Below, in pieces: positions 1-64,000 of a stretch of DNA of 64,000 nt. The notes under the pieces were generated by a model that saw nothing but the letters and a program-made list of their open reading frames with translations, was not told where the DNA came from and searched no databases. Every line of letters begins with the position of its first letter. Within the stretch, counting starts at the first letter, position 1. The translations under genes were made by a program, and so were the position numbers. Source of the DNA: Owenia fusiformis (Eukaryota); the NCBI GenBank assembly GCA_903813345.2, contig CAIIXF020000001.1:22382001-22446000 (forward strand). Reading direction: 5' to 3'.

Positions 1-159
1 GTATTCGTGAATGCAACTAACGCCCGTCGGCTACTAACTAACTATTTTATGGGCAACTCATTTAAATATGAATTGTACCTGCCACTATTTTATTCATATT
101 GGTCATGAGGTTAATCTGGTAGCCGACAGGCGTTAGTTGCATTCATGAATACAAGGTTA
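1..159. mobile_element. Short inverted-repeat element (MITE), left end outside window
   Basis: 1-34 (GTATTCGTGAATGCAACTAACGCCCGTCGGCTAC) is the reverse complement of 119-152 with 2 mismatches. Confidence 0.65.
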
Positions 160-2128
160 GACATTTTAATTTTTTTGTTTGAATGCATGTTTGTGTTTGC
201 CTTACCTTAAACTTTTAAGTGACACCGTGATGTCATTGATAAACACCTTGATGTCATTGATAAACATGTTTGTTGTTTATTAAGGCAGCAAAGGGTTTGA
301 CAAAAAGAAATGTGACTGCAGATTCTGTAAGTTGAAAGTATCACATTGTATTGCATAACTTGGGTACTTGGTGAAAATAAAGCTTTGGCCTTGTTGTGAG
401 CTTTGCATTCAATGCTTTCATTCTGAATCTAACAGTTTAGGGAGCCTTAATTAGCACAATTAAATTATACTTAAATCAGCTCAATATTGAAGGAATAGTT
501 CTTAAATCAAGGTGGTAGTGGTAGATATACCTACTCACCGAATATAGTGATCATCTTTCCTTTGCTTATAGTTGGTTCAATGATGGGTTAAGTGGCGTTT
601 GGTTCTTTCGGAGAAAAATGAACAAAAATTGATTTAGAATCAGGAAAAAATGATTGGGAATATCAACCTGAACAGGGGAAACTTTTTTGAGATCTTAATT
701 TTGGTAAGGAAGATTGGTGCAGTGCTAGATTGAGCCAGTGGCTATGATTGGGCCCACAAATTATACAAACAAATTTTAGTGTTCTTTTTGCCTCAGGTTT
801 GTACTCTGTTTATCTTCCTTATCCAACATAAGAACATCTGACTCATTCAATTTCACCAAGAGGATGGTCACTTAGTCCCACCTTTCTTGAAGGTGAACCA
901 GTACATCTGATCTTCCTCTTTGGTCTTGATATCCTCCTATTGCTTATAGCCACGTCAATAATGGGTTAGGAAATTCACCAAAATATGTACTCCTAGAAAT
1001 TTCAGCACAAAGACTAATACATTTTACTAGTATAGATATTCTAAAATACTATAGGATAAGCACCATTCACAATGTGACTATCTTATAGAACTGTACATCT
1101 GGTTCCAATATTATTAAGATCACTTCTAAATTGCAACATCAAACATTACCTTAAGAATAGGAGTTCGCATTCACAATCACACCCCTGTTAAATGTTAACC
1201 TTACTCAATGGCGTAGTTGTACGCATACTCTCAATTTAGAGAAAAGTTGATTTTTGAGATTGAATTGCCACACACTTTAAAAATGGCCAATAATTCTGAT
1301 TTTCTTAGTCATATAAGTCAGAATTTCGTATTTTAAAATGCCCCAGAATGCTCCAAATGCAACCTCATTTTCAAATTCTCAAAACTTGTGGCGTACACTC
1401 ACAAAATGCCCACGCTACGCTACTGTTACTTATTCATGTACTGCTATAATTATGCCATTTGAAGATATAATTATGCCATTTCAATATATAATGATGCCAT
1501 TTTAAGATCTATTATACAGTTGATTGCTGTATATGATGCGAAAATGTTATTGAAATACATGAATTACAAAAAAGCATTACTGTAATAAAAAGAATTGACA
1601 TTTTTGGCCCATTCTGTAAATACTGTATTCTGATTCTGTGTTGAGTGGTGAACATCACATTTGGTTTAGCCAGAAAAGTAAAAACAAATTTAGATCCCCC
1701 TGCTTTGCTGCTGTATTTGCTTATATAGGCTATACTTTATTGTTTACATTTCATGTTTAAACTTTTAGTTTTGGGTTGAAATTCAAAATATTTGATACAC
1801 ATAGATATACCGTAGTATAATATCAGGTTCATATTTGACACACATACAGGTAGAGGTAGATTCATATTTGATACGCATAGATTCATATTTGATACACATA
1901 GATTCATATTTGATACACATACTACAGTACTAATATATCAGGTTTTGGGTATTTGATTGAGCTTCTGAAGTTCGATTAGGAAATGATTCGGAGATTTATC
2001 ATGAGTCTGAAATGTAGTTCTGTAAATTGAAGTTATTTTACTATGATAATTAATATGTATACTAAAGTACCTGTTGAAATTACATGTATATAGCATGAGT
2101 CTTTACATTACATGGTGTTTGCTTTTAG

Positions 2129-5100
2129 GGCAACACATTTGGCAGTCAACAGACTAATATATTTGGGTCAACATATAAAGTGCCACCACGTTTCAAGAAC
2201 AGACTTGGGGCTCCCCCTGCTGGCAGTGAAAGTTATCCAGAGGAGCCATTCGCAAGGAGTTTCTCACCCCCTCCTTCTACCAAGTCATCCACACCAGGTA
2301 AATACATAAATAATAGTTAATATGGTATGTATTATGGTTCATGTTTTCTTGGATTAACTCACAATCCAAGTTTAGTGTTAAAATAATATTTGTGTACATT
2401 TTTTCTTTTATTCAACAGTAAATTGTTATACATTTGTTAACACAATTACATGTATATTATTAGGATTGAGACAAAAGTGAGTGTATACGGCTTTTTTAAA
2501 TTGCTTTAATAGTCTCTGGTTACTCTTAGTTTTTTTTTATTTTATTTCTTCAAAAACTGGCATATTCTTTGGTCATGTTTAGGTTTTCTGAAAATCAAAT
2601 CAGAATAAATACAATATGATATTTGATTGTTTGTCCTGTAGGTGCATAATCCAACTGCATACAAGGTAGATAATTTGAGTACTCTGAGGTATTTAGGATT
2701 TGATTAAATATAATCTTTTTTATTGTTTCAGCCTTCACTGGTAGACCTGCAGACCTTAATCCAATCCAAGTGAGACAAGGTAAGACATTCAAAACATACA
2801 GGGTGACACAAAAATGCAACCCTCTCATTTTGAAATCACTCTCTCAGTTATGAGGGAATATTCATTTTGTTTCGTTTAGTTCATTTAACGTGTGGAATAC
2901 AGTGGTGCACTTAAATTGCATCAAAGACTTTGATTCAAAAATGCAGTTGAAAACATATGAAATAACAAAACATTTTCTGAAGTCTGTCAGTTTGGCTATG
3001 TGGCACCCACTTTGATTTGATGATTTTCCTGAAACACATATTTTAGTCAAAACATGTAAGAGTTTAATTTCCAAAAGTGTTGCATGGGTTGACATTTATT
3101 TTTATGTAGTTAAAAGTACATTGTAAATGTAAGGAGAACCAAAATTGTCAGTTTGCATGAAAAATCCCAAATCAAAATATTGACATAACAAATCAGTTGA
3201 AATTCGATTCTAGGTGTGATCAAAAAAGACTATAAGAGCTTACTAGCAGTGTATGCAAGTAAACAAAAAATGGCTCCTTTGGTGTATGAGACGGGCCTGG
3301 CTGGCAAGGATGTGCAACATGGTTTTATAAGTTCAGTCAAGATAAACAAACGGATATTTGGATCCTTAGGTATTGCACTTCATTAATACAGTTTCTTAAT
3401 TACAATTTCTTTTTGTAGAAAATGTTGACTTGCATTGACATTTCTTTCATTTCTTAAACAAACAGTTTGTGTTAACGAAAAATCTGTTTTCTTTAATATA
3501 ATTTGAAAATGATACACTCCTCACTATAAAGTGCTGAAATCTCAAACTTTTCACCAACACTATTATTAATTAATTAGAATATAATTTTGTTCAATTAATT
3601 AATTAGAATATAATTTTGTTCAATTCTAGATAAGTTCGCTTCGAAGAAAGAAGCTGAGCAGGCTGCAGCTCGAAATGCAGTTGAGCAGCTAAATGTTGAA
3701 AGTGCAGGTAAATAAATTAAATATTTTGATTTTGTAGATAAGTTCATTTAGGCTAATTAGGTGGGGATAATATTATACTTTTATTCATTGTTTTTGACAC
3801 TACATTATAAAAACAATCCAAAACAATGAATTAAATTATAACATACTTTGATACATAGAATAAGTGAAACTCTTGATTTAAGATTCTTTTTTTATTATAC
3901 AAGATGTATTTTAGTGTTATATGACATGTATATGCCTTCATGAGATCTTCATTTAAAAATGATTGTAATTGTTGATCAAAATTATGTGGCATAGCTATGT
4001 GATGTATTGAGCAAATGACAAGTCATGTTAGCTTTATAGTCATTCTTAATTCTGTTTAACCCATTGCCCACCTCCCTCAGGTGCATGGTTTGCAAGTGAA
4101 ATTGCACTGAACTATTTTAACAAAATTAATTAAAGTTGTTTGTTGGGAGTCTCAATAGAATCTAGTAAAAAGGGAAAACTTATATAGGCCGAATTGAAAA
4201 GCAGCAAAACTTTTGAAAAAGCATTATGACAGTTAAAAATGACAATGAGCAATTTTTGTAAAAAGAAAGCTCTCATTCTATTGAAGCTCCCACCCGTAAT
4301 GCGTGATTTTTGATTCTTTATATAAAGTTAAGGTTGGTTGGGCATTCTTTACGCCATGTATCTTCTATTAAATCTCATTCAGACTGTACAGTTAAGTGCA
4401 GTAAAGTCCAGGATAGTTGGGATTTTTATTGCACTCTATAAAGCTGTACAGCATCTTTTACTAACTTTTAGATATAAAAAAAATTCCAAAATCGAAGAAA
4501 AAGAAGACACCTGCAACTGGGCCAAACTTTAGTGAGATGTCACTGGGGCTTGGATCAGATGAGGATTCAGGTATATTAATAACACTTTTTTCACCCAAAC
4601 TCTTTAAACCTTTAAATTTGAGATAATACACAGAAATATCCAATTGTTTTTATTGTTGATGGTGTGAGGCATTGAGTAGTTAGTGTTTAGAAGTTGTTGT
4701 TTGGCATTCAATGTCTGTAACAAATGACAGGTGGTGACATTTTGCATGGGAATGCCTTGTGTTAAATTTAATATGAAGTCAGAAAATTATGACATTACAT
4801 TTTCAAGTATCTCACATTTATTGCACGTTGACAGATGTGAAGAGTGACCAGTGTTAGATTGTATCAGATTATTAAAACTGTTTAACTCATACATAATAGT
4901 CAGAGGATGATAGTGTTACTGATTGTATTCCAGGGTAGTAGACCCAACCCACAGTTCGGCATGTCATTTATTTATATCTCTCCTAAATGATTAGGATTGC
5001 ATGATAACTAGTATAGGAACAAACAAGTTTGCTTTTTTGTCACCATTTTTCATTAACCTGGTCCTGATTTGGTTTGAATGTTATTTAACTTAGTACTAAT

Positions 5101-8100
5101 GACCTTACTGCATATGAAAGCATGGAAGCATGAAAGCATGGAAGCATGGAAGTTGATACTAAAAACAATTAATGAGGTTAAAGATAGCAGTTTGGTAGTT
5201 TATTACAGAATTTCAAGGATTTGTATTTTTCTCAATTTCAACAACAATTTTTTGATTTTCCAGAGGCTGAAGAGTATGTAGCTGTGAAGCTTAATTTTGA
5301 TAAAGCTGTCATTAAAGAGCGTATAAGACAGGTAAGATGTTTTTCTCAATTAGAGGCTTTAAGTAGTAGGGAAGAGATCTTCAGTCTTATAAGAATAGTA
5401 CTTGCATTGTTACAGTTCAATTATTATTATTTAGATCGACTTATTTATTTAACCTATGACACCTTTATAGGGTAATCATTCCTATTGCATAGATCACTCA
5501 AAAAGTGTTCAATGTTTATCAAGTCAACATTGAGTATTGAGTCACATGGGAATCCAAACTAAAGCCTTTCAATGAAGTATATCGACATCCAAGACTAAAA
5601 TATGATTTGGTTATTCAATTATCAGATTAACGATACAAGATGTATTACTCAAGGGGCGAGGAGGAAAATTCTCAATAAATGGTGTATAGTTGGTTTGGCA
5701 GCATTTTCAGTTAGGGGAGAGTCTTGGATGAAAGTTCCACCTAGGTGATAGCTTCACAGAGTGGTAGGAAGTTCTTTTTTTTGAGGAGTTAGCCCCCCAC
5801 CCCCTAAAAACACCCCACCCGGAGAAAAAAATTGTTCACAGTAAATAACCTTAGATATTTTGATGTTTGTAAGTGACATACATAGAATTACATATATATG
5901 AATCACTTGCAGTATAATTGATGCTGATTGCTCCCAAAGAAATTGAATATTAGTACAAAGTGTGTACCCCAGGGGGCAAATTCGTGACTCATTTTCTTAT
6001 TTTTTTTATCCTAACTTTTCAATTAGACACTGTAAGAGGTTGAAAAAATTCATGGGAAGTGCCCAATAGCAGGGTTAGTAAAACTGAAAGATGCAAAGCC
6101 ATTGAAAAGGTAGGAGCTGAGAAAAAAATTGTTGATTTTTCGAAAAATTTGACATTTTTGACAATTGGATTTTGTGTATGACTATAGCTGACCCCTATAG
6201 TTTCTAGCTCCATCTCTCTATAATGATATTTATGGTTTTATAGTGTGGAACTAAGATGTAAAACATGATTTAGATGGGTTTTAAGGAAGTTAAAGGTTTT
6301 AAACAAGTCCAAAATTTGAAAAATTGTAAATATAAGGTTTCAAATTTACATATTCCAGGTATAGCCATGGCTGACCCCTATAGTTTCTAGATCCATCCCT
6401 CTGTGATGATATTTATGGTTTTGCCATGTGGAACTAATATGTAAAACACAATTTAGATGGGTTTTAAGAAAGTTTAAGGTTTTAAACAAGTCCAAAATTT
6501 GAAAAATTGTGAATATAAGGTTTCAAAATTTACGAATTTCAGGTATAGCCACGGCTGACCCTTATGATTTTTACATCCATACCTCTATGATTAAATATAC
6601 AGTTTTAGAGTGTGGGACTAAGATTTAACATATCCAAAATGAATTTTAAGGAAGTTTAAGGTTTTAAACAAGTCCAAAATTTGAAGAATTGTAAATGTTA
6701 GGTTTCAAATTTATGAATTTCAGGTATAGCCAAAGATGACCCTTATGGTTTTTACATCTATACCTCAGGGATGAAATATATCATTTTAGAGTGTTTAACT
6801 AAAATGTAAAAGATACCTAAGATGAGTTTTAAGGAAGTTAAAGGTTTTAAACAAGTGCAAAATTTGAAAAATTGATCTCAAAATTGGTCTCAAATTCACG
6901 TTATTCAGGTACAGCCTTGAATGAGCCCTGATAATTGAAGGTTATGAGCATAATAGTATCAACTATGATATCATAGCTTAGAGACCAGGTGTAGAACATA
7001 TACCTGTTGCAGCAGTTAGTCTGCTGCATATAGGTGGAGTGAAAAGTCGTGAACTACAGTAAAATCTCTCTAATCTGAATGCTACTGGTATTTGGACCAG
7101 CTAAAAGCATTCTAATTAGGAGTGTTTTAATTTTGAGGTTTTTACATCTACAATACAAGTTCTGGATTTTGAAGAAATATGAATGCATTCTCAATGAAAA
7201 ATATTAATAATATTTATACTGACCACATAAAAAGCTTAATAGCATTCCAAAATCCAAAAGTTTTGATATCATAACAATTCAGTGTTAAACTGACAATTTT
7301 GTAAGAAATATGTGATATTTGGTAAAAAGAGTTCAAGTTAGACGGATTAATTTTTCAATTAGATATGATGATTGGTAGGTATTCACAATAGTCAGATGTT
7401 GGGATATACAGGTTTCACTGATGATGTATCATTTATACAAGATGATGAACTAGAACTACTGTACTAGGTGCATTTGATAATTTTTACCACAATGTTAATA
7501 CTATGTCAGGAAAAGAAAGCACCCATGACACTTTGCTTGTACAACTTGAAAATCAACAACACTTTAAGATTTGATAAAGGTGTCTACCAAATGAGTAATC
7601 CACATAAATTCAAATACAAGCACTTGGCATGCTATTCCCTATGATGCTATTTATAGATTTTTTGTCAATGTTATTGATCAGCTCATTGGTTTCATTACTT
7701 TCTCTAGAATCTAAAATTGACCTTTGGTTTATGAGAGTGGTAAATTGGAATGCAGTTATATGGAATATTGAATTGGCTGGAATTGGACACACCTTGCCTA
7801 GCTATGTGTGCGAAAACTATGATCTTATGTGGATACAAACAGTTCGTTTGACAATGATCATCTATCTTATCTGTAAAATCAGAACTTAAAAAGGGGTTTG
7901 AAATGGAGATCGATGAAACCATACCACAAATTGATAAAACTTTCGTGATCGATGCAATGGCTATGACAAAAGGAAAATTAAGATTAACTTATATGTTGAA
8001 ATTTTGAGAGTTTTGGAAAGCTATATTTGACTACTCCATCAAATCTAGTAAAGGAGCACAAAGAATAGATTTCATATTACTCCTAGTAGTCTCCATCAGT

Positions 8101-11100
8101 AAAGGATTCTGAAAGAATGCGAAGAATGGATGCTTCCCCTACTGAACTTTAATCCAAAGAAGAAATTACACCATTACCTAAAAATATGAATACCTTTTGG
8201 CCAAGTCATATAATACAAATTTTCAAAGATTACAAAGAAATTTAATAAAGCAGCATACTAAAAGTGTGCCAAATGTCAAGATTGTTTTAAGTGGAACTAT
8301 TGGAGAGAACTTAAATATCTGTGAAAATGATAACTGAAATCCCCCGTTAAATTCCACTCTTGAAGAGGCTGATTTTAAACTTATTCACTCTGTTTTACAT
8401 TCAGTAGGAGAACATGTGGGACTGCAGTAATTTGCATCAAATGACACTGATATTCTAATTTTATGACTATCATTTCAATAAATGTAAAAAATTCTTCAAC
8501 TGCTAGAAAACGTCATCTGCAAAGTCAGTATGTAAACATTTTCTACAATGTCTGTTTGTTTAATACATATTGATCATATATATCACCATATATACTTTTT
8601 TGATCTACATGAAGATTTTAGTGTGATAAGACCCTTTTACCCTGGAGTTCCTAATCTCATTGCACTAACGGGAGTTTCTAGGCCCAGCGGGGTATGATCC
8701 TTATAATCCTTATTTTCCCAAATAATTACTGTTGCCTGATGACAAGTTGTTTTATTGGGAGTGTAGTGATTATAATTATAATCCATGGCTATACCTAACA
8801 TTCGTAAATTTGAAACCATATATTTACAATTTTTCAAATTTTGGACTTGTTTAAAATCTTTAACTTCCTTAAAAACCATCTAAATTATGTTCTACATCTT
8901 TAGTTCCATACTACAAAACCATAAATATCACCAAAGAGGGACGGATTTAGAAACTATAGGGGTCAGCCATGGCTATACCTGGAATTCGTAAATTTGAAAC
9001 CTTATATTTACATTTTTTCAAATTTTGGACTTGTTTAAAACCTTTAACTTCCTTAAAACCCATCTAAACTATGTTTTACATCTTAGTTCCACACTATAAA
9101 ACCATAAATTTCATCATAGAGGGATGGATCTAGAACCTATAGGGGTCAGCCATGGCTATACCTGGAATTCGTAAATTTGAAACCTTATATTCACAATTTT
9201 TCAAATTTTGGACTTGTTTAAAACCTTTAACTTCCTTAAAACCCATCTAAATTATGTTTTACATCTTAGTTCCACACTTTAAAACCATAAATATCATCAT
9301 AGAGGGATGGATCTAGAAACTATAGGGGTCAGCCATGGTTATACCTGGAATTTGTAAATTTGAAACCTTATATTTACAATTTTTCAAATTTTGGACTTGT
9401 TTAAAACCTTTAACTTCCTTAAAACCCATCTAAATTATGTTTTACATTTTAGTTTCACACTATAAAACCATAAATATCATCATAGAGGGATGGATCTAGA
9501 AGTTATAAGGGTCAGCTATAGTCATACACAAAATCCAGCTGTCAAAAATGTCAAATTTTTCGAAAAATCAACAATTTTTTTCTCAGCTCCTACCTCTTCC
9601 ATGGCTTTGCATCTTTCAGTTTTACTAACCCTGCTATTGGGCACTTCACATGAATTTTTCCAACCTCTTACAGTGTCTAATTGAAAAGTTAGAATCAAAA
9701 TAGTAAGAAAATGAGTCACGAATTTGCCCCCTGGGGTACATACTTTGTACTAATTTCCAAATTCTTTAGGAGTTATCAGCATCAATTATACTGCAATTGA
9801 TTCATATATATAATATCTATGTATGTCACTTACAAACATCAAAATATCTAAGGTTATTTAGTGTGAACAATTTTTTCCCCAGGGTGGGGTGTTTTTGGGG
9901 GGGGGTGGGGGGCTAACTCCTCAAAAAAAAGAACTTCCTACCACTCTGTGAAGCTATCACCTAGGTGGAAGTTTCATCCAAGACTCTCCCCTAACTAAAA
10001 ATGCTGCCAAACCAACTATACACCATTTATTGAGAATTTTCCTCCTCGCCCCTTGAGTATATGAAAATAATTGTACATTTGTGGTATGATATGATATGAT
10101 GAATTGTGTGAACTCAAAAGACGGGGAGTAATATCCAGTATTGATATTATATGTCGACTAGCAACATTGCATGATACTGTAAATAATACTAAAATATACT
10201 GAAAACTGAAGAGGTACCTTGATTCTTGGATAAGAATGGGGGTAGTAGTGTAACTATTTAGAATTACTGAATATAATATTCAATGTATCTGTCAGTCCCT
10301 ATATACTAGACATAAACAGCAAACATATCTGTATTTAGCAGTTATGTCCCTATCTTTGAATATATGCCTGGGGTCTTCCATTGCTACATTATATCAATGG
10401 CATCACACGTCTGTGTGTGAGTGAAATTTGGAAGAAATGAAACATGACGTCATATGATTGTCTTGGCAAAAAAGCTTGGCGGCTATACAGGAATATATAG
10501 CTGACGTTCAGCTCCATTGACTTCAATACAAATGCTTCTCTAGGTATGTAATACATAACATTATAGACACTATGCTACAGTTGAATGAAATTTTAGTGGT
10601 TTTCTGGATAATGTATCGGAGTCATAATTGAGATTTGATATGTATAATAATAGAATGGTGCTGTTGCAAAGATTATGGGAAATACTTTTCAAGTTTCTTA
10701 TGAACCTTTCTGAAGTGCTTTCTCATTAATGTTACTGTTATAATATCATGCTGGTGCTCAGACCATCTCTTTCCTACTATAAGGACCGTGAGCTCGCTCA
10801 ATGTTCTACTTATCATATTCAAAAGTGTCAAATTAAGTCTGTAATAGGACAAATCTCAATATTTGCCAGAGAGTTTACACAATCTCCCAAGAATATACCA
10901 TGCTATGATTCTCAACAGTTTGATGAACATTGAAGGCCTCAGCCAGCGAAGCAGCCACAGGATCCATCCCATGTTATGCCGTGCTGTAAATATTTTCAAA
11001 AATTCAATCAAACTCTCTGTGAATGATTGTAGAAATTCAAAGTCTACTTTATCTGGGGTGTCACTGGGGGCGTGGAAGAATGGGTTGGAAGTGCCCTTGA

Positions 11101-14100
11101 GATCCAGGATTGTTGAGTAGCCGTGTTTGTGGTACTCCGTCAGTTCTCCACGGTACCATGGTGTACCAGGCATTATGGGAATGATTTGGGTTGCGCTGAA
11201 ATGTCCACTAAGGATCTGCAGCAAATTAGATGATGGGGTCAGCCTTGTGGGATAATTCGTTGGGATCACTTGGGCTGGTATATTGTTTTTTCCGGTCCCA
11301 GCGTCTACATGTTATGTTAGCTCCACAGTGAATAGCCAAAGCTGTTTCATTTGGTGCTGGCATCAGTGTTGACTTCGTCATTTCGGCTGAACCAAGGTTG
11401 TCAAATTCATGCCCTGAATTACACGTGAAAAACCAGCTGTAGGCTGAGCTTGCAGTTGCAGCATATTGTGCTAATGCTAAGAAAATTGCCACTCCAGGTC
11501 CCCTCTCGCTGGCACACCCGAACCAACCACTCTGGGCAGTGGACACAACTATCCACTGTTTGCCTCTTTTCAAGGTCGCATATGTATTGTAAGCTACTCC
11601 ATTGTTATTCACAGTACCTGATGCCTTTATCTCAACCTGTCCTTTATTCTTCACAGCCTCATTGATTTTGTCTCCATCTTTTATACCAACTAGAAATACA
11701 GGCAAGGGATGGAGTTCTAGACTCTTAGGGCTGTTCAGCATCGCTAGTTCACCACTTGGACTGTTCATGACAGCAATCAGAGCTCTCACATTACGTTTCA
11801 CAGACTTAACTATGTCAGAGTCATAGCGGAAGTCCTTGATTCTGACCCCTGTACCTCTAGAAACATCACTCAGCCATTCAGTGACAGCTACATCACCTTC
11901 ACAACATTTATTTAAACTCGCCAATGTTCCTTTTATGTCCCCAATTTCATTGAAGTTGAACTGTGGAAATGCATCAATCTTTGGACCATCTCTGATTTTG
12001 ACATAACATTCTGAATGGTCATACTGAATAACCTTGAATTCCAGTGTTTTGGTCTCGAATCCTAAAGATCTTAATTTCTCACCGATCCAGTTTGTCGTTG
12101 CGTGGTCTTGTGTGGTCCCTGATCTATGGCAGTTGGGTCCGAGAGTATAGTACTCCTGTATTACCTGCTTGCAGTCCATTCCAGCTTGTTTAACATTGAG
12201 AGTCATTTTGCTTCTTTATGGTTCTTATGTTACTTATAAATGTCCATGTAGTTTGTTAAAGGTTATTCTGAACTGTTTGTGGTAATACATATATACAATG
12301 TATGTTTATATACGAGGGGCGGCTCAAAAGTAATTGGCAACATTTTACAGGAGTAGTAAGATTCATCCAGTCTGTGTGAGATTAAGGTATATATCAAGAG
12401 CAACCAAAATGATAAGTTGTGAAAGAATTGTAAAACCAAAATAAAAAGTTTTCACGTTTTCAATGAGCCTTTCTGCCAACCTTTTTTTGTCTTAACTTTT
12501 GAATCATCCCTCGTATGTTGACAATATATTGTCAATTTGTTTTGTGACCTTTATCTTGTGTTCTTGTTTCTAACATTGAATTTGAGTTGATAAGTGGCAC
12601 CAAAGCGCTGATATTATGAGTGATCTGATGATTACATATAATGTAAAGCTCTCATACAATTTAATTTACAATGTGTAAAATGATCGCCCTTATGTACGAG
12701 ATAGGTTCTATACAAAATGAACCATTACATAATCTTGTTGTATTGTCAAGAGGAATCAATCAATTTGTGTGTTTATCATGGTATAACACAGTATGGTATA
12801 TCTTTTATAGTAGATCATTATTATTTACAGGAACCACAATTTAGAGGACCTCGAACTACTTCTTGTATGTGTTTTCCTGCTCAAACATCTGTTGCCTTGT
12901 TTGACTGGATCATAAATTACATATTTGCACGTGTAAAACATATTTCGTGAAATTGCACCAAGAGAAAGTTGTAAGTTCTGAAGAAAAGCGTTAACTGAAG
13001 ATATGTGTTTCTGGTATGGTCTGATTATTTGAAAGTCAACTTGGGCAAATAATTAGTGTTAAACATAAACATCTCCAGGTAGCATGAATACATATGTTTC
13101 ATAAATAGAAAATGTATTTTATTTAGGTTTCATAAAAATTGAAGTACTAGACATGTTATAAATCCCAGTGATATCACTAGCACTTGTATATATTATCTGA
13201 TTGTCACTTTGTTTGTAATCCACATAACACAGATTTGTTACCATTTATATTTATTTATTAATAATTTACAAATTCTGAATATCAAATAACTTTACATTGC
13301 ATTGATCATGTCTCATAATAAAACAACTAATCTACTTGTGTATTAAAGATATTAAAGATAACACTGCATTTGCATGTTCCTAATGAAATAAAATATCTTT
13401 TGTTGGTTCATAAAATTAATCTCTCTTCGTGTTAACAAGTTAAGAAATTGGTGATAGAAATATATACCAAATTGGTGTTAAAATGGCACAAAAAATATTA
13501 ATTATTTAAATGCAGTGATACTTGTTCTCTCATTGGTCAGTGACACAGCATGTGACTAAAGTAAAAAAGTTTTCTGATGACTTTTTTTATCAACCAGGTT
13601 ACAGATTTTGATAACAACCATGTTACAGATCCTGTAAATATACATATCAAAAGTTATCAGTTCAAAAATATTAAAAACTTTCTACAATATCTAAACCTTT
13701 TTTGCTGTTTGTTGAAACTTGGTACTGTTCATTCCAATTTATATATTTCTAGAAAACAACTAGATATAATTTACAAATACTAATTGTAACATAATTTGAT
13801 TTTAGTTTAGATATGTAAACCACCACCATTTGACATCGTTGAAGCACTGAGCCTGTATGTTCTATGGAACAGTAAAATACAGTAAAACCTGTCTTAGTGA
13901 ACACCTCTCTCTAGTGAATGCCTGTCCTTAGTGGACACTCTTCCTTGGCTTGTACACTACTGACTTCTGTATAAATCACCCTCTCTGAAGTGAACACCTA
14001 CCAACACTGAATATTTCATGGCAAAAGTATGTTCAATATATACAGGTTTGACTGTACTACTTAATTAAGTAGGAATTACTATTTAGAGACAGACAATATA

Positions 14101-17100
14101 AATGTACAAAACATTATATGAGTACTACATTAGTACAACTGTACATACACAGTTATAAATAATCTTACATTATATAGTGCATGATTACTGTAAAACACAT
14201 TGAATTTGTGGGAGCAATTTTCACAGATTTATACATTTGTTTCTTTCGCACACTCATGTTTTCACAATTTTTCAAGTGCCTTGATTCCTGCCAAGAAACA
14301 ATTTTAAATTCTCGGCATCCTGAAATTATGATTTTACACTCACGGGAATATACATGAACTCAAGATGTCTGCAAATTTAATGTGAATTACAGTATGTGCT
14401 TAAAAATTGTGCTAAATCTACTCTACAGAAATAAATTATAAATATTACTTACAATTAATCATTTGGCATTTTAGAGGCATTGCCTTCATTGATGACATGT
14501 AGTTATACATACATGTATTATAAATATGTGTCACGATTACAAAATCAAAAATTATAGACATCAACCATATTCCATTCCTCGACACCCAGTAGAGACTAGA
14601 CTTCACACTCAGCGCGCAACCTTTGCAATCTTTTGTACAACACATTTACATTTAAAAAACAGATTTGCTTATTATACCAAAAACACACTCATATACTGAG
14701 TGCGAAACATTGTTTTCATTTCAAATACATTTACGAGACATCTGATTTCATCATCTATGTGAAGTTGCTGTTGATATGACCATCATCAATTGATTCAGGA
14801 AACTTAGAAATATTTTCATTTCATGATATTATTGTCAGATTCTTGTTCTCAATTGGATGACTCACATATCATGTTTACTTCTTTAAAGTAATGGTATTTA
14901 AATCTTTTGGAAAAATCCTGACCCATATCGGGAACCGAGAAAACTAGAAAAAATTATTAAAAATTATGATGTCATACTTTACAGGCAGCAAAAACTAAGA
15001 ACTTTTCGGGAATTATGACTAAGAAATTTTTGCCCTGTCTAACATAGAAATGTTATCGCAATATTCATACCACATCACAACATTCAGTTCTCACTGCAGC
15101 TTTGTCTTTTCTCCTCTACACTTTAAATAAATAGATAATTAAATTAAATAAATTAATATCAAACCTTCATCTTGCACTTTTGTGTTATATTCGATGATAA
15201 GTTTGATGACAATAATTGCCGTAGATCACATATTGCACAATATTTTTGTGACCCCTCCTTCACTTTAAGCAATTTCTTATTCACTTGTCATTCATAAAGT
15301 GAGCATTTTAGAATTCATTTGTGTTTGACATTGTCATTCTTAATTTTTGTCTGATTTAATAAACCATTGCACAAACCACACATTTGAATAATTAGGATTC
15401 AAAAATTCATTCCTTTCATTCGTTATACAAAACAATTCATTTGATTTGATTGTAAGGAATGGCCTTTTCCATATTTTCCTTTTGATATGGATGTTTGTAC
15501 TGCATATAGAATATGATTACTTATAGTCTATTTGAAATTACAAAGATAAACCTTGAATTTTGGTGATAATTTCAAGAGTTCGATTCCATACTTGGAGATC
15601 TTGGCATTTTGAAGTTTGTTCCTTTGTAGATAATCATAGATGGATTGATCACATCTTTTATGCAATTTGTACACTCATCAGCGACCTTATTCACGGCTAG
15701 TTGCACACAGCCATGGCAACCATTTGGGAAATAATTGAATTCTCTATGTATCTGGCATTTCTCAGCACCATCTGTACAGTAGTTGTAGATCTTTCTCAGA
15801 GTATCTTCCAAGTGTTCGGCTCTGGCTTTATATAGATGAGCCAGGGTTTCGGGGGTCAACATTGGGTACCCGGGGAGGTTCTCTAGTTGGCCGACGACTC
15901 TGTGTTTAAGGAGATTGATTGCATGTTGACGTAGATTGCTGAGGTTATAACGCTGAGCGAGAACGAGTGACTCTACTGAGGGATCCTGGGAGATTAGGAA
16001 TAACTCACATCGTTCTGTCACTTTTATTATTTGATACTCCTCAGCAAGCTGGAGAAGGTAGTATACATTTTCATCTGCAACAGAAGACAGATCTTATAGA
16101 TCACAGTATACTGTTCATATATAGTAGGCAAATGGCAAAGGTTTTAATACAAATATTCACCCTTGGTATACGCAGCTAACGAAAATTGACCGGTACGGGT
16201 CAAAAGCTGGATCGGTACGGGTTAACGGTTTTATTTGAATTTAAAACAGCCATAACTTGCTCAATATTAACTTCCTCGTGTCTAATTTGAAATATATGAT
16301 GCCTCCCGATGCTTTTAAGTACCACAATTTTTTACAGATTTTTAAACGGACCAAAACTCTCTAAGTGCGCATTTATGCTCTTTTCTCTCGAGAACGACTG
16401 TCTCATTTTCACGATAACTTTTATTTAGTACTTCTAACATATAAGATCTATTTTTCCCCATCAAGGTATGATGTAAATGACATGCTATTTACATCTTGTG
16501 AGTTTCGATGACGCGCGTTTGATTTTATAAAAAATGCCAAACTTTGTGACAAAGAATTTCATCCTGCTTGCAGCGAGAAGACGGACCGGTTCGGGGCAAT
16601 CTGCTTGTAGCGAGAAGACGGACCGGTTCGGGGCAATAGCTGATGCAATTCTTTGTCACAAAGTTTGGCATTTTTTATAAAATCAAACGCGCGTCATTGA
16701 AACTCACAAGATGTAAATAGCATGTCATTTACATCATACCTTGATGGGGAAAAATAGATCTTATATGTTAGAAGTACTAAATAAAAGTTATCGTGAAAAT
16801 GAGACAGTCGTTCTCGAGAGAAAAGAGCATAAATGCGCATTTAGAGAGTTTTGGTCCGTTTAAAAATCTGTAAAAAATTGGGGTACTCAAAAGCATCGGG
16901 AGGCATCATATATTTCAAATTAGACACGAGGAAGTCAATATTGAGCAAGTTATGGCTATTTTAAAAAATAATAAAACCGTTAACCCGTACCGGTCCAGCT
17001 TTTGACCCGTACCGGTCAATTTTCGTTAGCTGCGTATACCAAGGGTGATATTTGTGTAATTCAAAAATGTCATCGATAAATCATGTCTGAGATTAATAAT

Positions 17101-20100
17101 GTTTAATATTATCCAAATCTAAGATTGTTAAAATTGTGATGGATTTAATTTTTTACTTTGATTCAAAGAATTTTATTTTATATAAAATAATTAATTTTGT
17201 CTGATATATCCTACCCCCTCCCTTGTTTTTTAAGGAGAGGTGAATGGAAAACATCAGTGCTTGAAACTTACTATTAATTCCAGATGGGGCTAGAACCATT
17301 TAAAAATAACTTTTAATCATTTTTATATAATTTCAATAAACAGTATTAACCTCCCAATTTATTCAATTTCGTCACTCTCACACTCTGAATTTCTCAATTT
17401 ATGCTTGATTGATAAGTTAAAGGTGCAATATAACAAGTCCATACATAGCACTGGCCAATCTAGGTGGGGGGGGGGGCAGAAAAGAATTGTGGGCATTTCT
17501 TGGCCTCTTTTGGCCAAATTATAAAAAATTGGACTCAGTTTTTCAAAATATAGGCCCAAATTTGAGATTTAAGGGCCCAAAAAGTTATTCCTAATTTGAA
17601 ATTTGCTCCTCCCCCTTGTTAGCTTCCGGATCCGCCAGTGCATAGCATGGTTTTAAATACAAATTCTAACATGTATTGTGTGTTAAAATATCTACCTGTG
17701 ACAGGCTTCTGTGAAGAATATATGCAATGTAGTAACTCCCTAATCTGCTCCAAGTTTTTGTCAGTGAGAGCGAGGCGATATTTCTTCTTCTTGGGGGTAG
17801 TTCTGAAGTAGAAATTGTGGAATAGTTAAAGGCACTCAAATTTAAAGTTACTCAAGAATAAAGCCATTCACTCATAATAAATTAAAGAAAATGAAATACT
17901 TAAGGTTTTCAATACTAAATAAAGACATTCAATATTGAAGCCAGTCTGTCTTAAAGCCACTCAATCTTTAACCACCATTCAAAATTAGAATCATCTGTTT
18001 TTGAAGTCACTTAATATTAAAGCTTCGAGTTAACAAATCAATTTAATCATTAAGAAACTCAATGTTAAACGAATACATTTTAAATCAATTCAGTGTTTTA
18101 ATAAAATGTTAAAGGCACTTACTTTAAGAACATCTGTTTAAAGACAGGTGACCATTCTGCGAGATAAACTCTATGTACATGTAAATCTTGTCCCTCGACT
18201 ATTAACACAGCATCTGAAAACTCATCTGCTTTTGAGAAATCCTTCAATGGTGCGTCTATCTCTATTTCCATTGTCAGAGAGTGTTTAGACTCCATTAGGG
18301 AAGACTTAGAAGCCTTCAAGGCTTTGCTGATTCTGTTCATTGCCATCTCGTGACTTTCTTTCGCTTTTGTAAAATGTTTCGAAAGTGATTGTACCAAAGC
18401 AGAATATTTTTCACACATTTAAAGTCAGTATAGATGTTTGTTATCTTATGTGCTTGGTGGTCTCTAGTATTGTGTCCTTGTCTATCGATTGTTTTAGCAT
18501 TTCTTGTCCAGATGTGGATACTGAGATGTCTTCATTTAGTCTTTGTTCCAAAATGTTAATCTCATTCTCTGTAATTGAATTGCGTAGTTCTCAACAGCCA
18601 ATTAGCTTGTTGTAATCTAGTTCAAGTGATAGTTTTTATTACTCAGCGTTATATTTAGAGTGCTCTCTCAGCTGATTCGTGTGACAAATGTCTCCAATGG
18701 TCTCCAGTTATACACATTCCCAAATGGCTCAGATTAACTTTATAAATGTTTGTTTTCCATGGAAATAAGTGTCACCAAATATTGATGGTATGTTGTGGAA
18801 GTTGAGTGCAATCAGCTTTTAGATTCCTAGCTCTTCATGGCAATTTCTGAAAATGAAAAATGTGACAATATAAAGCAAGCGTCAGCATCTGGAAATATAT
18901 GCTGGGCTGTTAATGATACCATAATTATCTGATAAGTTCTTCTTACATAATATGATAATGAATTACATATGGTTTTCAGGGGTTTCATTAGCACCAAGCA
19001 ATAAACTATGGTTATTTTACCCAAATTACCAATTGTTTTGAATGATTTTGTAAATGTTTCCATGTTAAAATTATAATTTTCAATAATTATGCCTTTTCAT
19101 AAGTTTTTTTATGTTATCAAAATTTCTACCGAAACCCAGATAATTATCATTTTATAGTCAAACTTAGATCCTAAATTCTGGTATGGAAAATTCCAATTAC
19201 CAAGATTCTTTGAAATAACACAATGTCATTTCTTAAATGAAACAACGAGGACATTTTTCATGACAAAAATCAGTTTAACATGCTGCGCAATAAGTTCTTT
19301 GTTTCACCATTTATGACCCTAGCAACATTGTTTGATAGACTTAAACAAAGAAATCCATGCATGTTTCATCTTAATTAGTGGTCAGAGATAAGAAAACATG
19401 TCTAACCACTAGCCATCAATAAGAAATGAATATTAAATATGCCCCAAGATTTTATTCAGAATTACTTACTTTATGAAGATGTGCATTGTTTGTATCTTTA
19501 TCTATTTATCTATATCTATTTATTCCAGTGATCTCATCTAACTTAAAACACAGAACTCAAATGAAGTAATTGTATCCTGATCTGATAAGACCTTTGCTCC
19601 AATACGGCAACTTGTCTATTTGTATTCTATCTACACTTGAGTCAGACTTTTAAATCAATCGTAGTTAATTATAGCAATTTAAAGTTAGCGAACCTGCCTT
19701 GTACCATATGGGTTCACCCTCTAGCCAACATGTCACAGAATTACTCGCTAGAACTCATTGTAATCGATTTGACACCATAAAAGTAAATAAAATCATTTAA
19801 AAATATTCTGTGCTATCCTTTTAGAAATGAATAGGAATTAAAAATGACTCTTTTTAGAAATTTACTTAGAAAAATACAAAATTAATGCTATATGTACAGT
19901 TGTATGTGTTTCATGTATTTAGAAGCCTAGTAAAAGCAATCATATAACGTTAATCAATAAGTTGAAATTAATTTAAATGATGTTTTTTTCAATTTCAGAT
20001 TGCAATCAGAGAGTTGCAATTAGTTCATATATGGCCAATGTATGGTGAATATATAGGATTTAATTAATAATTACTTCATGATTATGTTAGAATCTCCTTT

Positions 20101-23100
20101 GTTGACATCAAGCAGCTGATCACGTTTAACGTTGGGAGAGTGCTGTAGGCAGGGACCATAGCACAAGTTACAAACTAGGGGAATTAGTTTTTTCACCTTA
20201 GGGAACTGTCGCATTACATGCTGAAACTAGTTATGGTTACTATGGTAACTCAATTTTTGCCTAGGTATGGCACTTATGGAAATGATAGCATAATTTTACA
20301 AACTAATACAATAATCTGGTATCTGATATAGTTATTTAAAATCAAAATATAAAATAGAGATATAGGATATACAGTATTGTCAGTAGAGTTGATGTGTGTT
20401 GATGTTGAGTTGAAGGGTATTAAGGTAGTTGGATCATTGGTGCTGATGCTTCACAAGTAGTGAGAATATAGCATGTTTGTTTAGATCTTCATGTATGTTT
20501 ATCTTCCAGCTTCAGGTAAATCATTATCACTTGGCACACCTGTCTCGTTAACCTGTTAATCACCTGCCCTATTGGCTGATAATTATATACATGCAGGTAT
20601 ACATTGTGTAGATTCACTTGTTACAACCTCTGTGATAAAGCAGGACTTATCTGAAGCGCACCCTCCACATCGTGTACCTCAGTCTTGCCTTAACCCCTTC
20701 TGACCCCCTCTTACTAGATCAGGGGAAGTAATGGGAGGGGGAGGGCAAAGATTTGAGTCAATACTCTGGATAGCTTTATAATTATGTTACATTGCCATAT
20801 AGCATATGAGTATATTACTTCTACATGTATGTATTTCTGCTAGGTGTGCTCTATTTATCATTGAATCATCCATGTGTTCCAGTTGATAAAAATAATTCTT
20901 TTTGCAGAAAACTCAAGGAAATGATCATTCAATGAAATAGACCTCAATCATTAATATATTCTGACTCTAGTTGTTGTCAACTCAAATTGTGGTTTTTCTT
21001 GGGGCACTGTCAACTTAACTCTACAATTAACATTGAAACAAAGAGTCATAGAGACATTAAAGACAATATTTGATGGATAGATGGTAGTTATTCAGCACAG
21101 CTAGAGGATATTCTACCAATATGAGTGACCCTTAAGGGTTTGATAGTTTCCTTATTTTCTTTGTGTGGTTAGCTGATAGTGAGGATCTAGGACTCTGTGG
21201 TTTTCATATTAGTCCGTATCATGTCATATAGTTTTTATATAGTTCATATGTGGTCACATCATGTATTATGTCTTTGATATAGATCATTCCTTTGTCACCT
21301 ACATATGTAGGCTAGTAGGCACTGGCACTTTATGCATTAAGAAATTAGCTTTACAAGAAGTGGAGACTTTTTGGACCAGTTGTAACCTGGCATGTAAGCA
21401 AGGCATGTTGGAGATAAATTTTTGGCAATATTGGTCACCATGACAATAGACTCGCATATAAGTGTGCAACCAAGTGGTTGCAAGTGTTTTAATCTGTTCA
21501 GTGATTGGTGTTTGGCATTTGTAACAAATGGCAGGTGGTGACATTTTGCATGTTAATACCTTGTTTTTCTTGGTCTCAGTTAAAATGGATGATTGTGAAT
21601 AATGTTGTAGTACAAGATTGTCACATTTAATATTGGTACTTGGCTATTTATTCATTTGTAAGGTTAAGGTTAACAGTGAATAAAGTGATGAAATGAAATT
21701 ATGATTTTTTGCTTTAATTCATGTCAAGTTGACAAAATCTCTTGGAATATTAAATTGGCTTGACAGGTGATGTGATTAATTAAATTATTTTGTGTTTAGA
21801 AATGATGAAATATTTACCAATGAAATGGAGTTTTTTATAAACATGTCAGATCAATCTGTACTACTTGAAACTATTCACTGGACCCTTTTATAGACTATTT
21901 CTATGAACTATGAAATATTACTAAAAAAATTGATTGTTATATAAAATGCCTACCAACCTGATAAATGTACCAGGTGACCATGCCAGTATTGGTTTTATTC
22001 TATTCCGTATTAAAGTTAAGTTTATTGGCCTAACAAAACATGTCTTACCAAATACAAGGTAACATTTATGTATGCATTATTAAGTATGAAATTGACCTTG
22101 ATATTAATTCATGATTATTGACTTTGACAATGCATGAGATTCAATGTTACTTAAGGTATGATAATGTACAAGTATAAAACAATGCCTTGAGGTATAATAT
22201 ACATGGAATGATATATAGGCTAAGTGTATTTTATATTTTCTAGTTCACCGACATCATTTTCATTGATAGAATTCATGTGTAACGCAATTTTCACAAATAT
22301 CAAAATCATATATATTAGTACAGCATACAATAATAAGGATATTTCCATTCTATGAATTATCATGATTTGATAGCTCATATAGCTCATTTTTTAGAGAATT
22401 GAGTAAGCCTGCTCAAAAATATGAATATATCTCCCTCCATGACAATAAAATATTTGATGAAATTACTAAATCAATGTGGAAGAATCGTATGAATACAATA
22501 GTGGCAGCAGTTCGTGTTACATTATAATAGTATATTTTAATCATAAGTGGTATAGGGAACAGCTGATCTTAATACTGATCAATTGCTTTTTTATTCCATC
22601 TGTGTTAAATATGGAATTTCCTAGCTGTATTGATTTTAGATTATGTGGTGAATCAACATGAAGAATACACAACAAAACCCTGGATTCTGATAGAGATGTT
22701 TGGTCTGGAAAAGTGTATCTTGTACTTTTATAGTGTCAAAAGATGTCTCTGGTGTTACATGAACCAATATATTTTTATCCTGAAATATATACGTTAACGA
22801 GTACATGTGTTATAGTAAACTTACAAGGGACCACATTTGTCTATTTACATCAACACGTTTGTAAAATAACCACTGTTCTACAGCTGGATAACTCTAACTG
22901 CAGTTAGCGTCATTCAAGATGGTGGTCAAAATTCTTTCATTTTCACTAAACCTCTAATTTCAGCTAAACTAAGTTGAATCTGAATTCCAAATGTTTTGTC
23001 ATGCAAACTAATGGAGTAATGATTGTAAACAGTCACAATAAAACGTTCAAACACTCGCGATATTGGAGAAAGGACGATTCTCGGTTTGGAGAACGAACTC

Positions 23101-26100
23101 AATCTAAATGAGCATTATCCCTGCTTCGGACAAATTTGATTTTTTTAAATAATATAGATTTGAATGTCTTCTTTTAAATAGTCATAATTTAATTTGGGTA
23201 ATATTTCTAGATTTTTCACAAAAAAATATTAGCATAGTGCACTGATGAACTTCTTTCCCTAAATCGAGACTTGTATTTTATTGAATCGGTCTAATTGAGC
23301 GTTATCCCTGCTTGTTATTTTACATCTTGTAGATTTAAATGTCCTCTTTTGAATATTCATAGTTTAATTATTGGGTAATATTTCTATATTTTTCATGAAA
23401 AAAATTATTAGCCCAGGAGACTGTTCTCCAAACCGAGAATCGTCCTTTAAAGGAAACGACCTAATTAATTTATAATACAGGTACAGTTTATTATTTTTAG
23501 TGCTAATTTTAGTGTTAATCTTACCCTTTGCATTCATTCAACTTTGCTTCTTAAAATAAAGTTTCATAGATTATAACTTGACTCTGCGCTCAGGGGAAGT
23601 TAATCTTTAAAATAAACCTGATATTGAAGTAAAGGAGGTTATTCTGCAAAGCTCTCTACTTATGAGAAAACTCTTTAAATTCTTATGCAGACCTCTCGTA
23701 TAAAAACCTTTTCTATGAAAACCTCTCCTCTGAAAACATCTATGAAAACCTCTCCTATGAAAACCTCTCTTCTGAAAACCTCTTCTATGAAAACCTCTCT
23801 TGTACAGTATATCTCTTCTATGAAAACCTCTATTGTACAGTATCTCTTCTATAGAAATCGCTCCTATTAAAACATCTTCTTTCAAAATCTCCCTTCGGAA
23901 AATCTCCCTCGTGAAAACCTTTCTTATGAAGCCCCTTATAGTTATCATTAGCAGCTTACCTATACTGTTGTATATACCAAAAGGAAGACTGCATACATAC
24001 TGATGCTCTAAGCTGACTATCTGTACCTGCATACCAGATTGTGTATAAAGTATAAGGTAGCATGCATCAGTAATCAATGAATCCTTTGTTAGCCAGCTTC
24101 TCTCAATCATAGGGATTTAAGCCTCTGTTTCTACCAATATGCAAGATTAATTAGTAATGCTCATATTGGAATTAATATTTCTTATTAACCTTTATTAACA
24201 TCTGTCGTGCGAATCACAGTTGATAAATGTAGTAGATGTAAGATGCTGGACCCTATTAGAGGTTAATTTGGATATTGAACATGATTATTGATGAAAATGC
24301 AATATTTAGTTTGTCTCTAAAGATTTATTTATAAAACTCTGCAGCTAATTTTTTGCTTTAACAATAATTTATTTTTGACAATATTGGAAGGAATAATGAT
24401 CTTATAAATTTGATCTCAATATTGGGAAACATTTATGAAGCATTGTTTCTGTGAATAATAAATGTAAAATTTAATGTTAAGAGATCAATGAGGTGTCGCT
24501 GACCTTATGTGTTTGTATACTTTTTAATAGGGAGTTTAAGCTAGCATATAAAATCGAATGCCAACCTGTACGTAAGACAAATCGTCCATTCAAATGCATC
24601 GCTTAAATATTTTCTGTTCACAGTAAGGTTGTGAAAAACATCCCAAGCTTAAGCTCCCTAATAACTGAATGTAACAGATGCATTGATATTTTTTCTCAAC
24701 TTTCCAAGCATTCATAATTACTACACGTGCATCAATATTGTCAGCATTCTCAAAATCAATACCCTAACCAATATGCAATACCCTAACCAATATGCATTGA
24801 ATACTTGCATTACATCGACTATTTAATGGTATGCTAGTATTATACAGGCCCGTAGACCCCCTCCCCCACCTGGCCAAAAATTCTTTCAAAATCATGCAGT
24901 TTTTCACTATTCTGAGCATTTCTTAGGTGATTTTGGCCATTTTTTGGAACAAAATCGTCAACAGCCTTATTCTGCTCATTAGACTCATTAGAAAGTCAGT
25001 TAAATTACAGTATTGTAGAGAGTATAGAATGTTTGAAGCAATCTTCAAATAGCATATAGCTCTGATTCTGCCCCTAAGATGCAGAAATGTCCAAATTCAT
25101 AAGTATAGAGTCATTTAGTTACTATGCTGTGTTAACTACTGTATAGTAGTTGTTAAAGTGAACTAAATCATGATGATGGTGAACTACCAGCAATGTAATG
25201 TGACTATGAAGATTCATATACATCTTCTGAAGTACTTGTATCAGTCATCACTATTTGTTAAACATTCAGACCCACCTATAATGTACTTATGTTAAACGGT
25301 CAAGTTTAAAAGCATCTATAAATAGTAAGGTATTTGGCAATTTCATAGCTTAGGATCTTATGTTGATAAAAAGGTCATTCAAACAATTTTAATTTAACTT
25401 TGACATTTTTTCTAAAATAACCAATTTGAATTAGAAAAGTTAACTTTTATCTTAGTTATTTGCTTGAATTGAATTTGTGTTGATGAAGTTGATTATTTAC
25501 AGCATTCAAAACAAATAATAACAGCCATGAGATCCCACCCGACTTCAGACATTTTACAGCTAAAATACTAGAAAAGGAGAATTTCCATTCAGCAAACTCA
25601 CCTCTATCTGTACCAGAATATATATATTGTTCAGTATACTATTAGTCATCTGTAATTCTGTTCAAGCACACATGTTTTAAGGTGACAAATAATGTCAAGT
25701 TCACCTTTACTCGACAGTGAATAAACTATATGTTCGTCTCTGTATTTACTGTATTCCCTATTTGTAGGTGACTTGTATTGACACGACATGCATCTTAGTG
25801 TCCGTTTGTGTTTCATTCAGTTCTTATCATTATGCTTTAAAAGATGGCAGACTTGTTCTGAAACCAGAATTCAGATTTCTATACATTAACCTCTTGACTA
25901 CCTGGAGTGACGAGATTTCTCGTCACCTCAGAGATGACCTTGAAACTGAGTAACAAGAAAATTTGTCACAAAAATTTTCACATAGAAATGCTCTGAACAG
26001 TTTTCATCCAATTTACACAAAAATTGTTTTAAAATCTGTAGAAGTGATCTCTGCTGTCTAATTCTACTATATAGTGAAATGTCAAAAGGTGGCAAAATGA

Positions 26101-29100
26101 AAAATTCTCTGGTTTCAACCGATTTTAGAGCCTGGGATACATGAGGTTAAGTGAACTTCTTCTAAATTATGAACTGATGAAAAGGATGTTTAAGTTCAAA
26201 CAAAATGAAAAATTAAGATTGGAAAGAAAATTGTTTCAAACCATCTTCAGAGACCTCTAGTGTTAAATTATGGAAGATCATTTTTTCATATTTCATTATC
26301 AATTTTATCATATTGGAACAATCTATGATAGAGTTTTACTAACCTTCTCCTTTACATAATTTGATTTAATAAACTATTTGAAAATTAACGTGCTATTAAT
26401 ACTTTGAATCAGCATTTAACTTCTATTTACAAGATCTTTTCTCCTTGATGTAGTAGGCTCATATGTTGACGGTAAACCAAAATAGTTTGATTCAGTAACA
26501 TCAGCAGGTGCCCTATTCCAAATCTGGTATGAAATGGGTGCTGCTGCACAGCCTGTCCAAACTCTTTCCAGTATACATATTTGTAGTACTCTTGTAAGAT
26601 CCAGTGTAGTATGCCAGGAAGGATTCCACCTTAAAGTGATACTCATCATTTTTGAACCAGACTGTTGAGTTCCTTGATGCAAGTGATAAGACCTTCTTAT
26701 ACTGTAGTTCACCTGTGACCCTCCTGAAACATTGGACAACTGGATTAGTATTGCATTAGTGTGTGTATGTTCTTCTGTACAGGATGGGGTAAAAAGTTAC
26801 TTTGTATTTATTAAGTTATTCCAAGTCCTTATTTTTTTGCTCTGATTCAAAGATAGATTCTTTCTTAACCCTTATCCTCCCAAAGCGCGGTCAGCTACAA
26901 CCCTATATAGATTCTCCACTCGTGAACAGAGATTCATGTTCGCGAACCACACACCTGATCGTGGTTCACGAGCACGGATCTCTGTGTGCGAGTGGAGAAA
27001 TATTTTCAGGAGCGAGAAAATGGTGGTGTGCGATTAAAGATTTTATATGCGCGATGTGAGAATTGTGGTTTGAGTGCAAGGAACGTAGTTCGCGAGATAG
27101 ATGATAGTCAAGTGGTGACATATTGTTATGGTCTCCAACTTTTTTGTGGATGGTGTTTGGTGGCTGATGTTCAGCATTTGGTGGTTAGTGTTCTAAATGG
27201 CAGGTGGTGACATTTTGCATGTTGATGCCTGGTGGAATATTAATTCACCCTTTCTTTATAATTTTCACAGCTTAGCAAATAATCATAGACCTCTCCATTC
27301 TCTTGACTAGTATGGGAGCAAAGGTCATTCCGTGTCCTTTTTAGAGGCGAGCTAAGCGACATATATTTTCATGAACTATACTTGATACTTACCAAGAAAA
27401 ATGATTGTGGCAATTCTGAATCTGCGACGGCGTTGCTATGGTAACCAAGTAAATATGCCACGCCCACTTTTAGGGGCTCTTTTCGGTGTATGGCCCCTAT
27501 CTCTGTCATTTTTGTTCAGATTTAGATGAAATTCACACCAAATGGAAGCTAATGGATAATGCAATCAGGAAATATTAAGTTGGCAATTCTGGATCCGATA
27601 TGGCGTTGCTATGGTAACAAAGTAAATATGCCACGCCCACTTTTCGGAGCTATTTTCAGTGTTTGGACCATAACTTAGTCATTATTGCTCAGATTAAGAT
27701 GAAATTTGCACCAAATGAAAGGTAATAGATAGAGCAATCGGACAGTGTTTAATATATGCAAATATGGTGATTTGCATATCAATTATGACGTCATAACTGT
27801 TTGTTCTTGCATATTTTATTTTAATCATAATGTATAGATCTGGTAAATTATTGTCTTTAAAATGGTCCGTATAATGTTTTTAACTAGTCTTGTTTATTTC
27901 TTTTAGTTAAGTTTATTAGTTTATTCCATTCACACATGTATGATCATAATAGTTGAATAAATATAATGGAAGTGTCCAATTTACACTGTTGCTTTGGTGA
28001 CAGCATGCAACAAAACCATCTGCTGTAAACAAGAATTCTTTAGGAAATGTTACATTTTGACCAGTTGACTGATATGTATTCTTTTTAAAATTTGATGACA
28101 GAAAATAATCTAATAACCATAGTTATTAAATTTGGATTGTGTTATATTATGATGTCATAATGGCAATTTTTAATTAGGGGCGCAGCCAGCTTTCAGTCAG
28201 ATGGGGGCCTGCGATCGTGGCACAGGCAACAAAAATGTATTTGAATTTTACAAAAATTGATCCAACTTCCTTCAAAATTTAGCAAAAAGCTTCAAGTCGA
28301 AAACCTTCTTTTATCTAATGGTTCTATTTTTATCGGATATGAGGGGGTAGGTGAACCCAGCGCACCCCCCTCCCCCCCCCTCTAAGCACTGCCTATGTTA
28401 ATCCAACTTGATGTTGCTATGGTAACCAGGTGAATTAGACAATACATGAATAATGTAGATTGGCTGACTGACATACTTAGTACCTGTCATGGTATCATAG
28501 CTGATTTTTGTGATTATTTTCTTGAAATAAGGTAAAATTGCTCAAAATGATTCCTCTGTAACAGACATTGGTACTAACTATCCCATTAATCGCCTAAAAC
28601 ACTTGACAAACAATTTACAAAACACAAATTGTAATGCTAAATATCAGAAATTCCCGGGATTTAATTGACAATTTCGCAAAGATTAGTTTTCGCTTTTTTA
28701 TCAAGCACGAAACTAAATTGCAGGCGAAAAATACCAGGAGTACAGTACCTGTTATGGTATCATAGCTGCTTTTTGTGATTATCTCTTGAAATAAGGTAAA
28801 ATTGCTCAAAATGATTCCAAATTGGAACCTTGTCCTTTGACATTCACCATAAAATGAGGTCAAAGCTGAAAACTATGATTGATTCCATTTCTTTACTAGT
28901 ATGGAGTATGGAAGCCCCTGATTTAAGATATGCTTTTGGTTTTGAAATCTGACATCCAACCATTCGGTTCAAAATTGGTACAGTTATGTCTACATGACCT
29001 AAAAGATGAAATAGGCTAAAGTATTGACCTATACCATAAAATGATATTATTTTTTTATAGATTGACTAAGAACATATTTCGGAGTTCAAAACCATTAGCA

Positions 29101-32100
29101 GCTATTAATGCCACGATGGGTATGCCAGTCAGTCAATATACATAATCCATGCATTGTCTGACTCTTTAGCTTCAATTTGGTGAATATTTCATACACACAC
29201 TCAAGCTGTAATCATGACAAAGATAGAAGCGAAACTTTGAAAAAGCCCTGAACAATGGGGATGGCATATTCACCTAGTTACCATAGTAACATCATATTGG
29301 ATTAACATAGGCATTGCCAGGGGGTGCGATGGGTGCGCCCCATAAACAAAAAAAATAGAACCATTAAATAGAAGAAGAGCTTTAAAATCATTTTGACCTG
29401 AAGCTTCTAGCTCAGTTTTGAAGGAAGGTGCATCAATTTTTGTAAAATTCAAAACAAATCTTAAAAACATTTTTGGGTTGCTTATGCCACAATCGCAATC
29501 CCCCTCTCCTGACTGAACGCTGGCTGCACCCCTGATTTATAATTGCCATTATGACATCATAACATAACACAATCCAAATTAAATAATTTTCTATAGTTAT
29601 TAGATTATTTTCTGTCATCATATTTTAAAAAGAATACATGTGTCAGTCAGCTAGTCAACATGTAAAATTTCCCAAAGAATTCTTTTTACATCAGATAGTT
29701 TTGCTACGTGCTGTAACCATAGCAACAGCATAAATTGGACACTTTCATTACATTTTTGATTCATTCAGTTTTTATGACCATGCACGTATGAATGAAATAA
29801 AATTATAAACTTAACTTAAAGAAACAACCTAATTAATTAGTTAAAAACATTGCTGACTATTTTAAAGACAATAATTTCACAGATTAATACATCATGATTA
29901 AGATAAAATATGCAAGAACAAACATTTATGACGTCATGATCAATATGCAAATCATCCTATTTGCATAGTTTACTTACTGTCTGATTGCTCTATCTATTAC
30001 CTTTGATTTGGTGCGCATTTCATCTAAATCTGAGCAATAATGAAGAAGATAGGGGCCAAACACTGAAAAGAGCCCCTAAAAGTGGGTGGGGCATATCTAC
30101 TTTGTTACCATGGCAACGCCATAGTTGATTTAGAATTGTTAATATATCCTGATTGCATTATCTATAACTTTCAATTTGGTCTGAATTTCATCAAAATCTG
30201 AGCAATAATGGTGGAGATGGGGGCCAAACACTGAAAAGAGCCCCTAAAAACGGGCGTGGCATATTTACTTGGTTACCATAGCAACGGCATCGCAGATTCA
30301 GAATTGCCCATAATATTTCTTGATCATACTTTATATGTGTAAAGAAATAGAATGTAAATCAATCATTGTTTTCAGCTTTGACCTACTTTTATGGTGAATG
30401 TCAAAGGACAAGATACCAATTTGGAATCATCTTGAGCAATTTTACTTTATTTCAAGAAAATAATCACGAAACCAGCTATGGTAGTCATACCATAACAGGT
30501 ATATCAGTCTGTCAATCTACATTCCCCATGCATCGTCTGATTCATTAGTTTCCATTTGATGAAAATTTCATATACACCAGAGATATCATCATGACAACTG
30601 ATAGAATCAAGACTTTGGAAAAGACCTGAAAAGTGGGGATGGCATATTCACCTGAATACAACAGCTAACATAGGCATAGCCAGGTGGTGTGATTGGGGCA
30701 ACCCCCCCCCCCCATTTACCAATAAAAATAGAACCATTACAGCAGGAGAGCCAAGACGTCATTTCCATTGTTCTTTCGGCAGAAGAGCTTTAAAAATGCT
30801 TTTGACTTGAAGCTTTTAGCTCAATTTTGAAGGAATTTTTGTAAAATTCAAGTCAAATTAAACTTTTTTGAGTTGCTTATGCCGATATCGCACGCCCTCC
30901 CCCCTGATTGAAAGCTGGTTGCGCCCCTGATTAATAATTGCCATTATGGCATCATAATATAACACAATCCAAATTAGATAATTTTCTATCGTTATTAGGT
31001 TATTTTCTGCCAGCCATCAAATTTTAAAAGGAATACATGTCAGTCAAATAGTCAAAATGTAACATTTCCCAAAGAATTGTTTTCACAGCAGATAGTTTTG
31101 CAACATACTGTTACCATAGCAACAGCTTGAATTGGATATTTTCATTACATTTTTTCAATTTTTATGACCATACATGTATGAATGAAATAAACTAATAAAC
31201 TCATCGAAAAGAAATGAACTAATTAACTACTTAAAAGCATTACTGACCATTTTAAAGACAATAATTTCCCAGATTTATACATCATGATTAAAATAAAATA
31301 TGCAAGAACAAACGGTTATGACGTCATAATTAATATGCAAATCACCTTATTTGCATATTTTATAAACCGTTTGATTGCTCTTTCCATGACCTTTCATTTG
31401 GTACAAATGTCACCTAAATCTGAGCAATATTGACGAAGATAGGGACCAAACACTGAAAAGAGCCTCTAAAAGTGGGTGTGGGATATTTACTTTGTTACCA
31501 TAGCAACGCCATATCGGATTCAGAATTGCCAACTTAATATTTCCTGATTGCATTATTCATTATCTTCCATTTGGTGTGAATTTCATCTAAATCTGAGCAA
31601 TAATGACAGAGATACACAGAGATACACTGAAAAGAGCCCCTAAAAGTGGGCGTGGCATATTTACTTGGTTACCATAGCAACGCCGTCGCGGATTCAGAAT
31701 TGCCAACATCATTTTTCTTGATCAGTATCACTTCTAGTTCATGAAAACATATGTCGCTTAGCTCGCCTCTAAAAAGGACACGGAACCTCTTATTTGGACT
31801 TTTGCTCCCACACTATGACTATTAAAATAAAATGATATGTTTGTTGTTTACCATGACAATTTTAGGTCTCTTGATGTGGTTTATTTACAATATTGAACAG
31901 TCTATCTTTAGAGGATTGATAATTATATGCTCTACTAGTTTATGAAACACTACCTCCTGTGTGAGTCCTTGAATGTATATTCAGCAAAACCATCTGACAT
32001 GACAAATTGTGGTAGATAGTGACTCTGCTTAGTCATGGTGGAGAGGCCTGTCATAATCACAGGTGTAATAGCTGTAGGGAAGCATGTTTGTGACTTGGGA

Positions 32101-35100
32101 AGAATTGCTTTCACCATTACTCCAACCTTCATTGGATTCACTGAATGAAAGATTTGTAAACATTTACATTTATTTATTAGGTCATCGATTTGATTTCTTT
32201 GACTCAGGCATAATATCCCTCCAGATCTTTGTTCAAGACTTCCCAGATCTTTCCTTAATTCTCCAAAATCTTTGATCAAAGATCTCTTGACTTGCCACAT
32301 ATGCAAACGAAGATCTCTTAGCTTACCACATATGCAATCAAAGATCTCTCAACTCACCACATATACAATCAAAGATCTCTCAACTCACCATATTTACAAT
32401 CAAAGATCTCCATCTCAACACATATGCAATCAAAGATCTCTCCACTCAACACATATGTAATCAAAGATCTCTTAACTCACCATATATACAATTAAAGATC
32501 TCTCAACTCAACACATATGCAATCAAAGATCTCTCAACTCACCATATATACAATTAAAGATCTTTCAACTCAACACATATGCAATCAAAGATCTCTCAAT
32601 TCAACACATATGCAATCAAAGATCTCTCAACTCAACACATATGCAATCAAAGATATCCCAACTCAACACATATGCAATCAAAGATCTCTCAGCTCACCAC
32701 ATATGCAATCAAAGATCTCTCAACTCACCACATATGCAATCAAACATCTCTCAACTCACCATATATACAATCAAAGATCTCTCAATTCACCACATGTGCA
32801 ATCAAAGATCTCTCAGCTCAACACATATGTGCTCAAAGATCTCTCAACTCACCACATATACTATCAAAGATCTCTCAGCTCAATACATAGTACTATGCAA
32901 TCAAAGATCTCTCAACTTACCATATATACAATTAAAGATCTCTCAACTCAACACATATGCAATCAAAGATCTCTCAACACATATGCAATCAAAGATCTCT
33001 CAACTCACCAAATATGCAATCATAGATCTCTCAACTCACCATATACAGGGTGTCAAATAAGTCCCGTCCCCCCCCCTACAGCCAAAACAGGAAAAGATGG
33101 TACATAGTGTGATATACCATTGGAAAGATCGTCCAAAGTTAAGTTGATTGGCATATATCTGACACTTGTCAATCAATGTCACAAATTGCTACATTGTTGC
33201 AATTAAGGTGCCCGTATATATAAAAAGGCGGCAATTCAGCAGATTTTTGAAAACCAGGCATCAGTAATGCCATTCAAGAAAAGTCTGTCAAGATGGCAAC
33301 ATATGTATCTGATAGTGAGATACAACAATTTGTAGATAGAGTAAGATGTGTTGCATACAGAGAGGCAGTGGACAGTGGTGCAGACTTTATTTGTAAGAAA
33401 TGGATAGCGAAGAAGATTAAAAGATCTGACAAGTTTGTTCAAAGATGCTGGAAAAAGCCGTATGATGAACTTGTTACACAATCAAGATGTGGTGCTCCCG
33501 AAGTCCTTTCTCCTGCATCAAAGGAAGTTATATGGGATGGATCAGCTAAAAAGAGAAAGAGTTGTACTGAAGTGGCCAGAGATATCAAGATGAAGCGTGG
33601 CAAGGTGGTGTCAAGACAATTGGTGCACAATTATCGTGTTCGCGAAGGCCTTAAGGCATGGCACATTATTCCTAGACCATTGAAGAATGAATCCCAAAAA
33701 GCAGATCGCCTTTGGTTTATTAACTTTTTGAGAGATTGGGATGAGGATGACTTCCTCCATTTGGCTCCTTCTGATGAGTTTTTTTGTGTATACAATAAGA
33801 AAGCCAAACCATCAGAATGACCGTGTATGGGCTAAACGGCGTGATGATTGTAGTGATTTGCTAGTGCGAGAACAGTTGGCATGGCCCCAATGCATAGGGA
33901 TTTTCCTCTTATTTACGGCAAAGAAGATGATGTGGATTATTAAAGAGGATGGTCAGAAATGGACCGGGGATTACTTCCGTGATACAGTTTTAAGGGGGAG
34001 GGTAATACCCTTTCTAAGAAATCCTCAGAATGTGATTGAGCCATCCCAAGTGACTTTGTTACATGATAAGGCCCCTTGTATGAAGGCATTGGCTACACAA
34101 GATCTCCTCAAGCAGTCAAAAATTGACTTTTTTGGGAATGATGACTATCCTAGTAATAGTCCGGACTGTAATGCGTGCGAACATATGGGATCCATAGTTA
34201 AGGATAGAACAGAGGCACTTATGGATGAGGAACCCATAGAGAACAGAAATTCAAAGGATGCTTTATTAAAAAACTTGAAGAAAGTACTAAAAAGTCTTGA
34301 AAATGCACATGAACTTTTTGACGTTTTGCTTAAGTCATATCCGTCTCGTTTTGACGCCATAAAAGCTGCTGGAGGGGGACATACCAACTATTAAAGAAAT
34401 CATCAGAATAAAGGTAAATGTCATCTAAACTACTTGAGAGTTGGTGAGTTAATGTAACTTTGGATGATCTTTCCAATGGTATATCACACTATGTACCATC
34501 TTTTCCTGTTTTGGCTGTAGGGGGGGGGACGGGACTTATTTGACACCCTGTATACAATCAAAGATCTCTCAACTCACTACATATGCAATCAAAGATCTCT
34601 CAACTCACCACATATGCAATCAAAGATCTCTCAACTCACCATATATACAATCAAAGATCTCTCAACTCACTACATATGCAATCAAAGATCTCTCAACTCA
34701 CCACATGTGCGATCAAACTTACTCACCACATATGCAATCAAGGATCTCTCAACTCACCACTTATGCAATTAAAGATGTCTCAACTCAACACATATGCAAT
34801 GGAAGATCTCTCAACTCACCACATATTCAATCAAAGATCTCTCAACTCACCACATATACAATCAAAGATCTCTCAACTCACCACATATATGATCATCTTC
34901 ATCTGAGCCATCTTGGCAGTCCACAATGCCATCGCAACCCTACAATCAAGAAAAGCATATCTATCATATGACATATATACTTCTGTCACTACTACCAGTA
35001 TAGTAAATATTTTTCATGTTCTTAATGAGTTACATGGGTTAATGATTTCAAACGTAGTATTTCATACCAACATTGAATGTATGCATTCTCCTGAGTCCCT

Positions 35101-38100
35101 GCAGCGAAACTGTCATTTCCTTGCACAATGGTCAGCTGAAGTCAGGAAGTGTAGATGCAAATGATCACTTCTCAGGTGTTAACTTCAAAAGTTATTCATA
35201 CTGAGAGGTAAATTTTGTCACTGTATTCCAATAGGAGTTTTCTCTAGAATCAGTATTCTTCTCAAATTTGAAATTTTACTATCAAAATATTTATCTTGTA
35301 AGAGCTTTGAGTGAGATTATAGCAATGTATTTTAAGTTGTCCTTCAATATAACAAGGAATTCCAAAGCAGGAAGTACCCCAAATCCTTGCATATCCGTTC
35401 ATATAATTTTCGCTTGGTGGCCAGTCAGTTTTTACTATTTCAGCCCTGGTAATAAACAGTGGTAATAATACTAATAAAGTCATTAAGTCATTTCTGTGTG
35501 CAAAATAATGAAATATTGGACCTTCGGTCTTCAGCCCTTGGTCCAATATTTCACTATATTGCCCTTTAAAATGACGTTATTTTGCTATTGGTTATGATGC
35601 TTATTCTCTTGTTTTAAGAACTTACACATTTTATAAGATTCTTCTGCTAGGCCCTCCGAAGTTCTCTTTGAATTCTGCAGCCGCTCGAGTTTAAACATAT
35701 TGTCTTTATACAATCTTTGAAACCTTTTTTCAACACTAAAAACAAGATTATCAAGATTGATCTATCTACTGTTTTTTTTTATTTCATTTAACAAACATCT
35801 GTCTTAGTTTCACTTATTGGTGGCTATTTTTAGCTCACATGGTGAGCTTTTGCAATCACTCACTTGTCCGTCTGTCTGTCCGTCCGTCCGTCTGTACGTC
35901 CGTCCGTCTGTACGTCCGTCCGTCTGTCCGTCAACAATAGTGGCACGTTTTAAAACCTCTGTTGATAGGATTCCTGTTTTAAGTTATTTCTGATCAACAT
36001 CAATACAGAAAACCCCCCTATGACTCCTGGTTCAAAAGCTCGCCTATTTTCAAAATGGCCGTCACTTTTGTCTCGCGAAATTCACTTTTAGCCCATTTCC
36101 TAGCTAACCTCTGTCGATAGGATTCCTGTTTTAAGTTATTTCTGTTCAACATCAATACAGAAAACCTCCCTATGACTCCTGGTTCAAAAGCTCGCCTATT
36201 TTCAAAATGGCCGTCACTTTTGTCTCGCGAAATTCACTTTTGGCCCATTTCCTAGCTTTACAAATAATTTCAGGTGTCCTACATTGTAAAAATCCATGTC
36301 AATGTAAAGATTAGATATATGAAATAATTTTGTTACAAAAAATCAGCGAAAAATTGTATCCATTTTTTTATTTTCAGCCATTTTAGTTAACATTGATTTG
36401 TCTATCTGACTCGCGAAATCCACTTTCTGTCAATAACAGTGGCAGTGTGGCACGTTTTAAAACCTCTGTCGATAGGATTCCTGTTTTAAGTTATTTCTGT
36501 TCAACATGAATTCAGAAAACTCCCCTATGACTCCTGGTTCAAAAGCTCGCCTATTTTCAAAATGGCCGCCATTTTTGTCTCGCGAAATTCACTTTTGACC
36601 CATTTCCTAGCTTTACAAATAATTTCAAGTGTCCTACATTGTAGAAATCCATTGCAAAGTAAAGAGTAGATGTATGAAATAATTTTGTTACGAAAAATCA
36701 GCGAAAAATTATATCCATTTATTTATTTTCAGCCATTTTAGTTAACATTGATTTGTCCATCTGTCTCGCAAAATTCACTTTTGGACCATTTACCTTAAAA
36801 CCTCTGTCGATAGGATTCCCATTTTAAGTTATTTTTGTTCAACATCAATACAAAAAACTCTCCTATGACTCTTGGTTTAAAAGCTCGGCTATTTTCAAAA
36901 TGGCCGTCACTTTTGTCTCGCGAAATTCACTTTTGACCCATTTCCTAGCTTTACAAATAATTTCAGGTGTCCTACATTGTAAAAATCCATGTCAATGTAA
37001 AGGGTAGATATATGAAATAATTTTGTTACAAAAAATCAGCGAAAAATTGTATCCATTTTTTTTCTTTTAAGCCATTTTAGTTAACATTGATTTGTCTATC
37101 GGACTCGCGAAATCCACTTTCTGTGGCACGTTTTAAAACCTCTGTCGATAGGATTGCTGTTTTAAGTTATTTCTGTTCAACATCAATTCAGAAAACTCCC
37201 CTATGACTCCTGGTTCAAAAGCGAAAAATTGTATCCATTTTTTTTCTTTTAAGCCATTTTAGTTAACATTGATTTGTCTATCGGACTCGCGAAATCCACT
37301 TTCTGTGGCACGTTTTAAAACCTCTGTCGATAGGATTGCTGTTTTAAGTTATTTCTGTTCAACATCAATTCAGAAAACTCCCCTATGACTCCTGGTTCAA
37401 AAGCTCGTCTATTTTTACCCTGCGTGCAGAGTCTAGTTAAACTACACTCTGCCTAGTAGAGACCATATTACAGTTTAATAGCCCCACCCCCTCGACGGGT
37501 ACCGGTGACAGTTTGGGTAAAACACTTTTGACCTACGCGCTGCCCTTCCACCAATCAGCGAGCTTCAAGAAACATACGCCAAATGCGTTCTAATTAAATA
37601 TTCGCATGGCATTGGTCAATTCCGGGCTCAATGATGACGTCAGAAGGAATGACCATATAAAGAATGTCGGTCAAATTTGGCCAACGAAAACTGATTGGCG
37701 CGGTGAGTTCACAGGTTTATTTTAGTTTGAAAGAGTGAAGACGAAGCTCTCTTTTAAGAAGTGAAGTCAAACGAATGCAAAGGGTAGCCTATTTTCAATA
37801 TGGCCGCCATTTTTGTCTCGCGAAATTCACTTTTGACCCATTTCCTAGCTTTACAAATAATTTCAAGTGTCCTACATTGTAAAAATCCATGTCAATGTAA
37901 AGAGTAGATGTATGAAATAATTTTGTTACGAAAAATCAGCGAAAAATTATATCCATTTATTTATTTTCAGCCATTTTAGTTAAGATTTGATTTGTCCATC
38001 TGTCTCGCAAAATCCACTTTTGGACCATTTACCTTAAACCCTCTGTCGATAGGATTCCCATTTTAAGTTAATTTTGTTCAACATCAATACAAAAAACTCT

Positions 38101-41100
38101 CCTATGACCCTTGGTTCAAAAGCTCGCCTATTTTCAAAATGGTTGCCATTCTTGTTCCGCGAAATTCACTTTTTGCCCATTTCCTAGCTTTACATTTTAG
38201 CTTTAATTTCAGCTGTCCTGCATTGTAAAAAGCCATGTCACTGTTAAAGGTAGTTCTATGAAGTAATTTTGTTACAAAAAATCAGCAAAATATTATATCC
38301 GTTTTTTTATTTTCAGCCATTTTAGTTAACATTGATTTGTCCATCTGTCTCGCGAAATCCTCTTTTAGACCATTTGCTCAAAACCTCTGTCGATAGGATT
38401 CCAGTTTCAAGTTATTTTTGTTCAACATCAATACAAAAAACTCCCTTATGACTCCTGGTTCAAAAGCTTGCCTGATTTCAAAATGGTCGCCATTTTTGTC
38501 TCGCGAAATTCAATTTTGGCCCATTTCCTAGCTTTACAAATAATTTCAGGTGTCTTGCATTGCAAAAAGCCATGTCACTGTAAAGAGTAGTTGAATGAAA
38601 TAATTTTGTTGCAAATTATTGGCAAAAAATTATATCCGTTTTTTTTTCAGCCATTTTAATTGACTGAGAGACAGATGGCTTGAAATAATTTTGTAACAAA
38701 AAATCAGCAAAAAATTATATCCGTTTTTTTCTGTCACCATGTGAGCCCAGTACCCATGGTACTAATTTTTAAAATAGCAGCCATGGCCATTTCATGGGAT
38801 TTGCTACGCCTTGATGTTGTTTTTATCACAATGTTGTTTTTATCTAATTTTCACATTTACCTGTCAATTCTGCTCTCTTGGTAGTCTAGTTTATGATCTA
38901 TGATCTTAGGAGAAACCTTGAGTTGAGATCCACTAAGTTCACAGTCACATGTTGCCTCAAGTCTTCGTATTATGTAGATGGCCACAATCAGGACCAACAA
39001 GTTCCTTGCTATCATTCCCAGACAGTTTAACAACATCTTGTGCGAATATATAGAGTAAACTAAAGAATTATTCTAAACAAAACCTTTTTCTAATGTGAAT
39101 ATCTTGCAAATACCTGAAGTCTGTGATAAAACTCATGAACATTTGTATTATTCAATGATGTTTGGGAGGGATATAGAGAAGCTATCTATTTGTCCGTCAG
39201 TTAGTGTATCAAGGTCATAACTCAAATACTGTTTGTCAGATTAAGCTCAAGTTAACGAAGCTGATCCCTAGTGTGCATAAGTCCTCTGCTGAAGAAAAAA
39301 TTTATTGTATGGCTGCATTGAAAATGACCACCATTTTTGAATAAAACCGCTTATAATAAGGTTAACAATCTCTGTTTAAGAGGGGATTTTCAATATGGCC
39401 TCCAAATTCAAATAATCAACATCTTTTTTCAAAATCTCAGTCATTTTTCCTTCAACTTCAATGTTGTTGGATAGATTGATTATAAATATATATGATAAGA
39501 ATAAGTGAATTGATAATATATAATTATATTATGGAGAAACTATGAGTACCGGGTTTTAGGAGGATTAATAGCCGAGGGCCAATAGCCCCAATGCTATCAA
39601 TTTGATTTCGTTTGTATTGACTATGAGGTAAGTGTTTTGAGAAGTGAGTGGGTGTAATTAGTTCAGCTTCAGTGCACTGCATGTAAGAGGTCAGGAACAG
39701 TTTACAGTGATCTCCACAGGATTTTTCTAAAGTGGGTGCAAAATTCTCATTTTCACAATTCAGACCAAAATTGGTCAAAATATGCCCACTTTTCATAATT
39801 TTTTTATTTTCAAGTGGGTGCAAATGAATTATCAGGTGGGTGCAACCTTATTTTTAAAATCTTACTTTAATGCTTGGGAGATCACTGGTTTAAAATTTGA
39901 TTTATTTTGTGTTTACTATTCAACTATTGAGTGAATGAAAGGGTTTTAGTAAGATGCATGTGACAGTACAGGTGTAAACATGAGACAAAAATTGTCAATC
40001 TTTTTTTTTTATACCAAACTGGGTTTGGATAGCTATGCCAAGTGTCCATTCTTTGAAAATAATAGAAAGAGAATACACTCTTTGTTACAGCTGTATATTC
40101 TTTAAATTATTATTATTGGGATATAGTCATCATACTGGTCGTGGTCGTGATCGTGTTCGTGATCGTGATCGTCCCGCTTTTTGTCATCGCCGTTTAAGGA
40201 AAACTGCTCATCAGATTTTCTCCAAATTCGCAGAGATGATAGAGCATATGAAGTACTAGAGCTGATTAACTTTTGGGTTGCCATCTTGTTGGTGTTACTT
40301 ACTGTTTAGTATAAAAGGCATGATCCCGGAATAAAACTCAAGGGTACACAGGATTGAGGTCAGTGTGTCAACACCTTTTCTTGTTTATCTAGCAATAATA
40401 TAGTATAGATGGTCACACATTTATAAAAGGGAGATTTTTATTTTATTTTACTTTTTTTATGGGTGAAGTTTAGGATCTTCTTTTTGTGTGTAATAGAAAA
40501 ATATTGACATCTAAATTTGATAACCATCAGGTATTAGCATATAGTATAGCTTCTGAAATGATCTACAAATGAAGCAAAGCAGTTTGGATGAATACAAGGA
40601 TATATTGGCTGTTTTACATGCATCCTTTGGATAACTCACTCACTCAATGCTGACAGAATCATTGTAAACAGATTATTTTATCTCCATGACGATTTCAATA
40701 AACTAGAATTTAGAAACTCAACCTTATCTCATAAAAATGGACTAATCCATTTGACTCGCCTGGAGCCACCATATTGTTTTTGTACAGGAAACTTATCGTA
40801 ACCCTTTAATCATAGAAAACATTAGAGTCAACATACAATTAACTTGCTGTTATAATTCATCCTCTCATCAAATGAAAATATCAGTATAAGAATCATCAAG
40901 GACAGAACTTTCCTAAAATGAATAAGAACTAATTAATGAGCTGGAATGTTTATAAGATTCATTTCTACAGATAAAATTCTAATATTCAGGTTCTTTAGTA
41001 TTTGCTTCATATTCTTTTTTTCGTTTTTGAACCATTGTGTGAATAACTCCGCTGCACATGCTTTGTGTCTTTTCTGTCATAATTCGGGCACATTTTGTAC

Positions 41101-44100
41101 ATTGCCAGTTTACTTTATCATCCTCAGCTTCGTGATCTTTACACCGCGCAGAATCATCCCTGGATGAACAAACGTCATCAATTGTCAACATCGTTGATTC
41201 TAACAGTGTGCATCGCTCCTCCAAAATCATGATTCTAGTTTCCATCTTTAATTGAGGATAAAGTTTGTCCGTTTTTAAATCACTTAAGGTATTTTTACGA
41301 AGTTGATTGATGCAAGCTTTTCGCAGATTTTTTAGTTTGTATTGTTGAGCCAATAGGAGTCCCTCGACTGTTAAGGTAGTCGCCAAAAGGAAATCTTCGC
41401 AGCGTTGTGTAATTTTCTTTATTTGATATTCATCAGCTAATGGAAGGAGGAATCGAACATTTGACTCTGGAAGTAAAAATTCAGCACTAGTACTACTTAC
41501 TTCTGATTGGTTATTTCTAATACAACTGGAGTTACTATTCAGTTTGACAGAAAAACTAAAAAATTGTAAGCTATGGACATTTTTTGATTTCTGAATAAAA
41601 AGAAATGTCACTTAATCTATATACAGATGGATCATCATATATTCAGTAAGGATAAGGGTAATTATTAAATATCATGAACTAAGTTGCATTGAACCCCTGT
41701 ACCCCCCCCCCCACCCCCAGCATACTGATGAACATAAACTATGCACTAGGTAGTACATACAGTTATAAGGTTTTGGTATCCCTTCTTCCCTTAGTATACT
41801 CCAATACATGATTTAAATATTTACCTGAGATTATGTTTTGTGTTGGATATATGCAATGCAGCAACTCAAGGACTTCAACTCGTTTCTTGCCATTTAGACT
41901 AATCTCCTTTGACTTCTGGTCATTCACAAACATTTTCTTGAATACGGGCGACCATTGGGCTAAGTAGGATTTGTGGACCTGCATTTAACAACCAACATTT
42001 AGATCCTACATATTAATCTCATATCAAAAATGTGATATTTACACATTATCTTTATGCTTAGATTTCCTCACTGATTTTTTAAAGATTGATAAATATAAAC
42101 AAACATTTTATTTGTGTTAGCTCACCCCTAAGAATCAGTGTAAACAAAGATAGCTACTTTTCTTTTGTATGTATAGTTGACGAATGTTTAAGTACTCCAT
42201 ATTCATTTTTAACACTAAAGTTTAAAGGTACACAACACAAACTGCACGAATCGTTAAAATACATCTAAAGAAAATGATGTTTTTTATAATTAAGTTGCCA
42301 AGGGTTGTTGAAAGATAAGAAAAGAGCAAATCAGTCTTAAATCTTTTTAAAAATTAATCAATGGGGAAGAGTGGACCACTGATAAAGTTCACTTACAAAT
42401 TGTTAAACTTTTACTCGACATTTAAGGACAGTTGTACACTGTATTTTTAAAACTCACCTTTTGAAATACTAATAAGACATACAATAAGATTCTAGATATA
42501 GACACTCCTCTTTCTATTTCTATTCAAAATATTTGTGTTTTTATTGAAAAATGTTACATAATTGATTTCCTGGTTTGTGTGCCATACTTTAAAAAAACTA
42601 TGTTCAACTTACATGTAATTTTTGATCTTCGACAATCAGTGTAATGTCGCTGAATTCATCCTTCTTAGTGAAATCAATGACATCATTCATGGTGTCGTCC
42701 ATTGACTTGTCCTCCTCTCTAGTATGCTCTGTACCCATGTGATGTAGCTCCTGGCCTGCCATACAATCAATACAGTTGGTCCTCTTAGGCTTGTGTACCT
42801 TTGCCAACTTACCACAAGGTTTAACTGTCAATATACTGTAGATTTGCTTGATTCCTATGTAAGTTAACACACCTGTGAGCAGTAGATAACAGGTGCGTAC
42901 AGGTGAGTTTAACTGTATAATGACAGGTAGTAACTTCACCTTAGAGAGTAAGTCAAAACCCATTGACATATTATCTTGATAAATGATCAGTGAAAATCTT
43001 CTCATTTATAGTAATATTATGATACATTATCAAAACAATTCAAGTCAAAGTAATTTATCCTTTTCAAGCCATCTTATTAACCTTTTGTTTTGATAAATTT
43101 TTCTTAAAAAAGAGGTAACCCAAGAGATCTTGACTAGTGTCTAGTTATGAAGGTTCACCTACTTATATCTCAAGATAAGTATTTTGATGGTGTCAATCTT
43201 CGAATATCATCTTTTCGTGTCAGTGGGTTAATCTCAAGTTAGCTTTTAGTAAAGTGACAGTTATGGGATTAACATTATTTATAACTCAACCACACTTGCA
43301 TTTGGCTATTCACCATGCCTATGAAACTACAGCAGGAAACTATATAATATACAGTGAAACCTGTTCATTGAAACACTTCAGAGTCCCAAGACCAACCTAA
43401 TGTTGATTAACCTCTTTAAGTGAAACACCTCCCAAGCTGAACACCTTTTAGAGGTACCAAAGGTGTTCCACTTAGACAGGTTTTACTGTATTTACAAAAA
43501 AATAGAAATACTAAAAATAACGTATAGTTTAGTTATCTCATGAGGTTAAAACACCTTTGAAACATTTAAATGCAGTATAACATTTGTAGACTCAAATATA
43601 GATATTAACATGGACTTCAAGTGGCCAGTCATTGAAATGTCAAAACTAGCATGTTTTAAGCCCGGTTTTAAGAAACTACTACATTGATGCAAATATGTTA
43701 AGGGATTGTGTCCAATTATCAATAGTTGTGGAAGAACAGTTTTATTTTCATTAGGGGAAGAGGTAGTAACTGATGATTACATCAGCAGACTAAAATGTTG
43801 ATTTTATTAATATTCAAGTGAAAAACCTATTTCCAGCATTAAATTTATTTTTAGGATAAGAGGGGGAGGAAAACTAGAACAAAATAGTTGTAATAGCAAA
43901 ATGTTGATAATAAGACACCAAGTCCATTCCTTTAAATTTATAATTTTTTACATTTCATAAGCAAAGATTAATACTTATTGATCATCCCTCGTACATGAAA
44001 TAGGAACTTGTGTGTTATTGTAAATATACTAAAGATAAGTATGATGCTTGATGAATGAGAATCCATTGATATTTAAAAGGAATTTAAGTTTTTATTAAGC

Positions 44101-47100
44101 TGAATGGCTTTTCCTCTCCTTCTCCTTCAGTTGACCATGGAATATAGTTGATGTAGCTGTTGAGCTGTGGTATCACATGGTATTATCCATCCTCCTAAGC
44201 AGGTGTCCAGAATCCGTACCTCCTTCTTCCCCCTGCTATAACCAATTTGGACGCGCCCGATTTAACTGAATCACGTGATCTAATTATGCGCAATAACGTA
44301 TACATGATTTCTGTAGCAGTGTTGCGACAGCCAATCAGATTGTGAGCTCTTAATCGGGGAAATGGTAACTGCTTATCGCAGGGGGTAAAAAGAAAGAATA
44401 CTGGATTTTGAAGCCCTGTGATCGGAGGATGGGACTTAATGAGGTTTCAGGTACATCACAGGATCATACACATAGAAAGAATATCTTCCCATGTCTAAAA
44501 CATGTCATAACATAACCCCATGTTATATATTGCAGAGTGAGTTCAGACCCATCATATTGGAATGCAAAACCTCATTATTCCAAGAATAAATGGTAATAGA
44601 TGAATTATCTCATGTTGTTAAGCATAGCAATTTTCATGTGTTTCAGATTGTTTCTAAAAAGCCAAATGGTCTTTTCCTAACTAGACTACCATTTGAGTAC
44701 AAGTCAATCCACGATGAAGTGTTTCCACCTGATGCTATAAAGTTATTGGACCAATGGGCAGATATAGTCAGAGTAGAGAGGTATGTTAAACAATATATTG
44801 ATACTGGAACTAATGTATCAGTGATCTCCCCAGCATTAAAGCAAGTGGGTGCAGCACCCACCTGAGATTTGAAAAACAGGCTTGCACCAACCTGAAAATC
44901 CATTTGTACCCACTTGAAATGAGAAAAATTATGAAAAATTGGCATATTTTGACTTATTTAAGTCTGTATTGTGAATATGAGAATTTTGCACTCACTTGAG
45001 GAAATATCCTGTGGAGAACACTGTATTATCTAGAAATTGAAGATTGCCAGCAATGTCACAGAGAGGCCATGTGAGAATGAATCCTACTTTGATAGTCTGC
45101 TCTTAGAATAAAAAAAAATTAGATTACTAAGATCTGGACATGATTGTAAGGAGTTTGGGTTGTCTGTTAGTTTGACCAATTTCTGCTCACTTTATGTTTA
45201 CAGAGGTCAGTTCGCATTGATAGCTTTCATATAACGGGTCATATATAGAACTTCACTGGAGAAATGTTTTTCAATATGTGTGCTCAATTCAAGATAACTG
45301 CCATTTCTCATATAAGATTTATCTTTGATACCACCCCTTGACATATTTAGTTGACGTTTTATACACTGATACCTTAAGGACATATGACTACTGCTCTTGT
45401 AGAAATTTTTTTTTCAAGACATGATTTTTTGATATTTAACAGTTATCAGACTTGGTCTTAATTTTACAGGTCAATTATATGCCTTATGGTCATAGAAGTA
45501 TGTATTTTGATTTATGACAATTTATCTGATTTTTTCAGTGGAGTTGGAGATATGAAAATTTTGTTTCCTGTTGCTGGTAGTTCCCCTGTAGTAGCCCCAA
45601 CCCCCGCCACCCAGCCAGCCCCCCAGAGAGCACCTCAAGATCCAGCCCCCTCAGCCAGAACTGTTGTGATGCCAGCAAAGGAGACTAATGGACATGCTTA
45701 CATAAATATTACTGAAGACGTGAGGGTGCCTCCCCCTCATCTTCCTTTAATCAGGTCTGTATCTTGTATCTTAGTTTGCATTTGAATTTCATTCAAGTTG
45801 AATATACATGTATACATGTACATACATGAATTTATCGTATGATCTGTAAAATGAAGCCTTCTGATTGGTCAGTTCTTGTGCTGTACCAATCTGTATTGGT
45901 ACTGAGATTGTCCCCATTGATCATCTCCGTCGCAATACAGAAAATATTGGTACGGAGGGGACATTCTCAGTAGTAATACAGAGGATCACACAATAAAAAC
46001 GTTATAGAATGATTTGAAGTGCAATACAGGATATATTCTGCTCGAGAAATTCTGTATTGGAACGAGACGAAGTCGAGTGCCAATACAGAATATCAAGATC
46101 GATAACTTATCAATCAATAACTTATAATACATGTGCACCCGGAGGTGTGGATATTACAATATTGTCCAGTTTTCTTATTTTTAGATACATGTACTGACTT
46201 TGAACTATTTTATTTATTCTTGGTATGACAATTTCTCAATACCTTTCTTAGTTTTATAGTCAATTTTGATCAGTTCTGATACAAAATGTACATCCTTCAA
46301 AAAGATAAGAGTGCTCCCTCTAAAATAAATTTGATTTCATGAAAACATTTTTGCAAGTTACAAAGTATTCTAAATTAAAAGTACCTGTGTTTGTATAATA
46401 TAATTACAAGTTATTATTCCATAATAGCATAGGGAATAGAAGTGATATTTGAAAAATCCTGTATCAGATTCCATATTCATATTCCATCCCTCCATTAAAG
46501 AACCTCTATGTTTAATGTTTATCCAACCTAATATCAACATCCTATGATTCTTTGTTATTTTCAGATCTAACTTTAGGGTGCTGATTAGCAACACTGAGTC
46601 TATAGATGACTTCTATGTTCAGATCAGCGCTAATTCTCAACTTCTCACAGAGTTTTCTAAGCAATTAAATGATATTTATGAAGTAAGCATATTTGACTAG
46701 TTGATATTCAATAAAAACATAATGATAAATACAGAATAGTAGGCAGTAAATGATATCACTCAAAATGGTACATTGCACAGATTTTATATGAGATTTTATT
46801 GTACAGATAACACAATGATAGTGAGATAAAATACAATATTTTTAATTGATTTTCATTTAAATTTTAACTTGGGCTATTTCCAATTTTTTTTTCTGCCTTT
46901 TAAAGTATTGACCTTAAATATCGCCCTAATTTTAAGTAGCTTTTTGAACATGTTTAAACCATTATGGATTTAAATCTGATGTATTTTCTGCGTCTATTAC
47001 TTACTTTAATTCTATTCTTGCCTATTCAGGCCAGTGTTCCCCCTAAAGTGCTATCAAAACCAGAGGTTGGGACTTACTGTGCAGTATGCTTTGAATACGA

Positions 47101-50100
47101 GGGTGAGCCTGGTTGGTACAGGGCGAAGATCACAGATTGCACATCGGGAATAGTAAGAGTCCTTTTATTTACCTTTCTTTACATTACAAAGTACTATTTT
47201 CTACAAGCTGTTTTTCTCAGATTTCATTAATGCTGATATTTTGTTTTGAGTTTGAAGATTCATTCAATATCATAGTTACTGTTTTATGGGTTCACCTCAT
47301 TGTTTACTGTATGCACATAATAGTACCATTTCTCTAGAAATGGAAACATATTTTATACCACCAGACACAAAGAGGTGCCCACAAAGCATCTTTGCACTTT
47401 ACACAGACTTTGTATTGTAAATGTAAAGAGATTTTATGGACACCCTGTATAATATTGTTTCACATTCCAGGAGGGCAACAGAGAATACACTGTGCTATTA
47501 TGGACACCCTGTATAATATTGTTTCACATTTCAGGAGGGCAACAGAGAATACACTGTGCTATTATGGACACCTTGAATAATATTGTTTCACATTTCAGGA
47601 GGGCAACAGAGAATACAGTGTGCTATTATGGACACCCTGTATAATATTGTTTCACATTCCAGGAGGGCAACAGAGAATACACTGTGCTATTATGGACACC
47701 CTGTATAATATTGTTTCACATTTCAGGAGGGCAACAGAGAATACACTGTGCTATTATGGACACCCTGTATAATATTGTTTCACATTCCAGGAGGGCAACA
47801 GAGAATACACTGTGCTTTATATAGACTTTGGTAATTCTGAAAAGATAAAGGCAAACAGACCTAGGAGGCTTCTCCCCAAGTTGGCTGAGGTCCCAGCACA
47901 AGCAATTAAATGTACACTTGATGGGGTATTCCCAAAGGGGGTATGTATTTTCAAAGTATGTCATTTGATCACCATTCATATGCAGTAGTAAAAGTTGCTT
48001 GTAGAATATTTTAGTTTACAAACACCCAATAGCAATATGTCTTAATCATGTTTTGTATTACTTTTGGGACATTCTGTATTTTGAATGAAATTAAAAGGGT
48101 TTTCATATGCAGAAGTTAAATTTTTAGACAAAATAGATATATTTTATAGACCTATACTGACCAGTAAATATATGTAGATCCATATTAGACCCTCAATAGG
48201 CCCATGATATGAACCCTTAAGACAGCCAAAAGACAAATGATAGACTTTGGTGTTTATTTGTGCCTTTCATTGATATTTTTCATGGTTAAAATTGTTGCAT
48301 AAACAATCTGAGAACAGCCATAAAATGGGAGAAACCAAGCTTTTCTGAAGAAGGTATGAAAGGATAATCTGGACATTAGGCTGTACTTCTCCCAATTTAG
48401 ATGTGGAACAATTTCCTAAATTTACTTCACCATTCAGACAAATTTGATGTAAATTGTGATATATATCTGCGTACAAAATTACAAAAAGTCCATGTAAATA
48501 AGTTTACAGAGTGCAATAATATCCCTCCAAGATTATTTCCAAGCTTGTCAAGCATTCATTGTAGATTGCATTGTGTATTGCTTAGCTTACATCATATGCA
48601 GTTCATGGGTAAGTATATAGTATAGCAAAATGAACATGAGCCAAGACTTATTTACGTGTATTCTTAATTAGCTGTTGTACCCAATTTTATATGTCTCCTA
48701 ACCCTACTATCATACCAAACTAGTTCTCACTACGTTCTCGAAAATGGGCTTCAACTGTGTACGAACGGACTGGACGTACTAAGAACCGTTTGGGATCTAT
48801 TTACAAACTTCATCGAACGTACTTGAACGGGTAGGTCCTCTAGAACTTAGACAATGCTCAAAATGTTTTCGTGGTCGTCACGTTCTACAATTAGAACGAG
48901 TGACAACGTACTAACGACGAGCTGGACGTACTACGAACGGAACCGTCGTACTTCAATCCTACTAGGGACGTTTTAACAACGAGTGGAACTGTCTGAGGAC
49001 GTGTTGAGAACGAGGTAGAACTCATTGCAAACGGGTTTAAACTGATTAAGAACGTATCTAACACTGCTTATGAACGAGTTAGCAAAAATATAGCTATCAC
49101 ACCAAACAGGTTGCCACTTCGTTCTTGAAAACTGGTTCTAAACTGTGTGCGAACGGAATGAACGTAGCTGCAACTTTCTAAGGTCTATTTACGAACTTTA
49201 TGAACGTTCTCAGACGGGAATGTGATTTTAGAATTTTGAATCGATTCAAAATTCGATTGCGACCATACCGTTCTGTTAACAGGTCATGATGACCTTCTAG
49301 ACTAAGGGACGCGTTCTACGGCGTTGCACACCGACGTGGTGCGACCTGAACGAACTGCGAACGAGATGGACGTATTGAAGACTGTTTAAGAACGAAGAAG
49401 CTAATTATTTCAGACATATTTCCAGACCACAGCCAGTTTGAGCCCGTCTTACGACGTTTTCGTAGGACTGGCAAGAACGGGTAAGAACGAGTTTGGTGTG
49501 ATAGGGGGGTTAGCCTACTATGAAAAGAATCAGATTCGTCACATGTGGCATAAATGATAGGATGCTCGAATGTTCTTTAATTTTCAAAAAACAGAGGCGC
49601 CATCATCAAATTAAGATTTTGTACTTTTTATCTTGTTATCTTGTATTTTATGTAGACATGCTAGCGTCTAATGTCTTAATGTTGTATTTCTAATCAAATT
49701 TGTCATTTTCATTTTTGATCAGTTTAATCAAAATCAGCGATGAGTACGACTAGAGTGACTTGATATTATGTACCAGCCAAATAACTTCCTCTTTTACTAA
49801 AAGAAGTATAAGAGGGGTGATCAATAAGTAATGGACTCTTTTTTACACCGATGCTTTTTATCGACCAATCTCTTCGATTTTCTTACCAGTGATACATCAT
49901 TCAATTATCTATCAACTCTGAGGATTTGAAAACAAAACATGTAATGTACAGGGTGGGCCAAAAAATTTTGCAACTTTTTTAAAAGGCTAGAAAAGTATCA
50001 AAACATAAGGGTATTGCCATAAAAAATTATTTACAGAAACTTGAGGATAGGCATATTTTACCAGTCAAATGCTAAAGCTAAAACTGGCTTAAATTTTCTT

Positions 50101-53100
50101 TGTCAGATCTTTGAATATCAATGGTCAATTGTTCATGTGTCCGAGATTTTCCATTTTTCCTAGAAAATGTGACTTTCTATGATTTTATGTGATCAACAAT
50201 AACACATTCATAATGTTCACTAAATCTGCTACAATCTTTGATAACTGTTTAAACAATGCCTACCTCAATGTCTAGTTTATATCAGTATCTAGTCACTATG
50301 GTATTATGTTATATTGTATTTATTAATTATCTATTAAACAAATGTTCTATGCATCCCCTTTCACCTTCCCTATCGCTCCCAGCCATCGGGCAAAAGTCAC
50401 TTTGGAATATCTGGAGGAGAGTAAGCCTTTATTCATTACTCCTGATGAATGGCTGCCAAATACCCCAGATGCCAACTCCTGTGACTATCACTATTGGGGG
50501 CACCTGGAGCAGCTTATTGCAGTTAATGGTAATCCCCCACAAACTATTTTTAAACTACAATAAGTTCTGCAAAAGAAGTGGAGAGAACTACCACAATAAT
50601 CGCTGGATCGCACCATTGACCAATTCCGCCCATGTCTCCTTGCGCACTGTAGAGAAGGTGAAAGGTGGATGCATAAAATTTGTTTAATAAATAATCAATA
50701 GATACATAATATCATAGTGACTAGATGCTGATATAAACTGTACTAGACATTGGTTGAACAGTTATCCAAGATTGTAACAGATTTAGTGAACATAATGAAT
50801 CTGTTATTGTTGATCACATAAATGAAACATTTTCTAGGAAAAACGGTAAATCTCGGACACATGAACAATAGACCATTGATATTCAAAGATCTGATAAAAA
50901 AATTGAAGTCCAGTTTAGCTTTAGTATTTAAATGGTAAAATATGCCTGTCCTTAAGTTTCTGCAAATAATTTTTTATGGCAATACCTTTATGTTTTGATA
51001 CTTTTCTAGCCTTTTAAAAAGTTGCAAAATATTTTGGCCCACCCTGTATTTTTATATATCTTTATTTCCATGAAGGATGTATAGGTACCCCGGGACCGAC
51101 ATGACGTCAAACATTCTGAAGCTATTTTAGCTTGTTTAACATACAATGCAGTTGAATGCAGACTGAACAAAACAAACCATTATGGTCATGAATTACCCCA
51201 TTTTGTTATGCCATAGTTGATTTCGAATATTATATCATCACTATGTGGTATTGATCATGCCAAATTCATTCTACAGGGCCCTCTACATAGGTTCCATCAA
51301 GTGCTACATGTACACAATTCCTCATCCTCTTAACTCAAGATTGTAAGACAAGGCTGAATGCATTCTCTGACATGGTAGCAAGATGCAGTTGCAAGGGTTG
51401 TCTTATTTCATCAATGTCAATAAACCTGCGTCCTTTCTCTATAGAAATAAGTAGTATAGAAATTAATAAGTCAAATGTGACCAGATCCGGACAATATAGT
51501 CTAATATGGTGAATTAGCCAAGAGCTCAATTTTGAGGTCCAGGGATATTGTTTTCTGAACATTTTGAGATATGTGGGCAGGTGCATTGTCCATATGGAGT
51601 AGGGTGTTCCCTTCTCTCACCACCCCTTTCTTCCACAATGCTTTCTCAAATTGACCTGCAAACCCCTTCCATACAACACTCTGATATCACAATACTTTCT
51701 GTTTATGTGTAACCAGTCAGCAAAATATTTCAAACAACACAACACTTGTTGCATATAAAAAGTTCAAATCTAACTGAAATTTGCCGAACTAGCTAAAAAC
51801 TGAATATGTGACGTTAATGTCGGTCCCGGGGTACCTGTACCTCCTTCATGGAAATAAGGATATATCAACATGTATTATATATTTTGTTTTCAAATCTTCA
51901 GAATTGATAGATAATTGAATGATGTATCACTGGTAGGAAAATCAAAGGGATTGGTCTATAGATAGTACCTGTGTAAAAAAGCGTCCATTACTTATTGATC
52001 ACCCCTCGTTTGTAAATATTAAAGGCATCCTCATTTTTAGTATAATATGATATAACAGAGAAATATGCTGTTCAATATTCGACACAAAGAGCACCTTTAG
52101 CCTACATTAGCGCCCTTTACTTTATTTTTGACATTATGTTGTTTTTGTTACAGGGGGATAAATGGTCTGATGAGGCAATAGATGAATTTACAAAGGCAAC
52201 TGTTGAGCAGGAGCTGATCATTGAAATTATAGACATTGAGGGTAAGTGGGTTATTGATAAGATAGTAATTAACACATAATTGCAGAATTCTATTCCATTA
52301 TTGATAAGTTAAATCAGAATTTCATGTATAGAACTGAAACGCATATAAAGGACACATTTCTTGTAACAAAGGAGTACTTTTCATGTCACAATCCTTTTAC
52401 AAGTGCATTTGTATGGTGACAGCTGTGTATATCTGGTATGATAATTTCAGAGATTTCCTATGTATTAATGGTATATTTTAGTGTAACTTTAGCACAATTA
52501 TGATTTGATAAAAGAGCACTTGTGTGATAATAACCCATAAGTAATCTCAGTCATAAACAAAATATTTGTTATTTCTTGTATAGATGGCGTGTGTGTAGTT
52601 GAGATGTATTTACCAGACTCCGATACATACATCAGTGATTTACTTCATGAAAAAGGTTATGCTGTCAGAACTAAAGAGGTCACTTTACAAGAACCAGGTG
52701 AGACTTAATAGCCACATTGAAATACTGTAAATTGCAAGCTCTTGGGAGTTTTTAACCCTGGGTTTTTAACTATGTTTACCACTCACTTCCTACCTGACCT
52801 TCAGTGTAGATTTCCAGTAGAATATGTTTGTAAACTACAAAGTCCCAACAATTTTATAATGAAGTAAAATGTGGTTAATTTATTGGAAGGTTGCTTTTAG
52901 AACGTACCAACACTCCATAAACTTAAATTGCCTATGATTAATATTGATATTATTACTTTAACACCCATTGGATATATGGATAACTGGATCACTATAATGT
53001 CACTGGTTGTGTTTGATTGTAGCTCCACTAAAGCTCCCTGAAGACAACATGTGGGACGTCTATGTCACCTATATATCCAATCCCACCAGTATTATGATCA

Positions 53101-56100
53101 GACTCATTGGAGAAGAATATTCAGTAAGTTGATAAATTCAGCATTATCTAGTTTTGCATGGGTACCCCCCTCCCCTAAACTTATCAAAAAACTTGTTTTG
53201 TTATGATATTCATAGATATATAGATAAGTAAAGTTGTTCAAGAGTATCTCTTTCATGTACATGTAGTACATTACCCATCTAACTGTGCCCTCATTTCAAG
53301 GGCATTCAAGATCATTTCAAGGATTTTGAGTAAGCTCTGAATTCTGTTTTCAAATAATTTCCTAAAATGTATGCTTTTATTACTGTCTTATATTAGGACA
53401 ATGGTTATTTATTGCAAATTGAAATCCTGTGGAATAGGCATTTTCCATCCAGCATTAATTAAACCTGCAGAGTGTAATTATGGTATATTTGCAGGACAAA
53501 CTGAGCACTCTTGAGGAAGAGATGGATGCATACTATGCCAAGAACCCCCATGAGAAACTCACGAATCCACCAGAAGTTGGCAATGTATACACATTCTTTG
53601 ATGAGGACAGCTTATACAGAGTACGGGTCCTCAAGAGCCCAACTGATGAGGTAAGAATGATGAGGTGGATGTGAACATGAGGTTAACTTTTACATGCGGT
53701 TAAGTTTTACATGAGGTTTACACAAGGCTGAGGTTAACATAATGTTAAAATTTACTGTATTTGAATATCAGTTTTCCATGCTGTGGTCTAAAATGTGGAT
53801 GATATGTCAGGTGTGTTTCACTATGTATACTAATAATATGTACATGACACAGTTTGGTCTATAATGTGTTCTATATTACAGTAGAACCTGTGTAAGTGGA
53901 ACACCCTCTGTTCTGCCAAATAGCATTCTACTTTGGAGGTGTTCCACTGACGGAGGTTTTGGGTTTGTACTTGATGTGTTATATCATTATTTGATGTGGT
54001 CTGTACTACAAGTTATGTTTTATGTTACAGGGGGTACAGTGTTTTTTCTTAGACCATGGTGACACAGACTATGTTGAACTGAAAGAATTCTATCACATGA
54101 AACCAGAATTCCTCAAGCTGCCATATCAGGTATTTCTGCATCCTTGCATCAAAACTCTTCTTTAACTGTCAACTGTCAATATGTCTTGTACATGTACGTA
54201 TCTTTATTTCTTCTCTAGAGCATGGATCAACTGTGTTGCTTTTAAAATTATTCTAAAACTTGCCCCGACATGTGTATTTGAATTGTATGGATGTACTGTT
54301 TGCATGTACATGTTCAATACTGTACAGGGTGAGCCATTTTATTTTGCTTTTTCTAAACTGATGTAAGTATGGTCTCATCCTCTTAAATGAATTTATGTAT
54401 GTCCTTTACATGTACTTTATGTTTGGCTTGATATTGTAAACTGTTATAAGTCTTGAATCCTCCATGAGTCAGTATTCTGACATGTTGTTTTCACAGGCGA
54501 AAGAGTGCAGTCTTTGTGGCCTAAATCAACTTACCAACAATGAGAAAGTCTTAGACAAACTAATCAGTATGGCCCTTGCTAAATGCTGCATTGCTGAAGT
54601 GGTGGAACGGTAGGTATCATTTGCCCTATTTGAAATTACTCATTTCTGAAAACCCCAATGTTTAATATAGATATGAAAGCACAGTGTTTTAAGAGGACAG
54701 ATCAAAGAGTAATTATGAAACAGGCCAAGTAAAGGAAACACCTAAGAGCACAAACTGTCATCCAGAAGACAAAGCATTGAGCTTATTTCTGGGAAGCACC
54801 CTGTAATAGGGTAAAGTAAAATAATGCTTTTTGCAACAATGCTGAAATGTATTTAAACTAGAAAAAACTATTGATATGACAAAATGGCAAATCGGAGAGT
54901 GTTATTTCAATGAGGTGAATAATATTTTATTTACTACATAAGGATGAGCAAATATCTCTGAGGCACTCACTCATAAGAAAGAGCACGGCTGAAAAAAAAC
55001 TGCTTTTTGCAACAATACTGAAATGTATTTAAACTAGAAAAACTATTGATATGACAAAATGGCAAATCGGAGAGTGTTATTTCAATGAGGTGAATAATAT
55101 TTTATTTATGACATAAGGATGAGCAAATATCTCTGAGGCACTCACTCCTAAGAAAAACAAACTATTGATATGACAAAATAACCAAACAGAAAGTATGATT
55201 AATATTTTATTTCTTGCATAGGGGTGAGCGTATTTCTGTGAAGCTCTTTGATACATCAGGAGAAGAAGATATATACATCAATGATGCAGTCACTGTTGAT
55301 GTTCTTGATACAGACCTCGCACCACAAATACCAGAGGTAATTAAAGTGACAATGCTAGCTGAATGCTAAGTAACTGATATCTCAGATTTAAACATGATAT
55401 ATATTACCAGAGTGATGAATTTACACAGAAATGAAATATAGTTTTTGTCATTTACAGGGTGTCTCGAAAGTATGGGGCCCTTCTAGACAGGCATATAGCA
55501 GTGTCTTCATAGAATGCGTCATATGTCATTTTAAAACCTATCCAAAGTTACATTGATTCACCAAGTGTCATGGTTCAACTCTGAAATGTGAAAAAATTAC
55601 AGGCATTTCAAAATTTAGTGTTTGGCCAAAATTAAGTTCAATTTTACACCAAATTACTCGTTAATGTGTCCTCCCGAGCCATCAGAACAGCAGCAATTCT
55701 TTTCGGGTCAGATGGATATTGATTTGGAAAAAGAGAACGGTGAGGGTAGAAACTCTAAGGAAACTCTCCTAAAGTGCTGTAAAAGGTTTTAAGAGGAAAA
55801 ATTCCACACCCCTTCTATTTGAAGGGCTTTTAAGGTCATATCTGAAAAGAATTGATGCTTTATTTTGGCCAAACACTTAATTTTAAAATTACTGCAACTT
55901 TTTCCCATTTGAGAGTTGAACTTAACCATAATACTTGGAAAATCAATGTAACTTTGGATAAGCTTTAAAATGATATATGACACTTACTATGATCACTGAT
56001 CATGATTACTTTCTGATTATTGTTATAAGACCATTATTGCAGAGTAGCTAGAGCAAGTGACATTTTTGGCAATAAGATATACGGTCACCTATTTCCCATA

Positions 56101-59100
56101 AATTATAGAATCGAGTTCTTTGTTATATTCCAGTATGATAAACATTAACCAGAAAAACAACTATTTGCATCTATGAAATTTGATTAATTGGTTTGTCATA
56201 CATACCCCATTATAGACAAGCAAAACAATTTTTATTGTGATGTCACATAGCATCGTTTATATTCCTTAGGTTGGTGGTGTTATTGAAGGCTATGTTAGCT
56301 ACATGACAGAGAATGGTCTCTTATATTTCCAAATTATCGGGCCTGGCTTAGACCGTTTGGAGGAACTGATGGTGAAGATCACAGACCATTATTCAAAGGT
56401 AAGTTTATAATTAAGAATGTCAGTTAAAACATTTTTATTATTGTGTTACTTTGAATTTTCTGAATTGGAAGTTAAAAATTAAACTGAAAACCTATTAATC
56501 CCCAATAGAACTATTTAAACTATTTTTAATTTTAAAATCCTTGGTTATCTATGGTGATCAGTTCTTACTTCAGTTCATGGAGTGACTTTATTGAATGTTT
56601 TTCATCATAACATATCATTAGCATGTGCATGTACATCAGTTTTAATGTTGTGACTTTTGTACATGTTGAAGCAGAATCGTCAAAGCAAAGGGAGTATGGT
56701 CAGTAAATGGTGATAGGGACTTCTTAATCATTATTTCAGTTCCTAGATAATTATTTAATCAGATGTATAATATAATATTAATTGGTAAAGGAATGTTATG
56801 TTCTTTTATGCTGGTAGTAGGAAAACAAGCCATTTGCAAATGTTTTGATTCCTTTGAATGCAATGATTTGGTGTACTACCTTATATTAAGCATTACACTA
56901 AATACAGTTACAGATGCTGCACATATGTTTATGTTGGTTGAATGTTAATGTTGATTTAAAGCTTGTTGCTGTTCAGTTAGAGCTCTGCTTATTTATAACA
57001 GCTTCTACTGAAACTGAATTACGGGTTTAAGGGACTAGAATGGATAGAGACTAACTTGGAGAGTTTCGAAAAATGTTCTCAATTCTGTCTTTATTTCAGG
57101 ATAATTTGTCAAAGACCCCCTTTTTGATTTGAATGAATTTGAACATTCCTGCACCTTAAACCTTAAATAATTTCTATATAAGATCAGGTATATCTTATCT
57201 TTATTTCTCTTTTCATAGCTTTAAATCAGGATTTTTAGGAAAGCTTTGGCATGATTTTTTTTTGAAAAGATGACTATGTTTTCAACAATTTACATTCTCT
57301 ATCCATTCTAATTCATTTAAAGCCTCAATAGCACATTTTGACTCTCAAGTAAACATTTCTTGAACATCTGAGACATTTCAATGATGAAGCTTGTCATAAA
57401 AATATAAATAACTTTTGTAGATAGCCATACAATATGCTTAAAAATTTAATGTCAGTACCTTCTCTTTAAACCTTGGATATCCAGAGTACACCACCTTACC
57501 CTGTCGATAATACCCAAACTTTATCCACTTCTTCATCCATATCATAAGCTCCACACTTGTTCACTTATAAACTTATAAACACATCCATGAAGAACACAAA
57601 GATCCATTTTGTAGAATACCCTTTTATTTGTCCACTTCACCATCTGTCTTGCCATTTACATTCTATGTACTGTTATAAAGATAAATGCTTAGGGAGACGT
57701 GCAAAAAGCACGATCATGTCCACATAAATAAGACATTTGCTTTTTGTTGGTTATTGTACTATATGTTCTAACAGTAAGATTTTATCCTTTCATTATCTGA
57801 TCTGATATTGATGTCTCTCTTAACAAAATAAGATTCAGAATAATTTTTAAGGCATGGAATCTTCTCACAAACTGATGATGTCACAACATGAAATCTACAC
57901 AGAAACTGATGATATCACACTATAGAATAGACACATAAACTGATGATGTCACAACCTCTTACATAAATGATGCTGTATGTTTCTATGTTTGTATTCCAAT
58001 AGCATACAGCTGCCAGTGAGTTTGTGTCTAACCCACAAGTGAACCAGATTTGCTGTGCCAAATACAGCTTGGATAACAACTGGTACAGAGCCAAGATAAC
58101 AGAACTACTGCCTGATAGACAAGTAAGTGGCTTCTATGGAGCTTTTCTAAAAAAATATTGTGAACTAAAATTGATAAGTTGTTTGATATTGCTCAGGCCC
58201 GTAACCAGGTTAAGGGGTGCAAACCAACCCCAAGACAAATGATGTGATTTAAAAATGATTTTTGTGATGATAATAAATCAAATAGTTTTTAATCTTGCAA
58301 ATCCTAGAAAAATTCTACAGCCCTTAGTGCCGATCTTAATTTACCCATTTTTTGGATTTAATGATTTGTCTGTTATAGGTTGCTGTTCACTTTGTTGACT
58401 ATGGTAACTCAGATATTGTCCCATATCACGCACTTAGAGAGATGACTGAAGAAAATGGCCACCTGAAGACGCTGCCTTTCCAGGTATGATATTACATGTA
58501 TTATTATTGTTTTCTTTTATGATTATTACAAATTTCCAAAAAATACATTGCACAAAATATGCCACAGATTCAGTGCATTCCTGAGGTATTATGGCTCATT
58601 GAGGGAATAGCGCGTGTTACCCCATTGGCAGACTGAATGTACAAATACAATTTTTTTCTAGATCCAAGCTTTTCTTTGTTAGACTATTTGTAATTTTTCA
58701 AAATATTTTCGATATATACATGGCATTCAATAATTGCTGTTTTCATTACTCTTCTTTTCATTGCATTTTCTAGGCTGTTCCATTCACTTTGCATGGATTG
58801 CCCCCCTCTGGTGGAGTGTGGTCAGAGGAAGCTATATGTAGGGTAGAAGGTCTCACCCCTAGTGAAGATGTCCTAACATTACAGGTACACTGAAAACTAA
58901 TCAGTTCTCTAATATCTATGAAAATACTTAATTTGATTAAACTTTAACCTTTTAAATGAAGATTTAAATTAAAGAAAAAAATTTAAATATTTTTTGTTTG
59001 ATACAATTTTACAGAAATTATGAATATCACTGAACAAATCATGTTTGAATGAACAAATGGTTATTACAGGGGGATGCCAAATGGGACTGAAATGTTTAAA

Positions 59101-62100
59101 AAAGCATATTTAGGCTGCCAAGAGAGCCAGATGAGATTTCAAACGTCACATCATTTTGTGAAGAACAAAGGCCAACTTGATTATAGAACGAATTTGAACA
59201 TAACATAGCGTGGGTGATAATTGGATAATCCATTCATTGATTTAAGGTTTAACAAAGAAGAAAAGCAGAATTTGATTCTTTATTCAACAATTATGTAAAT
59301 CGAATTGAATAAGGTGTGCCAAAAATTTAATCATAGCATATGTTTTTCTCTAGGTTGTTGCTAGTGCAGAAGAGAAGACTCGACCTATGTCAGCCATGCT
59401 GTTTGTAATTGAAGGAGAACAGAAGATTTCACTCTTAGAGATCCTCTCCAATGAACCACAGCTATTCATGTAAGATTATTACATTTATCTTTGCTAGTAC
59501 TATATTTATTGCTGTATTGATTGAAATTGAAGAAAACTTGAATAAGTAGAAACGTTGTAATTGTGTGACTGTTCTTGTTGGCATAAATGTAACAAACAAG
59601 GTGTTGCAAAATATTCTTACAGAATAGGCACGATCCTTGTAAAAATGTTCTATGACAACAAGCATCAGTTGGTTTGACTCTCATTATACATTGTACTTCA
59701 TTACACTTGTTGTTATGTCACTACCAACAGAAGTTGTAACATATTGTAATAGTCTCCAACTTTTTTGTGGACAGTGTTTTGCATTTTTAATGGCTGTTTG
59801 TGTTTGGTGTCTGTAACAAATTTGTATGGTGTCGTACAGTGCCTGTAACAAATGGCAGGTAGATGTTCTGCATAATGCCTTGTTGTTTTTGTTGGTATCC
59901 CTGTGGTGATTTTATGTCACCTGATAGTCTCTTTGTGCTGGACTACACTGAGCCTGTAACATCAAACATAAACACCAATTGATGTTTCTTTCAGGCCCCC
60001 TGTTCCTTCAGATAACAATCCAATAGATGATATATCCAATGAAATGGCTCACAATTTACACCTTGACACTGTTGACTCCCCAGTACTTACCCCTGAACCC
60101 CCTGGCCCAGATGGTGATGGAATAAAGAACAAACAAAAACAGAATCCTAGTCGATATATTGCAAGTATGCCTGGTTCTTGCGATGACAATGACAATGTGA
60201 CAAGTGAAATTATAGAACTGGACCATAGTGCAACAAATGATACCATTGAAGTTATTAGTCTAAACTCAAGTGCATCAGATAAGGATGAGTCTGTGATATT
60301 TATTGAGGAGAGACCTCCATCTAATGAGGCTAGAACTGTGACTCCTACATGTATTATAGAAAAATCTCCACCTCTTGATACTACGCCTGATAAAGCTACA
60401 TGTATGGGTGCCAATATAATTAAATTATCCATACCCATGCGTAGCGGGGAGATCCCTATCAAAGGAAAATCAGACATATCTGGGGAAATCAATAGTTTAC
60501 CAGTACCACCTAAGCTGGTGCTGCCACCTCCTGGTGAATACTGGGACTGCAATGTTACTTATGTTTGTGATCCTTCAAATTTTATAGTAAGTGTATTATT
60601 TTTTGGTTGATAATAGTGAATTTTTTAAATTTTGAAATAAAAAATATGATGATTTTTAATTGCTTAATCAAAGGCTGGTATCGAAAGATTTGTCCGCTGT
60701 GACGGAGCATGTTATTTTTCATAAAAACACTAAGAAAACCACACAAATTATTTTTAACTTTAATATGTTTTTTTATACCAAAGAAAAATACTTACTCCAT
60801 GCAATGGATCTTGCGGGTAACTCTCACTTCTGTTTGAAGTTTGAAGAAATAACACTGGGAGGAAAAGCTATTGAAAGTGGGGCCGGAGTATCATACTCCA
60901 AAATATACCATTTCTTGTTTAACTTTTTAATGGCACGATATATAGTGACACAACAGTATTTACATGTTTTCAGCATAACTATGAAGGTATAAATGAGATA
61001 TTGATGTATTGGGTCTTTTTAATTCTTTTATAAGAAATAATGTTCACATTTTTTTGTCCGCTGTGATGGAGCAGTTGCAAATGTGAACTATGAAACTGCT
61101 CCGTCACTGCGGACAAAAAAATGTAAAAATTATTTTTTATAAAAAAACTAAAAACACCCAATACATCAATAACTCATTAACCCTTTCCCGACGTGAATAT
61201 AAGAGGAAAATGTTGGCTCTGGTGACGGATAAGTAAGAGCAGTTTTTAGGGGAAAACTGCAAAATACCTACGCCCCGGGACCTATACCCTGAATTTTATC
61301 ACTGAAATACAATTTTTAGTAAGGATTATCACATTAGAACAACTTGTCAAAATTTGGTGTAAAAATACTGAATAGAACTGGAGATATTGTCATTTCATTG
61401 ATGTATTTAGATAAAAATAATGGTGCCAAAAGGAGCCTATCGTCCTGAAAGGTATTACATAATAGGGCTCCATATGGAGCCTATCGTTGTGAAAGGGTTA
61501 ATACATTCAGAGTTATGCTGAAAACATAATTATGTTAATATTATTGTGTCTTATTATGCCATTAAAAAGTTTAAAAAGAAATGGTACATTTTAGAGTTCG
61601 ATACTCTGGCGCCGTTTTCAATAGCTTTTACTCCTAGCGTTATTGGACTTCAAACAGAAGTGAAGGTTACCCGCAAATGATATATCCATTGCTTAGAGTA
61701 AGTAATTTTCTTTGATATAACTAAACATATGAGTTAAAAAATAAATTGTGAAGTATTCTTAGTGTTTTTATGAAAAATAGCATGCTCCGTCACAGCGAAC
61801 AAATTTTTCGTTGCCAGCCTCATGTTAATGTAGAACTGACTACACTACTAGAGGGAATATGCACAAAATGGTTTAAACCAGGAAAGTTCAATTCAAATAA
61901 ATTTCACATATGAATTCATGTTTGTTTTAGTGCATACCATTTGAGAGCATGTCTGACCTAACAGTGATGATGAAGGGTCTCAGTGATTACTATAGCAACC
62001 CAAGTGACCTCACAATGGGGGAACTCCAAGTGGGTCAACTCTGTGCTGCGTTCTATGAGAACCTCTGGTACAGGGCTACCATACATGCAGTCCTTGGCAA

Positions 62101-62357
62101 TATGAAGCAGGTAATGGCTTACTTATATGGGTACACATATAGAGGATATTCTTGGGGGGGATTGTATATTGGGTTTATCTTGATGAAATGTTATCTTATT
62201 CATGGTAAAATTCTTGTGATCTGATTGCAGTCTACATTGGTGTCTGTCTACTTTGTGGACTATGGTGACTTTGGAGTTGTACCAAAGAAACACTTGAAAC
62301 CCCTGGTGACTCAATTCAGGCAGCTACCATATCAAGCAACAAGAGTACAGTTGCAAG
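2129..62357 (+). CDS. TDRD7: Tudor domain-containing protein 7-like (dsRBD + LOTUS/OST-HTH + 4 extended Tudor domains), partial at both ends
   Basis: Phase-compatible GT-AG exons: 2129-2297, 2732-2779, 3214-3369, 3630-3707, 4472-4570, 5264-5331, 44647-44780, 45539-45754, 46565-46682, 47030-47152, 47791-47940, 52154-52241, 52584-52697, 53023-53123, 53495-53650, 54031-54129, 54497-54609, 55222-55336, 56270-56398, 58003-58122, 58379-58483, 58774-58884, 59354-59469, 59995-60586, 61931-62110, 62231-62357. Motifs: LOTUS IKERIRQ|IVSKKPNGLFLTRLPFEYK; Tudor WYRAKI..YIDFGN, LYRVRV..FLDHGD, WYRAKI..FVDYGN, WYRATI..FVDYGD; TDRD7-like IRLIGEEYS and LFDTSGEEDIYIN. Confidence 0.88.
3214..3707 (+). CDS. TDRD7: dsRNA-binding domain exons of the TDRD7-like gene
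   Basis: Spliced DYKSLLAVYASKQKMAPLVYETG...GFISSVKINKRIFGSL|DKFASKKEAEQAAARNAVEQL; classic dsRBD pattern with KKxAEQxAA helix. Confidence 0.85.
5646..10059 (+). mobile_element. Academ-like (AcademX) DNA transposon, defective
   Basis: TIRs of ~1.2 kb (5646-~6875 and ~8783-10059) starting TACTCAAGGGGCGAGG; 3-bp TSD TAT (alternatively TA TSD with CTC termini); ~182-bp subterminal tandem repeats in both arms; internal decayed XPG/PIN-like coding remnant. Confidence 0.8.
7876..8463 (+). pseudogene. Decayed XPG/PIN-like nuclease domain of an Academ-type transposase
   Basis: Fragments FVIDAMAM, GAQRIDFI, KDSERMRR, PLPKNMNTFWPS, LNSTLEEADFKLI and SNDTDILIL, broken by stops and frameshifts. Confidence 0.7.
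10856..12206 (-). CDS. Intronless PA-domain / peptidase M28-like protein (~449 aa if one base is removed from the A6 run at 11286-11291)
   Basis: ORFs 11226..12206 and 10856..11269 join by deleting 1 nt (WDRKNNIPAQVIPTNYP). Motifs HRSGTTQDHATTNWIGEKL, VVSTAQSGWFGCASERGPGVAIFLALA, NSGHEFDNLGS, NPFFHAPSDTPDKVD. Confidence 0.75.
12313..12513. mobile_element. mariner-type MITE
   Basis: TA|CGAGGGGCGGCTCAAAAG ... CTTTTGAATCATCCCTCG|TA; imperfect TIRs, TA TSD. Confidence 0.65.
13880..14053. mobile_element. pogo/Tigger-like MITE (related copies ~7058-7420, 43352-43488, partial ~53879-53960)
   Basis: TA|CAGTAAAACCTGT ... ACAGGTTTGACTG|TA termini, repeated GAACACC motifs. Confidence 0.6.
15572..18418 (-). 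CDS. BTB/POZ domain protein, paralogue 1 (3 exons)
   Basis: Exons 18418 (or ATG 18346)-18123, 17802-17696, 16074-15572, phases compatible. FSDAVLIVEGQDLHVHRVYLAEWSPVFKQMF..ELLHCIY..ENVYYLLQLAEEYQI..ERCE; start codon uncertain. Confidence 0.85.
16158..17047. mobile_element. 890-bp foldback (near-perfect palindrome) non-autonomous DNA transposon in BTB paralogue 1 intron 2
   Basis: ~400-bp inverted arms beginning CACCCTTGGTATACGCAGC; loop holds a ~37-bp direct duplication; flanked by ATATT on both sides. Confidence 0.85.
23069..23448. mobile_element. TIR MITE (Kolobok-like termini) with internal direct repeat
   Basis: AAAGGACGATTCTCGGTTTGGAGAAC ... GTTCTCCAAACCGAGAATCGTCCTTT(AA); TTAA only on the right side. 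Confidence 0.6.
23690..23940. repeat. ~15-bp minisatellite (TATGAAAACCTCTCC-like)
   Basis: Degenerate tandem copies; explains the RGFHR/MKTS repeat ORFs. Confidence 0.8.
24529..24659. mobile_element. Small TIR MITE
   Basis: AAT|AGGGAGTTTAAGC ... GCTTAAGCTCCCT|AAT; 3-bp duplication. Confidence 0.55.
25890..26146. mobile_element. piggyBac-like MITE
   Basis: TTAA|CCTC ... GAGG|TTAA; imperfect TIRs, TTAA TSD. Confidence 0.5.
27308..31815. mobile_element. Academ-like non-autonomous element with long TIRs, in linker-like gene intron 5
   Basis: TGAC|TAGTATGGGAGCAAA ... TTTGCTCCCACACTA|TGAC (4-bp TSD, TAG..CTA termini); ~1.2-kb inverted arms with ~173-bp subrepeats, plus an extra internal copy of the right arm (~29260-30320). 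Confidence 0.8.
33046..34550 (+). mobile_element. IS630/Tc1/mariner transposon, DD37E type, full length (1505 bp)
   Basis: 96-bp TIRs (33046-33141, 34455-34550, one mismatch) starting CAGGGTGTCAAATAAGTCC; TA TSD; TATA at 33215-33226; AATAAA at 34407-34412. Confidence 0.95.
33293..34394 (+). CDS. DD37E transposase (~366 aa), split by a +1 frameshift in T7 at 33779-33785
   Basis: ORFs 33293..33820 and 33741..34394 join as APSDEFFVYTIRKPNHQNDRVWA; LLHDKAP...YPSNSPDCNACE with 37 residues between D and E; ends GGHTNY. Confidence 0.9.
35827..38770 (+). mobile_element. Helentron-associated non-autonomous element (HINE-like) in linker-like gene intron 1
   Basis: T-rich site, subterminal IRs AGCTCACATGGTGA / TCACCATGTGAGC, (GTCY)n microsatellite ~35866-35932, internal composite tandem repeats (~330-365 bp), 3' hairpin AGTACCCATGGTACT. 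Confidence 0.75.
37416..37786. mobile_element. 371-bp insertion with 9-bp TSD (AcademH-like MITE) inside the HINE
   Basis: GTCTATTTT|TACCCTGCGTGCA ... TGCAAAGGGTA|GCCTATTTT; interrupts the host repeat GCTCGCCTATTTTCAAAATGG. Confidence 0.65.
39705..39887. mobile_element. hAT-like MITE; second copy in opposite orientation at 44819-45023
   Basis: CAGTGATCTCC ... GGAGATCACTG termini, shared internal GTGGGTGC motifs; no clear TSD. Confidence 0.55.
40979..42738 (-). CDS. BTB/POZ domain protein, paralogue 2 (3 exons)
   Basis: Exons ~42738 (ATGs at 42762/42738/42702)-42613, 41978-41825, 41466-40979. FSDITLIVEDQKLH|VHKSYLAQWSPVFKKMF..ELLHCIY..ESNVRFLLPLADEYQI..QRCE. Confidence 0.85.
47433..47820 (+). 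repeat. 64-bp tandem repeat x6 containing the 3' splice site of a Tudor exon
   Basis: TTYCAG|GAGGGCAACAGAGAATAC recurs with AG ending at 47470, 47534, 47598, 47662, 47726, 47790. Confidence 0.95.
48701..49510. mobile_element. CpG-rich TIR element (possibly PIF/Harbinger-like non-autonomous)
   Basis: TA|ACCCTACTATCATACCAAACT ... AGTTTGGTGTGATAGGGGGGT|TA; many GAACG/CGTTC motifs. Confidence 0.6.
49811..52008 (-). mobile_element. Degenerate mariner element with long TIRs and a nested insertion
   Basis: GAGGGGTGATCAATAAGTAATGGAC ... GTCCATTACTTATTGATCACCCCTCG; minus-strand remnants DNAPAH and YCPDLVTFD (cf. YSPDLAPxD) and KGRRF at ~51330-51600; left TIR resumes after 51046. Confidence 0.75.
49949..51046 (+). 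mobile_element. Tc1/mariner deletion derivative nested in the mariner TIR
   Basis: TA|CAGGGTGGGCCAAAA ... TTTTGGCCCACCCTG|TA; ~380-bp inverted arms; remnant APSHRAK...FITPDEWLPNTPDANSCDYHYWGHLE (50342-50563). Confidence 0.8.
60672..61820. mobile_element. Palindromic non-autonomous element with a nested piggyBac-like MITE (61181-61497)
   Basis: AGGCTGGTATCGAAAGATTTGTCCGCTGTGACGGAGCATG mirrored at ~61781-61820; insert TTAA|CCCTTTC ... GAAAGGG|TTAA. Confidence 0.75.
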
Positions 62358-62761
62358 GTGAGTAGCTTGAGTTTTACCAATGTAAGAGTACAGTCGCAAG
62401 GTGAGTAGCTTGAATTTACCCAAGAGCACAGCTGCAAGGTGAGTAGCTTGAATTTACCCAATCGTAGTGTTGTCGCGATTAATCGATACATCGCGATATA
62501 CATCGCCAAAACTGATTCTGGCGATGCATCGATGTCTGAAACAAAACATCGATGTTTTTAAAAAAAATTAATTTGCGATAAATCACCCTTTCTTATCTTA
62601 TTTTGACGCAAATCGCTTACCTTTCTCATGACTTATTTCATTTTCCAATGTTTTCTGATGTTCTTTCCCTTTAAAACTGTTTTCGCTAGTCGAAATGAAC
62701 CATTAATCTAAAAAATTACTTTCATTTTGTTATTAGAAGTTCCCGGATGTACCACGCACTC

Positions 62762-64000
62762 TTATTATCCCACCGAACGAAGTTCGAGGGGGATATAGAA
62801 AAGCCGTCCATAAATTCGTATACTAAGAAAGCTATAACAAGAAATAAATGGATATGTACTAAATACAATATGCAGGAGAATATCATCATGAAGCACTGGA
62901 AAATTAACGAGAGAAGAGAACATTAACAAATGAATATGAAACAGTATATTCTCCGCAAAGAGGGTAAACTAAGAGGACAAATCAACATAAGACCAACAGT
63001 AAGGGGAAGGGGAGAGTTTTCCGGCCGGATTAAAACGTTTAACCCACCTATGCGCAGTCTCAAGTCTGTGGACCCTGAAGAAAGATAACTAACATCGCAA
63101 TCAAATCAAGACAAAGAAAGAAGAAAATAAATGAAGAAACCAATGCAGCAAAAACAAATGACGTCCGTCCGTTCGTCCGTCCGTCCGTTCGTGTGTCCGG
63201 GCAATAACTCAAATACCGGTTGACGGATTTCATTCAAATTTTATAGGCTTATGCCTTATGGGTGTAGGACCTCTGCTCGAGAAGGAATTTTCAATATGGC
63301 CGCTTAATTCAAAATGGCGGCCATTTTTCGGAAAAAATATAATCTTTATTAACTCAAATACTAGTGGATGGATTTGGATCAAATTTTATATGCTGTTGCA
63401 TTGGTACAAAGGAGCTTTGCTCAAGAAGACATTTTCAAGATGGCCACCAAATTTCAAAATGGCGGCCATTTTTCGTAAAAAAACGTTATCTTTGATAACT
63501 CAAAGACCATAAAATGGATTTGGTTCAAATTTTAGATGCTGATGCCTATGGAGTATGGACATTGGAGCTCTGCTCAAGAAAGGATTTTCAAGATGGCAGC
63601 TAAATTTCAAAATGGCTGCCATTTTTCATAAAAGAACGTAACCTTTGATAACTCAAATACCAGTTGACGGATTTGGTTCAAATTCTATATGCTGATGCCT
63701 AGAGACAAAGAAGTTCTGCTCAAAAATAAATTTTCAAGATGGCCACTGAATTTCAAAATGGCCGCCATTTTTCGTAAAAAACGTAATTAATGATAACTCA
63801 AATACTAGTGGATGGATTTGGTTCCAATTTTATATGCTGATGTTTAGGGGAAAAGGAGATCTGCTTCTGAAGAAATTTCAAAGGCGATAGCTGAATTTCA
63901 AAATGGCTGCCATTTTTCATTAAAAAAGTAATCTTTGATAACCCAGATACCATTGGACGGACATTCTCTGCTAAAGAAGAAATCTAAAGATGACAGCTGA
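62762..64000 (+). mobile_element. Second Helentron-type (HINE-like) element, truncated by the window end
   Basis: TTATTATCCCACCGAACGAAGTTCGAGGGGGATATAG head, (GTCC)n at ~63163-63190, ~150-bp tandem repeats with TTTCAAAATGGC; interrupted by an unrelated segment ~62810-63160; degraded relative at ~39165-39420. Confidence 0.65.

What the first reader, a model, noticed from the sequence alone, without database searches (positions are those of the whole stretch)
10856..12206. Intronless bacterial-like PA/M28 peptidase: horizontal transfer candidate
Seen: 1.35 kb with no introns among intron-rich genes, no signal peptide, A-rich start context (GCAAAATG). The usual M28 motifs (HxD, GAxDN, EE) are replaced by STAQSGW, ASERGPG and SGHE, while the C-terminal FFHxPxD is kept. 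From memory this variant resembles an uncharacterised proteobacterial protein family rather than animal M28 enzymes; this recollection is unverified. It is flanked by host-type MITEs inside a host intron, which argues against contamination. The altered ligands suggest unusual chemistry.
Basis: partly seen in the sequence, partly recalled or inferred. Interest (0 to 1): 0.8.

Follow-up and report, generated by a model that had tools for sequence, protein, structure and literature searches.

The report
Bacterial-type M28-like gene in a eukaryote
A single-exon gene of a bacterial, M28-peptidase-like family sits in a eukaryotic, probably animal, chromosome, has taken on the host's DNA make-up and still keeps the family's key residues, so it is a good candidate for an old gene transfer from bacteria.

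Summary
The coding region is real. It lies on the minus strand, 12206 to 10856, in one exon. In the window a run of six A (11286-11291) splits it into two frames. Contigs of an independent run (X2) have one A fewer, which gives an open 449-codon frame.

All detectable relatives look bacterial, at 28-35% identity:
- 543 of 600 pattern hits in prokaryote genomes, from Acidobacteriota, Bacteroidota, Alphaproteobacteria and Planctomycetota.
- 2489 library proteins at E<=0.001.
- No closer relative in 5.8 billion protein clusters, JGI metagenomes or viral contigs.

It is not contamination. CpG observed/expected is 0.39 against 0.43 for the window and 0.75-1.28 for bacterial homologues. GC3 is host-like. 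X2 depth equals that of neighbouring host DNA.

The protein keeps 42 of 46 family-conserved columns. The fold is M28 with a PA insert. Metal site 1 is lost, the catalytic Glu is His, and sites 2, 3 and 5 remain.

Still open:
- Expression is not shown: two RNA runs gave no sense reads.
- The donor lineage is unresolved.
- The "inside a host intron" claim has no support.

The parts
11289..12206 (-). First part of the coding region (residues 1-306), from the ATG at 12206-12204 to the last codon before the frame break. It holds the N-terminal M28 half, the PA insert, and the motifs STAQSGW (11523-11543), ASERGPG (11493-11513) and SGHE (11406-11417).
   Evidence: ORF listing and translation. Alignments to bacterial relatives. 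AF2 model with pLDDT 89.2.
11286..11291 (-). Run of six A on the minus strand, where the reading frame shifts in the window. Run X2 has five.
   Evidence: sequence. table 4: one letter left out at 11286, depth 80.8 of 80.8, one contig; dropping it gives a 449-codon open frame.
10856..11285 (-). Second part of the coding region (residues 308-449 plus the stop at 10856-10858). It holds GE, GY and FFHAPSD (11060-11080, His378 and Asp382). A tail of about 38 residues extends beyond the end of the three aligned homologues.
   Evidence: The tail has a maximum 19-residue hydropathy of 1.36 and 8 Arg/Lys in the last 42 residues, so it is not a clear membrane span.
12305..12323 (-). Possible promoter. 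TATATAAA lies at 12305-12312, its 5' end 106 nt upstream of the ATG, preceded by a GC box at 12316-12323.
   Evidence: Read from the sequence. No transcript start was observed, so this is inference only.
9000..10059 (.). High-copy host repeat with 183-nt internal tandem units. An inverted copy lies at 5646-6702 (92% identical). Its end at 10059 is 797 nt beyond the stop codon.
   Evidence: Self-BLAST. Tandem units. X2 word depth is about 114,000 here against about 75 in unique DNA.
13875..13985 (.). Short high-copy element upstream of the gene. Many reads and contigs break or rearrange here. The ends are approximate.
   Evidence: bin 13579-13965 has depth 55,438 in X2, with loose ends at 13877-13918. 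A 33-nt match lies at 43461-43493.

Best explanation
This is a gene of bacterial origin that has been carried in the germ line of a eukaryotic, probably animal, host long enough to take on the host's base composition. Selection has kept it open and kept its family-defining residues.

It encodes a 449-residue protein of an uncharacterised, widespread bacterial branch of the M28 fold with a PA-domain insert. In that branch:
- The site-1 His of the co-catalytic zinc pair is replaced by Pro in bacteria and Ala here.
- The catalytic Glu is replaced by His266.
- The three residues that hold Zn1 in canonical enzymes are kept as Glu234, Glu267 and His378.

The most likely working model is therefore a one-metal M28-type enzyme acting on peptide or amide termini, with the PA domain as a lid. 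This resembles the one-zinc M28-type enzymes more than a classical two-zinc aminopeptidase.

The host copy has no signal peptide, unlike many bacterial members, so it would act inside the cell.

Shown: homology, fold, residue pattern, integration, amelioration, and an intact allele. Inferred: selection, metal number, activity, and location in the cell. The single-base frame break in the window is either a homopolymer error of the assembly or a segregating null allele.
For: Bacterial kinship:
- The profile search found 2489 library proteins at E<=0.001, 561 of them at E<=1e-30.
- The best identity to the window pieces is 30-35%.
- 543 of 600 pattern-matched stretches in 185,579 prokaryote species genomes are relatives. 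The 80 kept loci are Acidobacteriota, Bacteroidota, Alphaproteobacteria, Planctomycetota and others, at 28-35% identity.
- Of the 7 structural-neighbour cluster rows the Atlas listed, 5 are 100% Bacteria and 2 are 92-93%. Six are mostly Pseudomonadota and one mostly Myxococcota. TM is 0.85-0.86 for the first four rows and 0.74-0.86 over all seven.
- The word search of 5.8 billion clusters gave only 3 hits, at most 35% identical.
- The JGI metagenome scan gave 0 relatives among 77 pattern hits. The viral scan gave 0 of 44.

Integration and age:
- BTB, Tudor and Tc1-type genes with split exons lie on the same 64-kb window.
- X2 contigs join the coding region to AT-rich non-coding flanks on both sides (records 2 and 4). 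Depth is 80.8 on the gene against 72 on the BTB-gene contig.
- 17 listed runs from 5 studies of the same organism label hold part of the stretch, 9 of them half or more.
- Gene CpG observed/expected is 0.39, against 0.43 for the window, 0.39 for the flank and 0.75-1.28 for 7 bacterial homologues.
- GC3 is 0.41-0.49, against 0.26-0.49 for host exons and 0.83-0.85 for alphaproteobacterial homologues.

Constraint:
- An open 449-codon frame exists in X2.
- The window keeps 42 of 46 columns that are at least 85% conserved in 214 bacterial rows. The bacterial median is 44 and the 5th percentile 40.
- All 5 base differences between X2 and the window in the coding region are at third codon positions, and 4 are synonymous.

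Fold and site:
- PDB profile hits: 2ek8 at E 8.9e-15 over the full length, and 6hc6 at 1.6e-17.
- The AF2 model has pLDDT 89.2 and pTM 0.87.
- Foldseek hits include 2ek8 at 2.8e-17 and 6hc6 at TMq 0.67, plus PaAP, GCPII and transferrin receptor.
- The residue correspondences are read from the alignments.
- The site scheme (Zn1 on sites 2, 3 and 5; Zn2 on sites 1, 2 and 4; Pro at site 1 in GPAA1) comes from passages and Table 1 of PMC7522609.
Against: - The window itself carries the frame break, and the ESM Atlas holds the truncated 326-aa product letter for letter. At least one deposited record therefore has A6.
- Only one X2 contig shows A5, and contigs drop rare variants.
- Two raw RNA runs (X18 and X19, about 6% of each read) gave zero depth over 11257-13191. 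They gave only about 1x antisense-side depth in 10870-11256. The neighbouring BTB exon had 0.5-2.8x.
- No AATAAA or ATTAAA lies within 800 nt after the stop.
- The window branch is very long: 1.9 against a median of 0.34, and 2.78 against 0.59. Its placement beside Caulobacterales-type Alphaproteobacteria has 97% local support in FastTree but no starred support under the mixture model. No donor can be named and long-branch artefacts are possible.
- The trees are unrooted.
- Three highly conserved residues differ: Pro224 to Ala, Trp291 to Ala, and Gly139 to Asn.
- Eukaryote genomes could not be searched directly. The absence of eukaryotic relatives rests on protein collections.
- Bacterial gene neighbourhoods give no common partner and so no functional clue. 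They are sulfatases in 17 loci, Amidohydro_2 and esterase in Acidobacteriota, and an EF-G paralogue and M23 in Hyphomonadaceae.
Confidence: 0.7

Rival explanations
1. It is a transferred gene that is now a dying relic. The frame break is real, the gene is silent, and what looks like constraint is only the remains of a once-functional copy.
For: - The window has A6, and the truncated 326-aa product is on record in the Atlas.
- There are no sense reads in the two RNA runs.
- There is no nearby poly(A) signal.
- The terminal branch is very long.
Against: - CpG depletion to the host level implies long residence. Yet there is only one disabling change in 1350 bases, at a homopolymer, and it is absent in X2.
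- The window keeps 42 of 46 conserved columns.
- 5 of 5 polymorphisms are at third codon positions.
- The RNA sampling was shallow: 6% of two runs, with the neighbouring gene at 0.5-2.8x.
Confidence: 0.17
2. It is an old eukaryotic gene inherited vertically and lost, or unannotated, in most lineages. It is not a transfer.
For: - The sequence is about equally far (28-35%) from all bacterial groups.
- Its placement has no strong support under the better model.
- Eukaryote genomes were not searched directly.
Against: - No eukaryotic relative appeared in the 5.8-billion-cluster search. Every listed Atlas structural-neighbour cluster is 92-100% bacterial by its labelled members.
- The gene is a single exon among split genes.
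- In both trees the window sits inside, not outside, the bacterial diversity as drawn.
Confidence: 0.09
3. It is bacterial contamination or a chimeric assembly.
For: The relatives are bacterial, and the region has higher G+C than its flanks (0.445 against about 0.33).
Against: - CpG observed/expected is 0.39 and TpG is in excess at 1.35, as in the host and unlike 7 bacterial homologues.
- GC3 is host-like.
- The flanks hold no bacterial-type neighbouring ORFs.
- The independent run X2 joins the gene to the same flanks, at the same depth as host single-copy DNA.
- Runs of 5 studies hold the stretch.
Confidence: 0.02

Closest known systems
Bacterial PA-domain M28 aminopeptidases with solved structures: Aneurinibacillus AM-1 aminopeptidase (2ek8), Bacillus subtilis BSAP/YwaD (6hc6), Shewanella M28 (3iib), Pseudomonas aeruginosa PaAP (8ac9, 8ack)
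   Same: - Same domain order: M28 core with a PA insert.
- Full-length profile match (2ek8 at E 8.9e-15; 6hc6 at 1.6e-17).
- Fold match (TMq 0.59-0.67).
- An acidic residue at site 2, Glu at site 3, and the C-terminal H-x-x-x-D kept.
   Different: - Only about 15% identity.
- The site-1 His is Ala here (Pro in the bacterial family).
- Site 2 is Glu rather than Asp.
- The catalytic Glu is His266.
- The Pfam M28 and PA models do not reach their thresholds.
One-zinc M28-type enzymes: glutaminyl cyclase and the GPAA1 subunit of GPI transamidase
   Same: - Only the Zn1 position (sites 2, 3 and 5) is used in glutaminyl cyclase.
- GPAA1 has Pro at site 1, as the bacterial members of this family do (passages and Table 1 of PMC7522609; passages of PMC11312887).
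   Different: - Neither has a PA insert.
- Glutaminyl cyclase keeps the site-1 His and site-4 Asp although they are unoccupied. I recall from memory that it also keeps the catalytic Glu.
- Sequence similarity here is limited to the N-terminal 60-70 residues.
- The likeness is in site logic, not in family membership.
Animal M28B proteins: glutamate carboxypeptidase II and transferrin receptor
   Same: PA plus M28 fold (Foldseek E about 1e-16, TMq 0.57-0.64). From memory, transferrin receptor shows that this fold can persist without catalysis.
   Different: - 12-14% identity.
- They are about 700 residues long.
- From memory, they have an extra helical domain and an N-terminal membrane anchor.
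- They are not the source of this gene.
Documented bacteria-to-eukaryote gene transfers in general
   Same: A single exon, bacterial nearest relatives, host-like composition, and linkage to host genes and repeats.
   Different: - No paper on an M28-type transfer into an animal was among the listings of my two searches. I saw titles and abstract starts only, for 15 of 432 papers and 12 of 37.
- Expression and orthologues in sister species are not yet shown.

Membership tests
Peptidase family M28 (Pfam PF04389; MEROPS M28) | Sequence matches the curated family model above its gathering score. | tested here: not met
   The window pieces give no M28 hit at E<=1. Of the 12 sequences scanned (the window piece plus 11 bacterial relatives), 4 match weakly, best E 0.0015. 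The one score I saw, P0001 at 17.6 bits, is below the 21.3-bit cut-off.
Peptidase family M28 (Pfam PF04389; MEROPS M28) | M28-type alpha/beta fold. | tested here: met
   Family profile against PDB: 2ek8 at E 8.9e-15 and 6hc6 at 1.6e-17. AF2 model pLDDT 89.2. Foldseek probability 1.00 to 2ek8, 6hc6, 3iib, PaAP and GCPII. Only residues 1-326 were modelled.
Peptidase family M28 (Pfam PF04389; MEROPS M28) | Five metal-binding sites His, Asp, Glu, Asp/Glu, His for two zinc ions (site scheme from PMC7522609, Table 1). | tested here: not met
   By the alignments: site 1 is Ala224 (Pro in 99% of bacterial rows), site 2 is Glu234, site 3 is Glu267, and site 5 is His378. Site 4 could not be placed; His293 or Gly295 is the candidate. 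The Zn1 triad is kept and the Zn2 site is incomplete.
Peptidase family M28 (Pfam PF04389; MEROPS M28) | Catalytic Glu directly before the site-3 Glu (the 'EE' motif). | tested here: not met
   His266 is aligned to the first Glu in 2ek8, 6hc6 and 3iib. His is invariant in 214 bacterial rows.
PA domain (Pfam PF02225) | PA insert within the peptidase core. | tested here: inconclusive
   No Pfam PA hit for the window. 2 of the 12 sequences scanned hit, best E 1.3e-06. The profile also matches the PA domains of ZNRF3/RNF43 weakly. Fold matches to PA-bearing M28 proteins span 300 or more columns.
Unnamed bacterial 'STPxSGW / ERGPG / SGHE' branch of PA-M28-like proteins | Family-conserved columns, with a length of about 400-450 residues. 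| tested here: met
   The window keeps 42 of 46 columns conserved at 85% or more. The read-through length is 449. E 2.1e-43 to P0001.
Unnamed bacterial 'STPxSGW / ERGPG / SGHE' branch of PA-M28-like proteins | N-terminal export signal. | tested here: not met
   The window has 18 residues before the conserved Tyr, with maximum hydropathy 0.16. 101 of 214 bacterial rows have a strongly hydrophobic stretch there. Start codons of the locus-derived rows were chosen by script and may be off.
Bacteria-to-eukaryote horizontally transferred gene | Nearest relatives are bacterial and eukaryotic orthologues are absent. | tested here: met
   The limit is that eukaryote genomes were not searched as DNA, and the library carries no names.
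Bacteria-to-eukaryote horizontally transferred gene | Physical linkage to host DNA and host-like composition. | tested here: met
   Window context. X2 contigs and equal depth. CpG and GC3.
Bacteria-to-eukaryote horizontally transferred gene | Supported nesting inside a donor clade. | tested here: inconclusive
   FastTree with 99 rows places it as sister to an alphaproteobacterial clade at 97% local support. IQ-TREE quick with LG+C20 and 47 rows gives the same neighbourhood but no starred branch. The branch is very long.
Bacteria-to-eukaryote horizontally transferred gene | Transcription in the host. | tested here: inconclusive
   No sense reads in X18 and X19, with about 6% of each run read. 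The neighbouring gene is at only 0.5-2.8x.

The most novel reading that the evidence does not exclude
A eukaryotic, probably animal, host has domesticated a bacterial one-metal M28-type enzyme. Its active site has His in place of the catalytic Glu and no site-1 ligand. The enzyme would carry out a reaction other than aminopeptidase hydrolysis, for example an N-terminal modifying or transfer reaction like those of glutaminyl cyclase or GPAA1. It would act inside host cells, and it would also give the first functional handle on a family of more than 2000 uncharacterised bacterial proteins.
Probability: 0.25. Interest if true: 0.7.

Novelty: new member of a known kind. Interest (0 to 1): 0.5.

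Why it matters
Well-supported bacterial genes in animal-type genomes are still few, and many earlier claims turned out to be contamination. This candidate passes the composition and linkage tests that most false positives fail.

It also draws attention to a large bacterial branch of the M28 fold with a conserved, non-canonical metal site. Its activity is unknown.

If the host copy is expressed, it offers a natural experiment on what such an enzyme does when moved from a bacterial envelope into a eukaryotic cell.

Tried and rejected
- The search for related loci with alignment A2 failed because it had no conserved stretch. I repeated it with A3.
- no whole genome is held for this window. Paralogues and the wider locus could not be searched.
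- no RNA holder is listed. Several holders are only guessed to be RNA, and I did not use them as evidence.
- the raw DNA run X21 was too shallow. Unique flanks had 0-0.5x, so it says nothing on presence, linkage or the A-run.
- the metagenome scan with the window protein gave 77 pattern stretches and no relative.
- the viral scan gave 44 pattern stretches and no relative, so there is no sign of a viral vector.
- the scan's earlier findings hold nothing on this place, sequence or topic.
- the C-terminal piece was translated in the wrong frame through my coordinate slip. Their C-terminal counts and tail figures are void and are replaced. The trees used the right frame.
- conserved bacterial neighbours differ by phylum, so no operon-based function could be drawn.
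- the Atlas look-up of a neighbouring BTB exon showed only 'Eukaryota', with Nematoda, Cnidaria and plants among the clusters.
- Before reading I recalled that glutaminyl cyclase had lost its Zn2 ligands. The paper says they are conserved but unoccupied, and I corrected the comparison.
- A four-letter decoding step to read through the A-run was considered and not used, because it would have made a sequence of my choice. The full-length protein was therefore not folded; only residues 1-326 were.
- Complex prediction and the second structure job were not used.

Full report
**What is there**

On the minus strand a coding region starts at the ATG at 12206-12204, in the context GCAAAATG, and ends at the stop at 10858-10856.
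- In the window it is not one open frame. ORF1 (11226-12206, 326 aa) and ORF2 (10856-11311) overlap in different frames.
- Alignment with relatives shows that both pieces belong to one protein. The shift lies between the conserved H-x-G-A block and the C-terminal third.
- The only homopolymer in that interval is a run of six A at 11286-11291.
- This is the longest stop-free stretch in the 64-kb window: 329 codons against 220 for the next. A 449-codon open frame has a chance of about 8e-13 at this base composition.

**The frame break**

I laid four runs of the same organism label on 7000-18600.
- Run X2 is kept as Logan contigs and comes from a different study than the other three. It has a 1138-base contig over 11068-12206 that differs from the window by five bases and by one letter left out at 11286 (depth 80.8 of 80.8).
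- The break is therefore either a homopolymer error in this assembly or an allele.
- The ESM Atlas holds the truncated 326-aa product letter for letter, so some deposited record carries A6.
- The raw DNA run X21 was too shallow to help, with 0-0.5x on unique flanks.

**Relatives**

- Pfam and NCBIfam give nothing for the window pieces.
- The word-based search of 5.8 billion clusters gave three proteins of 393-433 aa at 30-35% identity. Two of the three have hydrophobic, Ala-rich N-terminal leaders.
- A profile of these against 1.84 billion representatives found 2489 proteins at E<=0.001 and 561 at E<=1e-30. Of the 150 listed, none is more than about 35% identical to the window.
- In one genome per prokaryote species, 543 of 600 pattern-matched stretches encode relatives.
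- The 80 kept loci are Blastocatellia and other Acidobacteriota, Bacteroidota (Flavobacterium, Spirosoma, Mucilaginibacter, Chryseolinea), Alphaproteobacteria (Hyphomonadaceae, Caulobacteraceae), Planctomycetota and others, all at 28-35% identity.
- Of the 7 structural-neighbour clusters the Atlas listed, 5 are 100% Bacteria and 2 are 92-93%. Six are mostly Pseudomonadota and one mostly Myxococcota.
- Source names for cluster members are 'hypothetical protein' and, for one longer 933-aa member of P0008's cluster, 'para-nitrobenzyl esterase'.
- No closer relative appeared in JGI metagenomes (0 of 77 pattern stretches) or in viral contigs (0 of 44).
The family is broader than Proteobacteria.

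**Trees**

- With 99 rows (FastTree) the bacterial sequences group by phylum. The window sequence sits as sister to an alphaproteobacterial clade (Caulobacteraceae and Hyphomonadaceae) with 97% local support, on an end branch of 1.9 against a median of 0.34.
- With 47 rows under LG+C20 (IQ-TREE quick) it stays in the same neighbourhood but no starred branch holds it. Its branch is 2.78 against 0.59.
- I chose the rows by hand for spread. Rows under 380 residues were left out.
- The donor cannot be named. The trees are unrooted, and a long-branch artefact is possible.

**Not contamination, and not recent**

- The window carries BTB genes whose domain is split over exons (18119-18418 and 15575-16093; a second copy at 40982-43005). 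It also carries a Tudor gene and a Tc1-type transposase remnant.
- In X2 the gene contigs have the same depth (72.6 and 80.8) as the contig over the BTB gene (72). X2 contigs run from the coding region into the AT-rich flanks on both sides: 10526-11056 and 12177-12449.
- Seventeen listed runs from five studies hold part of the stretch, nine of them half or more.
- CpG observed/expected in the gene is 0.39 with TpG at 1.35. That compares with 0.43 for the whole window, 0.39 for the upstream flank and 0.75-1.28 for seven bacterial homologues.
- GC3 is 0.41-0.49, within the host exons' 0.26-0.49 and far from the 0.83-0.85 of alphaproteobacterial homologues.
- This composition is what long residence in a CpG-depleting germ line produces.

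**Constraint**

- The gene has been resident long enough to reach host CpG levels, yet it has one disabling change in 1350 bases, and that change is absent in X2.
- It keeps 42 of 46 columns that are at least 85% conserved among 214 bacterial rows. The bacterial median is 44 and the 5th percentile 40. The misses are Gly139 to Asn, Pro224 to Ala, Trp291 to Ala, and one Gly to Asp at position 368.
- An earlier version of this count and a tail analysis used a wrong frame for the C-terminal piece. They are void.
- The five X2 differences are all at third codon positions. Four are synonymous and one is Gln17 to His.
- I read this as purifying selection. It is an inference from one genome plus one contig.

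**Fold and active site**

- The family profile matches PA-bearing M28 aminopeptidases of known structure over its full length: 2ek8 at E 8.9e-15, and with a deeper profile 6hc6 at 1.6e-17, 2ek8 at 3.2e-17 and 3iib at 1.7e-14.
- An AF2 model of residues 1-326 has pLDDT 89.2 and pTM 0.87. It matches 2ek8, PaAP, GCPII, transferrin receptor and BSAP at Foldseek E of about 1e-15 to 1e-17, with TMq up to 0.67.
- PMC7522609 (Table 1 and passages) numbers the M28 metal sites 1 to 5 as His, Asp, Glu, Asp, His. Zn1 sits on sites 2, 3 and 5, and Zn2 on sites 1, 2 and 4.
- Reading the alignments gives:
  - site 1: Ala224 (Pro in the bacterial family)
  - site 2: Glu234
  - the catalytic Glu: His266
  - site 3: Glu267
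  - site 5: His378, with Asp382 four residues on
  - site 4: not placed; the invariant His293-x-Gly-Ala block is the candidate
- The family therefore keeps the Zn1 triad and lacks a complete Zn2 site.
- The same paper reports Pro at site 1 in GPAA1 and a one-zinc branch of M28-type enzymes.
- PMC11312887 (passages) shows that glutaminyl cyclase uses only Zn1, although its Zn2 residues are conserved.
- This supports 'altered metal site'. It does not show what the chemistry is.

**Differences from the bacterial members**

- There is no N-terminal hydrophobic leader.
- A tail of about 38 residues runs past the end of the three aligned homologues. It is amphipathic rather than a clear membrane span, with a maximum 19-residue hydropathy of 1.36 and 8 Arg/Lys.
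- Upstream there is a TATATAAA at 12305-12312 and a GC box at 12316-12323.
- No poly(A) hexamer lies within 800 nt downstream.

**Expression**

- Two stranded RNA runs (X18 and X19, about 6% of each read) gave no reads over 11257-13191.
- In 10870-11256 they gave only about 1x in X18, in the orientation opposite to that of the neighbouring minus-strand BTB gene. The BTB gene itself had only 0.5-2.8x.
- Expression is therefore not shown. Sensitivity was low.

**Surroundings**

- 9000-10059 is a high-copy element with 183-nt tandem units and an inverted copy at 5646-6702 (92%). It ends exactly at 10059. X2 word depth there is about 114,000.
- Other high-copy pieces lie at about 10371-10525 and 13875-13985.
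- The unique block around the gene is about 10526-13578.
- I found no evidence that the gene lies in an intron. The BTB gene upstream on the same strand has its stop at 15572-15574, and no spliced read crosses the region.

**Verdict**

This is a new instance of a known kind of event. It involves an uncharacterised bacterial branch of the M28 fold with a conserved non-canonical site. Expression, the population state of the A-run, orthologues in related species, and activity are all open.

**Literature**

My two searches listed no paper on an M28-type transfer into animals. I saw only listings: 15 of 432 papers and 12 of 37. Supplementary tables of transfer surveys, which I could not open, might list this gene.

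Noticed in passing
window 10059 and 12661: In run X2 a contig of depth 45 joins 10059 (the end of the high-copy element) to 12661 with 19 other letters between. Taken at face value this skips the whole gene. The gene contigs have full depth (73-81) while 12177-13180 is at half depth (44-49). A second haplotype with a copy of the element inserted about 450 nt upstream of the ATG therefore seems more likely than a gene-less allele.
   Followed up: partly
window 10514-10545: In both RNA runs, 192-244 reads match from 10514 onward and carry one well-agreed (0.99) foreign sequence before it. The window reads CTCTAG|GTATGT at 10540-10551. This could be a short exon, or an expressed copy of a repeat family elsewhere in the genome. 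X2 depth in this bin is very high.
   Followed up: no
window 15575-18418 and 40982-43005, minus strand: Two paralogous BTB-domain genes with the domain split over exons. Low RNA depth on the first one served as the strand and sensitivity control for the RNA runs.
   Followed up: partly
window 32476-35000: A Tc1/mariner-type transposase remnant (33251-34394, weak HTH_Tnp_Tc3_2 hit, broken frame) lies between two blocks of a short tandem repeat that reads open in several frames.
   Followed up: no
L003, L016, L019, L023, L047, L059 and other Bacteroidota loci: In Bacteroidota the bacterial homologue lies among tandem sulfatase genes. The sulfatase component covers 17 loci, mostly Bacteroidota. 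In Acidobacteriota it lies next to Amidohydro_2 and esterase genes. In Hyphomonadaceae it lies next to an EF-G paralogue and an M23 peptidase. No neighbour is shared across phyla.
   Followed up: partly
P0008, P0045, P0068, P0127, P0135: Some bacterial members are 628-803 residues long, with the domain in the C-terminal half. One cluster member of 933 residues is named para-nitrobenzyl esterase by its source. Fusions with another hydrolase domain therefore exist.
   Followed up: no

Follow-up and report, generated by a model that had tools for sequence, protein, structure and literature searches.

A six-exon gene on the minus strand

The stretch of DNA analysed here (64,000 nucleotides, referred to as the window) carries on its minus strand a genuine animal gene locus of six exons, which is without annotation and has the layout of a giant-haemoglobin linker chain. 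The exons span 39036-26513, every intron has GT-AG borders, the intron phases run 2/1/0/1/2, and the spliced frame comprises 810 nt, that is, 269 codons followed by TAG. The features of the gene are listed below, with a slash marking the exon border.

38861..39036, minus strand: exon 1, signal-like hydrophobic stretch, CDC motif and beginning of the helical region; donor AG/gtaaat, phase 2
35626..35735, minus strand: exon 2, helical region with heptad pattern; acceptor ttgtttttag/T, donor T/gtaagt, phase 1
35068..35135, minus strand: exon 3, LDLa module, first half with Cys1-Cys3; acceptor cttcctgacttcag/C, donor TTG/gtatga, phase 0
35113..35115, minus strand: in-frame TGA at codon 103, in exon 3, lying after Cys1 of the LDLa and before the conserved Phe
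34882..34939, minus strand: exon 4, LDLa module, second half with Cys4-Cys6 and DGSDE; donor G/gtgagt, phase 1
31954..32140, minus strand: exon 5, C-terminal domain, first half with NP..G and QTC; acceptor tttcattcag/T, donor AG/gtagtg, phase 2
26513..26723, minus strand: exon 6, C-terminal domain, second half with KND..FK, YY.GS and D.LC; stop TAG at 26515-26513
26365..26370, minus strand: candidate poly(A) signal ATTAAA, 142 nt past the stop, a motif alone

The canonical borders and phases bear out the preliminary description of six small exons with matching splice phases, which had also remarked that the ORF track reveals exon 5 alone; a 132-aa ORF at 31950-32348 is indeed the single long ORF of the gene. 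The range proposed then, 26513-39015, is correct at 26513, and its other end is the second in-frame ATG, the first ATG lying at 39036.

In its order of domains the encoded protein agrees with what had been described (signal peptide, CxC, coiled coil, LDLa and a C-terminal domain of ~130 aa with two cysteines, QTC and DRLC): a hydrophobic N-terminus with the CDC motif is followed by a heptad region, one LDLa and a 132-residue C-terminal domain with two Cys. The N-terminus was judged signal-like by eye, and a pattern count of the heptad register found 7 of 10 a/d positions to be hydrophobic over ~33 residues. Exons 3 and 4 together supply all six LDLa Cys and a DxSDE calcium cage. Exon 4 alone matched Pfam Ldl_recept_a with an E-value of 5.5e-4 and 20.5 bits, which is under the cut-off of 24.1 because exon 4 is only half a module, and its best PDB matches were the modules of enteropeptidase and LDLR.

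The C-terminal domain is predicted, with low confidence, to be beta-rich. MAM, CUB and C1q were considered as its identity and discarded, none of them appearing in Pfam scans of exon 5, exon 6 and the homologue P0001 described below, for which the only Pfam match at E<=10 was DUF6831 at chance level (E 0.21). Two AlphaFold2 models of P0001, only one of which included the window exons, had pLDDT values of 32.3 and 32.7, a level attributable to the small number of available relatives, and Foldseek returned no PDB match at E<=0.001 with this low-confidence model (pLDDT ~32).

A HMMER search with exon 5 against 1.84e9 proteins returned one protein at E<=0.001, namely NCBI CAH1784067.1 (P0001; E 2.8e-4), an 'unnamed protein product, partial' of 140 aa from Owenia fusiformis, without described function, that represents an N-terminally truncated gene model. 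When P0001 was compared with the locus by tblastn, it aligned with exon 5 at an E-value of 5.6e-12 and with exon 6 at one of 1e-8, its residues 1-10 fell on the end of exon 4, and the alignment ends coincided with the predicted splice sites; BLASTP of exon 6 against residues 79-133 gave 38% identity (E 2e-12). Both proteins have the end of an LDLa followed by the same C-terminal domain, in which 35-38% of the residues are identical over exons 5 and 6 and both Cys are kept, with the same end point and a similar length after the last LDLa Cys (132 residues in the window gene vs 130 in P0001), whereas the truncated model is without the signal, the CxC, the coiled coil and the first part of the LDLa. 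Since exons 4, 5 and 6 match P0001 in order, the locus belongs to a conserved family, and with respect to the orthologues whose absence was named earlier as a refutation, one distant homologue does exist. By sequence comparison, this is a small gene family for which we found no description, and P0001 is its sole detectable relative. No relative was confirmed in metagenome scans that used exon 6 and P0001, the ESM Atlas gave no usable match for the same two queries (noise of 0.88-0.92 from unrelated clusters), and word-indexed searches of longer proteins with exon 5, exon 6 or alignment A1 as the query brought up no homologue, nor any protein that contains exon 5 or exon 6.

The preliminary description had placed the gene antisense within an intron of a germline gene. 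Such nesting is not visible in the window, as no plus-strand coding exon was recognised upstream of 26.5 kb among ORFs of >=65 aa inspected by eye, one plus-strand ORF having been scanned with Pfam. The neighbouring features are as follows.

62 kb, plus strand: Tudor exon, the only one confirmed by Pfam
near 47 kb: ORF of Tudor-like look by eye, with no Pfam match
15.5-18.4 kb and 41-43 kb, minus strand: BTB genes

The in-frame stop codon and the status of this copy

The TGA at codon 103, inside the LDLa, was overlooked in the preliminary description. It occurs in the phase-consistent exon 3 of the model with the best splice sites and no other disabling change occurs in the 269 codons, the ten splice sites being intact and the frame unshifted, so the stop codon could stem from an error of assembly or be a rare allele. 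We found two in-frame ways round it. The first replaces intron 2:

35098..35628, minus strand: hypothetical alternative intron 2, donor after 35628 and acceptor before 35098, bypassing the in-frame TGA

This was the sole stop-free join found within exon 2/3 splicing, and it pairs a weak donor (AAAAT/GTGTAA, departing from the consensus at +4 to +6) with a weaker acceptor (cgctgcag/G). LDLa Cys1 and Cys2 are lost, leaving 9 Cys, an odd number, in 256 codons. The second skips the phase 1-1 LDLa exons 3+4 and gives 227 codons. Other in-phase acceptors downstream of the TGA were checked by hand and rejected, the junction creating TGA or TAA.

Reads of four runs (X1, X4, X9 and X11) were compared over the repeat-free stretch 34889-35865 only, which corresponds to exons 2, 3 and 4. 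RNA depth was zero over these exons in both raw RNA-seq runs (X9 and X11, tissue unspecified), of which ~1.9 and 1.7 billion letters, or 6% and 12% of the two runs, were examined, and the RNA junctions proposed earlier as a check were accordingly absent from both over this stretch. The kind of run is unspecified for X1-X8; the contigs of X1 and X4 were treated as DNA-like because they are colinear with the genome over the exon 4/intron 3 boundary. One X4 contig (depth 7.7) carries a change of the intron-3 donor from GT to GA at 35066. Of the differences listed for the X1 and X4 contigs, ~10 fall in intron 3 and 0 in those parts of exons 3 and 4 that were covered, which hints that the exons are under constraint. 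The TGA site itself (35115-35113) was covered by none of the four runs.

Considering these results, the copy in the assembly has probably lost its function, either as a null allele or as a very young pseudogene. The overall reading that we prefer, to which we give an even chance, is that of a genuine gene from an undescribed small family that would encode a secreted adaptor or scaffold, of which this copy is most likely a null allele or very young pseudogene. The strongest competitor, which we consider possible but rather unlikely, is an intact functional gene, with the TGA arising from faulty sequencing or assembly, segregating as an allele or being spliced out, and with expression in an unsampled tissue or stage. 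The canonical splice sites and the lack of frameshifts speak for an intact gene, as do the identity and both Cys retained in exons 5 and 6 relative to a distant annelid homologue, the variant-free exon parts beside a variable intron 3, and the two in-frame escapes; but it is the model with the strongest splice sites that contains the stop, the alternative donor is off consensus and results in an odd number of cysteines, RNA depth was zero in two of two runs, and a donor-destroying variant is present in one contig of another sample.

Relation to haemoglobin linkers and the remaining alternatives

Linker chains are the non-globin scaffold by which annelids build 3.6-MDa haemoglobins. The linkers L1-L3 of annelid hexagonal-bilayer haemoglobin (erythrocruorin), e.g., PDB 2gtl_M, 4u8u_M, 22jw_M/O and 4v93_C0, have the layout nearest to that of the window gene, being secreted chains of similar size with N-terminal cysteines, a helical heptad region, a single LDLa at a similar distance and a terminal domain of ~125-130 residues. 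In solved linkers of 217-240 aa the remainder past the LDLa amounts to ~120-130 residues, as estimated from match ends, vs 132 in the window gene. The protein of 269 codons is also longer than the 200 aa that, along with a secretory signal, serve as a linker criterion, and its N-terminus looks hydrophobic by eye. Linkers have a long N-terminal helix that builds a triple coiled coil with disulfides between the chains. The window gene differs in its shorter heptad stretch (~33 residues), in an extra phase-0 intron that splits the LDLa, in the stop codon of this copy and in a C-terminal domain without detectable sequence or profile similarity to that of linkers. The LDLa is flanked by introns 2 and 4, both in phase 1, and Chabasse and colleagues are said to have described in 2006 linker genes with the LDLa between two phase-1 introns. 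Phase-1 flanking introns are generic for LDLa cassettes and therefore carry little weight. The same six-Cys DxSDE calcium-cage module in a phase 1-1 exon cassette is found in LDLR/VLDLR, enteropeptidase and CD320, from which the window gene differs in having one module only, cut by the extra intron and the stop codon, and in joining it to a putative coiled coil and to a terminal domain as yet unclassified.

According to the linker survey of Belato et al. (2019, PMC6400237), the LDL-A signature of linkers is C-x(5-7)-C-x(5-6)-C-x(6)-C-D-x(3)-D-C-x(4)-D-E-x(2-4)-C. The spacing in the window, 7/5/6/3/4/4, fits this signature at the DNA level only, one x position being the in-frame TGA, so that the module could not be translated in its present form. 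To be called a linker in that survey, a sequence had to carry the linker domain of Pfam at E<1e-10 (PMC6400237). In our scans of exon 5, exon 6 and P0001 against Pfam-A, run without a linker control, the linker C-terminal family (Eryth_link_C) was not matched at E<=10, so the profile check put forward with the preliminary description went against a linker. Searches of PDB chains at E<=10 likewise retrieved 0 linkers with exon 5, exon 6 and P0001 (phmmer) or with the small profile A1 (hmmsearch), whereas the LDLa half-module, as a positive control, retrieved five distinct linker chains from the same library. Among the PDB matches of this half-module, linker LDLa were no nearer than those of enteropeptidase or LDLR. 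At the level of sequence, homology with haemoglobin linkers is not supported by any test run. Of the earlier proposal of a divergent linker or linker-like protein, the linker-like layout thus stands and linker homology, with no Pfam or PDB linker match, does not; what lies here is an undescribed gene family with linker-like architecture.

A very divergent true linker of hexagonal-bilayer haemoglobin would form the eight-stranded beta-barrel reported for the linker C-terminal domain (PMC5383013), and the protein or its intact orthologues would bind extracellular globins. The domain order and segment lengths correspond to those given for solved linkers in the structural report (PMC5383013), the Cys signature and the phase-1 introns agree, and the sole relative comes from Owenia fusiformis, an annelid for which the survey reports one linker and three extracellular globins (PMC6400237). 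We nevertheless regard a true linker as improbable, as the Pfam linker family demanded in published calls is absent from exons 5 and 6 and also from P0001, which spans the whole C-terminal domain, PDB linkers are missed by every C-terminal query although the library includes them, the LDLa half is equally near to unrelated modules, and the single relative among 1.84e9 proteins (E<=0.001, exon 5) matched no Pfam or PDB linker. No globin was found among the 20 window ORFs scanned with Pfam.

Two further accounts can be dealt with briefly. That there is no gene, and that splice-like motifs and open frames were combined by chance, would fit the missing RNA support (two runs, exons 2-4) and the missing annotated protein among longer proteins, but it is highly improbable and is contradicted by the open frame (P ~2.5e-7 for <=1 stop in 269 random codons, at a stop frequency of 0.065 per codon in the window), by an LDLa consensus that appears solely when the exon 3/4 splice is made, and by independent homology running in order across exons 4, 5 and 6. 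Least credible of all is a selenocysteine codon, for which the sole point is that the stop is TGA; this reading was dropped, since no SECIS-like match was obtained at E<=1 in 25000-27000, a range including the 3' UTR region, and the site is a variable, non-cysteine position of the LDLa module.

A putative extracellular adaptor and the origin of linkers

For the preferred reading, that of an undescribed family of secreted adaptors with a probably inactive copy at this locus, the exon structure, the stop codon, the homologue and the lack of a sequence match to linkers are shown, and we propose a model in which we infer secretion, oligomerisation, adaptor function and inactivation. The protein appears to be built for secretion, having a signal-like N-terminus, and the N-terminal CxC together with the short heptad helix may staple chains by disulfide bonds into a parallel oligomer, possibly a trimer by analogy. 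Each chain would present one calcium-caged LDLa and one C-terminal domain of ~130 residues with one conserved cysteine pair, and it could thereby work outside the cell as a multivalent adaptor or scaffold. Basic side chains of a partner might be gripped by the acidic DxSDE cluster in the LDLa, with the terminal domains adding contacts. This mode is modelled on that described for haemoglobin linkers (PMC5383013), but the partner need not be a globin. As the copy here is probably non-functional, the immediate value is modest; what is gained is one gene without annotation and one domain of ~130 aa that is as yet unclassified.

The origin and taxonomic range of linkers are disputed, because a transcriptome survey reports linkers in ten phyla (PMC6400237) and a genome survey finds them only in annelid genomes (PMC7771090). 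It is conceivable, though we think it doubtful, that the locus and its Owenia relative P0001 form an undescribed sister lineage of linkers, in which the coiled-coil/LDLa/barrel order has been kept while the sequence has diverged past detection, and which would serve as a globin-independent extracellular scaffold. If so, the state of linkers before their recruitment to haemoglobin would be displayed, with a bearing on whether linkers predate annelids. A family with this three-part layout in a basal annelid and in the present genome could be a remote paralogue showing an ancestral globin-independent role. Alternatively, the coiled coil, the LDLa cassette and the terminal domain may have been assembled independently by exon shuffling.

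Gene model and homologue

The locus lies on the minus strand, from 39036 to 26513, and comprises six short exons separated by GT...AG introns with phases 2, 1, 0, 1, 2. This bears out the preliminary description, which had proposed six exons with matching splice phases, and the layout it claimed (signal-like stretch, CxC motif, heptad helix, one LDLa module and a C-terminal domain of ~130 residues) is present in the joined frame.

Exons of the six-exon gene
39036-38861, minus strand, exon 1: ATG, hydrophobic signal-like stretch, CDC motif
35735-35626, minus strand, exon 2: charged helical stretch, heptad register
35135-35068, minus strand, exon 3: part of LDLa module, in-frame TGA
34939-34882, minus strand, exon 4: rest of LDLa module
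32140-31954, minus strand, exon 5: first part of C-terminal domain
26723-26513, minus strand, exon 6: last part of C-terminal domain, TAG

The joined frame of 810 nt (269 codons plus TAG) is more than chance, because at the stop rate of the window (0.065 per codon) the probability of no more than one stop in 269 codons is ~2.5e-7. Exon 1 begins with the ATG at 39036, and the start chosen previously is the second in-frame ATG, at 39015. Hydrophobic residues occupy 7/10 of the a/d heptad positions across ~33 residues of exon 2. Exons 3 and 4 form one LDLa module with six cysteines, its consensus visible only after joining, and exons 5 and 6 form a domain of 132 residues, two of them cysteines. 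The stop is followed after 142 nt by a candidate ATTAAA signal.

With exon 5 as the query, a HMMER search of 1.84 billion representative proteins returned one protein at E<=0.001 (E 2.8e-4, 35% identity), namely P0001 (CAH1784067.1), an Owenia fusiformis protein of 140 aa titled 'unnamed protein product, partial'. It opens with the last part of an LDLa module and then aligns in order with exon 5 and exon 6 (38% identity for exon 6, pairwise E 2e-12); both C-terminal cysteines are kept in this alignment (A1). In the window, tblastn of P0001 gave three matches, at 34912-34883, 32141-31953 (E 5.6e-12) and 26725-26546 (E 1e-8), and no second copy of them. Since these follow in order and their ends coincide with the predicted splice sites, they independently support exons 4-5-6; the support for exons 1 and 2 is splice logic. 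Searches among longer proteins, in metagenomes and in the ESM Atlas found no further relatives. The literature search, with the supplements of PMC6400237 outside its scope, returned canonical linkers only, and we did not find the family of the six-exon gene and the nameless P0001 described.

Comparison with haemoglobin linkers

Linkers, the non-globin chains of annelid hexagonal-bilayer haemoglobin, are described in the consulted text of PMC5383013 as chains joined by disulfides; in each, a long N-terminal helix, which takes part in a triple coiled coil, is combined with an LDLR-like domain and an eight-stranded beta-barrel. The six-exon gene resembles them in layout. Its LDLa cysteine spacings (7/5/6/3/4/4) fit exactly the linker LDL-A signature quoted in the consulted text of Belato et al. 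2019 (PMC6400237). The LDLa half matches five PDB linkers (22jw_M, 4u8u_M, 2gtl_M, 4v93_C0 and 22jw_O), with enteropeptidase and LDLR modules in PDB scoring above every one of them. The five linker chains (217-240 aa) have ~120-130 residues after LDLa, compared with 132 in the six-exon gene and 130 in P0001.

No sequence similarity to linkers was detected in the C-terminal domain. The HMMER-type comparison of exons 5-6 with the linker profile, suggested in the preliminary description, gave no match: in Pfam at E<=10, neither exon matched any family and P0001 matched DUF6831 only, at chance level. No PDB linker was found at E<=10 by phmmer of exon 5, exon 6 and P0001 or by the A1 profile. According to the same text of PMC6400237, linkers were called in published work only if they had the Pfam linker domain at E<1e-10, and one linker and three extracellular globins were reported from Owenia; as P0001 lacks this domain, it is a different gene from that linker. 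AlphaFold2 models, built from two effective sequences only, had pLDDT of 32.3 and 32.7, and Foldseek gave no meaningful output. The earlier linker-like claim stands for layout and LDLa signature but is unsupported by the sequence of the C-terminal domain. Because neither of the two sequence-based tests defining linker-family membership returned a match, we file the gene as a linker-like variant of unsettled kinship; that it is a remote linker relative seems distinctly unlikely.

Judging from its architecture, the product is most likely a secreted oligomeric adaptor. It would be secreted as a disulfide-stapled coiled-coil oligomer, each chain displaying a single calcium-binding LDLa together with a single terminal domain closed by a disulfide, and could thus work as a linker chain does, as a multivalent extracellular adaptor presumably binding some partner, not necessarily a globin.

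Stop codon and state of the copy

The exons and phases of the preliminary description hold, but it overlooked an in-frame TGA at 35115-35113 (codon 103), located in the phase-consistent exon 3 between LDLa Cys1 and the conserved Phe. The in-phase acceptors downstream of TGA that were checked by hand were rejected, as their junctions make TGA or TAA. A stop-free join (donor after 35628, acceptor before 35098) gives 256 codons, with a donor off consensus at +4 to +6 and with Cys1 and Cys2 lost, leaving nine cysteines. The frame is also kept if exons 3 and 4 (phase 1-1) are skipped, giving 227 codons. A search of 25000-27000 for SECIS-like elements was negative.

Four sequencing runs (X1, X4, X9 and X11) were placed on the repeat-free segment 34889-35865, containing exons 2-4; none of the four covers the TGA site. 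X9 and X11 are raw RNA-seq; the portions read, ~1.9 billion letters (6%) of X9 and ~1.7 billion (12%) of X11, gave zero depth over exons 2, 3 and 4, and their reads were confined to dispersed repeats. None of the listed runs was recorded as carrying RNA of exon 6 and its 3' UTR. X1 and X4, whose kind is not stated, gave short contigs that look DNA-like, because they are colinear with the genome over the exon 4/intron 3 boundary. The differences listed for them are confined to intron 3, and the covered portions of exons 3 and 4 have none. In a single contig of X4, at depth 7.7, plus-strand A at 35066 is replaced by T, changing the intron-3 donor from GT to GA; this may reflect an error or an allele that disables splicing.

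The evidence on the gene's state is therefore mixed, the difference-free exon parts hinting at past constraint, against the stop codon, the possible splice-site variant and the lack of transcripts in the samples read. On balance, the chance is about even that the assembly's copy is a null allele or young pseudogene. It is more doubtful that the gene is intact and the stop an error or a rare variant, a reading that would suit the hints of constraint but not the donor variant or the zero RNA depth.

Introns and surroundings

A Tc1/mariner-like element (33042-34554, 1513 bp; terminal inverted repeats of 100 nt, 99% complementary) seems to have inserted recently into intron 4. Its transposase reading frame is broken into two parts, 33251-33820 and 33732-34394, in frames that overlap (Pfam HTH_Tnp_Tc3_2, E 1.3e-4). 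It lies within an array of a 31-bp minisatellite (32275-33045, ~25 copies; 34551-34888, ~11 copies), whose unit length is no multiple of 3. In reverse complement the unit closely resembles exon 4's last bases plus the GTGAGT donor, so that intron 4 contains many copies of the donor site along its length. Intron 1 is nearly filled (35954-38658) with tandem arrays of 152-344 bp periods, 85-100% matching (TRF), and a (GTCC)n tract at 35866-35932 draws reads in very large numbers in each of the four runs. Three tandem duplications in intron 5 (27408-27739, 29981-30306 and 31391-31722; periods 168-174 bp, ~1.9 copies each) look, from ORF translations compared by eye, like one dispersed element in both orientations. 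A hairpin at 26914-26997 in the same intron, weakly matching the miRNA precursor mir-3149 (35.7 bits against a gathering threshold of 100, E 1.4e-4), may be no more than an inverted repeat.

Neighbouring features
15572-18418, minus strand: BTB/POZ (+BACK-like) gene, Pfam BTB E 7.8e-10
40979-43005, minus strand: BTB/POZ (+BACK-like) gene, Pfam BTB E 1.4e-4
46958-47230: ORF, Tudor-like by eye, no Pfam match
61931-62221, plus strand: Tudor exon, Pfam E 2.3e-6, the only Pfam-confirmed one

The six-exon gene lies between the two BTB genes, which are similar in build, all three on the minus strand. Its proposed nesting inside an intron of a germline gene is unsupported by the visible sequence, because, of the ORFs of at least 65 aa, none upstream of 26.5 kb was recognised as a plus-strand coding exon; untranslated or very short exons would be missed at this limit. 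On the minus strand, a 329-aa open frame at 11229-12215 matches no Pfam family at E<=0.01; a 151-aa frame (10856-11311) overlaps and follows it, which suggests an intron or a frameshift.
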